Shown here one piece after another: positions 1 to 64,000 of a stretch of 64,000 nucleotides of DNA. A model generated the notes under the pieces. It searched no databases. It was not told where the DNA came from and saw only the letters and a list, made by a program, of their open reading frames with translations. Source of the stretch: an uncultured virus (IMG/VR IMGVR_UViG_3300044557_000566) (Duplodnaviria; Heunggongvirae; Uroviricota; Caudoviricetes). The stretch lies in IMG/VR virus record IMGVR_UViG_3300044557_000566. One strand, given 5' to 3'. A program made the position numbers and the translations under genes. Positions within the stretch are counted from its first letter, which is position 1. Every line of letters begins with the position of its first letter.

Positions 1-3000
1 CTAATTCAGGGTTGAATCATTACCCATGGATTCGAACTGCTTCCAAGAGCACATTCTATTCCTTCCCACAATCCCCTCATAGGCGATGATAGCATCTTGA
101 TCCAGGCTGATCTCACCAGCCGGAATCATGGTGTCCACATTCCACTTGTATTCTGCCACTTCAGATGGCTTCCGAACGTTGAACCATGCGGGAACAGTAC
201 CAGGATGATCTTTGAACGACTTCTTGAGCTTCCTCACGGTTGAGCTCTTCTCGAATCCCTCATTCACTCTAACCACGAACGGGACTCGCCCCTCGTCATC
301 AAGTGGCACCTCTTCAAGCGAATCTATACTCACGCTACCCTCGGGATTGAACCTCCCACGAATCATGTACACGTAGTCTTCACGGGGATACCCTCCAGTG
401 GATTGTTTGATAGACTCAACGTTACTACCATTGATCCTGCCAGCAATGGAGCCAGTTAGATCATTGACCTCACATGAATACCACGATCCAGCGCCACTCT
501 TCAGCTTCTTGACCTTAATGTTAGACAGGTATCCAATGATAAGAACATCCATCCATTTCCTTCGATGGAACTTTTGATGAGAATCACCGCCCCCATTCTC
601 ATCTTCGTCAATAGTACTAGCAGTTATGGAGTCAAGACTGTCCACATGCACATAATTGTCTGAATCAGGGGTATTGCCCGCGAGGAAGTCAAGCCCATTC
701 CCGATGTGATCCATTGGATCGCCAGATGCGGTCATCCCTAGATCGTTTGACTCCCTAGCAAGCCGGTCAAGCCATGGAAGCTCACGCACGTCTGGAAGGA
801 CTGATGATACTGATTGAGATTCCCCCGAGTCAAGAGCAGACTCGAAGAGTGATCCTGCCATCTTACTCTTCGTCATTCTCCTATCCTTCTCGAACTTGAC
901 GATGTCCTTGGCTGCAATGGACACCTTCTGCCTACCGACGCCAAGGCACTCGAATGCCCCAACATCGGCAAGACTCTGGATGACCTTGATCTTGAGAACA
1001 TCGTTGCTGGCAGATCTCAGGAACTCGTCAAGACTCTTGAACGATCCCCCATTCTTTCGTCTCGTCTTCACGATCTCATTGCCAACATTATCCCCAATCC
1101 CCTTGATCATACTGAATCCAAAGATCACGTCAGGATCATCATCTCGTATCTTGACCGACGGGCTGATGCCGGGGCCACTCTCATTGACGCTGATCGGACC
1201 GATCTTGAGTCCATTCCTCTTCAATGACTGGTATAGGGCGTAGAATTGATCCTTATTCCCGATCTTTGAGGTCATGAGCGCAGAGTAGAATTCTGATGGG
1301 TAATGACACTTAAGGTAGGCCGTCTCATAGGCGACTATACCATACGAGACCGCGTGCGACTTGTTGAATCCGTAGGACGCGAACGCCTGGATGTCAGACC
1401 ACAGCTCCTCAAGATCTTCCCTCGTATACGGATACCTTACATCTGCGTTCATTCTGAGGGCGCCGTCAACGAACTTGTCATGGTTACGTTCCATCTCCGC
1501 TGGGATCTTGTGCCCAATGGCCTTACGGAGGGAGTCAGCCTCGCCCCTGGAGTACCCTGAGAGTAGTCTCGATATGGTCATGACCTGTTCCTGGTAGACC
1601 ATGCACCCGTACGTGGGGGCGAGCACGGACTCAACAGGAGTCCCCCTGAACGCGCGATCAAGATGCTGGTCGATCACGTAGACGGGCTCCCTCTTGTTCT
1701 TACGATTAGCATAGGCAGTATGTGCTCCTGCCTTCATGGGGCCGGGCCGGTACAGCGCGTTCGCGGCTGCAATATCGTTGAACTCGGTTGGCTTCATGAG
1801 ACGGAGGAGATCACGCATGCCGTCACTCCCCAACTGGAAGCATCCAACCGTGTCACCCCTTCCAATCATCTCGTACGTCTCTCGATCATCCATTGGACCG
1901 TGGACTAGTTGATCCATATCCGGGATGGTTTTTCCACGCTTTTTGATAAGACTTGTTACAGATCTTATGAGATCTTTTGACTGCTTCGATGATTCTAGTG
2001 ATTCAAGATGCTCATTCATGTCCCCAATGTTTGCAAGCGTGCTTTTGACCACATCGAGATCGGAGAGGCTGAGGAAATCCATCTTGATAAGACCGAGTGA
2101 CTCGCAAGCCTCGTAACCCCACTGGACCTTACAGTTAGTCCACGGGTTGTCAATAGCCTTCTGCTCGTTACTCTCCCAGCATAGGGGGACGTAATTAGAA
2201 ATGGGCTCGTCGCACATGATGACTCCACAGGCGTGGGTTCCAGTTGACCGGACCCTCCCCTCCAGAGCGGCAGCGCTCTCACCGATCTTAGCCCACTGCT
2301 CACCCCCTTCTTCAACGGCAGCCCTGAAATCGCTCGCCGGCTCCCACCACTTTGATGACGGGTCATACATTGACCTCATGTCTGGGAATCCCATCTCCTG
2401 GCTACCCTCGGGTATGAGCTTGGAGATCTTGTTAACGGTCGATGGGGGCATCCTGTAGATCTTGGCCACATCCCTGAACGCCTGCTTGCATCCGAACGTG
2501 CCGAAGGTCACGATGTTAGCAACGTGATCCCATCCGTACTTGTCACGAGCGTACTCGAAGACCTCATTCCTCCTACTCGCTTGGAAGTCAGTATCCACAT
2601 CGGGCGGGGATACTCTCTCGGGGTTCAGGAATCGCTCGAACAGAAGATCGTGGCGGATGGGATCAGTGCGGGATATGTCGAGGTCATAGGCAATCTCACT
2701 TCCCCCGACACTCCCTCTGCCGTAGCCCACACCGATCCCCTTCTCCCTTGCCGCGTTGATGTAGTCCTGCACGACGAGCATGTACTGTATGAAGTCATTG
2801 TCAGCAAAGACGGGGAACTCGGTTGCTATCCTCTTCTTAGCCTCCTCAAGCACCGCTGGAGTGTCACCTGCCCTCACCCTGCGATTCTCGAACCCGTCAT
2901 TGATCTTCTTCTGGAACCACGATCGCTCAGTCCAACCCTCAGGGATGTCGATCTTTGGACGCAGACCCTTGGTGAGACTGAGGTCATACGGGCCCAGACC

Positions 3001-4209
3001 AATCTTCCCCGAGTCGATCAGGGTCTGCAGCTCTGTGGTGATAGACTTGAACCCGTTGCTCACATGATTGAGATCGGTTGCCCCGGAGTGAGCATAACCG
3101 TTTCCAGATTCCACCGTCGAGCTTGCCAAGCCGCCATGAGAGTGGGGAAGACTGCCTGCAGACTCATCTTCTGACCACCAGTCAGCAACCATGTCTGCAA
3201 TCCTAACCGTGTTGTCCACAGCGCCAGGGTACTTGTCATCCGGGAAGACCTCCCTGATTTCATCCTCCGTTTTCAGATAGTAGTCATCACCATCGAATGA
3301 GAATCTTGGTCCTCCCTCATCATATGACGCATCATCCATATAGATGTTCGAGTCATAGTCACCATTCTGACCAACGATGCCCTCTTTGATGGCCTCCTTC
3401 CTAGACTTGCCTCCCTGCTGGTTCGTCGTGATGCAGAGCATCTCGTCCTGGTGCTTGGCATCTTCAGGAGTGGCGTAGTGCGCATCATTCGTGGCCACGA
3501 GAGGGAGGTCGAGATCTTTCGCCATCTGTACAAGCTGTGGGATGACGTCCCGTTCAAGGGGACGCTTCATGTGATGCTGCATGAGCTCTACGAAGTATCT
3601 TCCCGGGAACAGTTCTTTCATCCTGCGGGCATAATCATACGCTTCGTCAATCTGCCCGAGCCTGAGCCTCGTCTGTATCTCACCAGATGGACACCCAGTG
3701 AAAGCGATGAGCCCATCAGAGTACAGGGAGAGCATGTCCTGATCAATACGCTGCTTCTTATAGAAGTTCTCACGTTTGAATGATTCGGTGCTCAGCTTGA
3801 TGAGGTTATGGAATCCCTCCTCATTCATGGCGAGGAGGGTGAGGTGGAGGTATGCTCCTCCTGCTGACACGTCTAAGTCTCTCTGATCTTCATCACCATA
3901 GAAGACTGGCTGCTTCGCCCGTGCGCCATCCTGGTTCAATGGAGCCACGTATGCCTCCAGACCGGCGATAGGCTTCACGTAGATTGGGGTCTGCTGCTTG
4001 CCCTTCTTATTCCTGCTCTTCGAGAGGTTGCGTGCCGTCTTGATGAGCTCATGGATTCCATACAGGTTACCGTGGTCAGTGAGAGCGAATGCTGTTTGGC
4101 CTATCGCAGCCGCCCTCCTCAAGTGCTCCTCGGGTGTCGCGTAACCGTCAAGGATCGAGTAGTGCGAATGATTGTGAAGATTGACGAACCCTGCCCCGTC
4201 TGCTGACAT
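1..4209 (-). CDS. dnaE: DNA polymerase III alpha subunit with intact PHP domain
   Basis: HNHSHYS..D, TDHGN, TNDAHY (PHP); GRGSVGGS; LLFERFLNPER; catalytic PDVDTDF; YGFNKSH. ATG at 4209 is better spaced from the GGAGG RBS than 4218. Confidence 0.96.
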   Translation of the reverse strand: MSADGAGFVNLHNHSHYSILDGYATPEEHLRRAAAIGQTAFALTDHGNLYGIHELIKTARNLSKSRNKKGKQQTPIYVKPIAGLEAYVAPLNQDGARAKQPVFYGDEDQRDLDVSAGGAYLHLTLLAMNEEGFHNLIKLSTESFKRENFYKKQRIDQDMLSLYSDGLIAFTGCPSGEIQTRLRLGQIDEAYDYARRMKELFPGRYFVELMQHHMKRPLERDVIPQLVQMAKDLDLPLVATNDAHYATPEDAKHQDEMLCITTNQQGGKSRKEAIKEGIVGQNGDYDSNIYMDDASYDEGGPRFSFDGDDYYLKTEDEIREVFPDDKYPGAVDNTVRIADMVADWWSEDESAGSLPHSHGGLASSTVESGNGYAHSGATDLNHVSNGFKSITTELQTLIDSGKIGLGPYDLSLTKGLRPKIDIPEGWTERSWFQKKINDGFENRRVRAGDTPAVLEEAKKRIATEFPVFADNDFIQYMLVVQDYINAAREKGIGVGYGRGSVGGSEIAYDLDISRTDPIRHDLLFERFLNPERVSPPDVDTDFQASRRNEVFEYARDKYGWDHVANIVTFGTFGCKQAFRDVAKIYRMPPSTVNKISKLIPEGSQEMGFPDMRSMYDPSSKWWEPASDFRAAVEEGGEQWAKIGESAAALEGRVRSTGTHACGVIMCDEPISNYVPLCWESNEQKAIDNPWTNCKVQWGYEACESLGLIKMDFLSLSDLDVVKSTLANIGDMNEHLESLESSKQSKDLIRSVTSLIKKRGKTIPDMDQLVHGPMDDRETYEMIGRGDTVGCFQLGSDGMRDLLRLMKPTEFNDIAAANALYRPGPMKAGAHTAYANRKNKREPVYVIDQHLDRAFRGTPVESVLAPTYGCMVYQEQVMTISRLLSGYSRGEADSLRKAIGHKIPAEMERNHDKFVDGALRMNADVRYPYTREDLEELWSDIQAFASYGFNKSHAVSYGIVAYETAYLKCHYPSEFYSALMTSKIGNKDQFYALYQSLKRNGLKIGPISVNESGPGISPSVKIRDDDPDVIFGFSMIKGIGDNVGNEIVKTRRKNGGSFKSLDEFLRSASNDVLKIKVIQSLADVGAFECLGVGRQKVSIAAKDIVKFEKDRRMTKSKMAGSLFESALDSGESQSVSSVLPDVRELPWLDRLARESNDLGMTASGDPMDHIGNGLDFLAGNTPDSDNYVHVDSLDSITASTIDEDENGGGDSHQKFHRRKWMDVLIIGYLSNIKVKKLKSGAGSWYSCEVNDLTGSIAGRINGSNVESIKQSTGGYPREDYVYMIRGRFNPEGSVSIDSLEEVPLDDEGRVPFVVRVNEGFEKSSTVRKLKKSFKDHPGTVPAWFNVRKPSEVAEYKWNVDTMIPAGEISLDQDAIIAYEGIVGRNRMCSWKQFESMGNDSTLN

Positions 4210-4249
4210 TGAAAACATACCTCCGAGCGATCGTTTCCTGTTAGGAGTA

Positions 4250-4258
4250 ATGGTACCA
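4250..4258 (-). promoter_or_regulatory. Putative extended -10 promoter (TGGTACCAT) for dnaE
   Basis: TGnTAnnnT pattern about 40 nt upstream of the start; the same motif recurs upstream of the helicase and topoisomerase B genes. Confidence 0.55.
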
Positions 4259-4261
4259 AGG

Positions 4262-4405
4262 GGATGAACCCCGCAACGCGGGGAATACGCAGACAGCCCT
4301 CGAGGGCTTCACGAAGATAGCCGGGACGAACCCCGCCTAGGCGGGGAATACCGACACCGAACCACGCAGCGACCGTTAACGGGCAGGTTCAACCCCGCAA
4401 CGCGG
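4262..4405 (-). CRISPR. Trailer-end degenerate CRISPR units (2 variant repeats and 1 truncated repeat) cut off from the main array by an insertion
   Basis: GGATGAACCCCGCAACGCGGGGAATAC (4262-4288), GGACGAACCCCGCCTAGGCGGGGAATAC (4324-4351), truncated GGTTCAACCCCGCAACGCGG (4386-4405); 62-bp period. Confidence 0.9.
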
Positions 4406-4494
4406 ATAGGGATGCTAAGGCTCGTCTTGTAGCCATCACCCTGAGCGAGGGTGAGTTCGAGAGGTAGTCCGTAAGCAGAGATAACGCAAGATTG

Positions 4495-4529
4495 AGGGCG
4501 TAACCAAGGAATAGCTTTAGTTACGCCCT
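4495..4529. terminator. Hairpin inside the array insertion
   Basis: AGGGCGTAAC (4495-4504) / GTTACGCCCT (4520-4529) perfect 10-bp inverted repeat. Confidence 0.5.
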
Positions 4530-4621
4530 TAGACGTGTTCTATGACGCCATAGATGCCCCGCTAGTCTCAGTACGTGTTTTTCCACTCACCGGGGTTTCA
4601 GGGTGTTAGAACGCAATCTAA
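4529..4621. repeat. 93-bp dispersed element, copy 1
   Basis: TTAGACGTGTTCTA...GTACGTGTTTTTCCACTCA...GTTAGAACGCAATCTAA; homologous to 17929-18021 (inverted) and 38441-38532. Confidence 0.9.
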
Positions 4622-4623
4622 AC

Positions 4624-6517
4624 GTTTGAACCTTGCAACGCGGGGAATACGGTACTCGTCCCTGATGACGAACCCTCCCCTAGTAGGTTCAACCCCGCAA
4701 CGCGGGGAATACAATGTAACGCGCCGCTTTGGTATTTACACTATATAGGTTCAACCCCGCAACGCGGGGAATACCACCATGCAATATCCGTCCTCTCACC
4801 GAACTGTAAGGTTCAACCCCGCAACGCGGGGAATACCATCGCTCTTCTCATTGAAACCATATTTTATTCCAGGTTCAACCCCGCAACGCGGGGAATACTT
4901 ATTCATATTCTGGTTTTTCTCTCGTCTATGGCGGGTTCAACCCCGCAACGCGGGGAATACTCAAGATCAAGACTGGCTGGGCTGTGAGGGTACCCAGGTT
5001 CAACCCCGCAACGCGGGGAATACTTCAGCACCCTCTCATACGTGGCAGACCCGATCGCAGGTTCAACCCCGCAACGCGGGGAATACTCTTGAGCTTTTTT
5101 ACCGTTTTTGATGACAGATACAGGTTCAACCCCGCAACGCGGGGAATACTTGCGGACATCGCTCCAAAGATGATCCAGCTTCTGGGTTCAACCCCGCAAC
5201 GCGGGGAATACCGGACTTCGCAAACGACGTAAGCGGGCCGGGGTTTAGGTTCAACCCCGCAACGCGGGGAATACAATGGAACCGCGCAGGGGCTTTATAC
5301 GACGGCCCATGGTTCAACCCCGCAACGCGGGGAATACGGAGCTGCGCTCAGATGAGGACAAAGATGTGATCAGGTTCAACCCCGCAACGCGGGGAATACG
5401 CATGGCCTGGGCAGCATCGAAGCTTGGACTAGGAGGTTCAACCCCGCAACGCGGGGAATACGTCGTTCACGAGTGCCGGCAGGATACGGTCTATCGGGTT
5501 CAACCCCGCAACGCGGGGAATACCACCAGTTGTCATGCTCGACAAGGAAGTCCTTAAGAGGTTCAACCCCGCAACGCGGGGAATACGGGGGTTCCTCTCT
5601 GGCGCGCACGCCAGCAGGTAGGGTTCAACCCCGCAACGCGGGGAATACAGTACGAGGCTTTGTCAGTTGCTATCTCAGCATCAGGTTCAACCCCGCAACG
5701 CGGGGAATACGGAGAGAATTGTAAAAGCCTATAACAAGCGCAATAGGTTCAACCCCGCAACGCGGGGAATACTCCGGCGATGGTAAAGACAGATCCCGGC
5801 TCTCGCAGGTTCAACCCCGCAACGCGGGGAATACGCTGATCCATTTGGGGTCCATCCCGCCAGTAAGTGGGTTCAACCCCGCAACGCGGGGAATACCAAG
5901 AGCTACATGAGCAGCTCAACTCATGATTCCAAGGTTCAACCCCGCAACGCGGGGAATACGCTCGATCTCCGTCCAGTAGTATCCGATGATAGCGGGTTCA
6001 ACCCCGCAACGCGGGGAATACCCTGGCTGAAGGATTCAGGATTCTGCTGGTATTCAGGTTCAACCCCGCAACGCGGGGAATACTCCTGGAATCCACTTCC
6101 TGATTCCGTCTTCTTGTAGGTTCAACCCCGCAACGCGGGGAATACCGCATGGAGCGGGAGCTGATTGCCAGCCGGAGTAGGGTTCAACCCCGCAACGCGG
6201 GGAATACATCACGAGCTTGCGGCCACATCTCTCACCGCTGTAGGTTCAACCCCGCAACGCGGGGAATACGTGGGCTGGAGTATCGTCAGATTCTCTCTAT
6301 GGAGGGTTCAACCCCGCAACGCGGGGAATACGCTCGAACTCGATTGCTGGCAGGGTTCGCTATGTAGGTTCAACCCCGCAACGCGGGGAATACTACTCAT
6401 GAAAGCACAGAACCCGCGGTTCGTGATAGGTTCAACCCCGCAACGCGGGGAATACAACAGTCACAGATCCCTCATACGCTGATACTGATAGGTTCAACCC
6501 CGCAACGCGGGGAATAC
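4624..6517 (-). CRISPR. Type I-E CRISPR array: 30 perfect repeats and 1 degenerate repeat
   Basis: Repeat GTATTCCCCGCGTTGCGGGGTTGAACC (27 nt, minus strand) starting at 4686, 4748 ... 6491, with a degenerate copy at 4624; period 62-63 bp; leader next to cas2, degenerate end toward dnaE. Confidence 0.99.
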
Positions 6518-6668
6518 CCCTAGGAACGTTGAGACTACGTTAACGATAATCAAGTATTACCATGATTCCTGTTAACGTAGATCAGCATTCCGAACCCTTA
6601 GAAAGAGCCCCTTATAACTCTGTTACACTATATTAAAATATCAAGCATCCGTTAATATGATGCAGATA
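6518..6668 (-). promoter_or_regulatory. CRISPR leader
   Basis: AT-rich non-coding stretch between the cas2 stop and the first repeat. Confidence 0.8.
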
Positions 6669-7019
6669 TCATCTGGCATAACGTCTGTACTTACTAGCCT
6701 TTGACCAACCCTTCTTTTTATACGAGTTATCCTTCTGATCTTGAGTGTTCTTATGAATGATAGCTATGAATCCATCCAAATTGCATTCACGATTATATCC
6801 TCTTGAAGTAAAATCGAATCCCTGTTCCTTCGTATCGTCTGACCATATCATAATTGATGAGGAATCTTGAGAATCATTAGATTCTATTTCCGACCATATC
6901 CCTTCTCGCACTCGTTGAGTACAATCTCCTACAAATACTCCAGTATTCACCTCAAGGAGAAATCTTGACACGTATCCTCTGAGTTGAGATGGGATTTTTG
7001 ACATAACGAGGACAATCAT
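6669..7019 (-). CDS. cas2: Type I-E Cas2
   Basis: MIVLV...P..LRG..SR.LLEV..GVFVG signature; last gene of the cas operon. Confidence 0.95.
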   Translation of the reverse strand: MIVLVMSKIPSQLRGYVSRFLLEVNTGVFVGDCTQRVREGIWSEIESNDSQDSSSIMIWSDDTKEQGFDFTSRGYNRECNLDGFIAIIHKNTQDQKDNSYKKKGWSKASKYRRYAR

Positions 7020-7963
7020 GATCTTGATCCATAGTTAACACTACCAGAATATATTCCGTCAGGAGTCCATAAACCCTCATCAATCCATACAGCTCTCGAG
7101 TACATCTCTCCTTCCTCAACATGCTTTCCAGCATTGAGGAGGAGAAAAATCTTATCAATGGAATCCTTAAGAACATTATTCTTAAGGACTGATTCTCGAA
7201 TCCTCTTTCTAACCTCTCCATCAATATCATCTTGACTAATAGATTGATCGGCGCCAATATCAAAGGCTATTGGAATGGACGTCTTTGCCTTGTAAAGATC
7301 AGAAATATCAAATATGAAAGCATTGTCTCTACCATTATGAACAATTCCTAATCCAGGAGCTAGACCTATACCGAGAGTGATAGCAAGATGAATAGCGTAT
7401 AAGATCTGATTCCCGATGGTAAGAGCGTAGTTAATACGATCATTCTCTCCCTGTAGGTCTAATTCTGCACGTCTTCCACTCCAAGTAAAACCATGCTCTT
7501 TAGCAAGTCTCTTATACAGGTCAAGCATTCTACGACCCTCAATTGACCTTAACTGCGCCATTGTCAATGAGCTAACATCATCATCAAAACGCCAATTATA
7601 CATGGTCTTAGCTGCTTGAAGGCGAAGATGCTCCTGTGACACAATCTTAGCTTGCTGGATCAGCCATCTGCTCGATGAACTCAGCGCCCTACCATACGCA
7701 TAGAATCTCGTCTCATCAGAACTCATCCATACAATTGGGGTTGATCCCTGCGCTAGTAGACGAACGGCGTCTGTTGTCATGCTTACACCGGGTCCAATGA
7801 TGACAGCAGCTATAGAACACGAGGGTATGCTGATCTTCTGACCCTCCCTGTAGGCAATAATCGCACCACCAGAGACGTTAATAGTGCATCGTTCAAGATA
7901 CACGAATGACGCTCGATCTTCAAGACGAGGAAGTTCCCGTATTTCCGGCTTGCTAACCCTCAT
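7016..7963 (-). CDS. cas1: Type I-E Cas1
   Basis: DRASFVYLERC, IGPGVSMT, LRSIEGRR (E), GIVH (H), FDISDLYK (D) catalytic residues. Confidence 0.97.
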   Translation of the reverse strand: MRVSKPEIRELPRLEDRASFVYLERCTINVSGGAIIAYREGQKISIPSCSIAAVIIGPGVSMTTDAVRLLAQGSTPIVWMSSDETRFYAYGRALSSSSRWLIQQAKIVSQEHLRLQAAKTMYNWRFDDDVSSLTMAQLRSIEGRRMLDLYKRLAKEHGFTWSGRRAELDLQGENDRINYALTIGNQILYAIHLAITLGIGLAPGLGIVHNGRDNAFIFDISDLYKAKTSIPIAFDIGADQSISQDDIDGEVRKRIRESVLKNNVLKDSIDKIFLLLNAGKHVEEGEMYSRAVWIDEGLWTPDGIYSGSVNYGSRS

Positions 7964-7973
7964 AACTAGTTCC

Positions 7974-8594
7974 TTATCGTATAGGCTCTAGTATGAGCAT
8001 GCCGCATCCGTACGCTTTAGATGGCCCAAGACCATCGACCAACGACTTCTTTAAAGAATCTGCATCTTTAATAGTCACTGAACCATCGTAGGATTGCGAT
8101 CGTATCGTTATTTTATGATTTTTGTTCTTAAAGAACACAAACTTTGACTCATCATGAGTATCGCCAAGTTCCACATCGGATAATCCAGAATCCTCAAGTT
8201 TTTTAACGACCCAATTCCTAGCATTCTTACCTACAATCGGTATCTTCTTACCCCTCATACTGCGATCAATATTCTTATTCATGACCGGATTGCACGTTAG
8301 CCTGAATCCATACTTCTGTCCGTTATGAAGAGAATTGAGGAAGCCATCATACGAGGTTGATCGAACATCAGACAATGAATCGTACTCGCTACTCAAGAAC
8401 CCATAATCTGGTGCTTGCGAACTGACCACATATAATAATGTTCTATCCTCATGATCTTCCTCTCTCCATAGCGCCCTATCTTCTGATCCGTAGGGGAATC
8501 CTCTGAGGATCAGAGCATGGACGCGCTCTCTAGATTTGAGAAGGTGAATGACGCTTCTCGTATTGTGAAGGATAATTCTTGTTAACGTGATCAT
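7974..8594 (-). CDS. cas6e: Cas6e (Cse3)
   Basis: N-terminal His (RVHAL), LWR, FRLTCNP, C-terminal GLGPSKAYGCGML glycine loop. Confidence 0.93.
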   Translation of the reverse strand: MITLTRIILHNTRSVIHLLKSRERVHALILRGFPYGSEDRALWREEDHEDRTLLYVVSSQAPDYGFLSSEYDSLSDVRSTSYDGFLNSLHNGQKYGFRLTCNPVMNKNIDRSMRGKKIPIVGKNARNWVVKKLEDSGLSDVELGDTHDESKFVFFKNKNHKITIRSQSYDGSVTIKDADSLKKSLVDGLGPSKAYGCGMLILEPIR

Positions 8595-9313
8595 TCCTTA
8601 TCTCCATTCCTCTCATCAACGAAACCAAAAATGTCCTCATTTTCTGGAGAGAATTTGGATGTTGATTCTTCAACTACCGATCTTCCAGAATATTGCCTAT
8701 TCCTTATCGAATAATCAATAGGAACATCTTTGATAATGTCGCCAATTTCTCCATCTTTAGCATCTCTGATAATAATTGGCGTGTACTTATCATCCTTATC
8801 ACGGATTGACGCAACAGGTTTCTTCTTAACCTCAATTGAACCTATGACGTTCTCAATAATGTCCTCATACACCCCGTACACAAGATCCGGAGTGGTGGGA
8901 CATGACTTTCTACCGAGGAACAAGCTGTAGACGGGATGATTGATAGCATATGCATACTTATCAATCTTATCATCTTCATCTTGAAGAAATACTGTAAATA
9001 TAGAATCTTCAAAATAGTAACGATTACTTACTGCTAGAGCGTTACCAATTGATACTGACGTGCCGCCGGATCTGTCCCATCTTCGTATCGAGTGATAATC
9101 TGGCAGAACAATCCCCGGCACGTCAATGCGGACAACTATCTTCAGAGATGTAAACGCACTAAGATCAGCATCCCTCTCCATACCAAGTGCGGCCGCTAGC
9201 ATACCAATTATCCCACTCCTGCTAGGCCATCTACCAGCAGATCTGGTCTTGAACTTGGAATCAACGCTCCACGACTGCATTGGTCCGTCAAATCGTAGGA
9301 CAAGTGTCTTCAT
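8591..9313 (-). CDS. cas5e: Cas5e (CasD)
   Basis: LRFDGPMQSW, PSRSGIIGMLAAALG, RYY, LFLGRKSCP; start taken at MKTLV. Confidence 0.95.
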   Translation of the reverse strand: MKTLVLRFDGPMQSWSVDSKFKTRSAGRWPSRSGIIGMLAAALGMERDADLSAFTSLKIVVRIDVPGIVLPDYHSIRRWDRSGGTSVSIGNALAVSNRYYFEDSIFTVFLQDEDDKIDKYAYAINHPVYSLFLGRKSCPTTPDLVYGVYEDIIENVIGSIEVKKKPVASIRDKDDKYTPIIIRDAKDGEIGDIIKDVPIDYSIRNRQYSGRSVVEESTSKFSPENEDIFGFVDERNGDKE

Positions 9314-9331
9314 AGTGATCACCAGGACCTG

Positions 9332-10636
9332 TCATTGCTGATCGAATGGACTATGGAATGTGTTCTTTTCTTCAAGGGGAGAGGAACTATCAGCATGCTC
9401 TTCTCGCTCGTATCCATCGTTCACATCTTCAGAAGTCGAATTGTCATCAGGGTGATCGACCTCTGGATCATCTGAAATTTCTTGAACGGTGTCAGTCACC
9501 GTGTCTTCAACTGGTAGAACATCATTGACTACGACGCTGCTCAGATCATTGTAGGGCACATGCTCTCCGGTAGTGAATAATCCAGTAAGATCAAGAACAT
9601 ACCTCTTCCTAGGAGCCCCGTACTGGGCGTCTACTTGACGCACGTAGTCTAGCAGTCTTTCCGAGGCAGCTTCTGAAATAGACGCCGAGGACTTACTGGT
9701 AACAGGCCGCTCGAATGCTGGAGCATAAGACACTGGTCTTGAGTCACGGACTTCAATGATCACAAGTGATGGCAGGGTCTGAGCAGCGAACGTGTTCTGC
9801 TTGCCAGACGGTACTGATTCGATGAATGATCTCAGAATGGAATCAATGGCCACGCGCTCATATTCTTTATCATCGGAGAGATTCTTCTCAAGTTGTGGGA
9901 GCCCAATGTTAGCGTACCGATAGAACGTGGCGGAATCATACTCGACATTACCAATCATGCCAGCACCAGCGTTAGCCTGATCATCATCATTCTTCTCATT
10001 GCTGAGGTCATCAACAGCGGTGAAGTAATCGAACTCAGTCTGCACGGAATCAACCCCTAGAGCATGAGCAACCTGAACGGCCGCGTCAACGTTGAGGTCA
10101 GTATCATCAGCAACCATGCGCCCGAATGCTGCGAGGTCAACAGAATTAGATCCGTTGAGCTTATCCTTCATCTCCTTCTTATCATCCTTGTTGAAGTCGG
10201 TAGATGTTGGATCAAATCTACCCAAAACCACGTCAATGACATCTCTCACCTGACGCTTGCTCACGAGGATAAGATACTGCGTGCGTTCAGGATGCTTAGC
10301 GTTGAATTTGAATCCTAACGCTTCCACAATATTCTTAGACAGGTCGAGGATTGCAGAGTCTCTATCTTCCCCGATCTTATCGGGAAATACGTTATCCCTT
10401 CCTGCGAGGTCCTCAATAACGAGTCTCTGAAGATTCCTCGTCCTCAAACCGTGAACAAGTTCAGCATTGTCTCTCAAACCAAGCCAATCCCTCATGGCCT
10501 TCTTCCACGATTGTGAGGACACCCTCGCCCTCCTCACACCCCCATAGATTGCGGTCTTTGGGGATCCAGTGTCGTCTCGATTAAGATTCGATGGGGGTAC
10601 GGTCTGTATCGCGTGAATATCAATGAATGTGCTCAT
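9332..10636 (-). CDS. cas7e: Cas7e (Cse4/CasC) with acidic C-terminal extension
   Basis: HAIQTVPPSNLNRDDTGSPK, RARVSSQSWK, FGRM.A, DYFTAVDD, PSGKQNTFA. Confidence 0.97.
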   Translation of the reverse strand: MSTFIDIHAIQTVPPSNLNRDDTGSPKTAIYGGVRRARVSSQSWKKAMRDWLGLRDNAELVHGLRTRNLQRLVIEDLAGRDNVFPDKIGEDRDSAILDLSKNIVEALGFKFNAKHPERTQYLILVSKRQVRDVIDVVLGRFDPTSTDFNKDDKKEMKDKLNGSNSVDLAAFGRMVADDTDLNVDAAVQVAHALGVDSVQTEFDYFTAVDDLSNEKNDDDQANAGAGMIGNVEYDSATFYRYANIGLPQLEKNLSDDKEYERVAIDSILRSFIESVPSGKQNTFAAQTLPSLVIIEVRDSRPVSYAPAFERPVTSKSSASISEAASERLLDYVRQVDAQYGAPRKRYVLDLTGLFTTGEHVPYNDLSSVVVNDVLPVEDTVTDTVQEISDDPEVDHPDDNSTSEDVNDGYEREEHADSSSPLEEKNTFHSPFDQQ

Positions 10637-11229
10637 TCTTGTTCTTCCTTTTCATTGTTGTTTGTTTGGGTTTCAGCTATTCTCTGGTTAGAATAGAAGT
10701 CTTTCATCCATCGTATGATCACGTTATCGGCATAATCATCGAATTGGAGTCGGTAAAGATCGTCAGTGAACCTTCCGTAATCAAATTTTGATGCCCCGTT
10801 GACCTTTGGTGCGAGCCGGTTGAGGAGGTATGATCGCTGACTGAATGTTGAAGATGCTGCAACCTTACGGATCATGGCGAGTCCATCATTATGGGAGTCT
10901 CCCTCAACAGTATTCTGATAATGGAGGAGCGCTTCACCGAATGGAATGTTCTCGTCATGTGGCCGAGGATCTTTATTAGACCACGCCATGGAGTAAATAT
11001 GGACGCCTAAGGCGACTGCTATCTCATCCCTCGTCACGAGGTTGCCTTTGGGTTCTTCCCATCCGATTGATGTGAGTGCATCAATGATTGGTATCCACTG
11101 TGAAACAGACGAGGACAGGTCCGACTCATCCATTTTTCTCCACTTCCCCACCTCAGCGCTATCGCCACCCTGAAGATGATATATGATTCTTTCTGCTGCA
11201 CGCCCGGCAGTTGTTCTTGCGTTACTCAT
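10633..11229 (-). CDS. cse2: Cas11/Cse2 small subunit
   Basis: Lies between cas8e and cas7; C-terminal DY..F..DL..LQ....V..RW..DFY motif. Confidence 0.85.
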   Translation of the reverse strand: MSNARTTAGRAAERIIYHLQGGDSAEVGKWRKMDESDLSSSVSQWIPIIDALTSIGWEEPKGNLVTRDEIAVALGVHIYSMAWSNKDPRPHDENIPFGEALLHYQNTVEGDSHNDGLAMIRKVAASSTFSQRSYLLNRLAPKVNGASKFDYGRFTDDLYRLQFDDYADNVIIRWMKDFYSNQRIAETQTNNNEKEEQE

Positions 11230-12836
11230 AGATTGTTCAACCCCTTACGCAGCCACATTGAAGCGGTTGCTATTGATTTCACATGATTCTCCTTGCCCAC
11301 GGTTACGCCAATGATTGCGGTTGTTGGGGCAAGATCGGCGTACTGATTAGACAGGTCAATAGTCTCCTTCTTTAGAATTCCCTTCCATGATTCCATAGGG
11401 TCTCTATCGTCATCATTGAAATTAGAAAGCCATTGATAGTATTTAGATTGCAGATGGGCATAGAAGACTCCGAATTGAGCTCCTCCTTCTTCTTTGGTGA
11501 GCCCCTCAGTGCGCCCGCTCGCGTAGGCAACGTCTCTGGTGAATCCCACGTATATCTTAGCGACCTTATCAGCTAGGGAAACAGCCTCAATAGCTGTTCT
11601 TGCTGATTGGGCGTCATCAAGGATCTTTGATGGCATTGGTATAGAATCATTGAGAATATCAGTAACAACTGAGGACATGCTAACATCATATCTTGTTGTT
11701 ACCGCGTTAGCGACTATCTTATCCGATGGAGAAAGAATTCTTTTCCGTATGAGTTCATGCTCCCATTCAAGTACCATTGGCCTCTTGTTGACAGCGCTAT
11801 TGTCATGATCATCGGCAAGAAGAGCTTGCATTCCACGCCATAGCGATCTCTCGGGAGTCCGTATTACCGGTTTCCATATCTTCAGGTCCTTATGATCGGG
11901 GTCATCTCTTAACGCCCATGAGCACATCTGTTCATACGATCTTCCATTCACCAAGTCAACAGAATCGCCGGCAGTAATAATACATTGGGTAACCTGATTA
12001 TTATTGCTCACTAGTTTTACTCTTCTAGAGGATACGGTAAGATTCTCAATAACTCCTTTAGGTCTAAGCTTATGATTCTTGTCTGCGCCACCTACCTTCA
12101 ATGGATCTTTCTCCCATATTGGTCGATCATTTGGACCACCTACAACCCGATCCGGCTCTAATTGCTGCAATTGTTCTGAGTCGATGGCAGGAGCGCATAG
12201 TAATAACGTCTTTTTAAGACTTGATCCTGTCGGTATGATCCCCGTCATTTGACTCAATTGAGCCAGGGTTGGATACACTCTCCCAACAGCCCCCTTAGTA
12301 GTTCCCTGTCGAGGATCTCCCACGCAGGCCACATGAGCTCCGCATGGATCATACCCAATAGATGATAGCAGGTAAATAGCTGCCTCATAATACTCAACAG
12401 ATTGCAGTGAGGATAATGTTCTAGTATAATAAACCGAAGTTGGCTTCACATCGGCTACTATCTTGTTTAGATTAAAATAATGCCCATCTTTTGTTCTGAG
12501 GTCAGCAGCCTGCATGAACGGTTGTATGGAATGGATAAGCCAGAACCTGTCATGCCACTTGTCAGCATATGCTCTTATCTGATCCTCGGGGAATCCCTCA
12601 TTCCAATAATCCTCCCAATTCTCCATTGTAAGATCAAGACTAGAGTACAGGAATGCTATCAAGAGTCTAAGAACTGCGAAATTCTCTGATGGAAGCTCGC
12701 AGTCAAGGCTCTTATAATTATTAGAATTCAGGATAGCATCAGTAATCGATACTCGTTCTGATTGATTGTCATTATTAATGACGGGTATCCAGGGTTCATC
12801 TAGCAGATTGAACTCAGGATTGACTTCATCGGTCAC
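11226..12836 (-). CDS. cas8e: Cas8e/Cse1 large subunit
   Basis: FNLLDEPWIPV N-terminus, RF.L....PFMQ, R.LWRG; operon position. Confidence 0.92.
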   Translation of the reverse strand: MTDEVNPEFNLLDEPWIPVINNDNQSERVSITDAILNSNNYKSLDCELPSENFAVLRLLIAFLYSSLDLTMENWEDYWNEGFPEDQIRAYADKWHDRFWLIHSIQPFMQAADLRTKDGHYFNLNKIVADVKPTSVYYTRTLSSLQSVEYYEAAIYLLSSIGYDPCGAHVACVGDPRQGTTKGAVGRVYPTLAQLSQMTGIIPTGSSLKKTLLLCAPAIDSEQLQQLEPDRVVGGPNDRPIWEKDPLKVGGADKNHKLRPKGVIENLTVSSRRVKLVSNNNQVTQCIITAGDSVDLVNGRSYEQMCSWALRDDPDHKDLKIWKPVIRTPERSLWRGMQALLADDHDNSAVNKRPMVLEWEHELIRKRILSPSDKIVANAVTTRYDVSMSSVVTDILNDSIPMPSKILDDAQSARTAIEAVSLADKVAKIYVGFTRDVAYASGRTEGLTKEEGGAQFGVFYAHLQSKYYQWLSNFNDDDRDPMESWKGILKKETIDLSNQYADLAPTTAIIGVTVGKENHVKSIATASMWLRKGLNNL

Positions 12837-15640
12837 TTAGACTCCTTCTTAGAATAATCTAAACCTATCGTCCTATCATAATAGATATCATAGCCCATCA
12901 ACTCGACGTGCCGATCCTCATCAAAGTATAGTACAAGCTCGCCGTTCAACGGGCATTTACTGCTCTGCCATGATTCTACGTAATTGTTTTCAAGCGCGTC
13001 TAAGGTCTTGTCAATATTCCATGGCTTTGATATTGGGCCGGGGATTCCAATCTTCTGGAGGAGAAGATCTTGAGCATCGTGATAATCCGGAGTGTTAGTC
13101 ATATTCAATAGCTCATTACCATACAACGTGCTCACAGAACCATCCTCATGTTTCATGAGGGAGATCGCGTCTAACCCTGACTCAGAGTCCCTAACGGCTG
13201 CGCGGGCCGCCTTATCCTTATTATTGCTCATAAGCTTGTCATTGGAAGCCATCATAGTTCGGCTAGACCACGGGCCCCTAAGAAGGTACGCTCTTGCCTT
13301 ATTCTGTTCGGTGGCCACGTCGTCAGTGAGTTTCTTATCAGCCTCCTCTAAGGGACCAGACCAGGAGTCGGGCGCTATTAATGATGGAGAATCAGATTCC
13401 GCGACAAGTTCTGGAATGTCGTCGGGAATATGTAGAGTGGTTCTACCTAGTAGCACGGCTTGAGCTCGAATGAGTTTTGATGCTGAATAAATCATGGAAT
13501 GAATCTTGTCAGCATACGGGGGATTCTCCTCGTCTGTTGACCATCCTCTAATGTAAAGAACGGGATTCTTAACCTTATCTGGTCGTGTTCTTCCGGAATG
13601 ACGATGGAGTCTTCCCGACCTTTGAAGAATGAGATCAATGGGAGCAAGATCTGTTATCATTACGTCAAAGTCAATATCAAGACTCTGTTCTATAACCTGT
13701 GTGGCAATCACGACGAGACGCTTCGGACGATCGCCATGCTTTCCCAGTTTACTGACCACCTCGTCTTCTATTTTCTTACGATCAAGAGGCATGAATCTTG
13801 AATGGAATAAGATTACCTCATCTTGCTTCCATCCATTATCTAGAAAGCGTCTGTACTCCTCCTGTGCTTCGCGTACAGTGTTGTGAATAATAGCACCGCA
13901 CCCACCGTCTGATAGGAGGTTGCTCATCATGTTGAATGGAGCGTTAAGATCGTCAAATGGAAGAGGTTTGATGGCAATGTCAGCATGGCGTGAATCTTGA
14001 TTCGGGTGAAGGATCTTCAATCCATCAGAGTTATAGGTTGATATGATCGGATAATCTCTCGTATTATCAGTAATAGTGATATTATTATTATCTTTGCTCA
14101 TCCCCCGTGCATATGCTGTTACCAGTGCGGATCTTCTACTTGGGCTCAGGGTGGCGCTCATGAGGATGACCGGGCAGTGGAGCGCGGCCAGCCATTCAAG
14201 CGCTCTCTCCATGTAGACTTCCATGTAATCATCTGAAGAGTGGACTTCATCTACAATGACGATCTTACCGGCTAATCCAGCATGGCGAAGCATGACGTGC
14301 TTTTGCTGAAGCGCAGCCATTAGGATCTGGTCAATAGTACTAACCACGAAACTCGACAGTATTCCCTGCTTACTTCCACTGAACCAGTCTGGAGATCTTA
14401 TAGAGTCCTTCTCACCGTATGTTCTTATATTCCACTCATTCTTCCTCATCTCCTGGACATCACTGTTAAGACTCGCCTGTCCGTGGAGGAGTCGAAGAGA
14501 CTCCTCACCATTAGTCGCCTTCTCAATCCAAGTCTTCAATCGCGTGAAGATTCCATTGGCCGTAGCTTGCGTGGGAAGCGCAAAGACGAGTCCCCCAGAC
14601 CCACGTTTCCTTGCAATTCGTTCTGCTGCCAGCAACGCGGTTTCAGTCTTACCAATGCCCATTGGAGCCTCAATGATCATGAGACCAGCATCGTTATGCT
14701 CGGCATAATCTAGTGCTGACTCTTGAAGATTGTTAATGATAGCGTTCTTGGGAACATCGAACCTGTCATGGAATAGAGTGTTGTGGTCAGCATTCTCGAA
14801 GGGGTTATTCAGTGTAATAGTCCATGGAGATGGCAGTGCAAGATCAGCCCATGCGTTTAACAGCCGCTCGTCCTCATCTGTCAATGACCTGCCATTCATA
14901 GACAAATGAAAGAGATTTTGGTTAGAAGCCATCCAGTCAGCAACGATGACCATTCCCGTAAGCACGGATTGTACCCCCAGCGGAATCTCCTTGACTCCCC
15001 TGAATAGATCATCGGGTGTGGTATCACCGATGATGTCATTCCATCTTTCGTCTAGGATGTTAGTCCTTGCCTTCACCCATTGATCCTTATTACCGTATGC
15101 CTTAAGACCCTCACTCCTGGTAATGCCCTCAAGGATATCTCCCTCAACGTTCAGAGTGTTCTCAGCCCATACTCCATGATGTCCGCCAATAACAGTCGCC
15201 AGATCGGTAGCAATCCTACCGTTTACCTTATGATCTAGCAGCCATTGATCCATAGCGATGTACCCGGTGCTCTCATGTCTGCAGCACTTGTTCTTCGCGT
15301 CTTCAGGTATGCGATCATGAATAGCGTACTCGACCCGCTCAACGAGATCGGGTCTAGTTGATCTCACCTGTCCCTCGAATCCAGGGGAACATTTGCCGAC
15401 ATCGTGGATGCCGGCAAGGAACACGTAGATCTTTCTTGCCGTCTCGTCATTCACGAGATATGATGATAGGAATGTTCTCAATTGTCTAGGCCAGAACCTA
15501 TTCCAAAGAATGTCGGCCATACCTGCTGTATCTTCAAGATGCTGCGTGAGGCTCAGCCATGTCACGTCATCTGTACGTTGCCCGTCTTTACCGAATTGAG
15601 ACGCCGTCTTAGCCCATACGCTATCTGATACAGAACTCAT
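12833..15640 (-). CDS. cas3: Cas3 HD nuclease-helicase
   Basis: WAK, HLED, HDVGK, HHG, ADW (HD domain); EAPMGIGKT, DEVH, SAT, QRSGRLHRH (SF2 helicase). Confidence 0.97.
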   Translation of the reverse strand: MSSVSDSVWAKTASQFGKDGQRTDDVTWLSLTQHLEDTAGMADILWNRFWPRQLRTFLSSYLVNDETARKIYVFLAGIHDVGKCSPGFEGQVRSTRPDLVERVEYAIHDRIPEDAKNKCCRHESTGYIAMDQWLLDHKVNGRIATDLATVIGGHHGVWAENTLNVEGDILEGITRSEGLKAYGNKDQWVKARTNILDERWNDIIGDTTPDDLFRGVKEIPLGVQSVLTGMVIVADWMASNQNLFHLSMNGRSLTDEDERLLNAWADLALPSPWTITLNNPFENADHNTLFHDRFDVPKNAIINNLQESALDYAEHNDAGLMIIEAPMGIGKTETALLAAERIARKRGSGGLVFALPTQATANGIFTRLKTWIEKATNGEESLRLLHGQASLNSDVQEMRKNEWNIRTYGEKDSIRSPDWFSGSKQGILSSFVVSTIDQILMAALQQKHVMLRHAGLAGKIVIVDEVHSSDDYMEVYMERALEWLAALHCPVILMSATLSPSRRSALVTAYARGMSKDNNNITITDNTRDYPIISTYNSDGLKILHPNQDSRHADIAIKPLPFDDLNAPFNMMSNLLSDGGCGAIIHNTVREAQEEYRRFLDNGWKQDEVILFHSRFMPLDRKKIEDEVVSKLGKHGDRPKRLVVIATQVIEQSLDIDFDVMITDLAPIDLILQRSGRLHRHSGRTRPDKVKNPVLYIRGWSTDEENPPYADKIHSMIYSASKLIRAQAVLLGRTTLHIPDDIPELVAESDSPSLIAPDSWSGPLEEADKKLTDDVATEQNKARAYLLRGPWSSRTMMASNDKLMSNNKDKAARAAVRDSESGLDAISLMKHEDGSVSTLYGNELLNMTNTPDYHDAQDLLLQKIGIPGPISKPWNIDKTLDALENNYVESWQSSKCPLNGELVLYFDEDRHVELMGYDIYYDRTIGLDYSKKESK

Positions 15641-16140
15641 GATATTATCCGCGTTGTAGTCATGCTGCTTATTTTACCAAGCCTCCACTGAACAATCTTA
15701 AGAATATTGCCACCCTGTTCTCTTATAACGTCAAGACCTGAACTAGAGTTTAAATCAAAACTAGGCCAAGGATACGAATCTAATCTTCCTATTATGGGGA
15801 AGCGGATTTTCTTGATGGTTAAGTAGTCATAAACACGAGCAATTGATTTATGTGAGTTCTCATCAATAATGATAGACGTGTAAGTCTTCTTCCTAGATAA
15901 TGATAATTGATCTTTATTAAGGACATCCTTGCAGATATCTTGAATAATATGTAGACATTGCTCGGCCAGATCATCACGATCAATAGACTTCACATTAGTC
16001 TCATTCCTGTAGTCGGCATTCTCATCAATATTTGAATCAGGCTTGTCATCTTCTTCCTCATCTAATTCATCTGGTGGGAAGAATGCTACCGAATTGAGCC
16101 CATAAAAATGATCAAGCAAACTCTTTATTACAAACTTCAA
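15637..16140 (-). CDS. C-terminal half of an HsdR_N-domain (COG4748-like) protein; overlaps the cas3 start
   Basis: TYTSIIIDENSHKSIARVY resembles the SYF.ILLDDNNRKPICRLY motif recalled for this family; 4-nt overlap with cas3. Confidence 0.55.
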   Translation of the reverse strand: MKFVIKSLLDHFYGLNSVAFFPPDELDEEEDDKPDSNIDENADYRNETNVKSIDRDDLAEQCLHIIQDICKDVLNKDQLSLSRKKTYTSIIIDENSHKSIARVYDYLTIKKIRFPIIGRLDSYPWPSFDLNSSSGLDVIREQGGNILKIVQWRLGKISSMTTTRIIS

Positions 16141-16784
16141 TTCCCATGTAGGTATTTCATATCCAACTCGTTTTTAATAATTGCCATGAACTCGTCAGAC
16201 GGGTTGTCCATTTCACTGAACAAAGCGTTTTGAACTGATTCTTGCATGTAGATAGAAGGTCGACTTTCTTCAATGAAGCGTTTTACGTTCTGAATATCAA
16301 AATGGTCTTTACGTATCGCATTCAATACCGAATAGGTTGATTCGTCTGGGTCTAGAAGATCAACAATGAACATGTGATTATCATCTATTTTCCCTTTACG
16401 ATTTATATAGAATTTCCATTCAAACCCGTTCGTTATAATAACGATAGAATTGGATTTGGAGTTATCTAACTCCTTATAAATTGAATCAACGTTGAACATG
16501 TGTCTTGATATTAAAATCTCAATAATTGGATTATTGGTATCCTTATCTCGGATTAAATAGCCATCAATCATTGGGTGTTGTTCAGTGCTGACGCGCTCAA
16601 GATCCGTCTTATCTTCATTTTGATTTGGAATTGAGTATCCTAGGACATCATGTATGAATGGAAGCACTAAAACGTCTTCAATAGCCTTTAATGTGAATAA
16701 AGAATCCTTCCATTCTTTAGCGATAAGACCCATTCTTGTAATGCAACTTGGTGTTGGCTCGATTGTATTGCCCTGGTAAGACAT
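16137..16784 (-). CDS. N-terminal half of an HsdR_N-domain (COG4748-like) restriction-fold protein, catalytically degenerate
   Basis: VLPFI..VLGY, IITNG.EWKFY and NPSDEF motifs; the expected E-x-K is not seen. Confidence 0.6.
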   Translation of the reverse strand: MSYQGNTIEPTPSCITRMGLIAKEWKDSLFTLKAIEDVLVLPFIHDVLGYSIPNQNEDKTDLERVSTEQHPMIDGYLIRDKDTNNPIIEILISRHMFNVDSIYKELDNSKSNSIVIITNGFEWKFYINRKGKIDDNHMFIVDLLDPDESTYSVLNAIRKDHFDIQNVKRFIEESRPSIYMQESVQNALFSEMDNPSDEFMAIIKNELDMKYLHGN

Positions 16785-16976
16785 AGCATTTCCTTTTTAG
16801 AAAAATTCTTATATATTGTAAGGATATATGGATTTGCTTAAGATTCCTGTCTTATTGCGAGAAGATTTTTTAATTTCTATAGTTTACGGATACTCCCTCG
16901 CGTTAGAACTTGTATAGAAATGATATATTTACATTGGCCAAATCATTAATAGATATATCCTTACAAGAAGGTCCGA

Positions 16977-17876
16977 ATGGTTTCTATCAAACGTTTCTTA
17001 CATAATCTGGTTAAGTCTCCCACTGTATATGATCTTATCGTCAATACGAAGATGGACTCCATACAAGACAGCCAGATAGAACGTCTCCAAGGAATACATA
17101 AGAACGTGCAGGGCCCGGATGGATCTGTCAATAATCATAGTATGATTCCTAATTCTGAAGTTGGCGTAACGTCACAGAACAATGTAATGAATGGCCCAAT
17201 TTCCTATAAGATACTTGTCTATGAAGCGAGACCGCTTAGCGGCATGATGATAGGGCAAGAGTTCATAGCTGACATTATAAGGAAGCCCGTGTTCATGAGA
17301 AGCTCATTGACTGGTAGTACTTGGTCTGCTTCTCAGAATGGAGGAATGGCCATAGGATACAATGGTATTCCTATAGGTGCTACGTTCAATGATGATCTTA
17401 TCAATTTTTTGAATTATTATCGTGCTACTAGAATCATGGCTAAGATGGTCGGTTGGTATGATGAGGAGAATGGAATACCAGAGATTAGAATACAAGCTCC
17501 ATCTTCTCGGTTCAGTGAGTATGATCAAATAACATCTGGAATGATGCATGTTGATCTATATGAAGCTAAAGACATGATGATTATAGGTTTCGCCTATTAC
17601 AAGCCTATACCAATATTAGAATCACTGACTAATAGCAATCATTACGCTAGAATTAATGTGAATATCATATACCTTCCGAATAAGTTGGGATCTAAAGCAA
17701 AGCCAACATTATCTATTCAATATGATGGTGGTGAGCTTATGAGATTCACAGCTCGAAGCGGTAAATACAAAGAACTAGGCGAGCATACTGGACCACATAT
17801 CATGCTTGTACAAAGGAATGGGGGATCTCCGAATAGGCCCGAGGGATTCTTCTATCGTGTCGTAATACTGAAATAG
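16977..17876 (+). CDS. Hypothetical protein (AT-rich, divergent from the cas operon)
   Basis: 299-aa ORF with AAGAAGG RBS; no confident family. Confidence 0.75.
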   Translation: MVSIKRFLHNLVKSPTVYDLIVNTKMDSIQDSQIERLQGIHKNVQGPDGSVNNHSMIPNSEVGVTSQNNVMNGPISYKILVYEARPLSGMMIGQEFIADIIRKPVFMRSSLTGSTWSASQNGGMAIGYNGIPIGATFNDDLINFLNYYRATRIMAKMVGWYDEENGIPEIRIQAPSSRFSEYDQITSGMMHVDLYEAKDMMIIGFAYYKPIPILESLTNSNHYARINVNIIYLPNKLGSKAKPTLSIQYDGGELMRFTARSGKYKELGEHTGPHIMLVQRNGGSPNRPEGFFYRVVILK

Positions 17877-17928
17877 AGTTGGAAACCCTCACACTTCTCT
17901 TTATGGAAAATCACGCTTTTATAGGTGC

Positions 17929-18021
17929 TTAGATTGCGTTCTAACGCCCCTGTGACCCCGGTGAGAAAAAAACACGTGCCGTACAAGATCGAGCGTCTAA
18001 GGCGTCATAGAACACGTCTGA
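17929..18021. repeat. 93-bp dispersed element, copy 2 (inverted relative to copy 1)
   Basis: TTAGATTGCGTTCTAAC...CCCCGGTGAG...AAAAACACGT...GGCGTCATAGAACACGTCT matches the reverse complement of 4529-4621. Confidence 0.9.
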
Positions 18022-18130
18022 TGACATTTATAGATTGAATCCACGTTTTTATTCTGTAATCTTCCTATTTTTTATAAACCCCACCCAGATATCCTAATAG
18101 TATGTTGAAACAACTATCTGGAGGTCAGCA

Positions 18131-18418
18131 ATGAATCTACGATCGATTAATCGTTATTATTGTGAAAAAATAATTAGCGAGGAAGGAGCTGATACCGTTC
18201 AGATCATCATCGCTATCGTGGTCTTCGTGATCTTTGGACTCACCGTTTTCGGAATGGTTACTAACACTGCTGGCATAAAGGCTTCACAGATAGCAAACTG
18301 TGTTACTAATTATGAACAGGCAGAGCGTTGGTGGGAGGACAATGATTACACGAGCGTGGATAGATGTCATGATGGATACGCTGGTACGCCTCCACCTCAC
18401 GTTTCGTATAATGATTAG
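18131..18418 (+). CDS. Flp/type IVb pilin-like small protein
   Basis: Short leader ending EEG|ADTVQ followed by a hydrophobic helix; GGAGG RBS; near CpaE/CpaB-like genes. Confidence 0.55.
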   Translation: MNLRSINRYYCEKIISEEGADTVQIIIAIVVFVIFGLTVFGMVTNTAGIKASQIANCVTNYEQAERWWEDNDYTSVDRCHDGYAGTPPPHVSYND

Positions 18419-18427
18419 AAGAACGGG

Positions 18428-18461
18428 GAGGGGCACGCCAAACGCGCATGACGTGCCCCTC
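18428..18461. terminator. Hairpin between convergent genes
   Basis: GAGGGGCACG / CGTGCCCCTC inverted repeat. Confidence 0.55.
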
Positions 18462-18492
18462 GTTAAAGATATGAATTCTAATGAATATTCAA

Positions 18493-19422
18493 CTACATCT
18501 TGAATGCTTTCATGTTGATGAGACCATCCCTGCGGTTATATGGCTTCACGCAGGTGACCGCGACCTGCGCTATCAGAGACGGGTCGATGAACGCTATCTC
18601 CCCGGGTGATTCCATCCCACCCGTACTCTGATCGTAACCGGCCTGCTCCGCGTACTTCTGGTCAAACCATTGCTTCCATCTTGACTCCTCGAGGAGGAAC
18701 CAGTAATGTTTCCACCAGTTCCTGTTACGGAATACCGTCGTTGACCATTCCTTCGTCTTGGGATCTGGTTCGTCTTCATTATCAATGAAGACAGCCCCAA
18801 CGACCTCAGCATCATCAGAATCAAGGTAATCATACCACATCTTAGTAGCCGCGTCGCTATGGACCTTTCCACCTGGGAATGGCTTACCATTCCTGAGTAC
18901 GGATCCATTATCAGCAACCGTGTACTTTCCCTTCTTCTTCCAATTCTTCGTGTCAATCACATAGACGTGTGACCCGATGATGAGGATGTGGTCAGTATCC
19001 CCACCCTCAACAAGTCCAGTCTCCTCGTCAACGGTCTCCTCACCGTGACCAGGAATATGGATGGAATCAATGAGAACAGCAGCGGGCTTGTCCTTCATCC
19101 ATTCGAGAAGACGTCTAGTGGTGCGATTCTCCGCCTCCACGGCCACGTCAAGCACTTCTGGTTTCCATCCCTCTGGGAGCTTCCCCTTCATTTGTGGTGA
19201 CTTCATCCATGTGAGGGATGCTGCTGACACGCCGAAGTGCCGTTTCCCGGCGATGAGGGCCTTGCGGACTATCTCACCCTGCTTGTCATTCACGTGAGCG
19301 CAGTGGCGGAAGGGTTTGATCCTGATCTTACGCCAGTCCTGCGGAGGTGTCGGGGGGAACTCCGGCTTGTCATCTCCCTCATTACTGTCACTGATAGTAG
19401 CGTCATTATTGTTGTCAGACAT
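18493..19422 (-). CDS. NERD-domain (PD-(D/E)xK) nuclease-like protein
   Basis: GDTDHILII...VYVIDTKNWK motif. Confidence 0.8.
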   Translation of the reverse strand: MSDNNNDATISDSNEGDDKPEFPPTPPQDWRKIRIKPFRHCAHVNDKQGEIVRKALIAGKRHFGVSAASLTWMKSPQMKGKLPEGWKPEVLDVAVEAENRTTRRLLEWMKDKPAAVLIDSIHIPGHGEETVDEETGLVEGGDTDHILIIGSHVYVIDTKNWKKKGKYTVADNGSVLRNGKPFPGGKVHSDAATKMWYDYLDSDDAEVVGAVFIDNEDEPDPKTKEWSTTVFRNRNWWKHYWFLLEESRWKQWFDQKYAEQAGYDQSTGGMESPGEIAFIDPSLIAQVAVTCVKPYNRRDGLINMKAFKM

Positions 19423-19544
19423 TAGATCAAGCTTCCTTTAATTGATATATGGCCCAGTCTAATTGTTCTTAACGGGGTCATCATGCTCAGGGCGATCACG
19501 TTACGTGCTATCTGCAGAAAGACGTTTATTTGACGTGAACGCGA

Positions 19545-21026
19545 TCAGTTCTCTGGGATGACCTTCTGGAGAGCATTCCTGAAGGCCTTAGGCATGAGAT
19601 TCCTAGCGATCTCCCCGATTGACCCCTCGAACGCCGGTATGCCGAGCGCAAGGTTGAACTGCTGGATGTTCGAGAGCTTCACGAGGATTCCGTCGGCTAT
19701 CTCTGGTATAGCGCCAACGAGCGTTGGAACCGCGTAGTCCTCAGGCTTGATGCTTCTATCAAGCGTGCCGTAAGCATGGGTCGTAGCCATTTGGATGACA
19801 TGCATGATCTCACTCTTCGTCATCTTCACGCCCCTCATAGACATGTTGATGGCAACAGCGACCTTGCTGAGATCGATCTCGGCGCCACCCTGCTCTCTAC
19901 TAGATCCGTTATGGATGATCCACTTCATCATTCCAATGACGGCCTTACGGTCGAGGCTCGTGATGAACAGGATCTTATCGGACTTGGGATATGCTACCGT
20001 GCTGAACAGCTTAGACTTATAGTTGACCGACGTGTCAAGAATGATCACGTCGAACATGTACTTGAGAACGTTCAGCGTCTCATCATACTTGCTCACGGGG
20101 ATGTTGTCAGAAGATCCTGGAAGCTTAGGTGCTAGTAGGAATGAGCACTTCATCCTATCATTATAGATAAGATTCTTAGAAACGACGTCCTGATTGATCT
20201 CATCCGCGATGGCGATGTTCAAGATGTTCGGAGTGACCTTACCTATCATTGATCCTATCTGCGCGTCAGCAACATCAAGATCAACCACACAGACCTTAAG
20301 GGGGAATTTCATAGTCCCAGCCTCTGCACTCTGCTCGCTAGATGTGGCCAGCCACGATCCCAGTCCGAGTGCAGTCGTGGTCTTACCAACGCCACCCTTT
20401 GAGGACGTCACGCATATGATCTGCGCTATCTTACCAGAGTTATTCGTGAACTGCTCCTGGAAGTCATCGTCGCCACCAGATGGGCCGAACCAGTCTTCCT
20501 GCTTCTCCTTGTCCTCGGGTTCCTCCTCATCATTAACCTTGGTGATCGTCATGTTCTCGGCCTCGGCAATGATTTTAACATTATCAGGATCAGAGTCGGG
20601 CGAGTTGATGTATGATCTTATGGCCGAGTCGATAGATGGGTTCGGTTGGCTATAGTCAATCCACCAATACTTCTGCAGAACGCCGTCCTTCTGGGCTTCC
20701 TGGCTACCGGAGTACTTGAGAAGATCGCTTTCAATCTTTACCTTCTCGTTAAAGTAGTCAACGATCATGGTGAGGGCTGACTGGGTGCTGATGAACGTGA
20801 TGTTCAGGAAGTCTTCGAGGAGATTAGCATTCCTCGTCTTACGGGCTTTGTTATAGAACTCGCTCGATATGACGACAACGCTCGTGTCCTCAGCGAGATC
20901 CTGATTGTCAACAGCTGTCCAGAATCCATCAATAGTGGTGACTGGAACCTGCCAATCCCAATTCGGCTTCACCTTGGTCTTGAGGAAGTCATAGGTCTTT
21001 CTATTACCAACGAATACTGCCTTCAA
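19545..21026 (-). CDS. MinD/ParA-family ATPase, CpaE/TadZ-like
   Basis: SSKGGVGKTT deviant Walker A, VVDLD, FDVIILDT; long N-terminal domain; next to a CpaB-like gene. Confidence 0.8.
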   Translation of the reverse strand: MKAVFVGNRKTYDFLKTKVKPNWDWQVPVTTIDGFWTAVDNQDLAEDTSVVVISSEFYNKARKTRNANLLEDFLNITFISTQSALTMIVDYFNEKVKIESDLLKYSGSQEAQKDGVLQKYWWIDYSQPNPSIDSAIRSYINSPDSDPDNVKIIAEAENMTITKVNDEEEPEDKEKQEDWFGPSGGDDDFQEQFTNNSGKIAQIICVTSSKGGVGKTTTALGLGSWLATSSEQSAEAGTMKFPLKVCVVDLDVADAQIGSMIGKVTPNILNIAIADEINQDVVSKNLIYNDRMKCSFLLAPKLPGSSDNIPVSKYDETLNVLKYMFDVIILDTSVNYKSKLFSTVAYPKSDKILFITSLDRKAVIGMMKWIIHNGSSREQGGAEIDLSKVAVAINMSMRGVKMTKSEIMHVIQMATTHAYGTLDRSIKPEDYAVPTLVGAIPEIADGILVKLSNIQQFNLALGIPAFEGSIGEIARNLMPKAFRNALQKVIPEN

Positions 21027-21167
21027 CGTAAGTCCTCGCTTCCATCAATGGGTGGAGTAATTATTGTCTCCATATTCATGATAATAAGATATCATGGACA
21101 AGGAAATGCCTAGTGGAATGGAGCTCATCATTCCGTAATTATGATATGGGCTAGAAATTGAAGCCCA

Positions 21168-21204
21168 GGCCGCCAACATGAGCTCTGTTAGCATGTTGGC
21201 GGCC
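21168..21204 (-). terminator. Stem-loop after the CpaB-like gene
   Basis: GGCCGCCAACATG / CATGTTGGCGGCC 13-bp inverted repeat. Confidence 0.65.
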
Positions 21205-21226
21205 CTACCCCAATCGCGTCAGTTCA

Positions 21227-22483
21227 TCAATTGCTGGAGTCGCCAGTGGCGCTAGATGAGCCGGATGACGAGCTTGAACTCGAGGAGGGCGATCCTAGGC
21301 TATTAGCCGTAGCGCTATTTGCCGCGTCACTGACCGCCTTCTTCTCCTTCTTAAGCAGTGCTTTGAAGTCGGGGGTCTTCGGACTATTTTTAGCGCAGTA
21401 CTCCTTCTCGTCATCCCACTTAGAGTTCGAGTAGTAACCATTAGCACCATCAAACAGCTGGGTGCACCATTCAATCTCATGCTTGGTAAGCGGCTGAGGA
21501 TTACCGTTCTCATCCTTCGTGTCACCGGCGGCCTTATTGTAACTGTACGGCACGCCGAACTTATCCCTCTGCTGAGGGGAGAACGTGTTGTCAGTGCAGT
21601 CCTTCTCTTCTTCTTCCCCGGTGGCAGAGTCAACGCAGTTGCTCGCAATGATTCCATTCTGATTCTTACTGATGACATCATTGAAGTCGAATTGCTTGTA
21701 CAGGTTGTCAAGCATGGTTGGATTCGTGTATGAGTTCTGGCGTGGGCTGATGACCAGTTTGAGGCTATACTGTTGCTGAGCCATGGCAAGAATGGTAGAA
21801 TTACGTGGGCTCATGCCCAGCAGGAACATGGTCGTCGAGTTCTGGGTCTTCGACGTCGCTCCATTAGATGAATCTGAAGAGTTCGATGTGGTAGTTGCCG
21901 TAGGATTATCAAGAACCATCACGTTACGGAAAAGCCACTGGCCAACCTTGATGTTCGACAGGACGCCATTCTGATCTGATGTAGCCGTTCCCGACTGCGT
22001 GTCGCTCTTCTTCATGTTAGTTACCATGATGTCGAAGTAATCACCCCTCTGCAGGTTCTCGACAACGGGGTCCGAGTCTCCAGGATCGAATGAAGTGACC
22101 ACCCAGTTATCGGGTATGCCCTCATTGATCGAGTCAAGCGCCCCAGCGTTAGATGTGGCAACCACATCACCGGCATTCAAGGGGTACTTCGAGTAAATGT
22201 TACCAGACTGCACGTCGGTGATGGAAAGCGCGTTAGCTGGAGCGCTTCCCTTACTCGTGGTCACTGGGTACATGTAATCGGGCGTGATTTGAGTTCTAGA
22301 CGGTATATTCGTGTTCAAGACGTAGTACGTGTCTTGTTTAGTGACCGAGTTCATGATGTAGAATACACCGAACCCTATTACCGTTGCGATGATGAGAATC
22401 AGAACCCACAGCATCTTAGTGTCTTTGAATGATGAGGACGCGCCTAGGGTTTTCAGTCCCCTCTTTGGAGTTTTCCTTGCCAT
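21227..22483 (-). CDS. Membrane-anchored SAF-domain protein, CpaB/RcpC-like
   Basis: N-terminal TM, SAF-like YYVLNTNIP..TQIT...PLNAGDVV, L.RGD.FDI motif, Ser-rich tail. Confidence 0.65.
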   Translation of the reverse strand: MARKTPKRGLKTLGASSSFKDTKMLWVLILIIATVIGFGVFYIMNSVTKQDTYYVLNTNIPSRTQITPDYMYPVTTSKGSAPANALSITDVQSGNIYSKYPLNAGDVVATSNAGALDSINEGIPDNWVVTSFDPGDSDPVVENLQRGDYFDIMVTNMKKSDTQSGTATSDQNGVLSNIKVGQWLFRNVMVLDNPTATTTSNSSDSSNGATSKTQNSTTMFLLGMSPRNSTILAMAQQQYSLKLVISPRQNSYTNPTMLDNLYKQFDFNDVISKNQNGIIASNCVDSATGEEEEKDCTDNTFSPQQRDKFGVPYSYNKAAGDTKDENGNPQPLTKHEIEWCTQLFDGANGYYSNSKWDDEKEYCAKNSPKTPDFKALLKKEKKAVSDAANSATANSLGSPSSSSSSSSGSSSATGDSSN

Positions 22484-22591
22484 AATACTCCCTATATCAT
22501 AGAAGCCAGTATTTTCTCAAAAATGAAGATATCAAGGGCGGTGAATATCTTCCAATGGTGAAAAGGGAACAGTAGATGATACAATAATACC

Positions 22592-22631
22592 GCATCCATT
22601 CATATGAATAAGACTGCATCCATTCATATGA
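22592..22631. repeat. 16-bp direct repeat GCATCCATTCATATGA x2 (operator-like)
   Basis: Copies at 22592-22607 and 22616-22631, each containing the palindrome TCATATGA. Confidence 0.75.
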
Positions 22632-22849
22632 CTCAGCGTTCTCTCGTTACCAATCTGCGTCATCATACCCATCATCACTACGAGGGGATGGTCAACGGTT
22701 CAATAGTTCATTATTGAGAATGGAAGATGGATCCTTCACCATGGATTCCCATACGCGAACCCGTGGAGCGTTCATGGCGGTTGCGTCGAGCGGCTATCAT
22801 AGAGCATACATGGCAGATTCTTCTACTTGATAGTGATTATGATCATAGA

Positions 22850-23752
22850 TTACTGGGAACAGGTCTTCAGCATGTCAGCAAGCTCGGTCTTATCCCTCTG
22901 CGTGACTGACACTTTATACTTAAGAGCTGTGTCAACCCAATCGTTAGCATACGCGCACTTGTACTCAGCGCGCGGCGCCCAGGAGAATGGGCCCCGGTCA
23001 CCCCTCTTATCATTAGAATCCTTCGATGTCACCACGAGGTTAGATGAGTCATTAGCATAAGCTTGCTTCTGATCCTTAGACCACGCGGCCCCTCCATGCT
23101 GTTCCACATACCCGATGGGTATCTTGTACGAGATCACTGCGGAGTCTGGATCTGTTATCTTCTCACCGCTGTACGGATCACTGTATGATCCGCTTGTTGG
23201 CCTGCAGTTAGAGTCAGTCTTGAACCCAGCGTTCTTTAACGCTTGTTCACGGGCGTCACACGTGCCTGATACGATCACCCAGTGCGGCCATTCTGAGGCC
23301 TTGTACTTGTCGCTAGACGCATCAGCGACAGTGAGTTGATCTAGTTTGCTGCTGCCAGTGGTCGACGACTTGCCCTCATTGATCCCGTGCTCCTTAGCGT
23401 ACAGATCTGAATCGGAGTCATTGACCGTACCATCACCGTTAAGATCACCGATCTTAGCCTGAGCGTTCCCTCCGTAAAGACATGACGGGTCATCAACAAA
23501 ATTGCAGATATGATTAAGATCGTCATCAAGACCAGAATTGCGAACCTTGTCCGACGTCTGGTTAGACATGTTCTTGAAGTAGTCAATCCCGCCCTGGACG
23601 CTCGTGATGTGATTAATGCTCATGAAGGCAAGTAGTCCACCGATGGCTACAAGAGTGACTACTAACCCGAGCACTTTCCCGCCAAGAGCACTTGACTTAG
23701 CGCTCTTCTTCCTAGCCGGCTTCTTCCTTGCAGGTCTTCTAGCGGCTGCCAT
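22850..23752 (-). CDS. Membrane-anchored DUF1524/HNH-like protein with EF-hand/dockerin-like motif
   Basis: C.ARE..L, DPYSG, W...K..YAND..NL......N..RGD..P..W.P; GDLNGDGTVNDSD. Confidence 0.75.
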   Translation of the reverse strand: MAAARRPARKKPARKKSAKSSALGGKVLGLVVTLVAIGGLLAFMSINHITSVQGGIDYFKNMSNQTSDKVRNSGLDDDLNHICNFVDDPSCLYGGNAQAKIGDLNGDGTVNDSDSDLYAKEHGINEGKSSTTGSSKLDQLTVADASSDKYKASEWPHWVIVSGTCDAREQALKNAGFKTDSNCRPTSGSYSDPYSGEKITDPDSAVISYKIPIGYVEQHGGAAWSKDQKQAYANDSSNLVVTSKDSNDKRGDRGPFSWAPRAEYKCAYANDWVDTALKYKVSVTQRDKTELADMLKTCSQ

Positions 23753-23858
23753 GCTTCACCTCACCCGATCGTGCACTCATGATCAATAAGCTTTTCACTA
23801 AGGGAAGATATCAATTTCAGATCACTGATCGACAACTATCCAACAATCAATCTATCGT

Positions 23859-24227
23859 CTATTGCTTCTTATTGGATCTTCTTAATGATCTCGTTATCCT
23901 ATCGAACAGGTCTCTGAAAGCATAACCGGCGCCAAGTGTTCTTACGGTATTGAAGAATAAAACCATGCTTGTCCAATTCCACCCAATAAGGAATGAAAGG
24001 CCTATGAACAGTGCATACAGTATAGCCGGGATGGTTAACAATCCCAACATGATCCACGTGGTTATGATCGCGTACAAGTTATATGCAGTGAGAACAAGAT
24101 TCAACCATTCCAGTGGGCCACGGGCGCCATTGACCCTCCAGTCCGTGAACGGGAAGACGTGATGCTCCCACGCGACTGCAATCATTACCGTGATGACGGC
24201 CGTGATGACGAGATTAATGATCAGCAT
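23859..24227 (-). CDS. Small membrane protein
   Basis: 122-aa hydrophobic ORF with AGAGG RBS. Confidence 0.65.
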   Translation of the reverse strand: MLIINLVITAVITVMIAVAWEHHVFPFTDWRVNGARGPLEWLNLVLTAYNLYAIITTWIMLGLLTIPAILYALFIGLSFLIGWNWTSMVLFFNTVRTLGAGYAFRDLFDRITRSLRRSNKKQ

Positions 24228-24315
24228 GATAATCCTCTTGATAAGTCTTTCAAACCATAGTGAAAGATATTGTGAACGTGCCAGCGCAAATAGTAATTAC
24301 TATAGGAGTCCCCTC

Positions 24316-26166
24316 TCACTCATAACCATTCTTCCTCCTGAGGATGCGAGCACGATTCTTCTTCACGTACTGGTAGCATGTCTCCTCATCTCGAAACATT
24401 TCCTCCAGGGATACGTCCCTGCCAATACGGGCTTCTATTCTTGACCTCGCGGTCTGTGATGATGCTACGGACAACGCGACGTAAAGATCCTTCACCCTAG
24501 CCTCATTGTCCATAACGTCCTGTCTTGCAAGCAGTGCTCGCTTCTTCACAGCGTTATCAGCCTTCTTCGCCTCAGGGTCGATGAGGAACGCCTCATCTGG
24601 CATGTCATCACCCTCCATGATCACATCGTCAATAGACTTGCATCGGCTGAGTGCAACGTAGCCCAATCCCTTCTGGAAGCATGTGGACAGGTTAATGACC
24701 GCACCGTCTAGGGTCTGTCCCTGCGACTTGTGAACGGTGATAGCCCATGCTAGTCGGAGTGGGACGTACCCGACCGTCGCGTCAACGATCTCGACCTCCT
24801 TGAGCGTAGGCTCACCATTGTCATCAACGTCTTTCCTCACCTCGATATGGGTCTTTTTAGCATGAGCATACCCGATGGTCACGGTTCGCATGTCCCTACT
24901 CATCTCTTCGGTTATAGTGCTCGTGTCAATGACCTGCATGTCTGAGGGAAGGCTGTTCATCCTGACCTTGATGATCGGAATCTTACGTCCTAGACCATCG
25001 GGCTCTTCACCAAGCTCAACAATCTCTCCCATCGACCCGTTCACGTACCCGTTCACGACTCCATTCAACGTGAGCATGACCACAGCACCAGTCTTCAACT
25101 CAAGGGGCTTTAACTTCCCCGAGTTGATGATCTCCTTGCAGTCATCTGGATCCCCAGATCTCTTCAACGGGTAGAAGTGATGCATCCCCGGCAACGCATC
25201 TAACTTGGATTGATTGTAATTGTCAACGCTCCGGTTGAACGTCCTTAGTCTCGTGTAGACCTTCCCCTTATCGGGGGTGATGTGGAGTCTTGGATAGATG
25301 AGCGACTTCAACTCGTCTATATTCTTGCCGTCACGGATACCGTTCAGGAGATCATTCAGCCTGGAGTCAGATGATCTCCTCGTACGGTCAAGGTAGCAGA
25401 ATCGGAATCCTCCAGATGAGAAGATCTTGTGTCCGTTCACGTCACGAGCATGGAAGCAGTATCCACCGTCAACGAGCTTGCCATCACTATCCAGCTGGTT
25501 CGTGTTCACTGGTGGAAGCTGTAGGAAATCTCCGACGAGCACGACCTGCAATCCACCGAACGGGACGTCACTCTTCCCCTTGGCCTTCCTGCACGCCCTG
25601 TCAAGATTTGATAGGAAGTACGCTGGAAGCATACTGACCTCATCAACGATAAGCACGTCAGTGTCACGGATCCTCTTCTTAGCATTAAGCCATACCCGTT
25701 TCTCGCGATTATGAAGCTTGTCCTCATCGAACTCATCAACGCTGATCCCAAGACCAGACCACGAGTGGATAGTCCTCCCGAAGATGAGAGCCGCGGCTGC
25801 TCCAGTGGACGCTGTGACAGCAACCTCGAGATGCCTCCCCTCTGATTCCAGTCTCCCTTGGAACCCGTGGATGATCTCCTGGTACTTGTCAATCACCCAT
25901 GACTTCCCAGCACCAGCGCTACCGCACAAGATCACATTGTCACCCCGTAGCAGCCAGTACAATGCTTCCATCTGGCTCGTGTACTTGCTCTTTGAGAGTT
26001 CGTCTTCAATGTTGAACTCTGGAACGTGATGATGGAGACCTTTAGGGTATGATGGGTCCTCAGGAATCTGTCCGTTCATGCTTGCGAAAATATCGTCTGC
26101 CGAGGAGTCCACTGTGCTCGTCTTATCGCTATCCGCATTCGTCTTCCCGGTTCTTTCGTTGCCCAT
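24316..26166 (-). CDS. Pif1/RecD-like SF1B DNA helicase
   Basis: GSAGAGKS, TIHSWSG, DEVSM, PFGG.Q...GDF.QLPPV, AWAITVHKSQGQT, YVALSR; start set at ATG 26166 (AGAAGGGA RBS). Confidence 0.92.
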   Translation of the reverse strand: MGNERTGKTNADSDKTSTVDSSADDIFASMNGQIPEDPSYPKGLHHHVPEFNIEDELSKSKYTSQMEALYWLLRGDNVILCGSAGAGKSWVIDKYQEIIHGFQGRLESEGRHLEVAVTASTGAAAALIFGRTIHSWSGLGISVDEFDEDKLHNREKRVWLNAKKRIRDTDVLIVDEVSMLPAYFLSNLDRACRKAKGKSDVPFGGLQVVLVGDFLQLPPVNTNQLDSDGKLVDGGYCFHARDVNGHKIFSSGGFRFCYLDRTRRSSDSRLNDLLNGIRDGKNIDELKSLIYPRLHITPDKGKVYTRLRTFNRSVDNYNQSKLDALPGMHHFYPLKRSGDPDDCKEIINSGKLKPLELKTGAVVMLTLNGVVNGYVNGSMGEIVELGEEPDGLGRKIPIIKVRMNSLPSDMQVIDTSTITEEMSRDMRTVTIGYAHAKKTHIEVRKDVDDNGEPTLKEVEIVDATVGYVPLRLAWAITVHKSQGQTLDGAVINLSTCFQKGLGYVALSRCKSIDDVIMEGDDMPDEAFLIDPEAKKADNAVKKRALLARQDVMDNEARVKDLYVALSVASSQTARSRIEARIGRDVSLEEMFRDEETCYQYVKKNRARILRRKNGYE

Positions 26167-26217
26167 GATTCCCTTCTTGTATGAAATCCATACAGATCTT
26201 ATTATCCCCGAGAACGG

Positions 26218-26303
26218 GGATGAATCCCGCATAAGCGGGGAATACCAAAATTTTATAGTACCAACCATCTTCATGGGGATGGCCCCGCATAGGCGGTGTA
26301 TAC
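26218..26303 (-). CRISPR. Orphan mini-array: two degenerate I-E-like repeats with one spacer of about 31 nt
   Basis: GGATGAATCCCGCATAAGCGGGGAATAC (26218-26245) and GGATGGCCCCGCATAGGCGGTGTATAC (26277-26303) resemble the trailer repeats at 4262 and 4324. Confidence 0.75.
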
Positions 26304-26454
26304 TGGGGGTCTCCCCGGGATCCCAGTGCCCTGAGATTATCAATAGCACGAATCGAGCATGTTCTTCATAAACCGTTATATATTCATGATATGCATCTAG
26401 CAATCATTCATATTTAGTTCGGTAAAAACCTATGCTTAGTATAGCATGCGTAGG

Positions 26455-27690
26455 CTAAACCAAGCTAACGTCTAGTCTATCTAATAGGAACTCGGGGCTT
26501 ATCATAGATGACGGCTTCATCATTGCCCTACCGAATCCAAGTGACTGGACACCCACGCTGAACACGGTGATGACATCAGGCCTGGGATTCACTAGGGATC
26601 TTCCAATGTCAGATCCAGCCATCCACCTGTCCTCGGGTCTGATCGCCCCGGCGATCACTCTTGTCTGCAGATTGGGCAACAGGGCCATGAGATTGGAAGA
26701 TCCCCCGTCTGCTACGAGAAGTACTCTTAACCCATGAGCGTTAGCTATGGCTAGAAGGTTCAGTAGGTGCGACATGAACCTTCTAGATTTGCCTTCTAGC
26801 GTTGAGAATGCGTCATAATCTGAGTTGATGATGCTGACGGCCTTATCAATATCAGCAGGCCATCCCGATGGAGTCACGTTAAGACCAGTGCCCGGTCCTG
26901 CCTTAAGCCAGAATGGCGCTATGCTTCTAGCAATGTGATCGTATTTGATCCTTCCAGCGTAATCATTAAGATCTTCATCTGCGCCCTGTGATAAGAGCAA
27001 TCCTACTGACCACGCTATGGAATCATTCAGATCATGTGATATAGATTCGAGGGTGATACTACTCGCACTGTTGGAAGATTGCCCGTGAATGATGACCAAT
27101 GCTAACAGTAATGCGCTTTTGCTGGCATCGTCATTGACCCCCAGACCATCAATGTACGAGTTGACCTTACCATACTCTTCATCTGAAAGCGCTGGTCTTA
27201 CAAGATTATTGGCCTTATCATAAAGCCCATCATGTGATTCCCCATTAGACTCTGCACTTGTTAACGGATCACGGCTAGAGTCTTTACGGAGGACTGACTC
27301 CCAGTCCTCAATGACGAATAGATCTTTGACGTAATCATCTGCTCCAGCATCATCAGGTTCAGACATGATTCCAGATGAAATTGAAGACAATATAGAATCG
27401 TGGAGCACCTTGATTCCATCATCCAGATCGTATGACGATTGATCATCTGATGGGCTTTTTATGCCGTTATTGGATAGTACGCGAACCTTACCGTTAAGAT
27501 CTTCTAGAGCCTTAACGATCTTGTTGCCCACCTCAATTCTATCAGATCCAGTGATAAGAATATTACTCTCACCATCAAGACCAACCACCCATTTGAGATT
27601 GTTCTGCGTGAAGCCGAGCCCATGCTTGACGCCACTGCCCTTCCTATCCTTAGGGGGCTTGTTTTCCTTCTTCTTCCCGAATCCGAACAT
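26455..27690 (-). CDS. Hypothetical protein, possibly a degenerate FtsK-like P-loop domain
   Basis: LG......W......NILITG and LFVIED resemble Walker A/B contexts, but GKS/T is missing. Confidence 0.5.
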   Translation of the reverse strand: MFGFGKKKENKPPKDRKGSGVKHGLGFTQNNLKWVVGLDGESNILITGSDRIEVGNKIVKALEDLNGKVRVLSNNGIKSPSDDQSSYDLDDGIKVLHDSILSSISSGIMSEPDDAGADDYVKDLFVIEDWESVLRKDSSRDPLTSAESNGESHDGLYDKANNLVRPALSDEEYGKVNSYIDGLGVNDDASKSALLLALVIIHGQSSNSASSITLESISHDLNDSIAWSVGLLLSQGADEDLNDYAGRIKYDHIARSIAPFWLKAGPGTGLNVTPSGWPADIDKAVSIINSDYDAFSTLEGKSRRFMSHLLNLLAIANAHGLRVLLVADGGSSNLMALLPNLQTRVIAGAIRPEDRWMAGSDIGRSLVNPRPDVITVFSVGVQSLGFGRAMMKPSSMISPEFLLDRLDVSLV

Positions 27691-27918
27691 ATATACATTA
27701 TATCAACCGATCTTCAACCGCGTCTTCCCGCAAAATAGAAGAAGGCATGATTACGATGGATCCGACATGGATAAGATTTCATTATGATCTTATGCGTCTT
27801 TATGGAATCAAAGATGGAGTCCTATGAGAGGCATGAATTCTTCATTGATATCTTTAATGCAACCAATGGGAAACAGGTCGTTCAGCTGGTATCTGGACAA
27901 TGAGTAGGAGGAATAGTA

Positions 27919-28521
27919 ATGGTTAAGTCCGTGAGGGGAGAAGATAAGGATAGCTTGAGGGCAAATGATGATACTGATCTTCACAGTGGTGAAGAATCTA
28001 CCAATCTTGATAATGAGTCCGAAGATGTAGAAGATGATTCTAGCAAAGACGTATCGGAGGACGCTCTCGACAATGATGAGCATGATAATGCTGATGGCAA
28101 TGAGGACAAGCCGGCCGTTGTCTCTATAGATCATAAGGGCAATGTCCCGTCCTTCGAGTCGCTGAGGAAAGAGCATGACATGATCATTGTAGCCAGGCTA
28201 GTCCTCACGGTCGTGGTCGCGGTGATCCTCCTCATACCAATACCAATATCCATGATTGGCGCGAAGTTCGTCATGTTCGCCCTCCTAGCCTACGCGTCGA
28301 TCTATAATGAGGTGGACTTGAGGAAGGAGCATGAGCTTCGTAAGGATGAATTCTCACGTAAAGCGCACGTAGCGTCATACGTGGCGTTCACCGTTGTGCT
28401 TGTACTATTCCTCCTGCTCGCTGTCATAGCTGGCGCTAAGGTGAATTACATTGTTGATGTGACTAACCAGGTCATTAATGCGTATAACGCCGCGGGACTT
28501 GGCCCAATCATCGTGAAGTAG
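27919..28521 (+). CDS. Membrane protein with acidic N-terminus
   Basis: AGGAGG RBS, about 3 TM segments, TGATATCTT motif upstream at 27846-27854. Confidence 0.8.
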   Translation: MVKSVRGEDKDSLRANDDTDLHSGEESTNLDNESEDVEDDSSKDVSEDALDNDEHDNADGNEDKPAVVSIDHKGNVPSFESLRKEHDMIIVARLVLTVVVAVILLIPIPISMIGAKFVMFALLAYASIYNEVDLRKEHELRKDEFSRKAHVASYVAFTVVLVLFLLLAVIAGAKVNYIVDVTNQVINAYNAAGLGPIIVK

Positions 28522-28543
28522 GAATTATCTGTCTGTTCATGAA

Positions 28544-28591
28544 ATGGAATCAGCGCAGTGCTCCCAATTGAAAGCACTGCGCTGATTCCAT
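28544..28591. terminator. Bidirectional terminator-like 19-bp inverted repeat
   Basis: ATGGAATCAGCGCAGTGCT / AGCACTGCGCTGATTCCAT between convergent genes. Confidence 0.8.
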
Positions 28592-28614
28592 ATGTTCTTA
28601 TGGACTTCTATTAT

Positions 28615-29184
28615 CTACTCATCGTCATTCTTCTTAGACTTTCCACCACGACTCTTATTGCCGATATTCTCATCTGCACTAAAGTCTTTTGAGGTGGAAA
28701 GGATGCTCCAGCCCTTCTTGCCTTCATACACTGACCACTGGATGGTTGCATTATCAGGATTCTTGCATAGGAATAAGGCTTCTGGTCTGAACCCGTCATC
28801 CTTGTAATGGCACTTCAACGGGGTCTTCCGCTTCTTGTTCTTGGGGAGATGCTCATTGTAAGCATCAGCCTCCCTCTTGAACTGCGCTCTCTTGACTACT
28901 GGAAGTGATTTGGTCATGAGACTCTCGAAGTCACTCAGATTGTTCATGACAACTGAATGCACGTCCCTATAATTAGAATTATCGGGCTTCTTATACCATA
29001 CCGTGCTGGCGAGGCCCGGCCCAAGGGCTTTCACGTTACCATTCCTAGTCAATTCCTTAATGTTGTTAGATGAAGTCCACTTGACGACAAGATTCTTAAG
29101 CTCTTCCAGTGACTGATCACCATCATATCGTATGAATACTATAGCATATGTCTTCAACGATGTTCCTATGAACGCTTTTACCAT
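28615..29184 (-). CDS. Hypothetical basic protein
   Basis: 189-aa ORF with AAGGAGG RBS. Confidence 0.75.
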   Translation of the reverse strand: MVKAFIGTSLKTYAIVFIRYDGDQSLEELKNLVVKWTSSNNIKELTRNGNVKALGPGLASTVWYKKPDNSNYRDVHSVVMNNLSDFESLMTKSLPVVKRAQFKREADAYNEHLPKNKKRKTPLKCHYKDDGFRPEALFLCKNPDNATIQWSVYEGKKGWSILSTSKDFSADENIGNKSRGGKSKKNDDE

Positions 29185-29316
29185 TATGCTCCTCCTTAAA
29201 AGTCAATAATTGACGCAATGGAAGAACATGTTACCACTGAAGATGGAGAAGCATAACCGTACCGTGGGTCTGATAGGCAATATCAGATATGGTAATCATG
29301 ATGGTATGATGGAAAC

Positions 29317-29672
29317 GGTGGAGTCGGAGGGATTCGAACCCTCGTCTTGCTCCCTCTCCCTGATAGCGAATTACAAGCTTCACGCGCACTGCTCTCGGAT
29401 GGAATCACTGGCGCGCGGTCATGCTCCCATCCACTTGGATCTTAAACCATAGCGACTAGACCCGTCATCGCTAATCGATGCCGTATGAGCGACGCGGACG
29501 AATGCTATCAGGCATTGACTTCACATTGTCCACGGACTACGCTGCTAGAGCGAAGTCAGAAGTGTTGTAGGCAGCTTCTGTGTTTCACGAATAGTTAACC
29601 ATGCTGTTCTATCGTGGTTCAGCAACTTGCGCTATTCGGTTATGAGGGCCAATCGATTCCTATATCGACCCC
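29317..29672 (-). ncRNA. ssrA: tmRNA
   Basis: 5' GGGGTCG pairs with 3' CGACTCC-ACC (G3.U70 Ala identity); T-arm GAGGGTTCGAATCCCTC; internal tag AYNTSDFALAA* at 29572-29537; 356 nt. Confidence 0.93.
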
Positions 29673-29712
29673 GTAATAGATAATATATCACAAGAACTGA
29701 CAAGACGCGACC

Positions 29713-30046
29713 GTGGCTGAAGACAGTCCTTGGATCTTTAAAAATATGGACTATATGCTGGCAGATGAACGTTCTGATACCTTAAAGCAAGAGCTTATAT
29801 TCGACTATGCTCAGAACGCAACGGTCTACTATGCTTCTGGTGATAGTCTGAACGGACAAGCGCGGAAAAGCTCATTTGCGTATAACGTAACTTCCTGAGT
29901 GCTAATCCGCTATAGAATCACAAGATCTGTTATGCCCTTGCTACTGGATTCCAGAGAGATCTTGTTTTTGCTGAAACCATAAATAGATGGAACGTCCAAG
30001 ATGACTACAGCTCGCTCATCGTTAGGATCATTAGGGCAGAAGCATG
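29713..30046 (+). pseudogene. Possible decayed gene
   Basis: 61-aa ORF continued in another frame (..FLSANPL*NHKICYALATGFQRDLVFAE..) with a stop. Confidence 0.3.
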
Positions 30047-30127
30047 AGCTGCTTCTGCCCTAGACTTTGGCTCAATTCACTAGAGCTGCTCTGATTCACC
30101 CTTGTTGAGAGTTTCAAGATTCTGATT

Positions 30128-30481
30128 CTAGAAGGCCTCGTCTTGCTGGAGATCCCGGTCTCTCTCAGTTGGTTCGCTAGGACTATCATCAAGATCTCTC
30201 AGCGATACGACGCCGAATTCCGCCTCATACTTACCGTTGAGATACTTGATGACCTCGTCTAGCTTCTCCTGATAGAAGAATCTCATGGCCACATTAGAGC
30301 TGAACTCGATAACATACGGACCAAGATCCGTGTCGATCTCCTCCCCCCTCATGGGTTGGAGGACGATCGCACGATCATCATCAATATCCCTATCCACGTT
30401 ATCACGAACCCACCACGAGATCACTGATGGCGTCTCTTGCTCACTGGTATCCGAATTGTCTTCTGTTTGGTCAGACATCAT
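30128..30481 (-). CDS. Hypothetical acidic protein
   Basis: 117 aa, AGGAG RBS, TGGTACTAT motif upstream. Confidence 0.7.
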   Translation of the reverse strand: MMSDQTEDNSDTSEQETPSVISWWVRDNVDRDIDDDRAIVLQPMRGEEIDTDLGPYVIEFSSNVAMRFFYQEKLDEVIKYLNGKYEAEFGVVSLRDLDDSPSEPTERDRDLQQDEAF

Positions 30482-30548
30482 TACTCCTAGGTTTTAAATC
30501 ATAACATTTTTGTACAGGGTTAATAGTACCAGGAGAGGCTAGTACTAG

Positions 30549-32030
30549 TTAGTGTAGTTCCCTGGCCGCGACGCGATCACCATTGAGCGCTCTCTGATCG
30601 CTCATTTCCCTGAGGTGAACCCTATGCGTTGGCTTGAGGTACTTGTATGCTGACATGTGATGCTTCTTAGAGAATTCCTTAAGCGCGTCAACCTTGATAG
30701 ATCTTGATGTCTTACGCATGGCCTTGGGATCTAGGTGGTTGTCCTTGACGAATGCGTCAACATTCTTCTCATGGAGTACAGCCCTATGGATGGCCTTGTA
30801 CTTGAGGCCATTAGAGCCCTCTGGATGATCACCCTCCTTAGAGAGCTGCCTGAACAGGACGTTCTTGTCGCCCTGCGCGGCCTCACCAGTCTTCCTCATG
30901 TATTCCTCACGACGCTCGATGTCATTCCTGATATGCTGGTGCTCGACGCCAAGCTCGCATAGGGCTGCCCGCTTTGCGCTACCGCTCATAGACGCTATCC
31001 TATCATCTGAGAACCTGCTTGAGATGACCGAATCAGCATACTGGGAGGAAACACTATTAAGCTTGTCCTTATCTGGAGAGAACGTGACCTCATCATCGGC
31101 AAGACCAGACGCGGCCCATGCTGCTGCCCTGGCCGCGGGCGCGCCTTTCATTCCCTTGGGAATGTTCAGGGTAGCGTTGAATGCATTCCTTACCGCGGGA
31201 ATAGAATACCCGTTGTCCTTTACCTCATAGAGATCATTCAGCTCGTCATCTGAAGCTTTTACTGACTTGAGATCATCCTCTAACGCATCTTTGTCTACAG
31301 ATGCTACAGACTGTATCTGGAATCCACCATCAGCAGTGCTGTTGATGTAAAGTACGTTTGAGTATGATTCGCTGGCAACGGCCTTCTTGAGCCTGCCAAT
31401 GTCATCCTCGATAGCATTCGCAGAAGCATACTGCTTGGCGAGGTCAACGTCACTCAACGTCCCCTTTACCTTCTCCTGCTTCTCCTCATACTCATCGCGT
31501 AGATCTTGGGTCATCTTCTTGGTAGATTTGGACTGCCTTACAGTCTTTACTGGGAGATTGTAAGATGACGTTGCAGTCTTGAACTCGACGAACCTTTTAC
31601 CTGCAAAAGCGTTCTTTTCAATCTGTTGAAGAACTGGATCTTTATCAGACCAGTCAGCATACTCGGCGTCATATTTTAATGCTTCATTCAAGGACATGGA
31701 CTTCCTTGCATATGCTGCATGGTAAGCTTGATCTTCAGATGCATACACTCCAGTATGCTTATCCGGCTTACCAGCCTCATATGACAGCATGGGCTTCCCG
31801 TTCTTATCAAGAACGTATCTATTACCGCTATTCTTCTTGCTGAGGGAAAGACTCGGGGTATTAGATGAGTCCGCCTCAACCGGGGCCAGATGCTCGCCGT
31901 TCGGCCCCCTCCAGTACCCGGTGACGTGGACGCCCGCGCGATCGTAGTCTTCCACCCAGGTAGCGCCCTGTACCGGTGGCTCACCATGCCCTATAGATGA
32001 GGAAACCATTTCCGCTTCTGCTGTCATCAT
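30549..32030 (-). CDS. Hypothetical protein with N-terminal V..Y.R.G..V.GYWR motif
   Basis: 493-aa ORF with AGGAGG RBS. Confidence 0.8.
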   Translation of the reverse strand: MMTAEAEMVSSSIGHGEPPVQGATWVEDYDRAGVHVTGYWRGPNGEHLAPVEADSSNTPSLSLSKKNSGNRYVLDKNGKPMLSYEAGKPDKHTGVYASEDQAYHAAYARKSMSLNEALKYDAEYADWSDKDPVLQQIEKNAFAGKRFVEFKTATSSYNLPVKTVRQSKSTKKMTQDLRDEYEEKQEKVKGTLSDVDLAKQYASANAIEDDIGRLKKAVASESYSNVLYINSTADGGFQIQSVASVDKDALEDDLKSVKASDDELNDLYEVKDNGYSIPAVRNAFNATLNIPKGMKGAPAARAAAWAASGLADDEVTFSPDKDKLNSVSSQYADSVISSRFSDDRIASMSGSAKRAALCELGVEHQHIRNDIERREEYMRKTGEAAQGDKNVLFRQLSKEGDHPEGSNGLKYKAIHRAVLHEKNVDAFVKDNHLDPKAMRKTSRSIKVDALKEFSKKHHMSAYKYLKPTHRVHLREMSDQRALNGDRVAARELH

Positions 32031-32126
32031 ATTCCTCCTTGTTAACCACGAAACAACTTGTCATTAATCTATCAAACTGGATAGGAGATCTTATGAACTC
32101 GTGGTCTTATCGATCAATCACGATTC

Positions 32127-33029
32127 TTATCCGATCAGGCTGGTGAACTGCTCCACGAACGCTCCAGACGTGTCGAAAGTGATCTGCCTCCCGTCCACAA
32201 GAATAACCGGCGTGGAGAATGATGTAGCGTCCTTCTTCCACAAGCTCTTATCATTGATCACGTACGTGGTCACGTTCTTCACGTAGGTAGCGTACTTCTT
32301 GTCAGTAATGTGAGCCGCGTCACTAGAATCAACACCAACCTTGACTGCAGCCCTCCGTAGATCTTCATCCGTGACTGGCTTATAATCGGAGCCCTCTCCA
32401 GGTTGGAATCCATTTGAGAACAGGTACGTCAAGTAATCATAGATCTTGTCCGGGGCATAATCAAGGAGTCTGTACACGGAGTTAGCCGCTCTCGTAGAGT
32501 ACTCATCCGTGCTCACGTTATCAAGGAATGCGATCGGGTGAATGCGGAGAACGATCTTATCGTTATTAAGGTATCCCTGATAATACTGGTTAAGACTACG
32601 ATCAACAGCACCGCATCCAGGGCAATTAAGGTCAACGTACGTGTCTACCCGCTTGAGCTTCTTCTCGGACGCCGTCAGTGATGAGTCGGGATTCTTGATT
32701 ATCCCCCGCTTCGTGATGACGATAGCTCCATCCTTCGACACGTACTCGGACGGCTTCACCGCATTAGACGCATTCATGGCCGTGTACGCGCTATCCTTAG
32801 ACGTCGCCACGGTCTCAGAGTTCTGCTTGCTGGCAATGACCCTCCACGTGATAATGCCGGCGATTAACGCGACTATGATGATTACGACGATCACGCCTAT
32901 GATGGTCTGCTTCCTGGCGTCTTCAGGGCTTATAGACGTGAAATCGTTAACCCTTATGCTTTCACCCGTAGCATCACGTCTACTCTTAGATCCAGAGCCC
33001 TTAGCTTTACCAGTGTTATTCCTGCTCAT
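32127..33029 (-). CDS. Membrane-anchored DsbA-family thioredoxin-fold protein
   Basis: TM helix, YVDLNCPGC, HPIAFLD, YSTRAAN, STP cis-Pro motif. Confidence 0.88.
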   Translation of the reverse strand: MSRNNTGKAKGSGSKSRRDATGESIRVNDFTSISPEDARKQTIIGVIVVIIIVALIAGIITWRVIASKQNSETVATSKDSAYTAMNASNAVKPSEYVSKDGAIVITKRGIIKNPDSSLTASEKKLKRVDTYVDLNCPGCGAVDRSLNQYYQGYLNNDKIVLRIHPIAFLDNVSTDEYSTRAANSVYRLLDYAPDKIYDYLTYLFSNGFQPGEGSDYKPVTDEDLRRAAVKVGVDSSDAAHITDKKYATYVKNVTTYVINDKSLWKKDATSFSTPVILVDGRQITFDTSGAFVEQFTSLIG

Positions 33030-33083
33030 TTATCCCATCCTTCAAATCTATGCTTCATCTCGTGGTGAAGATATTGATCTTCC

Positions 33084-34310
33084 TCAGTACTCATCCACGT
33101 CCACATTCTCATGGACTTCATCGTCTGGCTCTGGAGCAGAGTCTAGCTCATCTAGCTCTTCAACCTCATCATCAACGATTGGCTTAGCATTCGGATCTGG
33201 TAGAAGGCTCCTCGGAACGACAGCCTTAGAACCCTCGGCAAAGCCTGGTATGGTTTTTCTCTGTTCCATAATGTACTCGCGCATGAGAGCATCATCAATG
33301 TTCTGCCAGTGGGCTTCCTTATCCTTATGAGTGGTCACGCCCTCCAGGTACGGTATGAATGTCCCATAAGGGTTCATAGATTCGGGCATAAGGTCATCAA
33401 TACGCTCATAACCAGGCTTCCTTGCAAGACGCTGCCTGAACTTCGAGTAGTCAACGAGGTGATGGATTCTCCCGAATTTGAGGATCGCGAACGTGGTTTC
33501 AGGATATGACTTCACGAGATACTTGACCTTACGCAGAGTCCCCTCCTGATGGAACGCTTCGGTCATTCCTCCCTTCTGTGATTGCGTGTCGGGGGTCTGA
33601 TAGGCGAGTATCTTACTAGACACGTTGACGAACCCCCTCTTCTCGTAGTCTAGGGAGATCGTCACGTCATCATTGAATCTCGATCTCCACGGAATCTTTG
33701 GTCCATCTGTACGGAATCGTATGCAAGTGTACGTCTTGCAGTTGACGGAGAACTGCGAGTTCTTCCTATGATTCTGCACGAGACCCTGCTTGTCGATCTC
33801 AGCGAGACCAATGTTGTCAAACTTGTCGAGGAATCGTTGGTACAAGCAGAAGATGTCATTGAGGCTCAGTCTCTTCTCCCTAACGCCCCCGTTCGCGATG
33901 TCCTTCGTCCAAATGTTCTTCTGGAAGAAGAATGCGTCCACGGTGAAGCTCTGAATGTCATCATCCATCATCCAGTAGTGCTTGAGACCCATATCGATGG
34001 CCAGTTGGTGGAGAGCGTTCCTGGCTGGCCCTGGACCAGTGGTGAGCCCCGGCTGCCATCCAAGATCATCACAATAGTCGAATCCATCGGGGTGATTAGC
34101 ATCCCTAGGACTCTTGAACCTCTCAAGATCAAATGCGTACACGTGAGACTCCGGCTCGTACACGCCATCATCGCGGAGTCTCCTCACGTAAGACCAGTAG
34201 TCATCAGGCTCAACAATATAGACCCAGTTGTGGATGTCAAATGCTTCCAGGTTACGATGGGTGTTGCAGTTAGACCCCCTGCCCTTACTCGGTATGAAGG
34301 TCGTATCCAT
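33084..34310 (-). CDS. TAGT/GREB1-like GT-A glycosyltransferase
   Basis: FIPSKGR, VEP, GPARN, YWMMDDDI (DxD), NDD, KGGMTE, YP, GRIHH.VDY. Confidence 0.75.
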   Translation of the reverse strand: MDTTFIPSKGRGSNCNTHRNLEAFDIHNWVYIVEPDDYWSYVRRLRDDGVYEPESHVYAFDLERFKSPRDANHPDGFDYCDDLGWQPGLTTGPGPARNALHQLAIDMGLKHYWMMDDDIQSFTVDAFFFQKNIWTKDIANGGVREKRLSLNDIFCLYQRFLDKFDNIGLAEIDKQGLVQNHRKNSQFSVNCKTYTCIRFRTDGPKIPWRSRFNDDVTISLDYEKRGFVNVSSKILAYQTPDTQSQKGGMTEAFHQEGTLRKVKYLVKSYPETTFAILKFGRIHHLVDYSKFRQRLARKPGYERIDDLMPESMNPYGTFIPYLEGVTTHKDKEAHWQNIDDALMREYIMEQRKTIPGFAEGSKAVVPRSLLPDPNAKPIVDDEVEELDELDSAPEPDDEVHENVDVDEY

Positions 34311-36160
34311 TAATCCTCATCTCCCTTGGCATTATTCTTGGAGCCATCGATCTTAGCATCAGGATCAGAGCTAACGTCACCATCATGCTTCGGCCCGCCC
34401 ATAGTCCACATGTTGATTGGACCAACACGATACTTGGTTCTTATCTTGACGAGCATGTTATTGAACTCATCGGGGCTCGCACGATCATAGATCTTTCCAG
34501 ACTCCGCATCGTAATCTTTACGCATGGCAGCAATCGCCTCTAGTCTTCTACGATTCGCATCGTCGTTAACTATCTTAAGCGCATCTTCATCACTTAGTTC
34601 ATCGTCATCACTTAATATACTGTAGTCGGGAGTGATCTCAGGCAGATCATTTAACTTACCATCGCATACTGCGTCAAGCCACCTGATCTCAATCCACTCA
34701 CCTTTAGCGCACTCCTTATCAGTGGTCTGACGGGTGGTCTTAACATCCATTGGCGTTTTCTTCTCAAGCTTGATCGGGTGAAGCTTGCGATCAACCTCGA
34801 GGACGTCTTTAAAGCACTCGTTAGAATAGAATTTTAGCTTCTCAGGCCACTTCACCCAATCCTCAACGACCTCACGAGTAATGCCGCTATCACTACTAAT
34901 ATTCTTCATGATCAACGACACGGTTAGATTGAACTTCTTAACAGCGTCCTTAGACGATAGATCTAGAGCTTTTTCCGGGGGCGCGATCTCGTCCTTGCTT
35001 ACCACGAATCCTGAATCTTTACGATATTGCTCTAATTCCCTCATAGATTCGATGATAGCCTCTTGATCCATGACTCTATATCTTGTCCTCAAGGTGTGGT
35101 CGATCCAGTAACCGTAACTCTTCAACGGGTCAAAATTCCTCCTGGAGGATCTAAGAATGGCGTTCTCAACGGTAACCGCCTCCATGAATGTATCAATGCC
35201 GGCTTTCTTGGCGGCCGCACGAGCCTTATCATTGTTCACGGGGACACCAACAATCTTCGCGATGCTCTTCTTCGGCACGCCTATCGAGTGGAGGAATACG
35301 ATCCTAGCGACCTTGATTCCATTCTCCATGTTATTGTCATCCCACTTGCTGACCTGATCTAGCTTCTCCTTAAGATTCCCAGAAGTATCAACGCCCTCCT
35401 CGACGGCCTTCCGACGATACTGGTCAATCTGATTCCTAAGGGTCTCGATGTACAGTATCTGCTCATCGTTATACTGGTACCTGCGTCCAAGACTCTTGAT
35501 CCTCATCTTGGCCAGTACTAGTAGATCAACAGCGCTTGCGCTGAGTTGCCTCGGTATCACGTCAATGAACAAGCCGAGCTTCTTGGCCAGATTTCTGTAC
35601 TCTCCAACCTCGTCTGGAACCACGATGAACGTCCCATCATCTCCCTGAACGATTCTGCTCTTCACTCCGCCGTCAACGGACCGGAGCACGTCGTCAACAT
35701 TTGGAGCTAGCCATGTGGACCAGTCATTCATCTTGTTCACGATGAGATTGTAGAATCTGGTCTCATTCCTAGGATGCTTCCAATTCTTGATGATGATTAC
35801 TGGAATTGTAGCCTGCTGCAACGCTCCTGCTGCCAACAGTCTGTGGATACCGTGAATCACAGTTCCATCTGGAGCAGCGATGATCGGCTCAAGGAATCCG
35901 AACTTCCTCATGCTCTCGTCAAGAGCTTCATTAGCCTCACTGTCATACTTCCTGAGACCCTTCTCAGAATCATAGCCCTCACCATTGGAATCATACGGAA
36001 TGATCAACTGGTCAATTGGGTATTCTGGCTTGAAATCGTACTCGACCTTGGGCAACGCTACTCCAGAGAACAACATGGTTGAACTGGACGGCCCACTACT
36101 TCTCTTCTTCGACAAATCATACTCCTTACCGGGGCGACAGATCAGACGTTCAGGATGCAT
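34310..36160 (-). CDS. ParB/Srx N-terminal domain protein
   Basis: L.ESM.KFGFLEPII......IHGIHRL.AA..L....IPVI; 1-nt overlap with the glycosyltransferase. Confidence 0.75.
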   Translation of the reverse strand: MHPERLICRPGKEYDLSKKRSSGPSSSTMLFSGVALPKVEYDFKPEYPIDQLIIPYDSNGEGYDSEKGLRKYDSEANEALDESMRKFGFLEPIIAAPDGTVIHGIHRLLAAGALQQATIPVIIIKNWKHPRNETRFYNLIVNKMNDWSTWLAPNVDDVLRSVDGGVKSRIVQGDDGTFIVVPDEVGEYRNLAKKLGLFIDVIPRQLSASAVDLLVLAKMRIKSLGRRYQYNDEQILYIETLRNQIDQYRRKAVEEGVDTSGNLKEKLDQVSKWDDNNMENGIKVARIVFLHSIGVPKKSIAKIVGVPVNNDKARAAAKKAGIDTFMEAVTVENAILRSSRRNFDPLKSYGYWIDHTLRTRYRVMDQEAIIESMRELEQYRKDSGFVVSKDEIAPPEKALDLSSKDAVKKFNLTVSLIMKNISSDSGITREVVEDWVKWPEKLKFYSNECFKDVLEVDRKLHPIKLEKKTPMDVKTTRQTTDKECAKGEWIEIRWLDAVCDGKLNDLPEITPDYSILSDDDELSDEDALKIVNDDANRRRLEAIAAMRKDYDAESGKIYDRASPDEFNNMLVKIRTKYRVGPINMWTMGGPKHDGDVSSDPDAKIDGSKNNAKGDED

Positions 36161-36361
36161 ATCATCGATGAGAATGCAATTCTATCGTAATACGATCCAT
36201 ATATCTCAACCGGTCACCTATATTATGACAAGGAATCATGGTACCAATATGATCGTTGAAAGAGGAGAGAATTTGATGAGTCTTCACGGACAGATTCTTC
36301 TCAAAACCTGTGATAGAATTTGAGCGGGTGTTTTCACTTACGAGACATCTACCCATATACT

Positions 36362-36694
36362 CTACTTCTCGTCTTTGGTCTTATCGTGGTTCAGGTTAAG
36401 AATCTTTCCTGTTATCCAGACTATGATGACAATGAGAACGACGAGGAACACAGTGTCAAATAGGATCGTAAGGGCAAATGTTAAGAACTGCAGGAGGATC
36501 TTGAATGTGTTCCAGAATGCTATTCCAACGAGGAAGAACATGATGAGACCCCAACCATACCTTGCCGGCCTCTTCCCCTCATCGGCCATAAGGAATAACG
36601 GTGTGACGACGGCCATGAGGAATAACGCTGCGATGACTATAAGAATCTCTCCAAACATGAGAACATACCTCCAGTATAGAAACCAATCCTTCAA
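36362..36694 (-). CDS. Small membrane protein
   Basis: Three hydrophobic segments; TGATATCTT motif upstream. Confidence 0.65.
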   Translation of the reverse strand: MKDWFLYWRYVLMFGEILIVIAALFLMAVVTPLFLMADEGKRPARYGWGLIMFFLVGIAFWNTFKILLQFLTFALTILFDTVFLVVLIVIIVWITGKILNLNHDKTKDEK

Positions 36695-36781
36695 ATCCTA
36701 TAATTAAGATATCAATGGAATCATAGGGGTGATGGCTAAGACGTCTTTTAGAGGCCTGTAGAGATCAATATGGGTTAATGG

Positions 36782-37738
36782 CTACTTATGAGAATCGTGA
36801 TGGCGTTTACGATTCCTCCAGGCGGGAGCGTCATCATCAATCGTCTGGCTATCATGAGCTCTTCTTGCGCGCCACTCGGCTATGATCTGCTCATACCTCG
36901 TATCATACTCCCTATGCAGGGGAACAAGCTCTCCAGGATTCTCCAAGCTGATCGTTGTGATATCGTCATCATCGCAGATAAGAGCAGTCCAGTCACCGAT
37001 CATACTACCATCTGGTAGTGTGCTCATGGTGTCCACAAAGACAATAGGCCACCTGCTCGTCCCCTCATCCTTATGGCGCATCCACTCTTCCACGGTTGGT
37101 ACTGGCGTGTGACCAACGATCTGACTAATCCCAGGAAGTGGATCGTCCAGTAATTCCTTCTTATCCGCCCATAACGGGCTTGGGGTAGATCTCCCGCCCC
37201 GCCCCACTCCGATCGTGTAGAGCTGATCCCAGTCAGACACCTCCAGCATCCTGTTAACATCATGACTGATCTTCTCAGGATCACGTTTCGTTCCATCAAG
37301 ATGCAATTGGAACCACGTGCTAGTGACCCCAGCGTGACTCAAGAGCCAATCCTCATGATTCGAGTGAATGACAGTCGACGCTTGTATTGGTCTTGGTAGC
37401 CTCGTAAGAAGCTCGTGGACGTCTCCCCTGAACTCGTAGTGATGACCGGGGGATTGATTCCAAACCTCGTCGGCACCATAACTATGATCGGATGCGTCTA
37501 GGAGATAGTAAGCATCATGATTTCCAGCAAGAACGTCAACACGGATCGTCTGACTCGATATCCAATCGTGAAGATGCTTGATCTCCCTGAGCTCATCTAC
37601 AGCACTGATGGACCAGTCGTTAAGGAGGTCGCCCATGAGCACGATCCTATTGACATCATATCTCCCCACGATCTTGTCTATAAGGGGAGTGATGGTCGTC
37701 CACTTATCATGGCCATCGCCAATAATCAACGTTCTCAT
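36782..37738 (-). CDS. Calcineurin-like metallophosphoesterase
   Basis: GDGH, MGD, GNHD, SHAG, PLW, VGHTP motifs. Confidence 0.9.
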   Translation of the reverse strand: MRTLIIGDGHDKWTTITPLIDKIVGRYDVNRIVLMGDLLNDWSISAVDELREIKHLHDWISSQTIRVDVLAGNHDAYYLLDASDHSYGADEVWNQSPGHHYEFRGDVHELLTRLPRPIQASTVIHSNHEDWLLSHAGVTSTWFQLHLDGTKRDPEKISHDVNRMLEVSDWDQLYTIGVGRGGRSTPSPLWADKKELLDDPLPGISQIVGHTPVPTVEEWMRHKDEGTSRWPIVFVDTMSTLPDGSMIGDWTALICDDDDITTISLENPGELVPLHREYDTRYEQIIAEWRARRAHDSQTIDDDAPAWRNRKRHHDSHK

Positions 37739-37850
37739 AGTCTTTTCTCCCGTTGTCGTTATGATAAAGATATCATAGATTTAAGTTAAAGACAAACCGA
37801 TGGCCCATGGATGGTGATGAAGATGACCCGTTCACGCATATCTACACGTC

Positions 37851-38432
37851 ATGTGGATATTTGGAAGCAGTAAGAAGAATCTTGCTCAAGATCATGGGCA
37901 GGCCAGTAATGATGATCATGAATATGAACTTGATGCAAACGGAGTAATCGATCCCGACCATCATGATAGTCGTAGCGGCGGCGATGCAGAATCGATCAGG
38001 CCAGGCGCTAATGATGATTCTGATCTTACCAATATTATTGACGATGATTCCAATGACATCCCTCTGGAAGACTCAACGATTGATCCAATCGAACCATCGT
38101 CTCTCATATTAGACTTGAATCGGTATGACGACTCTCCCGTACAAGACCTTACTCCAGGGGAGAGCGCGATGCTACTCTATACTGTTCTCCATGATTATGA
38201 TCAATCCGTCAGCATACATGATCAGATATCGTTGAAGCATGGCTTCGTGGACTCATGGATCACGTCTAGTAGATTCCTACTCGACGTTGAGAATAACGGT
38301 GAGATAGCGTCAGTATGGCTCAAGAAGACTGATGGCGAGCCGCTAGCATTCACGTACGATCCAGAATCAATACGATCTGAGAGGGCTCATGGCAGACTAG
38401 CTCTGAATGTCATCAAGCTGACATTAAAATAA
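37851..38432 (+). CDS. Hypothetical acidic protein
   Basis: 193-aa ORF; CATATCTA 6 nt before the ATG (leaderless-like). Confidence 0.7.
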   Translation: MWIFGSSKKNLAQDHGQASNDDHEYELDANGVIDPDHHDSRSGGDAESIRPGANDDSDLTNIIDDDSNDIPLEDSTIDPIEPSSLILDLNRYDDSPVQDLTPGESAMLLYTVLHDYDQSVSIHDQISLKHGFVDSWITSSRFLLDVENNGEIASVWLKKTDGEPLAFTYDPESIRSERAHGRLALNVIKLTLK

Positions 38433-38440
38433 ATAACCGT

Positions 38441-38532
38441 TTAGACGTGTTCTAACGCGCCATAGACGCTCTCATTTCGCATGAGTAAAAAAACACGTAC
38501 CAGTAATGGTCTCTCGTTAGAACGCAATCTAA
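38441..38532. repeat. 92-bp dispersed element, copy 3 (core inverted relative to arms)
   Basis: Arms TTAGACGTGTTCTA / GTTAGAACGCAATCTAA as in copy 1; core TGAGTAAAAAAACACGTAC is the reverse complement of the copy-1 core (17/19). Confidence 0.88.
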
Positions 38533-38600
38533 TGCGTCTGGGTAACACTGGGGGACTATCATTAGAATAAACCCCGTTCTTGTTGGTTAATGACCACGAA

Positions 38601-39374
38601 TTAGAAAGTGCAGGCTATCAGAGCGGAATGATCTGATAGATCATCACGATCTATAGTCTTAAGACTCCTGAACCCGCCAATCTTTCCATACATCCATCCC
38701 TTGACGAGTATGTGGTCAATGACCCTATGGGGGAGATTTTCAGGCGATACGATCTTGTTCTTTAACGCGACCTGCGCGCCCAATCCGGTGGTTAACGTCG
38801 TACTGAGCGGAGGATTCCTCATGGTCCTTGTGAACTCAGTCCAGAACACTGGCTCTTCCTCTAACCCGTGAATGATCCTCATGGTCTTCTCATTGTCCTC
38901 AGCATTGAAGTCACCAGCCCAGTACACGAGATCACCAGGCTCGACTATAGATGAGGAGTCCTCATTACGATCGGTTGTAGTCATGATGCTCCGTGTTTCC
39001 CTTAGCCTCGATCGAGTCCTATCAGCTCCCCATGCTCCGTGGTAAGAGTATACGACCAGGTTAGTGTTCATGACGCGATCATGAAGCCGTGCAGAGACAA
39101 CGTCGATATTCTTGATGGTCCTGAACGCGATTGAATCATACGCATCGCTCTTCCACGCCACGTAGCTCTTATCAGATCGACTGCACTGTGACGACCCGCT
39201 AATCGTGTACCCGAACTTCCTCAACTCGACCTTTAGCGTGTTCCTTCCACCGTCAGGCACTTCTTGAAGACAAATGACATTCGGGCGCTCCTTAAGGATC
39301 ACTTCAATGATACCAGGTATCCTATCCCACCATGATTCCGCGTCGTTAAGAACATTCCAGGTCATTATCTTCAT
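38601..39374 (-). CDS. Endonuclease/exonuclease/phosphatase (EEP) family protein
   Basis: MTWNV, CLQEV, AGDFN, IDHI, SDH motifs. Confidence 0.9.
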   Translation of the reverse strand: MKIMTWNVLNDAESWWDRIPGIIEVILKERPNVICLQEVPDGGRNTLKVELRKFGYTISGSSQCSRSDKSYVAWKSDAYDSIAFRTIKNIDVVSARLHDRVMNTNLVVYSYHGAWGADRTRSRLRETRSIMTTTDRNEDSSSIVEPGDLVYWAGDFNAEDNEKTMRIIHGLEEEPVFWTEFTRTMRNPPLSTTLTTGLGAQVALKNKIVSPENLPHRVIDHILVKGWMYGKIGGFRSLKTIDRDDLSDHSALIACTF

Positions 39375-39436
39375 ATGATGAAGATATCACGATGATTAAT
39401 GGAAAATCATGATATTGATTGAGCTTTAATAAAATA

Positions 39437-39476
39437 AGATGGGTGAGCATTCCTCTCATGGAATGCTCACCCATCT
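39437..39476 (-). terminator. Intrinsic terminator after the telA-like gene
   Basis: 17-bp inverted repeat followed by a T-rich tract on the minus strand. Confidence 0.8.
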
Positions 39477-39514
39477 AAACGCTATGATTGATTAGTGAAT
39501 GATCTTGGTCTTTA

Positions 39515-40705
39515 CTATCTCAGATTCTCACTGAGGGCGGTTTTGAGATCCGTCTCGATCGTGCGCATCTGCTGTTCGGCCTCAGCTCTCTTCTGTCGAC
39601 CTTCCTCCTGGATCTGCTGGGTTTCCTTTAGGGTTGCGATCAGCTCCGTATTCACTTTCTGTAGGGTCTCAATGTCAACGACGGATCGTTGGTTCGCCTT
39701 CTCAGCATTCACCGCTCCAGTGTGAAGCATCTGAGCGTTCTCGGAGAGGAGACGATTCGTGGTCTCGTCAACAGCATTCTGGAGTTCTATGGCCTGCTTC
39801 TGACGTTCAAGACCAAGGGCGATCACCATCTGCGACTTCCATAGTGGAATTGTAGTCGTGATGGTCGTGTTCACCTTGTCAGCAACCTTACGGTCAGCAT
39901 TCTGGAGGATCTTTATTTGAGGAGCGTTCTGCAGGGTGATCACGCTGATACGATCAAGATCATCGAGCCGCTTAGCGAACCGATCGAGCTTGTCCTTGAA
40001 GTCTTTCAGTACCTGCGCTTGCATTGGATCATTTGATCCCTGAACCTTAGCCTCTAGCTGCGGGAGCTGATTCTTCTCGAAGTCTGACAGGGTCTCCCTG
40101 CCGGCCGCGACATAGATCTTGAGGGCCTTGTACTGGGCGTAATTGCGATCATACATGGAATCGTACATAGCAATGTCAGCCTGCATCTGTGCTTGTGACT
40201 TGAGGAGTCTGTCCACAATGTCATCGATCTGAGGAGTGACCTTCTGATAACGTCTACGAATCTCCTCGCCCTTCATGGTGATCTTACCGATGATGGGTAT
40301 CTTCTTCACTCCCGTGAGATTGGCCTCATCGATCGTTGACGCAAGATGCTGCATGAGGGCGCCAGCCTCGCCAGCATCCTTTGACCTCGTGTTATCAAGG
40401 ATAGAGTCAGCGAACTCTCCCATTGTTCTCTGCGCGTCAGCGCCGTACGTGGACTCAATGTCCTTCTTCGTGAGGTCAATGCTCTTCGACAGGTCCTCTA
40501 TCTTCTTCTTGTCCTCGGGTGTGAACGTGACTTCTGACGTGGTTAATTCGACCGGTCTGGTAGAAGGCTGTTCTTGGACCTGTGACGCTGCTCCTGCTGC
40601 TATCGACTCGATCGTGACTGCTGGAGAATCACTAGACCCAGCCTGATCTGATGCTTGAGATGCGGTTGATCCACCGCTTATAGTAATATTGCTTCCATCT
40701 GACAT
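39515..40705 (-). CDS. TelA-family toxic anion resistance protein
   Basis: YGADAQ...F.D.IL, Q.APQI..LQ, TIPLWKSQM..ALG, VVDIETL, EG..KR. Confidence 0.9.
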   Translation of the reverse strand: MSDGSNITISGGSTASQASDQAGSSDSPAVTIESIAAGAASQVQEQPSTRPVELTTSEVTFTPEDKKKIEDLSKSIDLTKKDIESTYGADAQRTMGEFADSILDNTRSKDAGEAGALMQHLASTIDEANLTGVKKIPIIGKITMKGEEIRRRYQKVTPQIDDIVDRLLKSQAQMQADIAMYDSMYDRNYAQYKALKIYVAAGRETLSDFEKNQLPQLEAKVQGSNDPMQAQVLKDFKDKLDRFAKRLDDLDRISVITLQNAPQIKILQNADRKVADKVNTTITTTIPLWKSQMVIALGLERQKQAIELQNAVDETTNRLLSENAQMLHTGAVNAEKANQRSVVDIETLQKVNTELIATLKETQQIQEEGRQKRAEAEQQMRTIETDLKTALSENLR

Positions 40706-40874
40706 GATGCTTCCTTATCTTGGATTGTTCTGCCTTGCTGTTGTTGACCCTATGGACATTGAAGACGTGAAGAATCTCAATGACGTGTTATGGAACCGAT
40801 TCGCATGGTACCACAACGTGAAGATATTAACCAACGTCATTATTGGAGATTGGTCATCACCTGGGCGCTAGTCA

Positions 40875-41612
40875 TCATTGGAGGCTTGCCGTGATAGAGT
40901 TCAGAGCATTAGCTGCCTTCAATGCTTCACTCTGATGATCCTTGCCACCAACCGAGGCGTTAATTTGATCTGGCTTGTATCCCTGCATGGACACGAGTCT
41001 GTTGATGGCCTCAGAGCTGGCCTCAATAGACGTTCCCTGCTCACTGTTGATCTTTGACAACGCCCCCTTGGCCGCGCCCTCAAGCGAGTTCAGGGCAGAC
41101 ACCACATTCTTCTTAGCCGACGCGACGTCCCCGCCGTATGTCTCTATGGTAACGTACCCAGTTAGAATCTGTTCCGTCTGCGCTCCATATGAAGCCAGGA
41201 ACGATCCCATTGCCTGGTACTCAGCCGGGTGGGCGATCACATAGGAATGGAGAATGGTCACAGCGTCAATGAGCTGTCCAATCTCACCATGGACCTCAGG
41301 GTCTTTCACAAATAACTGCCTATTAGAAAGCATGGATAGGAAACCCTCACCCGCGTCAAGCTTCGATGCGGCATTCTTTTTTCCAGCACTAAGAGCGTTG
41401 CCTACCGTTGAGACAGTGCTGTGGGCTTCACCCTTAGACCGCGCGGGCTCGTACATCTTCGTAAGCATGAACCCAATACCAAGCCCAACACCAAGAGCAA
41501 GCGCGGCACTCGGAGCAAGCGCTAATGGCTGAGCTAGTAGAATGACCGCTCCAACCAGCGTTCCAACTATCCCACCAATGATCTTATTCATCTTGTCAGT
41601 AAACCTTCCCAT
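40875..41612 (-). CDS. XpaC-like membrane protein (usual TelA partner)
   Basis: Two N-terminal TMs and a helical domain with P....FL..Y......L..Y; directly upstream of the telA-like gene. Confidence 0.65.
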   Translation of the reverse strand: MGRFTDKMNKIIGGIVGTLVGAVILLAQPLALAPSAALALGVGLGIGFMLTKMYEPARSKGEAHSTVSTVGNALSAGKKNAASKLDAGEGFLSMLSNRQLFVKDPEVHGEIGQLIDAVTILHSYVIAHPAEYQAMGSFLASYGAQTEQILTGYVTIETYGGDVASAKKNVVSALNSLEGAAKGALSKINSEQGTSIEASSEAINRLVSMQGYKPDQINASVGGKDHQSEALKAANALNSITASLQ

Positions 41613-41657
41613 AAGCTAGTAAAAGCAATATTTTATCAATAGGTAAGATATTACCTG

Positions 41658-42248
41658 CTACTTGTTCTGTAACGCGGTGATGAACTCGTCGGTAAACCCG
41701 TATCTTGACAGATCAGATGGGTTGACCTCATTGCCATAACGATTCCACCCCATAATGGCTGTTATAGCACGGAATGATTCTGCCGTCTCATCGTACTGGT
41801 AATCTCTGATAAGATTCAACTTGTCTTTCCTGGTGAACGCCTGAGCATTCCTATTCAAGATGCGCGCTAGTATGATCTTATCAAACCTACCGTTAATCAT
41901 CATTCGATGGCATGAGAGGATTGATAGGGTGATAATGTCATCATTGTCTTCAATGAGAACCTCGTCATTGGGATTATGATTCTCATAAGCTGATCTTTTA
42001 ATATGAGAGAGGAGTGGCTTCCATACGTCCTCAACGTCCATTTCCATTCCGGCATGCCTGTTCTCGACTCGATCCTCAATCATACCGGCGACGACCTCTG
42101 CCGTACCAGGCATTATCGCGTCAGAATGATTCCTTATGAGGTCACTAGCAACAATAGTGATATAGGTTGATCTTCCACACGAGTAGTCAATCATACCAAT
42201 CATGACGTGATTCAGCTCGTCTATAGTCATGGTGAACTTCTGATCCAT
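41658..42248 (-). CDS. Hypothetical protein
   Basis: 196 aa, AAGGAGG RBS. Confidence 0.7.
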   Translation of the reverse strand: MDQKFTMTIDELNHVMIGMIDYSCGRSTYITIVASDLIRNHSDAIMPGTAEVVAGMIEDRVENRHAGMEMDVEDVWKPLLSHIKRSAYENHNPNDEVLIEDNDDIITLSILSCHRMMINGRFDKIILARILNRNAQAFTRKDKLNLIRDYQYDETAESFRAITAIMGWNRYGNEVNPSDLSRYGFTDEFITALQNK

Positions 42249-42390
42249 CGAACTCCCTCCTTAATACGACTCATTGCTCTTTCAATTCCATGATAACATG
42301 AGATGGCGACAAGTGAACGTAATCCCGTCCATTTAAAGATCATAATAAAAGGGGCGCGGAGCCCCCTTGTCATGTCACCCCTGATAGGAA

Positions 42391-42645
42391 TCAGGCCAAT
42401 ACAGCAGCCCCGTTATCAATTGCCACCGTTGACGAGGAGGTGAGCTCGTCAAGGAGATCAGGGCGATAGCCTGACCAGCTCTTACCCTCAGTCATGACCA
42501 CTGGCGCAGCTCTGAATCCCATTGACTTCAACTTGTCAAGATTCTGTAGGGCATTCTCCTCAACATACTCCACGCCAGCATTGTTGAGCCTCCTCTTCGT
42601 GGCAGCGCACTGCGGGCAATGTTCTTTCGTGTATACCGTAACCAT
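42391..42645 (-). CDS. nrdH: NrdH-like glutaredoxin
   Basis: VTVYTK..CPQC.ATKR.L, GF..APVV, WSGYRPD; start at MVTVY with AAGGAG RBS. Confidence 0.9.
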   Translation of the reverse strand: MVTVYTKEHCPQCAATKRRLNNAGVEYVEENALQNLDKLKSMGFRAAPVVMTEGKSWSGYRPDLLDELTSSSTVAIDNGAAVLA

Positions 42646-43002
42646 TCCTAATTCACTCCTTATCTTAATCTTCCATCTCGTAGATGGCATATTCTACATG
42701 CTTCTCGCACTCAGTTCCTTGAGAACGGGGATGATGAAGATATCATCTACATCCTTATTCCATTTTTGAGGGTAAGTGATATCTAACGTCCCCTCTAATA
42801 AAAATCTTCATGTTCTAATCGTTGAGATCCCAACAAGACTCTGCGTCTTTCGCAGAATCTCAAGCTTGGCTTGCCACAGGAAACTGTTAACTATCATGAT
42901 ATCAAGATGATGATTCTTCTTGTGAATAAGATCACAGACCCTCATCCATTCATAACACTTGATGACTATTGCTCGTCTTTCCATGCTCATTAATGGGAAG
43001 AT

Positions 43003-45249
43003 TCAGAATTCGCCCCTCTTAATAGCGTCCATGAACTCGGATGGAGATATGATCTTCACACCAAGCTTCTTCGCCTTCATGATCTTACCGCTCGTGCTAT
43101 TAGTATCGCCAATCATGTAGTCAGTATCCTTATTAGGGGAACCCTGTGCTTCCCCTCCCATAGCGTCAACAAAAGACTGCCATTCCTGACGATTCGCATA
43201 GCCCTCAGGTACGGTCCCGCTGATACTGAACTTCTTCCCCCTGATCGCCTTGACCTCAGGCCTGTTCTCATCTATTTTTGATGAGGAGGATGAGGACTCC
43301 TCGAATTGTAGCCCGGCCTTCCTCAGACGGTCTATCGTAGGCCACTGCTCGCCGATACCCGTCTTGATCTTCACGGCAGTCTCATGGCCGATCCCGGGGA
43401 TACTACTCAGATCATCAATGGACGCATTCCTGATCTCATCAATGGACGGGTACTTCTTGATGAGAGCCTTGGCGGTCTGCGGTCCGAGATCATTGATAGA
43501 CAGCGATGAAAGCACCCTATGAAATGGCAGCTCCTTGCTTGCTTCCACGTACTCCATGATGTGCTTTGCCCGCACGTGTCCGAAGAGTCGCGGTGAGCCA
43601 TCGTCATTCCTCCCCACGGGGGTGTTCGCAAGATCGTTCTCACTGAGATCATAGAAGTCGGCAATCGTGCTTACCCTGCCGGAATCTTGCAGTGCTTCGA
43701 TAAGACTACCGCCCATGCCGTCAAAGTTCAGTGCTCCCTTGCCGGCGGCGGCCTTGAGCACATATGAACCCCTGGACGGACACTTCGGGTTAGGGCAATA
43801 ATAGAGACGAGATCCACGCTTGATCTCGAACCCGCAGTACGGGCATACTTTTGGAGGCCTGATCACACTAGCGTTCTTCGGCGTGAAGATGGGCTTCTGC
43901 CTGACGGCGGCGGGGATAACGTCATGCCTCTTCTCAACCTCTATAACAGAACCTGGAGTGATGTCCATCTCCTCAAGAATGACAGCATTGTGTAGGGTCG
44001 CCCGAGAATTGATAGATCCCCCGAATCTGGTGGGCTCGTAAAGAACAGTGGGCGTAAGCTTCCCAGACTTACCTACAGTCCATTCCACTCCAGTGACCTT
44101 GACCTGCGCCTTCTCACCAGCATACTTCCACGCGAGCTGTGAGAGCGGGTGATGGGAATTCGATCCCATCTTCGCGTCCATGTCCTGCTCGTTCACGGGC
44201 TTGATCACGATTCCATCAGTGGGAATGTCAAGATCATCACGGACGGGGCCGAACATGTTGATCACGTTCATCGTGTCGGCTGTAACCTCGTCCTTACTTC
44301 TACCCCTCATCATGACTGACAATGATGATGGCATCTGGTGACCGGTCTTACGCCATTCCTCTTCCGTTACGCGGGAGACCTCCGCCACGCCAGCATCGGC
44401 AAGATCGTCGGGAGACGTCTGGCCTATGATCTTGTACATGACGAACTGGAGGGTCGCCTTCTCCCCATTCATCCCCCTGGCGGCCTTCTTCACGATGCCA
44501 GCATTCGTATTCCTAGGATTCTTGTACTGATCCTCACCGCGCTTGGCCTTCTCAGAGTTCATCTTGTCAAACTCTGATGGACGCAGGAATAACTCCCCCC
44601 TGATCTCAACGGTAGCGTCCGTCAGCCTTCCACCGAGCTGTTTAGGTAGACCCTTCACCTTCACGTCGGGATTGTCAATAAGATACGACATGTCCTCACC
44701 ATCAGAACCGTTACCACGCGTGGACATCTTCACGAGCCCACCGTTCTCATATTCCGCAGAACAGGCGATCCCGTCAAGCTTGGCCTGTAACTTGAATCCA
44801 GTTGCCCCCTCTGACTCCATGTCGCCCAGATACCCTCTCACCTGATCTTCACTGTCAGCCTTACGGAGCGAGAGCATGGGCACGTCATGATGAACCTTGT
44901 TCGCATTCTTGTCCTCAGGGCTCGTACCGCCGGCAACCTTGCCGTCAAGGAGCGCGGTGACCTCGGGGTCATTCAGCTTATAGTCCGCGTCCAATTGTCG
45001 AAGATACTTGACTCCCGCATCATACTCTTCATCGGTCATGTCAGAATCAGTATCAAGCCCCTGATAGTAATCCTGGGCGGCCCTCGTGAGTCTTGTCATG
45101 AGATCATTGGCTATGTTAAGATCGTCCTCATAACGCTTGGAGAGATCATCCATGGATCCGTGCAGACGATCGCCATACTTGCACGAACTCCTATCCTTGG
45201 CCACGCATTTCCTTGGACCATTAGGCGTCATATGCCAAACCTCAGTCAT
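43003..45249 (-). CDS. ligA: NAD-dependent DNA ligase with extra N-terminal Cys/His motif
   Basis: YY, PMLSL, KLDG, TRGNG..GED, EIRGE, NPRN, DGIVIK, ATLHN, C4 zinc finger, HhH, BRCT. Confidence 0.95.
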   Translation of the reverse strand: MTEVWHMTPNGPRKCVAKDRSSCKYGDRLHGSMDDLSKRYEDDLNIANDLMTRLTRAAQDYYQGLDTDSDMTDEEYDAGVKYLRQLDADYKLNDPEVTALLDGKVAGGTSPEDKNANKVHHDVPMLSLRKADSEDQVRGYLGDMESEGATGFKLQAKLDGIACSAEYENGGLVKMSTRGNGSDGEDMSYLIDNPDVKVKGLPKQLGGRLTDATVEIRGELFLRPSEFDKMNSEKAKRGEDQYKNPRNTNAGIVKKAARGMNGEKATLQFVMYKIIGQTSPDDLADAGVAEVSRVTEEEWRKTGHQMPSSLSVMMRGRSKDEVTADTMNVINMFGPVRDDLDIPTDGIVIKPVNEQDMDAKMGSNSHHPLSQLAWKYAGEKAQVKVTGVEWTVGKSGKLTPTVLYEPTRFGGSINSRATLHNAVILEEMDITPGSVIEVEKRHDVIPAAVRQKPIFTPKNASVIRPPKVCPYCGFEIKRGSRLYYCPNPKCPSRGSYVLKAAAGKGALNFDGMGGSLIEALQDSGRVSTIADFYDLSENDLANTPVGRNDDGSPRLFGHVRAKHIMEYVEASKELPFHRVLSSLSINDLGPQTAKALIKKYPSIDEIRNASIDDLSSIPGIGHETAVKIKTGIGEQWPTIDRLRKAGLQFEESSSSSSKIDENRPEVKAIRGKKFSISGTVPEGYANRQEWQSFVDAMGGEAQGSPNKDTDYMIGDTNSTSGKIMKAKKLGVKIISPSEFMDAIKRGEF

Positions 45250-45332
45250 GAAGCATCTCCCTCATCTTATATAAGACTATCCCATCCAAGAATCTATCTT
45301 ACCTATAAGGACCCCTTGGATTACGTGAACCG

Positions 45333-46367
45333 CTATAGATCAGATGGAGCGTATCCGGCCTTAGACAACCCGTCCCTCAACGTCTTCAACGCTGCTGACA
45401 ACTCCCTGTCAGCTGTCTGCTTGTCAATGTCCAGCTTCCTTCTCACCGAGGCCTTCGTCCTCCTGATCTCACCGTTCTTACCGAGGGGCTTATCCTCAAT
45501 GTAATTCATGGACACTAATTGCCTCTGAATGACGGGGAGGGTCATCATGATCTTGCTGAGTGCTGAGATGACATCATTCCTATCTGCGGTATCCTCTGGC
45601 GATGGTGCTGGACGGCTCATGACGCTACTCGTGATGCTATCATACCTCATGACATCAGACGCTTGAACCGTGTCATCACCGAACATTGGAGCTTCCATAC
45701 TGTACGGCTCAGCGTCGAATGATCTGATCTTATTATACTCAGCCTCATCAATACCGTGTCGTACGAGGATCTCATGCATGATGTCCGGGGTTATCTTGAG
45801 GCCATCCTTCTTGATCTCCAGGGTCTCCTTCCTGATGTCTCTCATGATTCCAATCTTGCTGCCGGGAAGATTGGCCACCCTGTCCGTCTTATAACCAAGA
45901 CGCTGGATGTAATGACGAACCCACCAGATAGCATACGTTGAGAATTTGAAGCCCTTCTGATCGTCGTAATCATTCAAAGCGCGGGCGAGACCAACCTGAC
46001 CAGCGTTAATGACATCGTCCTTATCACCTCGGGAATAGGCTCTATAGAACTTGTTGGCCATCTTGAACACGAGTCTCTTATTAGCCTCAGCAAGACACTG
46101 CTTAGCCCGTTCAGACCTACGCGCGTTGCGTTTAGAGGGATCCTCCTTGGCTAGTCTGATCATCTTTCCAAGGAACAGCTCTTCATCAAGATCGAAGAAC
46201 TTGCCATCAGATGACTTCCTTGAAAGATAAGACAGCTTAACGTCCTCTTCCCCGAACGGCTCTCTATGGAGTCCTTTAGAACTGATTCTATCATGATCTT
46301 TATGATCACTAGAAACTACAGGGGCACTAGAATTTATCTTCTCTGAAGCGCTGATTGAACTGTTAAT
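45333..46367 (-). CDS. Sigma-70 family RNA polymerase sigma factor (probable ATT start)
   Basis: N.RLV...A, D....G..GL..A...YD..KGFKFSTYA.WWVR (region 2), region 4 HTH; frame open upstream to ATT 46367 behind TAAGGAG. Confidence 0.88.
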   Translation of the reverse strand: MNSSISASEKINSSAPVVSSDHKDHDRISSKGLHREPFGEEDVKLSYLSRKSSDGKFFDLDEELFLGKMIRLAKEDPSKRNARRSERAKQCLAEANKRLVFKMANKFYRAYSRGDKDDVINAGQVGLARALNDYDDQKGFKFSTYAIWWVRHYIQRLGYKTDRVANLPGSKIGIMRDIRKETLEIKKDGLKITPDIMHEILVRHGIDEAEYNKIRSFDAEPYSMEAPMFGDDTVQASDVMRYDSITSSVMSRPAPSPEDTADRNDVISALSKIMMTLPVIQRQLVSMNYIEDKPLGKNGEIRRTKASVRRKLDIDKQTADRELSAALKTLRDGLSKAGYAPSDL

Positions 46368-46581
46368 TATTCCCTCTCCTTATGTAGATGCCTTACAGCA
46401 TATGTCTTCCCATCAAGCCCACTCTCACAGTGAACACTGGGATAAGATATCTCCGCGTTGCTTTCCATCAACGCGGGTAATAATCATATAACGCTTTTAC
46501 AGGCTTGTTAACCGTACTTCTTTATAGGGGCGTCTAATCGTTGGAATAGCAACGTTCTTATGATAATAAGGATGAATAAGA

Positions 46582-46611
46582 AATGGACCGGGTCTATCGC
46601 CCCGGTCCATT
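46582..46611. terminator. Stem-loop
   Basis: AATGGACCGGG / CCCGGTCCATT inverted repeat downstream of the 46680 ORF. Confidence 0.6.
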
Positions 46612-46679
46612 AAAAGCAATGAAGAACAATGCTGATTCTATGGTGAAGAATCGTCACGCGATTGCTGTAAGGATTGCCG

Positions 46680-47387
46680 TCAGATCGTTCTTCCATGCAG
46701 GCTAGCATACCCCGCTGTAGCGAAATCCTTCTTCCTCTTTTCCGATAGAAGATTGTCATCCTCACTATCATTTGACCAATTAGATCGCACGTTGGATATG
46801 GCCGCATTCTCATCTTTCCCATCAGCGACCATAATGGTCACCGGTGCGTCTCCATCAAGGAATCTTGAGGTGATTCCATTTGCCGTCATCCATACGTCAG
46901 AGTCAAGATCAGAGTCCTTATCCGGGTTCATGCCCGTGAACCTGTCACCCTCAACCCTTATCTTCACTCCATCATGGACGAGGTCTCCCACATCTTCCCT
47001 CACGCTCTTGGCGGCTTCGATCTTCGGAATCACTCCACTCTCCTGGGCGTCACCTAAGATCTTTTTGGCAAGCTTGCGGTCACCGTGGAACCATGAGTCA
47101 ATCACGCTCACATTCTCATCATCTGGCGCGTACTCGATCTTGATGCCACGATCCTCAAGATAATCCCTAATCGCCCCGTTGATTGATTTCACGTCACGAT
47201 CATAATTCACAATCTTAGTGAGATCTGGTTGCATCTGGTGAAGAGTGATATACCTCTGGGCTGTTTCAGCGTCCCTCACGTGGGCGAAGTGATGGCATCT
47301 ACCGGTTCCCGGCTTCTTAGCGCGGCAGATGCTCGTGTGCATCATGCCATCAGCACCAATCGTCAAGCCCCATCTTCTCGTAGTCAT
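46680..47387 (-). CDS. Hypothetical protein with N-terminal CxA...GxGxCxHxxH motif
   Basis: GGAGG RBS before MTTRR; Cys/His cluster. Confidence 0.7.
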   Translation of the reverse strand: MTTRRWGLTIGADGMMHTSICRAKKPGTGRCHHFAHVRDAETAQRYITLHQMQPDLTKIVNYDRDVKSINGAIRDYLEDRGIKIEYAPDDENVSVIDSWFHGDRKLAKKILGDAQESGVIPKIEAAKSVREDVGDLVHDGVKIRVEGDRFTGMNPDKDSDLDSDVWMTANGITSRFLDGDAPVTIMVADGKDENAAISNVRSNWSNDSEDDNLLSEKRKKDFATAGYASLHGRTI

Positions 47388-47508
47388 AATGTTAATCCTC
47401 CATCCCCCCACATTGGAAGGATATGTAGTTACGCATATAGCGTATTCTTATTATCATCTAACGCATTATGTGAACAGTTGTTGACATTCTTGCAATCACA
47501 TTTCGTCT

Positions 47509-48372
47509 TCACATGACCACAACCCATATTGAGATCAAAATGACGATGATGAAGAATGGTATGAACACGAAATTCTCAATGACTCCTCCGGCCTTGATTG
47601 GGAGCAGCCTCACGTGCCACCACAGATGCCCCTTGATTGGTATGGGGAAGAGCACCGGCACCCCCTGGGTCGTGAACATGTCGCCTATAATGTGGATCAT
47701 CCATCCTACACCGAACGCTAATCCTATCTTAGAGTAATCCGTCGACGTTGGGAGCTGGAAGATAAGCATGCCAATCACTACTGCTGACAATACGGTGGGG
47801 ATAATGAAGCCGAGAATCCCGGCATTACTCTTCAATGGCTTTAATATGGGTTTCCCCAATGTGGACAATGCGATGTGAACGCCGATGAACGCTAAGATTA
47901 TAGCGAACAACAGACCGTTAACGTGAAAACTACCGGTTATTGGAATGTCGATAGTATTAGAGCAGAGGAACATCCCGAGCAGCCCGAAGAGCACGGCTGA
48001 TAACGCGGTATGATAAAACCCTCTGTGAGCATTCTCAGTGTCTTTATCATACCTTGTGTGCAGCAGCCCTTGGATAATTGGAGCCGTTGTCCGCATGAAC
48101 CAGCTTATTCCACTACCAATAAATCCCAGGGCAGACTTGGCTGACGAGTTAGTATTATCAAGATCTGGCATGAGGGCTCCACCAACAACAACGAGGAAGA
48201 GTAGGATGAGATACGGGGTAGACGCATTGCCAGCAACGCTTGTGATCCACTGCTCTTTGAACGCTAATACGACAGAAAGCAATGCTATCGCGCTGAGAGC
48301 ATGGGTCATTCCCATGAATCCATCTTCACTGCGGAGGGTCTTATCGATCTCGCTTATGATTCTTTCACGCAT
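47509..48372 (-). CDS. YdjM-like membrane metal-dependent hydrolase
   Basis: GMTH, PDLD, HRG.YHT, H..GD..T..GVP motifs with multiple TMs. Confidence 0.85.
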   Translation of the reverse strand: MRERIISEIDKTLRSEDGFMGMTHALSAIALLSVVLAFKEQWITSVAGNASTPYLILLFLVVVGGALMPDLDNTNSSAKSALGFIGSGISWFMRTTAPIIQGLLHTRYDKDTENAHRGFYHTALSAVLFGLLGMFLCSNTIDIPITGSFHVNGLLFAIILAFIGVHIALSTLGKPILKPLKSNAGILGFIIPTVLSAVVIGMLIFQLPTSTDYSKIGLAFGVGWMIHIIGDMFTTQGVPVLFPIPIKGHLWWHVRLLPIKAGGVIENFVFIPFFIIVILISIWVVVM

Positions 48373-48427
48373 GAGAATAGGATATCATTAGACGAATGAG
48401 ATCTAGCTTGTCTTACGATTACCTTGG

Positions 48428-50824
48428 CTACATGGACAATCGTGTGAACTTCCTCATTGGCGCGGGTCTCTTCATTCTTGGAGTTGGACTGGGTAGATTC
48501 TCCATCTTCCCCTTGTTCACGAGGAATGCGTCAACCCCTATCTGCGTGATAGAGTCAGTTGGAAGCATTGGGTGAACTGGAAGGCCAGCGCCTCCCTTAC
48601 CGTGGACCGTGACCTCCTCGAGTGGAGTGACCTTGACCGTGACTGTTGAGGTGGTCACGAGGTTCTCCGCGTCAGGCCGAGCGATAATAGCCATCACGAC
48701 CTCGTCACCCTTCGTGTTCATGCCTGCAACAGTTTGCGCGCCAGCCCCGCATGGTCTTAGGGAGTCTAACGGGAATCTTAATACCCGTCCACGCCTGGTG
48801 GCCATGATGACGGTAGATCCCTTCACGGCCTTGGTAGAGTCTAGGACAGATACGATAGAGTCCCCATCATCAAGGTTAACGACCGGCTTCACGTCCCATT
48901 TCCCATCAACTGGTAGCTTCACGTTACGCACGCGACCATTCCGTGTGACCACCAGGACGGTTCTGTCTCCATCCCCGACAACACCCCTATACGCTACCTT
49001 ATCGGGCAGGATTCCAATCTTTGATGGGTCAATCTTCTTGTCATCTTCAAGAGACATGGCTGTTGTTGCGTAAGCATTCCCATCAGATCCTATCAACGCT
49101 ATGGACGCATTGCCGGTAATCTTCGCCTCACTGACGATTGGGTCAATCTTACCCTTCACCTCTGATGAAGCTGGAATCCTAGTCAGGGTCTTCACAAGCT
49201 TCCCTTCAGCATTCTGGTACAGCCAAGTCTTCGCCCCGTTGCCGGCCGCTCGAATCTTCTTAGCCTCGGCCTTCTGCTGATTCTTGAACTGCTCCTCGGT
49301 GATACCGTTAATCTCAGTGTGCCGGTCATCACCAATTACCTTCAGGGTCTCCCTGAACTCGCTGATGAGGGCGTTATTAAGCTTCCCCTCGTCATTGAGG
49401 ATTGACTCCGTATTACTGACAGACTCCTTAAGCTCTTTGTCCTCATTCTTGAGGGCAACGGAGTCCATTCTTGTGAGCCTACGGAGCTGTAGGGAGAGCA
49501 CGTAGTCAGCCTGATCCTTGTCAATCTTGAACTTCTTCTCAAGCTTGGTTCGGGCTGAATCAGCATCATTAGAACCGCGAATGATCTTAATGGCCGCGTC
49601 AATGTCAAGGAGGACTTTGAGGAGACCGTCAATGAGGTGCAGGCGATCCCTCATCTTCTTGAGATCAAACGTCATAGAGTTCTTTAGGCACTGCTTCCTG
49701 AACTCGATGAAGTCAAGGAGGATATCCCTCATTGATGATTGGACCGGCCTGTTCTTCACGATGGTGGTCATGTTAACGGAGAATCTTGTTTGGAGTGGGG
49801 TGAGCTGGAAGAGATCCTCTATGACCTTCTTCTTCTGCGCGCCCGACTTCAAGATGACCACAACTCTTACGGGGTGGTTAAGATCTGAAAGATCCTTATA
49901 ATCTGACACGTCATTAAGATTGCCCTTCTCCATCTGCTTCTGAATAGCCTCAAGGATCTTCTCCGGGTACGTCCCGAATGGTATCTCGTAGAAATCTAGT
50001 CTTGTCATTCCACGGGACATTGGCTCTTCATCGTATTGCGCTCTTAGCGTGAAGGTTCCAGATCCAGTCTCTAGGTATTCCTTCACGCCGTCAATACTAG
50101 TCACCAGGCCACCCATGTTGAAGTCTGGGCCCTGAATGATGGTTGAAAGCTTCTCGTGGGGAGCGTTAGGATGCTTCACGAGGTAGATGCAAGCATTCAT
50201 GATCTCGGTGGGATTATGCGAGGGAATGTTAGACGCATAGGCTACCGCCATGCCAGATCCACCATTAATCACGCCAACAGGCCATTTCACTGGTATTCTA
50301 GTGGGCTCTACGGTCGTGTCATCATAATTCGGAATCATCTTGACGGCATTCTTGTTGAGATCTTCGACATTAATCCACGCGGCCTTGGTCAAGCGGGCTT
50401 CAATGTAACGCCCTGCAGCTCCAGGCTTGCCGGGGGCGCCGAAGTCTCCCTTGCCATCAATGAGCGGAACTCTGAACACGTGATCTCTCGCCATGTTCTT
50501 TAACGCTTCCGAGACAGAGGAGTCACCGTGAGGGTGGAATTGGAGTACGGCACCAGCCAGGGTGGCGACCTTCATCCTGTTGCCAGATGGGCCAAGATTC
50601 CTCTTGAACATGGTGTAAAGGATTCTACGCTGGACGGGCTTGAGTCCAGACACGTCTACCAGTGCACGATCCAGGTTATACGACCAAGCGTAAGGTATGA
50701 AGTTCGTCTTCAGCCATTCAGAGACGCTCATCTCGTTAATGCTTGCAGCAACCTTGACGAACCTCTTCCTTGACTCCTCAGTAAGTTCAGAATTGCTCTT
50801 AGAGTTCTTTCTCCTGCGTACCAT
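48428..50824 (-). CDS. Type IIA topoisomerase subunit A (GyrA/ParC family)
   Basis: GLKPVQRRILY, HPHGDS, AAGRY (catalytic Tyr), NIPSHN, GPDF; short beta-pinwheel CTD with no clear GyrA box. Confidence 0.95.
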   Translation of the reverse strand: MVRRRKNSKSNSELTEESRKRFVKVAASINEMSVSEWLKTNFIPYAWSYNLDRALVDVSGLKPVQRRILYTMFKRNLGPSGNRMKVATLAGAVLQFHPHGDSSVSEALKNMARDHVFRVPLIDGKGDFGAPGKPGAAGRYIEARLTKAAWINVEDLNKNAVKMIPNYDDTTVEPTRIPVKWPVGVINGGSGMAVAYASNIPSHNPTEIMNACIYLVKHPNAPHEKLSTIIQGPDFNMGGLVTSIDGVKEYLETGSGTFTLRAQYDEEPMSRGMTRLDFYEIPFGTYPEKILEAIQKQMEKGNLNDVSDYKDLSDLNHPVRVVVILKSGAQKKKVIEDLFQLTPLQTRFSVNMTTIVKNRPVQSSMRDILLDFIEFRKQCLKNSMTFDLKKMRDRLHLIDGLLKVLLDIDAAIKIIRGSNDADSARTKLEKKFKIDKDQADYVLSLQLRRLTRMDSVALKNEDKELKESVSNTESILNDEGKLNNALISEFRETLKVIGDDRHTEINGITEEQFKNQQKAEAKKIRAAGNGAKTWLYQNAEGKLVKTLTRIPASSEVKGKIDPIVSEAKITGNASIALIGSDGNAYATTAMSLEDDKKIDPSKIGILPDKVAYRGVVGDGDRTVLVVTRNGRVRNVKLPVDGKWDVKPVVNLDDGDSIVSVLDSTKAVKGSTVIMATRRGRVLRFPLDSLRPCGAGAQTVAGMNTKGDEVVMAIIARPDAENLVTTSTVTVKVTPLEEVTVHGKGGAGLPVHPMLPTDSITQIGVDAFLVNKGKMENLPSPTPRMKRPAPMRKFTRLSM

Positions 50825-50844
50825 AATGTTTATTATACTCCTTA

Positions 50845-52986
50845 TCAGTCCGAGAAACCCTCAATAAGGCCAGTAGCGATGGCCGCATTGAAGTTATCAC
50901 TCATGAAGTCTTTCTTCTCCTGTGACGAGTCGTTCATGGTCAGGTCGAGAGCTTCCTCGGCTTCCTTCACGTCGTCTAACTTGATCTTCTTGAGTCTTCT
51001 ATTCATTGGGTCAAGAACAGTATTATAAAAATCGCGTGGGTCCATTTCACCAAGCCCCTTATCGCGATCAATCTTGTATGACTTGTGTTCTGAATCAAGT
51101 CTACTCGCAATCTTATCCCTGGCCTCTCCATCAATAGCGTAGAGGGTTTCCTGATTCTTACCAGCCCCCACCCTGATCTCGTAAAGTGGAGGAACAGCCT
51201 GGTAGACCCTTCCCTCTGTGATGAGGCCATGAAACAGCCTATTGAAGACCGTGTAGAGGAGATTATTGATCTGGAGACCATCAACGTCAGCGTCAGCAGC
51301 AAAGATGACCCTACCGTACCTGCACCTCTCAGGGTCGAAGTTCTCGCCCATGCCAGCACCAAGGGCCTTCGCGATGTCATTAACCTCGCCATTCTTCAAG
51401 ATCGCCTTCATGTCTGCCTTGAGACAATTCAAGATCTTACCACGGATGGGCATGACGGCCTGGTACGTGGCGTCACGGGCCTTCACGATGGTACCAGCCG
51501 CGGAATCACCCTCACAGATAAGGAGTTCTGATTCAGGGGTGTCAGTCATAGCACAGTCTGAAAGTTTAGGAGGAAGTGACGCGGACGTGACGCGGTGTGA
51601 CTGCCTCTTCAATAGCTTAGCGTCCTGCGCGGCCTTACGATCGTTCGCAGCCGTCTTGATCTTATTGAAGATGACCTTGATGGCATTCTGCCTGCCGGGC
51701 GATTGGATGAACTTCTCAAGCCCATCCGAGAGAGCTTTAATTAGAGCCTTCTTCACCTCTGGACCCGACAGGCTATGCTTCTCCTGGCCCTTGAACTGTG
51801 GCTCTGGAACGTTGACGGATATGATGATGGTAGAGCCCGCGGTCACGTCTTCAACTATCGGGGTCTCGTCGCCCTTCATCAGCATTCCACGCATTGAGGA
51901 CATACGATCTGTGAACACCTTCGTCAACGATGCCTCAAGCGCGTCCACATGCACGCCACCATCCTGAGTGTGAATCGTGTTAACGTACGATCGCAGTGTC
52001 CTATCATACCCGACACCCCACCTCATGGCAAGATCAGCCGTCACCGTTCTATGGGCCAGGACGTTCTTGCCATCTAGTCCTACAGCACGCTCATCATAAT
52101 GTCCCTCCACGTGCATGGAGTAAATGCCCTTCTTCTCGAATGGGTCACCAGACTTGGTCTCCGATCCCGATAGTAGATCATCAGGAGAGATGTTCTCAAC
52201 GAAAGCGGGTATACCGTCCTCGGAATAGAAGGACCACTCGTAGGGTGACCCGTCCTCATTTCGTCTCAGCCTGTCCTCAATGTCAATGTGAAGACCCGGG
52301 ATGATGTAACTGACGCCCCTAAGACGCTCGATAAGATCATCGCGATTCACGCGCTCGTTATCTGGGAATCTTTCCTGATTATACCAGATCTGTATGCGAG
52401 TACCATTCCTCCAGATCTTCCGTTCAGCTGCCGGCCTGGGATCCTTCTCCGTAACGATGTCCGTCCCCTCAGTGAAACCAGCGTCAGGGCCCTCACCATC
52501 GAAATGCCCGGGGAACCCGTTCTGGAATGACAGTGAGTACTGCTTGTCGTTACGGTACACGAGTACGTCAAACCTCTTGGCTAGAGCGTTCGTCACGGAC
52601 GCTCCAACACCGTTAAGACCAGCTCCAGCCTCACCGGCCTTCACGTTGCTATCAAAGTTAGCACCAGCGTGCAGTGTTGCCATGGTGAGAATGATTCCAT
52701 TCTTACCAGTCTTCCTGTTCACGTCAACAGGTAGGCCTCGTCCATTATCCTGAACGATGACAGAGTTATCCTCATTGAAGATTACCCGCACCCTGTCCGC
52801 GAACTTCCTCAGACCCTCCTGGGTGGCGTTATCGGTGAGCTCGCGGATGCCAACGCTCTGCTGTTCACCCCTGTCCCCCAGGTACATGGAAGGTCTCTTC
52901 CATACGGCGAACGGGTACTTGAACTCATTGATAGCATCAGCATTATATGCTTCAATCGAACTCTCAATGTCCTTCTTACTAGGCAA
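50845..52986 (-). CDS. Type IIA topoisomerase subunit B (GyrB/ParE family)
   Basis: KRPSMY, E..DN, DNGRG.P, LHAG, GVG.SV.NAL, EGDSA, PIRGKILN, DADVDG, KGLGEM. Confidence 0.95.
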   Translation of the reverse strand: MPSKKDIESSIEAYNADAINEFKYPFAVWKRPSMYLGDRGEQQSVGIRELTDNATQEGLRKFADRVRVIFNEDNSVIVQDNGRGLPVDVNRKTGKNGIILTMATLHAGANFDSNVKAGEAGAGLNGVGASVTNALAKRFDVLVYRNDKQYSLSFQNGFPGHFDGEGPDAGFTEGTDIVTEKDPRPAAERKIWRNGTRIQIWYNQERFPDNERVNRDDLIERLRGVSYIIPGLHIDIEDRLRRNEDGSPYEWSFYSEDGIPAFVENISPDDLLSGSETKSGDPFEKKGIYSMHVEGHYDERAVGLDGKNVLAHRTVTADLAMRWGVGYDRTLRSYVNTIHTQDGGVHVDALEASLTKVFTDRMSSMRGMLMKGDETPIVEDVTAGSTIIISVNVPEPQFKGQEKHSLSGPEVKKALIKALSDGLEKFIQSPGRQNAIKVIFNKIKTAANDRKAAQDAKLLKRQSHRVTSASLPPKLSDCAMTDTPESELLICEGDSAAGTIVKARDATYQAVMPIRGKILNCLKADMKAILKNGEVNDIAKALGAGMGENFDPERCRYGRVIFAADADVDGLQINNLLYTVFNRLFHGLITEGRVYQAVPPLYEIRVGAGKNQETLYAIDGEARDKIASRLDSEHKSYKIDRDKGLGEMDPRDFYNTVLDPMNRRLKKIKLDDVKEAEEALDLTMNDSSQEKKDFMSDNFNAAIATGLIEGFSD

Positions 52987-53033
52987 TCTTGACCTCTTCT
53001 TACTAGACCAAACGTTTCCAATGATGAATATGG

Positions 53034-53075
53034 TACCAATCTGTTACCATATATTACCAATCTGTTACCATATAT
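53034..53075. repeat. Perfect 21-bp tandem repeat over the topoisomerase promoter
   Basis: TACCAATCTGTTACCATATAT at 53034-53054 and 53055-53075. Confidence 0.85.
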
Positions 53076-53117
53076 CGTCTCATGCTCCTCATACGATGGG
53101 GGCTCATGAGTCAAATA

Positions 53118-53768
53118 TCAATTCTTACCGAGCCCAAGACTCCCGTCGGTAAGATTGCCCAGAGCGTCTTTACCCTTAGTGGTAAGCTGGCCAACCACTC
53201 CGCTAGCATCACTGCTATCATGCTTCAAGTTGACTGTTACCTTATCATCATTCCTCTTAACCGATGTGACCGTCCAGTTACTGTCGACAACGGGATCTTT
53301 GCCATCATCAGTGAGGACGGTGATACGGGCGTCATTCACGTCCCCGCCCCTAGACGTAATGATCTTCTTCGCATTAGACCACTTCTGTCCGACTAGCCCG
53401 TCAAGACTGATCGTAGCGATAGACGGCGTTGTCTTAGTGGCGTCAGTGGCGCCCACGTACTTGTCTGTTGCCTGCTCGGACATAGCCGACTGTCCTCCAT
53501 TATCGTTGGACCTACTCGTCGTTGCTATCGACGTGAACATAAACGCGATGATGAACGCTATGACAGAGATTAACATGAACCTGACCATGTTCTTGCGAAG
53601 ATGATCACCTTCTTCATGGTCTTCATGGTGAAGGCTATTATGGTCTTCCGTGCTTACGGTTGGTATCACTCGCGTCTCATCAACGTCCCCTTGAGGTCCA
53701 ATCACCATCGTGTCATTGCCAGTACTCATAATCACATGCCTCCGGATTGCATTTTCCTCATTCCTCAT
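53118..53768 (-). CDS. Membrane-anchored protein with PASTA-like C-terminal domain
   Basis: Single TM; L.GLVG....A...I, DDGK..VVDSNWTV; start uncertain. Confidence 0.6.
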   Translation of the reverse strand: MRNEENAIRRHVIMSTGNDTMVIGPQGDVDETRVIPTVSTEDHNSLHHEDHEEGDHLRKNMVRFMLISVIAFIIAFMFTSIATTSRSNDNGGQSAMSEQATDKYVGATDATKTTPSIATISLDGLVGQKWSNAKKIITSRGGDVNDARITVLTDDGKDPVVDSNWTVTSVKRNDDKVTVNLKHDSSDASGVVGQLTTKGKDALGNLTDGSLGLGKN

Positions 53769-53846
53769 AACGATGCAATTATAACACAAGATATCAACAA
53801 GAACAACGAGGACGGGTGGAGATCACGCTATCCATAACGTCTTTGA

Positions 53847-54528
53847 TCAGCTTGACGGTGATTCCATCGGATCAGATATGTCAGAATCACTGTTCACGAT
53901 GTAGTCAGTGGTGGCCCTGGCGGACAAGACCTGACCGTCAGTGATCTCATGCACGTCATTGTCTATTGACCTAACGAGCGCATTAGACGCATCATGAATC
54001 ATCGTGTCAACAGCGCCCCGATCTATCCCGTAAACGCTGGGATTCTCCTTCACGTCAGACTGGAATGAGATCAGCTGTGCGAGACCATTGAACCTGGGAG
54101 CGTACTCCTCCCTCATGACCTCAAGAGTGATATTATTCCTCTTAGCCAGGTCTTCCAGTTGAGAGTACGCTCTCACGATTGGTATCATTCTGGGGTCACC
54201 TGAATCTATAGACTTCCGTAGAACAGATGAGGGGTTAGCAGAATCATAGCCCGTTGACTCCGACCCGTGATTGATTCGATCCACCCGGATCTTCTCCTGT
54301 TCTTCACGAATAGTTCTTATAGAGTCACGATACTTCTTCTTCCTCATGAAGGCGTATGCTGGTATGTATGATCCTATTCCGATAGCAAGTACGATCAATA
54401 AACCGATGAGGAATGTGAAGAACCATTGAATATTGACGATTAGGAGTGTCCCGCCTGTAAGACCAGTGATGACGGCAAGAATATCAAGTATTCTCATTGG
54501 CAACCTAGCTCGTCTACCCCCGCTCATT
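53847..54528 (-). CDS. Membrane protein (2 TM and helical domain)
   Basis: GGAGAGGAGG RBS before MSGGRR; architecture loosely like XpaC. Confidence 0.65.
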
Positions 54529-54585
54529 CCACCCTCCTCTCCTTGGCGCATTCGACCATGGAATCGACGCATCCGGCCGTGGCTA

Positions 54586-54972
54586 TCATTTCTGCACGTC
54601 TTCGGGGATGATGATCGTACGGATGCCATGTGCGGCAGCCCTACGGATCATATCCCACGTGCCTGGCGAACCAGACGCGGAGGGGAATGCGAGGCACAGG
54701 TCAGCGCCTAGCGTAGCCATGCGCTCGTTGCGTTTCGGGCCGGCAGCGCGCCCGTACTTCTTCCATTCGGCAGTGAAGGTTTCAGAAGACCATCCCCGTG
54801 CTTCCGCGTATTCCACGGCAGCCGCGTCTACTCCCGTTGGGCATCCACCTTGCACAATGACAACCCGCTCGGCTGCAGGTACCTCATTGGATCTTATCGC
54901 CTCAACGACTTCTCGATCGACTTCTTTCAAAAGAACATTTCGATTCCTACCACCCGTAATGATGATCCTCAT
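54586..54972 (-). CDS. SLOG-superfamily protein (DUF2493/YspA-like)
   Basis: RIIITGGR, GG.PTGVD, A.WKKYGRAAGPKRN..M, AFP...SPGT..M. Confidence 0.85.
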   Translation of the reverse strand: MRIIITGGRNRNVLLKEVDREVVEAIRSNEVPAAERVVIVQGGCPTGVDAAAVEYAEARGWSSETFTAEWKKYGRAAGPKRNERMATLGADLCLAFPSASGSPGTWDMIRRAAAHGIRTIIIPEDVQK

Positions 54973-55168
54973 CAACTCTATCCTCCTGCCTATCGTCACC
55001 CGATTCGATCAACCCGGTCAATACGCTGTTCGATCCAACGCATTTCCTCAACGTAGATTATCAAGCATCGTGTTGATCTTGGCTAACTCTATTACCAAAG
55101 ACAATAGTATCAAGGATTCATCGATCATTCAACAGTAGACGAAAATGCCGGGATAAGTAAAAGGCAGC

Positions 55169-56056
55169 TCACCATCCACCATCGTCATCATTCTGCCAGT
55201 CGCCTGTTCTTATGTCTTGTATAGCATTATCAATGATCATCTCATCTGGTATGCCGTCATGACTAGAATCATTGGACTCAAGTTGATCTAATATGTATTG
55301 GACTACTGAATCTGACAAGTACTCTTCCATGAAGGTGAGGGTGAGATCAGAGGACTGTAATAATCCTCCTGAAAGTTCCTCGGTTAAATAATTGTTCAGC
55401 GCGCTAATGACCTTGACAGATCGCGGAAGATTATCATATGAATACATGCTGGCCAGGGTTCTTGCGCTAACCGCCCTCCATCTGAGCTGGGCGTCTTCAT
55501 CCCACAGTTGATCCTTCATGAACTCTATGGCCAATTTCTTATCGGCCGTGTTCATACCGGGCCTCTCCTTGATCGTCCTTATGACTATCTTCGAGAGTGA
55601 TTCAACGACAGCGGCCACAAGCGTCAGCACATCAATTCCACCGGGATCTATACCCATATTCCTTGCAATGTCTATGATGTTGTCAGTGTTGATCGTGTTA
55701 AGATTGTAACCCCTCGTGTCAGTGGTCTTGTAAAGATCGGGTCTCCTAGACATCATTCTGATCTTCTGCTCGATGATGGTCTTTATGAGATCAGAGAAAG
55801 ACTTGTGGACCATGACCCTATAATTCTCCTGGAGGAGGGACCCATCAAACGCGGGTGAATTGTAACGAATCGAGAAGATGAACTCTAGCGTGTCCTCATC
55901 GACCCATATTGGCATCCCGGCAGCCGCGTCATAGTCATAATAGTCATTCTCCCGACTTATGAAATCATCATCCTCCGGGTCGCCATCTGATGAAGAGTCG
56001 TCAATATCATCAATCCAATCGTCATTAATAGATCCCATTGGTCTTCGATTCTCCAT
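55169..56056 (-). CDS. Hypothetical acidic protein
   Basis: About 295-aa ORF in a gene run; start uncertain. Confidence 0.7.
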   Translation of the reverse strand: MENRRPMGSINDDWIDDIDDSSSDGDPEDDDFISRENDYYDYDAAAGMPIWVDEDTLEFIFSIRYNSPAFDGSLLQENYRVMVHKSFSDLIKTIIEQKIRMMSRRPDLYKTTDTRGYNLNTINTDNIIDIARNMGIDPGGIDVLTLVAAVVESLSKIVIRTIKERPGMNTADKKLAIEFMKDQLWDEDAQLRWRAVSARTLASMYSYDNLPRSVKVISALNNYLTEELSGGLLQSSDLTLTFMEEYLSDSVVQYILDQLESNDSSHDGIPDEMIIDNAIQDIRTGDWQNDDDGGW

Positions 56057-56066
56057 TCCTGTGAAA

Positions 56067-56867
56067 CTATAAGATGATAGCAAAAACAAGCAGAACAGCT
56101 ACAACTACAGTCACCCCAATAGCGACTTCTAGTCTCCCCTGTTGGACTTTATTCTTCAAGTACTTGTACTTGTCCTCATCTGGCACGCTGTAAAACTCGG
56201 CGGCTGCCTCTGCATCCCTGGCAGCCTCGCGCACCTCGGCCTTACTAGCGTTCCTGTATCCTCCACCTTTGATGGCAGCCACGTCAACTGGAGTAGACTC
56301 GTGATTCCACCACGTCTTCACGTCATCGTAATAAGACGGCTCACCAGAACCACAAATCTTCTCCTTAACATAATCCCATGAGGAGTCCTCATTCTCCTCC
56401 TGAATGACCTCGTTAACGGTCACTCTGGCGGATGGAGTGGAATGAGTATCATTGCTATTGGGAGACGAAGATGCGTTATCTTCTCCATGAAGAGTGTCGT
56501 CATTCACTGAGGCGTGCTCAGGAAGTGTTCTAACGTGCCTTAGAGCGTCCTTATCATCAGATGCATGTGAAAACTCGTCTTTAACGCTACCGTCGTCTAA
56601 GGCGCGTTTATTCGCGTCTAAAGCGATATTACTAGAATTGCTAGATTCCGCGTTAGAACCGCGCTCATCCTTCTTCGCATGATCAATCTTAAGACGCTCG
56701 GGCTCATTGGCCTCAATCCAATTAAGATCCCTAGTGACGGTTGAGCTAGAGATGCCAACAGACTTGGCTATCTGTCCGTTGGTTGATCCCTTCTTCTTCA
56801 GCGCGGCCACTCTTCTCCTGCGCTTCAGTACTTCCTTCTGATGTTCAGTCATCTTCCTACTAGTCAC
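56067..56867 (-). CDS. N-terminal HTH protein with C-terminal TM
   Basis: RR..V..L...G.T..QIA..VGIS.STV.RDL HTH; hydrophobic C-terminus. Confidence 0.75.
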   Translation of the reverse strand: MTSRKMTEHQKEVLKRRRRVAALKKKGSTNGQIAKSVGISSSTVTRDLNWIEANEPERLKIDHAKKDERGSNAESSNSSNIALDANKRALDDGSVKDEFSHASDDKDALRHVRTLPEHASVNDDTLHGEDNASSSPNSNDTHSTPSARVTVNEVIQEENEDSSWDYVKEKICGSGEPSYYDDVKTWWNHESTPVDVAAIKGGGYRNASKAEVREAARDAEAAAEFYSVPDEDKYKYLKNKVQQGRLEVAIGVTVVVAVLLVFAIIL

Positions 56868-56958
56868 AATTAGACTCCCTTCAAGCCAAAGATCATATGA
56901 TGAAGACCATGGTCATCTATATGAATCCCATTATCATTGATTCGATTGCAGTACAGAA

Positions 56959-57552
56959 TCATCCTAAAAGCTCGGTCACGGAGTCTAGCGAGCTTCTGAA
57001 CAATGATGACTCCTTCTGAAGGCGTCTAAGAAGACTGACCTCTGCGTACAGATCGTTAGGAGGCAGTTTTCCTGACCCATCAGTGATAGAGCTGGCGAGA
57101 TCAGGGTCGATCTTCGACTCGAGGTCCCATAGATCTTTACGATTAGAATGATCTAGCCTTGCGACTTCGACAGCAAACCTTAGATCATCAAGATTCGCAA
57201 GGTCAAGAGCGCTACTGATCTTCTTCCTAGCATCTGAAACCGATGATGCGTCCATGAGTGCTGAGATCAGCTTGGATTCATCAGGATTCCTCACGTTGAG
57301 GAGGTCGCTAGCGAGATCAATCGTCTTCTGGTCAGCGCTTCTCACCCTATCAGCCCATTGTAGAACGGCGTTCACCACAGCCGGGGTGACGTCCGCCGTC
57401 TTCTTGATGATCTTACGGCTTGGACGCGCCTTGGGCTTTGATTCCTCACGCCCATCCTCGTGGTCTTCCGCATTTGGCTGATCATCTTGCAAGGGGGTCT
57501 CGAAGGGCGTCCCCTCATTATCTTCCACGTTGACTGTATCAAAATCTGGCAT
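56959..57552 (-). CDS. Hypothetical protein
   Basis: ORF with AGGA RBS before MPDF; TGATATCTT motif upstream. Confidence 0.7.
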   Translation of the reverse strand: MPDFDTVNVEDNEGTPFETPLQDDQPNAEDHEDGREESKPKARPSRKIIKKTADVTPAVVNAVLQWADRVRSADQKTIDLASDLLNVRNPDESKLISALMDASSVSDARKKISSALDLANLDDLRFAVEVARLDHSNRKDLWDLESKIDPDLASSITDGSGKLPPNDLYAEVSLLRRLQKESSLFRSSLDSVTELLG

Positions 57553-57740
57553 AATGTATCCTATCCTTGATTGCTTTTGCATTGCAAGGATAAGATATCA
57601 ATGATCCTCTTTTATCAAGACACAATGTCTAACAGGTCTAACGGTTCAGATGAAGACAAATATGATATCAAGACGAGTTAATCCGTATCATCAGTCAGCA
57701 TCATTTATAGAAGAAATATGAAAATTAAGATAAATGGAAG

Positions 57741-57767
57741 AGGCGTTGATCCATACGATCAACGCCT
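57741..57767 (-). terminator. Stem-loop after the AAA ATPase
   Basis: AGGCGTTGATC / GATCAACGCCT inverted repeat. Confidence 0.65.
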
Positions 57768-57845
57768 GTGAGAAACGGCAAAAACAGTGACAGAATAATG
57801 GTAGGTAAGACTTACTATATGCTTACTATATGATTCCTATTCGCC

Positions 57846-59237
57846 TTATTTGACCTGCGCTGACGCCTTGAGCTTTGAGAATGAGGACACGGTATCAGCA
57901 TCAGTATGGAGATCCCTTGCCGCCTTGGTTGCTGATCTCTCGAAGGCCTCGGCCAGTTTCACCTTCTCGTCCATGAGCTTTGACTTCTCAGACTGCTTAG
58001 ACGTGCTCATGTCAATGGTCTTACTCGCGGCCGTGTCAAGATCTTCCTTAGTGAACGATGACAAGAACTTCTTCTTCTCATCATCTGTCATCTTATCGTG
58101 GTCATTTAGATACATCGTGAACCTCAATGACTGCGCCTTGATAGCGTTGTCGATAATGACCCTGGCAGTTCTTCCGTTAGCGAATGCTTCCGTAGTCCTC
58201 AATTCCTCAAAGGCTTCGGTGAGAGACTTCTTATTATCATCGGTCAGCATCACGCCCTTCGCCAGCGCCTTCCTCTCAGCTATGGTCACAAGCTCGTCAT
58301 TCTTATAATTCGGGAATTCGATCTTCTCAACGAACCTTGAACGGAGGCCTGGATTAGAATCAAGGAAGTGCTCAGTCACGTCAGTATAACCGGCAATGAT
58401 GACCACGAGACGATCACGATCGTCCTCCATTCTCTTCATGAGTGTGGCTACAGCCTCCTGTCCGAACACGTCTTGCTCTCCCGTGTTCAGGTTATAGGCC
58501 TCATCAATGAAGAGAACCCCATCGAGGGCTGAGTCAATGACCTTATTCGTCTTGGGAGCCGTCTGACCCTGATACTCAGCAACCAGTCCAGACCGATCGG
58601 TCTCAACCAGATGGCCCTTCTTGAGAAGACCAATACCACGGAGCAAACGAGCGTAAATCCTGGCTACCGTTGTCTTACCAGTTCCGGGTGCTCCCAGAAG
58701 AGCGACGTGAACGGACACGTCATCAGACTCAGGATCTTTAGGATCAAGCATACCGAGCTTCTTCCTCACCTGATTGGCTGCTATAGTGGCCTGTAACTCT
58801 GATACCTGCTTCTTCACGGCTTCAAGTCCAGTAAGCTTCTGAAGATCATCCTCGGCATCCTTAAGGGTCTTAGCCCGCTCCTTGGCTTCTTCCTCGGAGG
58901 TCTTAACCTCCTCTTCCTCTGATATAGCGTCAGGCGTCTTGTTGACGATCACACCCCTCTTGCCACCAGCTATCTCCTCAGCCATAGACACTGACGGCTT
59001 GAGAACAGCCGCCTGCGAATCACCACCGGTATCCGGGATGATAGCATTGAGCTGTCCCTGAAGATACTCCCTCTGCTTGCGAACCGCCTCTTCGATACTA
59101 TCCGCGATATCGTTCGCATTATTCAGATTAGACGCGGATCCTGATTCTGCAACCAGTCTGTTAAGTTCATCCGTACTCATCTTCGTGAGGAATTCCGGCG
59201 ACAGATCCTTACCATTGATATCATTGTCCTTAGCCAA
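57846..59237 (-). CDS. SpoVK/CbbX/EccA-family AAA+ ATPase
   Basis: GLE.VK, G.PGTGKTTVAR, LV..Y.GQTAPKT, GVLFIDEAY, IAGY, NPGLRSRF, ANGR. Confidence 0.92.
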   Translation of the reverse strand: MAKDNDINGKDLSPEFLTKMSTDELNRLVAESGSASNLNNANDIADSIEEAVRKQREYLQGQLNAIIPDTGGDSQAAVLKPSVSMAEEIAGGKRGVIVNKTPDAISEEEEVKTSEEEAKERAKTLKDAEDDLQKLTGLEAVKKQVSELQATIAANQVRKKLGMLDPKDPESDDVSVHVALLGAPGTGKTTVARIYARLLRGIGLLKKGHLVETDRSGLVAEYQGQTAPKTNKVIDSALDGVLFIDEAYNLNTGEQDVFGQEAVATLMKRMEDDRDRLVVIIAGYTDVTEHFLDSNPGLRSRFVEKIEFPNYKNDELVTIAERKALAKGVMLTDDNKKSLTEAFEELRTTEAFANGRTARVIIDNAIKAQSLRFTMYLNDHDKMTDDEKKKFLSSFTKEDLDTAASKTIDMSTSKQSEKSKLMDEKVKLAEAFERSATKAARDLHTDADTVSSFSKLKASAQVK

Positions 59238-59289
59238 GGGCTGCTTCCTTCCGATAGTATTTCATCTTCCATCCGTATGAAACGTACGA

Positions 59290-60021
59290 TTAATGATCCT
59301 CATGATCTCGTACGGTTATAGTGACGCCGTACTGTCTACGGGCGGCTATCTCATTCACGTTATTCAGATAGCCTCCGTTAACGAATCCCTGAGCTGCCTT
59401 GTATGATGGGAAGATGAGCTCAACCTTATCAGATGACATCTTACTCGGCTTGGGGTACTTCTTCAACCTGCTCTGCTTCTGATCGTCACTAAGATCGCTC
59501 CTGAGGTCAATGGCCTCCCTCTTCACGTCATCCCACTCGAGGATGAGGGCGTCCGCGTTCTTGAGACCAACGTCAGCCGCACTTGTCTTCAACAACGGGA
59601 ATGGGAGATCGTCAGGCTTCCCGTCAAGATCGACGTCCGATTCGCTAGCTTGATTACTAGTGGAAGCCGCAGGCTGATCACTCTTTGATTCGGCATGGGT
59701 GTGATCTCCACTAGGAGTCTTAACAGTATCACCATCATGAGATCCAGATGCCTTGGCGACCGCTCGCTCGGCCTTTAGGATGGTCTTGGTCTCATTGAAA
59801 ACATCAATGGCCTTCACGTGAGTGATCTTACACAACTGTAGGAACACGTCATATGGTACAGTGCTCGTGAACCATCCCTTGACAGTGTCCTCATCAGTAT
59901 CGAACAATCCTGCTAGATCTGAGGGATGCAGACCAGCATCCTTGACCGCATTCTTCATGATGCCAACACTAATCTTGTTAGCGTGAGCAACGCTTCCATC
60001 AATCTTCATTATTCCATCCAA
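59290..60021 (-). CDS. XRE-like HTH protein with a possible DnaA_N/DnaX-C-like C-terminal domain
   Basis: G....DLA..F......V..W HTH-like N-terminus; low-complexity linker; W..V...P......VEL.FPS C-terminus. Confidence 0.5.
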   Translation of the reverse strand: MDGIMKIDGSVAHANKISVGIMKNAVKDAGLHPSDLAGLFDTDEDTVKGWFTSTVPYDVFLQLCKITHVKAIDVFNETKTILKAERAVAKASGSHDGDTVKTPSGDHTHAESKSDQPAASTSNQASESDVDLDGKPDDLPFPLLKTSAADVGLKNADALILEWDDVKREAIDLRSDLSDDQKQSRLKKYPKPSKMSSDKVELIFPSYKAAQGFVNGGYLNNVNEIAARRQYGVTITVRDHEDH

Positions 60022-60060
60022 TCAACTGCCAGTATAAAACTCCGAGGGTATAGGCAAGGA

Positions 60061-60738
60061 TCACAAGAACCTGAGGCTCTTGGCAAGATACTTGTACTTA
60101 GACTTGTCCTTGGGATCCCATGGCCATCCACTCTCATATGAATTGTATGGTACCTTTGGAATATGGGCCGCGGTGTCTTTATCAACCTTATCACCCTCAA
60201 TAAGATCAAGGACTGTTAAGACGTCACCATGTCTGAACCCGGATTCCGTGTACGTTGATACGATCGCATTCGTCTTACCATCAATAATAGTAGTTGACAC
60301 GACTTTTAGAGTAGGATCATTAGGCCGCTTCTTGGCCATGAACTTCTCAGCATTAATCCGGAATCTCTCCGTGGCTACTATCATGGCGTCCCTTGAGCGT
60401 TGATCTTTGACCACAATCCATCTTACCTGGCTGTTATCGGGGAATGATATGATCACAAACCTATCTTTATCGGGGCTCCCGTAGTCTCCATCAGAATCAT
60501 TGGTCGCATCGGTAGACTTATCGTCTTCATTAGGAATAGATGGGTAAGATTCCTCCAAAGTCCAATTGGAATCATACGTGTCCATCACGTCATTCCCATT
60601 ACTGCTTACAATCCCATTATCCTGATACTCATCTCCATCAAAGGCAGAGCTGGCAATAGTGTCAACAACGTTAGAAGCAGAATCGACCGTCTTCCTAAGG
60701 AATGCGCCAATTTTATAGGCTGCATCATTTCCGTCCAT
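60061..60738 (-). CDS. Hypothetical protein
   Basis: 225 aa, GGAGG RBS. Confidence 0.7.
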   Translation of the reverse strand: MDGNDAAYKIGAFLRKTVDSASNVVDTIASSAFDGDEYQDNGIVSSNGNDVMDTYDSNWTLEESYPSIPNEDDKSTDATNDSDGDYGSPDKDRFVIISFPDNSQVRWIVVKDQRSRDAMIVATERFRINAEKFMAKKRPNDPTLKVVSTTIIDGKTNAIVSTYTESGFRHGDVLTVLDLIEGDKVDKDTAAHIPKVPYNSYESGWPWDPKDKSKYKYLAKSLRFL

Positions 60739-60850
60739 CCATGACCTCCATCTTACATTGACTATTAATAAGTGATTTTAATGCAATCGTGAGGAAAAGA
60801 CAAACAATGCATCATTATAACCAATGGATTCATGTAATCACGCAGCGTAA

Positions 60851-63589
60851 TCATCGCGCATCATCAAAATCATCAAAACTGAACCCGTGACCCATGTGGG
60901 GACGATCATCATGAGCCCTCCTGACTGGGTCCTTAGGCGTCATTGGTGATTGACTGCTCCTGCGTGATCTGAATTCGGTCGGCCGTCGATTGACGGTAGA
61001 AGATTCATTCTGAGGTTGATTATCTGACTCATCTGGTTCGTCGAACGGTAATGGCAGAGAGTTACCATCTTGATTAGATCGTGTTGACGTGGATTCGTTA
61101 CGGCTCGAATCTTGAAGACTCCTCCGTCTAGAACTTCTAGTTATCGGATGTTCATTCACGCCCGTGCTCATGCCGTTGAGCGTTGGTCTCATTGGCCTTG
61201 ATTCCATTGATCTGTTTGATACAGACTTTTTAGAATCATTACCGGGAGACTCTCGAGGATTCCTAATATCCCTATTGGTTACGAAGGTCTCATGATCTCC
61301 ACGCGTGGAATCGTCGATCCGTGACGGTTGGCCGTTACCTGGAACCTGTCCGGGGGCGGTGTTCACCGTACTCCCAGAAGTCTTGCTAATGGCCATAAGG
61401 TCACGAGCTAGTCCTCGACTCAACCGGATGGACAGTGGTTCATCTATGTTAATTGGATCTGACTTAGGATCAAAGTATTCGGTGAGAACACATTCTGGCG
61501 GAATCATTCTCGTCTTATGGGCTACGGCACCAACCGTTCCCTTATCAATTGGATCAGAAGACGCCTTCTTAATGATGATTGCCTCAGACTTATACTTGTT
61601 CTGAGCGTTAGGCATGGATAGTTTCGCAAACTCAGACGGGTTCACGATCCAATCATCGTCTTGACTTGTGTTCACTTGAAGATCACGATTATTATTCCAG
61701 TTGAATGCTCCAAGGCTAGTCTCATTCCTACGATTCACAATGTACTTGTTCACGATATGAGTTCCAATAATCTTAGAAGCGAGTAGACCAGTATCGTAAT
61801 TTGATCCAGCGTGGAATATGAAGTTAGAGCAGGTATCAAGCAGTGACTTCACGTACGCATCCGATCCCGTTTCTGACGACACTTGATCTAGCGACTGGAA
61901 AGCTAGGGTGAGTCCCACGTCCGCTGATCTCGCCTTCTGGAGCATAGACTTCACGCACTCTGGAGGTAGTGACTGGAACTCATCAATATACACTCCGATA
62001 GGATTGTCCTGACCAAGATTCTTCCTCGTCTCAGTCATGTTCGCAAGATCACCGCAGATCATAGATCCTATGAGAGAGCCAAGATCATTCTTCTGGGCAG
62101 CATCAAGCGAGAATAGGACAACATTCCCCGATTCTGATGACAAGTCTGAAATATTGATGATCTTACCAGACCCAGCACCCTCACCACCCTTCATCCATTT
62201 GCCATACGAGCTAACCATAAGACCAGTCATTTTGGACAGGTACTCTCCCTGCGAGTGCTGGGCAGCCTGAACGTCAGGGGACCTCCTACTGGACGACAGG
62301 AGGTCATTAAGCTCTGACGCTTGCTGGCGGATATACGCGGCCTCTGGTATCTGGTTCATAGCCACAACCACAGCGTTGAATATGCTCTTATCAAGCATCT
62401 GAGTGAACGTCCACATCTTCCCCTGACTGCTGTCAAGAGCTGGAACCTTGTCGAGAACTCCATATTCCTTTGCTGCGTCCATTACTGCGAACACTTTTGA
62501 TAGGAATGACTGCGCCTGGTCACGGTACACTGATGCAGCAGTATCCCACTCCCGAGTGTTCAGCATCATGTCCACATCCTTTGACGTGGATCCAGATGAT
62601 AACGGGTCATATGATGACGGTCCCTCAGGGTTGCCCTGTATCCTGTATGGAAGGTCGGCTGAGAAGTGATAGAAGTTGCACCCGGACTCACGAGATCTCC
62701 TTGACAAGAACTCGGCCACCTCGGGATCCTTCTTACAGTCAATCACGAAGATGGTCTTATGATTATCAATATCCCTCGTCATCATTGATTTCAGAGTTAC
62801 CGTCTTACCGGATCCAGCAGCACCGGTCACCATCGTATGCTTAGGAGCTTCGTCCTCAGCCCTGCAGACAAGAACCTCATTCTTAATCTTCATCGGATCC
62901 TCAGGCGGGTTCAACGGTTCTTCCTCGACACCAAGGGGGATGAGATCTTTACGATGATACGGGTGGAGCTTGTCCTGCCTTATCTTACTGATCATGATCC
63001 TCTTCATAATGATCTCAACCGGACTCATCCTGAATCTGAAGTGATACATCCACTTCGGGGATAGACCCTCATTCAAGACTAGATGAGGGCTATTCCTCAT
63101 GCGAGCGCACTGCATGATCACAAATATAAAAGCAAGCCATGGGCCAATGATCAAGCATAATGGCGTGAGTGATGACATAATCCCCGATGGCAGGGTTGAT
63201 AGGCTTGCCATGATAGCATTCTTATCCGTGAACTTAAGACCACGGATAAGATCTATGGCTGGTTTGAATCCTCCCTTATCATTGAACCACGCTATTCCAA
63301 TGATGGATAGGATAGCGTTCAGGGTCGCTATGAACGTCGGCCTGAACCTCATGAGTCTGAAGAAGACCATGTACACGACCAGCGCGACGATCAGGGCTGG
63401 AAGAGCAATGAATGCTAGAACTATTATTATAATGAAGCCAATGGTCTTCACTATGGCATCATCGGTCTGGGCGGACCCGGTTCCGTCAGACCAACCATGG
63501 TTATGTGCCCCCCAGTCACCCGAGTTGTACTGTCCGTCGAACCCCGAGCCCTTATTATAACGGTTTATGTAATCCTCATCGCCTAGCAT
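60851..63589 (-). CDS. VirD4/TraD-like type IV coupling protein
   Basis: N-terminal TMs, HTMVTGAAGSGKT, IDCK.D, YDPL, YIDEFQ, KARSA......FQS..Q; disordered C-terminus. Confidence 0.85.
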   Translation of the reverse strand: MLGDEDYINRYNKGSGFDGQYNSGDWGAHNHGWSDGTGSAQTDDAIVKTIGFIIIIVLAFIALPALIVALVVYMVFFRLMRFRPTFIATLNAILSIIGIAWFNDKGGFKPAIDLIRGLKFTDKNAIMASLSTLPSGIMSSLTPLCLIIGPWLAFIFVIMQCARMRNSPHLVLNEGLSPKWMYHFRFRMSPVEIIMKRIMISKIRQDKLHPYHRKDLIPLGVEEEPLNPPEDPMKIKNEVLVCRAEDEAPKHTMVTGAAGSGKTVTLKSMMTRDIDNHKTIFVIDCKKDPEVAEFLSRRSRESGCNFYHFSADLPYRIQGNPEGPSSYDPLSSGSTSKDVDMMLNTREWDTAASVYRDQAQSFLSKVFAVMDAAKEYGVLDKVPALDSSQGKMWTFTQMLDKSIFNAVVVAMNQIPEAAYIRQQASELNDLLSSSRRSPDVQAAQHSQGEYLSKMTGLMVSSYGKWMKGGEGAGSGKIINISDLSSESGNVVLFSLDAAQKNDLGSLIGSMICGDLANMTETRKNLGQDNPIGVYIDEFQSLPPECVKSMLQKARSADVGLTLAFQSLDQVSSETGSDAYVKSLLDTCSNFIFHAGSNYDTGLLASKIIGTHIVNKYIVNRRNETSLGAFNWNNNRDLQVNTSQDDDWIVNPSEFAKLSMPNAQNKYKSEAIIIKKASSDPIDKGTVGAVAHKTRMIPPECVLTEYFDPKSDPINIDEPLSIRLSRGLARDLMAISKTSGSTVNTAPGQVPGNGQPSRIDDSTRGDHETFVTNRDIRNPRESPGNDSKKSVSNRSMESRPMRPTLNGMSTGVNEHPITRSSRRRSLQDSSRNESTSTRSNQDGNSLPLPFDEPDESDNQPQNESSTVNRRPTEFRSRRSSQSPMTPKDPVRRAHDDRPHMGHGFSFDDFDDAR

Positions 63590-63671
63590 ACGGTGAAGAT
63601 ATCAATGGGATTCATAGTCGGGTTGATGGGTGGCCTGCTGATTGAACGTGGTCTTCAATCAGCGTCCGCCA

Positions 63672-64000
63672 TCAGATGCGGCGAATGTTCCTACGCCTTA
63701 TAGCGTCCTCGGCCTGGTGCTTCGCGTACTCAGTGACAAAGTTCCTCAAGTGATCATCAGCAGGCCATCCAACGCGCTTCCAATTATCTGCCTCAGGTAC
63801 GTACTGATAGATTGGCTGCGTCTTGATCTTCGCGGCCTCAGTATCTCCAACAATCTTCGTGACCTCTTCAATGGCAAGCACGCGATACTTGTTCTTCGGC
63901 CTACCGAGCTGTATGATATAGTCAACAGCGTTCGCGATGTCCTGGTTGATAGACGCTGATGGCGTGGTTCCATTGCCAGGAGCTCTCTTCGCAAAGTTGA
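63672..64000 (-). CDS. 3' part of a gene running off the window
   Basis: Frame stays open from the window end to the stop at 63672. Confidence 0.6.
   Translation of the reverse strand, partial: NFAKRAPGNGTTPSASINQDIANAVDYIIQLGRPKNKYRVLAIEEVTKIVGDTEAAKIKTQPIYQYVPEADNWKRVGWPADDHLRNFVTEYAKHQAEDAIRRRNIRRI

Follow-up and report, generated by a model that had tools for sequence, protein, structure and literature searches.

Orphan CRISPR repeats and mini-arrays are common, and most of them are taken as debris, guides or decoys. Viral mini-CRISPR arrays and solitary repeat units were reportedly the subject of work by Medvedeva et al. in 2019 and Faure et al. in 2019, and Qi et al. are said to have engineered Cas6/Csy4 hairpins into the untranslated regions of mRNAs in 2012. 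According to the available excerpts of Shmakov et al. 2023 (bioRxiv 10.1101/2023.03.03.530964), many stand-alone repeats are judged to be degraded and non-functional, and the regulatory mini-arrays include CreA of the CreTA system and a type I-E mini-array aimed at the cas8e promoter. Here we describe a degenerate two-repeat mini-array, built from the type I-E repeat of the very element that carries it, which lies in the leader of a helicase gene in the same orientation as the main array of that element.

The window, by which we mean the whole stretch of 64,000 nucleotides that was analyzed, corresponds to bases 237869-301868 of a 419,707-bp IMG/VR virus record. When PHROGs were run on 78 large reading frames, there were RIIA-like, UvsX-like, terminase-large-fragment, minor-tail and virion matches along with a T4-like replication set, and because of these matches the record, which could have been either phage or plasmid, is treated here as a huge phage. 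None of the five Pfam families Terminase_6N, TerL_ATPase, Phage_capsid, Phage_sheath_1 and VirB4 gave a match. A TET-associated glycosyltransferase domain at window 33084-34310 (Pfam TAGT, 2.3e-21) hints that the phage carries hypermodified DNA bases. A type I-E cas operon is complete in the window according to Pfam matches (cas3, cse1, cse2, cas7e, cas5e, cas6e, cas1 and cas2), and it precedes the main array on the minus strand. Cas6e (window 7974-8594) can be aligned to solved CasE/Cse3 structures over its C-terminal loop, while the N-terminal histidine falls outside the alignment made by the tool. The features on which the rest of this account depends are the following, in window coordinates:

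4262 to 6517, minus strand: main type I-E array, with 30 perfect and 1 near-perfect 27-nt repeats (GTATTCCCCGCGTTGCGGGGTTGAACC), 0 being expected by chance
6669 to 15640, minus strand: type I-E cas operon, by Pfam matches
24316 to 26166, minus strand: Pif1/Dda-like SF1 helicase gene of 616 aa (Pfam PIF1 2.5e-25; PHROG Dda-like helicase 7e-53)
26204 to 26221, minus strand: 7-bp hairpin ATCCCCG-TTCT-CGGGGAT, which adjoins RepB and overlaps its 3' flank
26216 to 26245, minus strand: RepB, the downstream repeat, well preserved (GTATTCCCCGCTTATGCGGGATTCATCCCC), 3 edits from the array variants and found by the covariance model
26246 to 26274, minus strand: spacer-like stretch, 29 nt long (31 nt on a 27-nt count of the repeat), which holds TGGTACTAT at 26263-26255
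26275 to 26303, minus strand: RepA, the upstream repeat, strongly degenerate (GTATACACCGCCTATGCGGGGCCATCCCC), 5 edits from an array variant
26304 to 26328, minus strand: hairpin0 (CACTGGG...CCCAGT), directly before RepA and conserved in a paralogous cassette
26329 to 26382, minus strand: conserved upstream block (TATATAAC...ATGAAGAACATGCTCGAT...TGATAAT), identical to the paralogue in 45/55 columns

The edit distances in this list are measured against six repeat variants, taken only from leader-bearing arrays, and a control set of twenty Markov-2 random genomes, each 419,707 bases long and matched in trinucleotide composition, had no match at 5 edits or fewer. With a covariance model made from 4 array repeats, RepB scored 27.0 bits (E 2e-5 in 57.4 kb; E 1.5e-4 genome-wide), and nothing else in the window beyond the array was significant. 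RepA reached only 8.4 bits, with an E of 8.3 and a rank of 11 among 12. Taken alone, RepA fails the covariance model; it is credible only because it stands one period (58 nt) upstream of RepB, on the same strand, and resembles the variant of the repeat that has a 4-nt loop. In the arrays the corresponding period is 62-63 nt. There are thus two cognate-like repeats in the same orientation, one spacer length apart, in a genome that holds cognate cas genes and a cognate array. The canonical array leader is absent upstream of the mini-array, the upstream block being unlike the array leaders, and a search of 25900-26600 against Rfam gave no credible family (best E 1.5). A preliminary description of this stretch had read two degenerate I-E repeats in array orientation around a spacer of about 31 nt; the sequence itself, the edit distances and the absence of matches in all twenty random genomes bear this out, and the positions it gave were correct throughout. 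Its distance to the main array, put at about 20 kb, is 19.7 kb, and the two lie on the same strand.

The phage has further arrays, of 4 and 22 repeats, near 331-333 kb. Moreover, the "direct terminal repeat" of the record (genome 1-89 and 419619-419707) is 89 nt long and consists of a repeat, a spacer and a repeat of a CRISPR array, from which it follows that the assembly closes inside an array and that the two end arrays are one. One leader is common to three arrays and to a solitary repeat at genome 17723, where, in the region 17600-17900 (L011), the canonical array leader stands before one repeat that has no spacer, as in an "empty" array. The old end of the main array is broken by some 210 nt of non-repeat DNA (4413-4623). 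Within this insert lies one copy of a family of 23-nt direct repeats (GACGTGTTCTA..GCC.TAGA), whose copies in the window are at 4532-4554, 38444-38466 and 56522-56544, and similar words occur near the leader of another array.

RepB belongs to a variant class of the repeat, recognized by a 4-nt loop (TTAT in RepB) and the flank TTCATCC. Several other orphan repeats are of the same class, and so are the last two repeats of both the main array and the 4-repeat array. Since the class stands at the trailer ends of two leader-bearing arrays, it looks like an older version of the repeat. In the main array, the last of these variant repeats ends about 40 nt before the ATG of dnaE at 4218, and no promoter was seen between this terminal repeat and the dnaE start. 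Patterns of the variant repeat found nothing in IMG/VR, and when 185,579 species, each represented by one genome, were scanned for the exact pattern, the variant repeat turned up in 1 genome only, as a single copy.

Besides the helicase locus, the genome has about ten orphan loci of one or two degenerate repeats each; genome-wide, the covariance model reports nine orphan repeats at E<0.05, RepB among them. The orphans are intergenic, and mostly stand just upstream of genes and co-oriented with them. The genes that follow orphan or terminal repeats are dnaE, the helicase, a polynucleotide-kinase-like gene, the small subunit of ribonucleotide reductase (RNR), a 58-aa membrane peptide, and genes without known function. 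In the case of the 58-aa peptide (L007:2676-2852), which has a hydrophobic N-terminus, one repeat lies between a phage promoter motif and the ribosome-binding site; the same region (genome 63700-65700) contains four or five clustered repeat-like elements on both strands. At one other locus an unrelated hairpin takes the place of the second repeat. When seven of the other orphans were folded, five had weak stems (J, G1, H, C and F, at -1.8 to -5.2 kcal/mol) and two were intermediate (D2 at -8.6 and G2 at -8.0), the canonical repeat standing at -11.0. A separate two-repeat unit at genome 314272-314361 (L010:773-862, minus strand), with the same three changes in both repeats and a 36-nt spacer, sits in a tRNA cluster between the genes for tRNA-Ile and tRNA-Thr. 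A hand count over 13 orphan repeats, from loci that are not independent of one another, gave changes at 17 of 169 positions in the 3' half (GCGGGG plus flank) and at 30 of 143 in the 5' half. There are also two half-repeats in which only the 3' part is left, near genome 64210 and at 418399-418426.

The region upstream of the helicase has a paralogue at genome 397190-397430 (L005:1190-1430, minus strand), to which blastn aligns 65 nt at 84.6% identity with an E of 2.9e-5 (alignment A1). The two cassettes are about 230 nt each and share one order of parts: conserved upstream block, hairpin0, RepA, spacer, RepB and leader. The second cassette precedes an unrelated gene of 348 aa with a weak DUF4238 match. 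Compared cassette against cassette, the identical columns among those aligned are 45/55 in the upstream block, 18/27 in hairpin0, 22/31 in RepA, 18/42 in the spacer, 25/30 in RepB and 23/53 in the leader, that is, 71-83% in the repeat-like blocks as against 43% in spacer and leader. This better preservation hints at constraint on the repeats. Genome-wide, the upstream block has only two copies, those of the two cassettes, and its 18-nt core matched six viral contigs, in each case within unrelated coding sequence. In the paralogue, the stem of hairpin0 has 12 pairs and a single unpaired base on either side. The repeats have decayed unevenly: the helicase cassette keeps the gene-proximal hairpin (-10.4) and has lost the distal one, whereas the paralogue shows the reverse (-12.3 distal, -4.6 proximal). 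The upstream block of both cassettes also contains a reading frame of 9 codons, MKNMLD(S/A)(C/H)Y-stop, at window 26369-26340 (minus strand) and genome 397363-397392, for which no clear ribosome-binding site could be read by eye.

A phage promoter motif, TGTTATAATGGAATCGT, recurs almost perfectly in the spacer of the paralogue. This motif family, an extended -10 element with a conserved start region, has 23 copies in the genome with at most 3 mismatches, mostly 35-60 nt before start codons; those within the window are at 42282-42298 and 53770-53786 (minus strand). At three other loci the motif comes before or after repeats. The helicase spacer has its counterpart in the 3' part of the paralogue's spacer and is without the 13 nt that carry the -10 element there, so TGGTACTAT is not the promoter of this family; precisely the part with the promoter motif seems to have dropped out of the helicase copy. 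Since the spacers of the two cassettes look homologous, they were not acquired independently.

Where the helicase gene begins matters for whether any of this DNA is coding. Its start is the ATG at 26166: nine homologues begin at or after this codon (alignment A2), and therefore the open frame that runs on through the mini-array is not coding. RepB accordingly ends about 50 nt before the true start, just as the preliminary description had placed it, and on its 3' side come the 7-bp hairpin, an AU-rich hairpin, the ribosome-binding site and the ATG. An upstream coding extension, from TTG 26403, ATG 26274 or ATG 26232, was considered and rejected, its frame being unused by the homologues and one strain variant having single-base indels there. 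Public gene calls do place the helicase start inside the mini-array, either at an ATG in the spacer (652 aa) or at an ATG in the RepB loop (638 aa), while the 616-aa form is the one backed by homologues. The locus thus misleads gene callers.

In predicted folds the canonical hairpin of RepB is its best structure, with 5 bp and -10.4 kcal/mol (z -2.9) compared with -11.0 for the canonical repeat; for RepA the canonical hairpin is not the best fold. The bottom base pair of the RepB stem, next to the expected cut site, is lost in the present phage by a change of G to A. A relative at 98% identity has Gly where the present phage has Asp, in agreement with an intact G-C pair at the stem's base, and this position is polymorphic among strains of at least 98% identity. 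The hairpin at 26204-26221 had been taken to overlap the downstream repeat and to compete with it. It is present, and it does overlap, though only the 3' flank of RepB; it does not compete with the repeat stem, for the predicted fold contains both hairpins at once. In the paralogous cassette this hairpin is not conserved. As a whole, the helicase leader is more structured than its shuffles (z -2.9).

Consensus scans of 26100-26500 returned 0 promoters and 0 sites for an intrinsic terminator (a GC-rich hairpin with a T run). The extended -10 element that was earlier proposed within the spacer does not hold up, as TGGTACTAT (26263-26255) matches the hexamer at 4/6 positions, the scan finds no promoter, and the part of the spacer that bears the motif in the paralogue is missing here. 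When a promoter was sought within 250 bp upstream, -10-like sequences could be seen by eye at 26341-26336 (GATAAT) and 26446-26438 (TGCTATACT), and the upstream block may hold a promoter at the former. One contig from an RNA library, which may contain DNA, spans 26055-26326, from the ATG through RepA, and has no differences. Its end would fall where a start after GATAAT is expected, a placement that we infer, as contigs cannot show ends.

The mini-array is present in several strains of at least 98% identity; at 45-53% identity, no repeats stood upstream of the orthologous helicases among the matches listed (L098, L099 and L101). A search with the hairpin core through 160 fetched loci gave 10 matches, which are 5 palindromic sites read on both strands, and none is repeat-like. 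A protein search shows that relatives of the helicase at 58-70% identity exist (P0003-P0007), encoded on contigs of 350-520 kb. The helicase protein alone found nothing in IMG/VR, while a profile of 10 homologues had its best match there at 39% identity, and at 53% among the metagenome-contig matches listed. Among GenBank phages the helicase reaches at most 34% protein identity, and the leader has no DNA match.

The spacer itself finds no target. Against the phage genome it has no match longer than 11 nt, and of five 11-mers four are inside genes; the remaining one is intergenic and falls on the spacer's middle rather than on its seed. No PAM-adjacent or intergenic seed match (5+5+2 nt, with positions 6 and 12 free) and no intergenic match of at least 12 nt were found in the 420-kb genome, and viral contigs of IMG/VR searched with every sixth base free gave no match. 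With 31 nt, the spacer is 4-5 nt too short beside the 35-36 nt of the 75 canonical spacers, by the same count. These canonical spacers, compared with the phage genome and the fetched loci, have only short matches themselves, the longest a 17-mer, and no full-length protospacer there; those of the main array have no match in GenBank phages. In regulatory crRNA-like elements, the upstream repeat is well kept and the downstream repeat degraded. Here the order is reversed (RepA with 5 edits and 8.4 bits, RepB with 3 edits and 27 bits), and RepA, which would supply the 5' handle, is the more decayed and has its flank shifted by one base.

How, then, is the locus best explained? We hold with roughly even confidence that it is a decayed mini-array with a single spacer, built from an older form of the I-E repeat that the phage itself carries, now part of a duplicated and structured 5' leader, in which RepB is possibly still a substrate of Cas6e. 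On this reading the mini-array would no longer be an independent CRISPR unit, having become embedded in a non-coding cassette of about 230 nt, of which there are two diverged copies. The mRNA of the helicase, or a transcript reading through from upstream, would begin before RepA, and hairpin0, RepA, the spacer and RepB would all be in its leader, with one more hairpin ahead of the ribosome-binding site. RepA is probably too decayed for Cas6e to bind or cut. RepB, with a predicted hairpin that is near-canonical apart from its bottom pair, is a plausible substrate, and since it still forms a stem-loop of the Cas6e type, Cas6e may bind or cut the leader at that point as a by-product of the descent from an array. 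In the best reading of the sequence the element yields no working guide RNA, and we saw no evidence for a dedicated role as regulator of the helicase. Some observations sit less easily with a decayed relic: the repeat blocks are 71-83% kept between the cassettes while spacer and leader are at 43%, a close relative keeps a perfect RepB stem, and the ten or so orphans, mostly co-oriented before genes of which several serve replication or nucleotide metabolism, show more order than simple debris would. Two of these observations, the better-kept repeat blocks and the remnants before replication genes, hint at a candidate that we consider rather unlikely though worth keeping in mind, namely dedicated gating by Cas6e or Cascade, a general form of the idea in the preliminary description, in which the repeats would have been domesticated as processing or insulator sites in mRNA leaders. 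A cut by Cas6e at RepB might leave a 5' end with a crRNA-type handle, or bound Cas protein might block or protect the ribosome-binding site; either would tie the expression of a replication gene to that of cas, and the same logic would apply to dnaE and the other orphan loci. The good predicted Cas6e-type hairpin of RepB 50 nt before the ATG is consistent with gating, as are the complete cas operon with the conserved C-terminal loop of its Cas6e, the terminal repeat of the main array some 40 nt before dnaE with no promoter seen between them, the repeat between promoter motif and ribosome-binding site of the 58-aa peptide gene, and repeat blocks that are better kept than the spacer. Yet the two cassettes differ in whether the repeat next to the gene or the one farther away is intact, RepB is without the base pair next to the expected cut site, 5/7 of the other orphans folded have weak stems, no repeats stand before the orthologous helicases at 45-53% identity among the matches listed, and co-orientation is expected anyway in this genome, whose genes run in long same-strand blocks. 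In the partial texts that our literature search surfaced, the only Cas6/Csy4 hairpins in untranslated regions were engineered ones, and so, as far as those texts go, a natural case would be new. Extended to the whole phage, the idea becomes one of Cas6e-dependent mRNA punctuation before dnaE, the Pif1-like helicase, the PNK-like gene and the RNR small subunit, with arrays and their remnants lying within operons, where the phage's Cas6e or parts of Cascade would trim, insulate or gate the leaders; in this general form we regard it as unlikely.

That the leader is ordinary, Cas-independent RNA structure, such as a 5' stabilizer, an attenuator or the 3'-end hairpin of the upstream gene, would agree with its structured fold (z -2.9), with the best conservation being in hairpin0 and in the upstream block with its small reading frame, and with the unrelated hairpin that replaces a second repeat at another locus; but the consensus scan gave no terminator-like site, nothing here separates this explanation from the relic reading, and we give it a small probability. 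Another explanation is a working crRNA-like guide, whether a regulatory crlRNA of the CreA or cas-promoter type, for which the preliminary description had named CreA as a precedent, or an anti-phage mini-array whose crRNA, excised between RepA and RepB, would be loaded into Cascade. The two-repeat-plus-spacer architecture is that found in the available excerpts of Shmakov et al. 2023 (bioRxiv 10.1101/2023.03.03.530964), and cognate Cas proteins are encoded on the same genome. Nevertheless, the upstream repeat that should form the 5' handle is decayed and its flank shifted by one base, the spacer is 4-5 nt shorter than canonical ones and looks homologous between the paralogous cassettes rather than independently acquired, and the element lies 20 kb from the cas locus. 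The phage genome offers no PAM-adjacent or intergenic seed match and none above 11 nt, and IMG/VR offers none, all of which makes a guide very improbable. We think least of an RNA decoy of the Racr type, in which repeat-like RNAs would mimic host I-E repeats and soak up Cas6e or Cas7e. Viral solitary repeats in such a role do exist, two of them for type I-E in the accessible part of Camara-Wilpert et al. 2023 (PMC10651486), and the orphan repeats are of a variant class distinct from the current repeat of the phage. Against this, the phage has a complete I-E system of its own, the variant class is the old end of its own arrays, the exact-pattern scan of 185,579 species (one genome each) gave 1 single-copy match, and the element stands in a gene leader instead of forming a small stand-alone RNA gene.

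The locus offers a test bed, in that a single 420-kb phage has a complete type I-E system alongside several arrays and some ten remnants, and two of the remnants belong to one leader cassette that is duplicated in front of different genes. Cutting or binding of such leaders by Cas6e would mean that CRISPR repeats are put to natural use in processing mRNA, outside immunity; failing that, the locus is a record of array decay and of the incorporation of arrays into ordinary gene leaders. Should the broader punctuation idea be true, the repeats would be the natural counterpart of the engineered Csy4/Cas6 insulators and would link phage CRISPR to the control of replication genes.

Among known systems, the viral mini-CRISPR arrays and solitary repeat units, as the excerpts of Shmakov et al. 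2023 present them, are similar in that a single spacer stands between two repeat-like sequences, in the genome of a virus and apart from a long array. The present element differs in that the phage has its own complete cas operon with cas1-cas2 and both repeats are degenerate; no target was found in other viruses, and the unit is in the leader of a replication gene, within a duplicated cassette. The regulatory mini-arrays (CreA and the one aimed at the cas8e promoter) likewise have, in the same excerpts, degenerate repeats flanking a spacer of 20-60 bp and no adaptation-competent leader. The features of CreA-type elements given there are a well-kept upstream repeat, a PAM-flanked seed match to a nearby promoter, and a place in or beside the cas locus, and here none of the three is found. 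The Racrs of Camara-Wilpert et al. 2023 (PMC10651486) resemble it as phage-encoded repeat mimics and, in the accessible part of that paper, are transcribed from a nearby promoter; they mimic host repeats, and the solitary units are described there as not cas-associated, whereas here the repeats are variants of the phage's own and the genome carries cas3 to cas2. With the engineered Cas6/Csy4 hairpins in untranslated regions (Borchardt et al. 2015, PMC4604432, as far as the available text describes them), it would share a Cas6-type hairpin between promoter and ribosome-binding site that defines a processed 5' end; those hairpins are synthetic, whereas here the role would be a natural and, for now, hypothetical one. 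The degenerate terminal repeats and decayed remnants of arrays share with it the variant class found at the trailer ends of the phage's own arrays, the uneven decay and the absence of a target. Unlike such remnants, however, this one has been copied along with its flanks to a place before a second gene, and its repeats have been better kept than its spacer.
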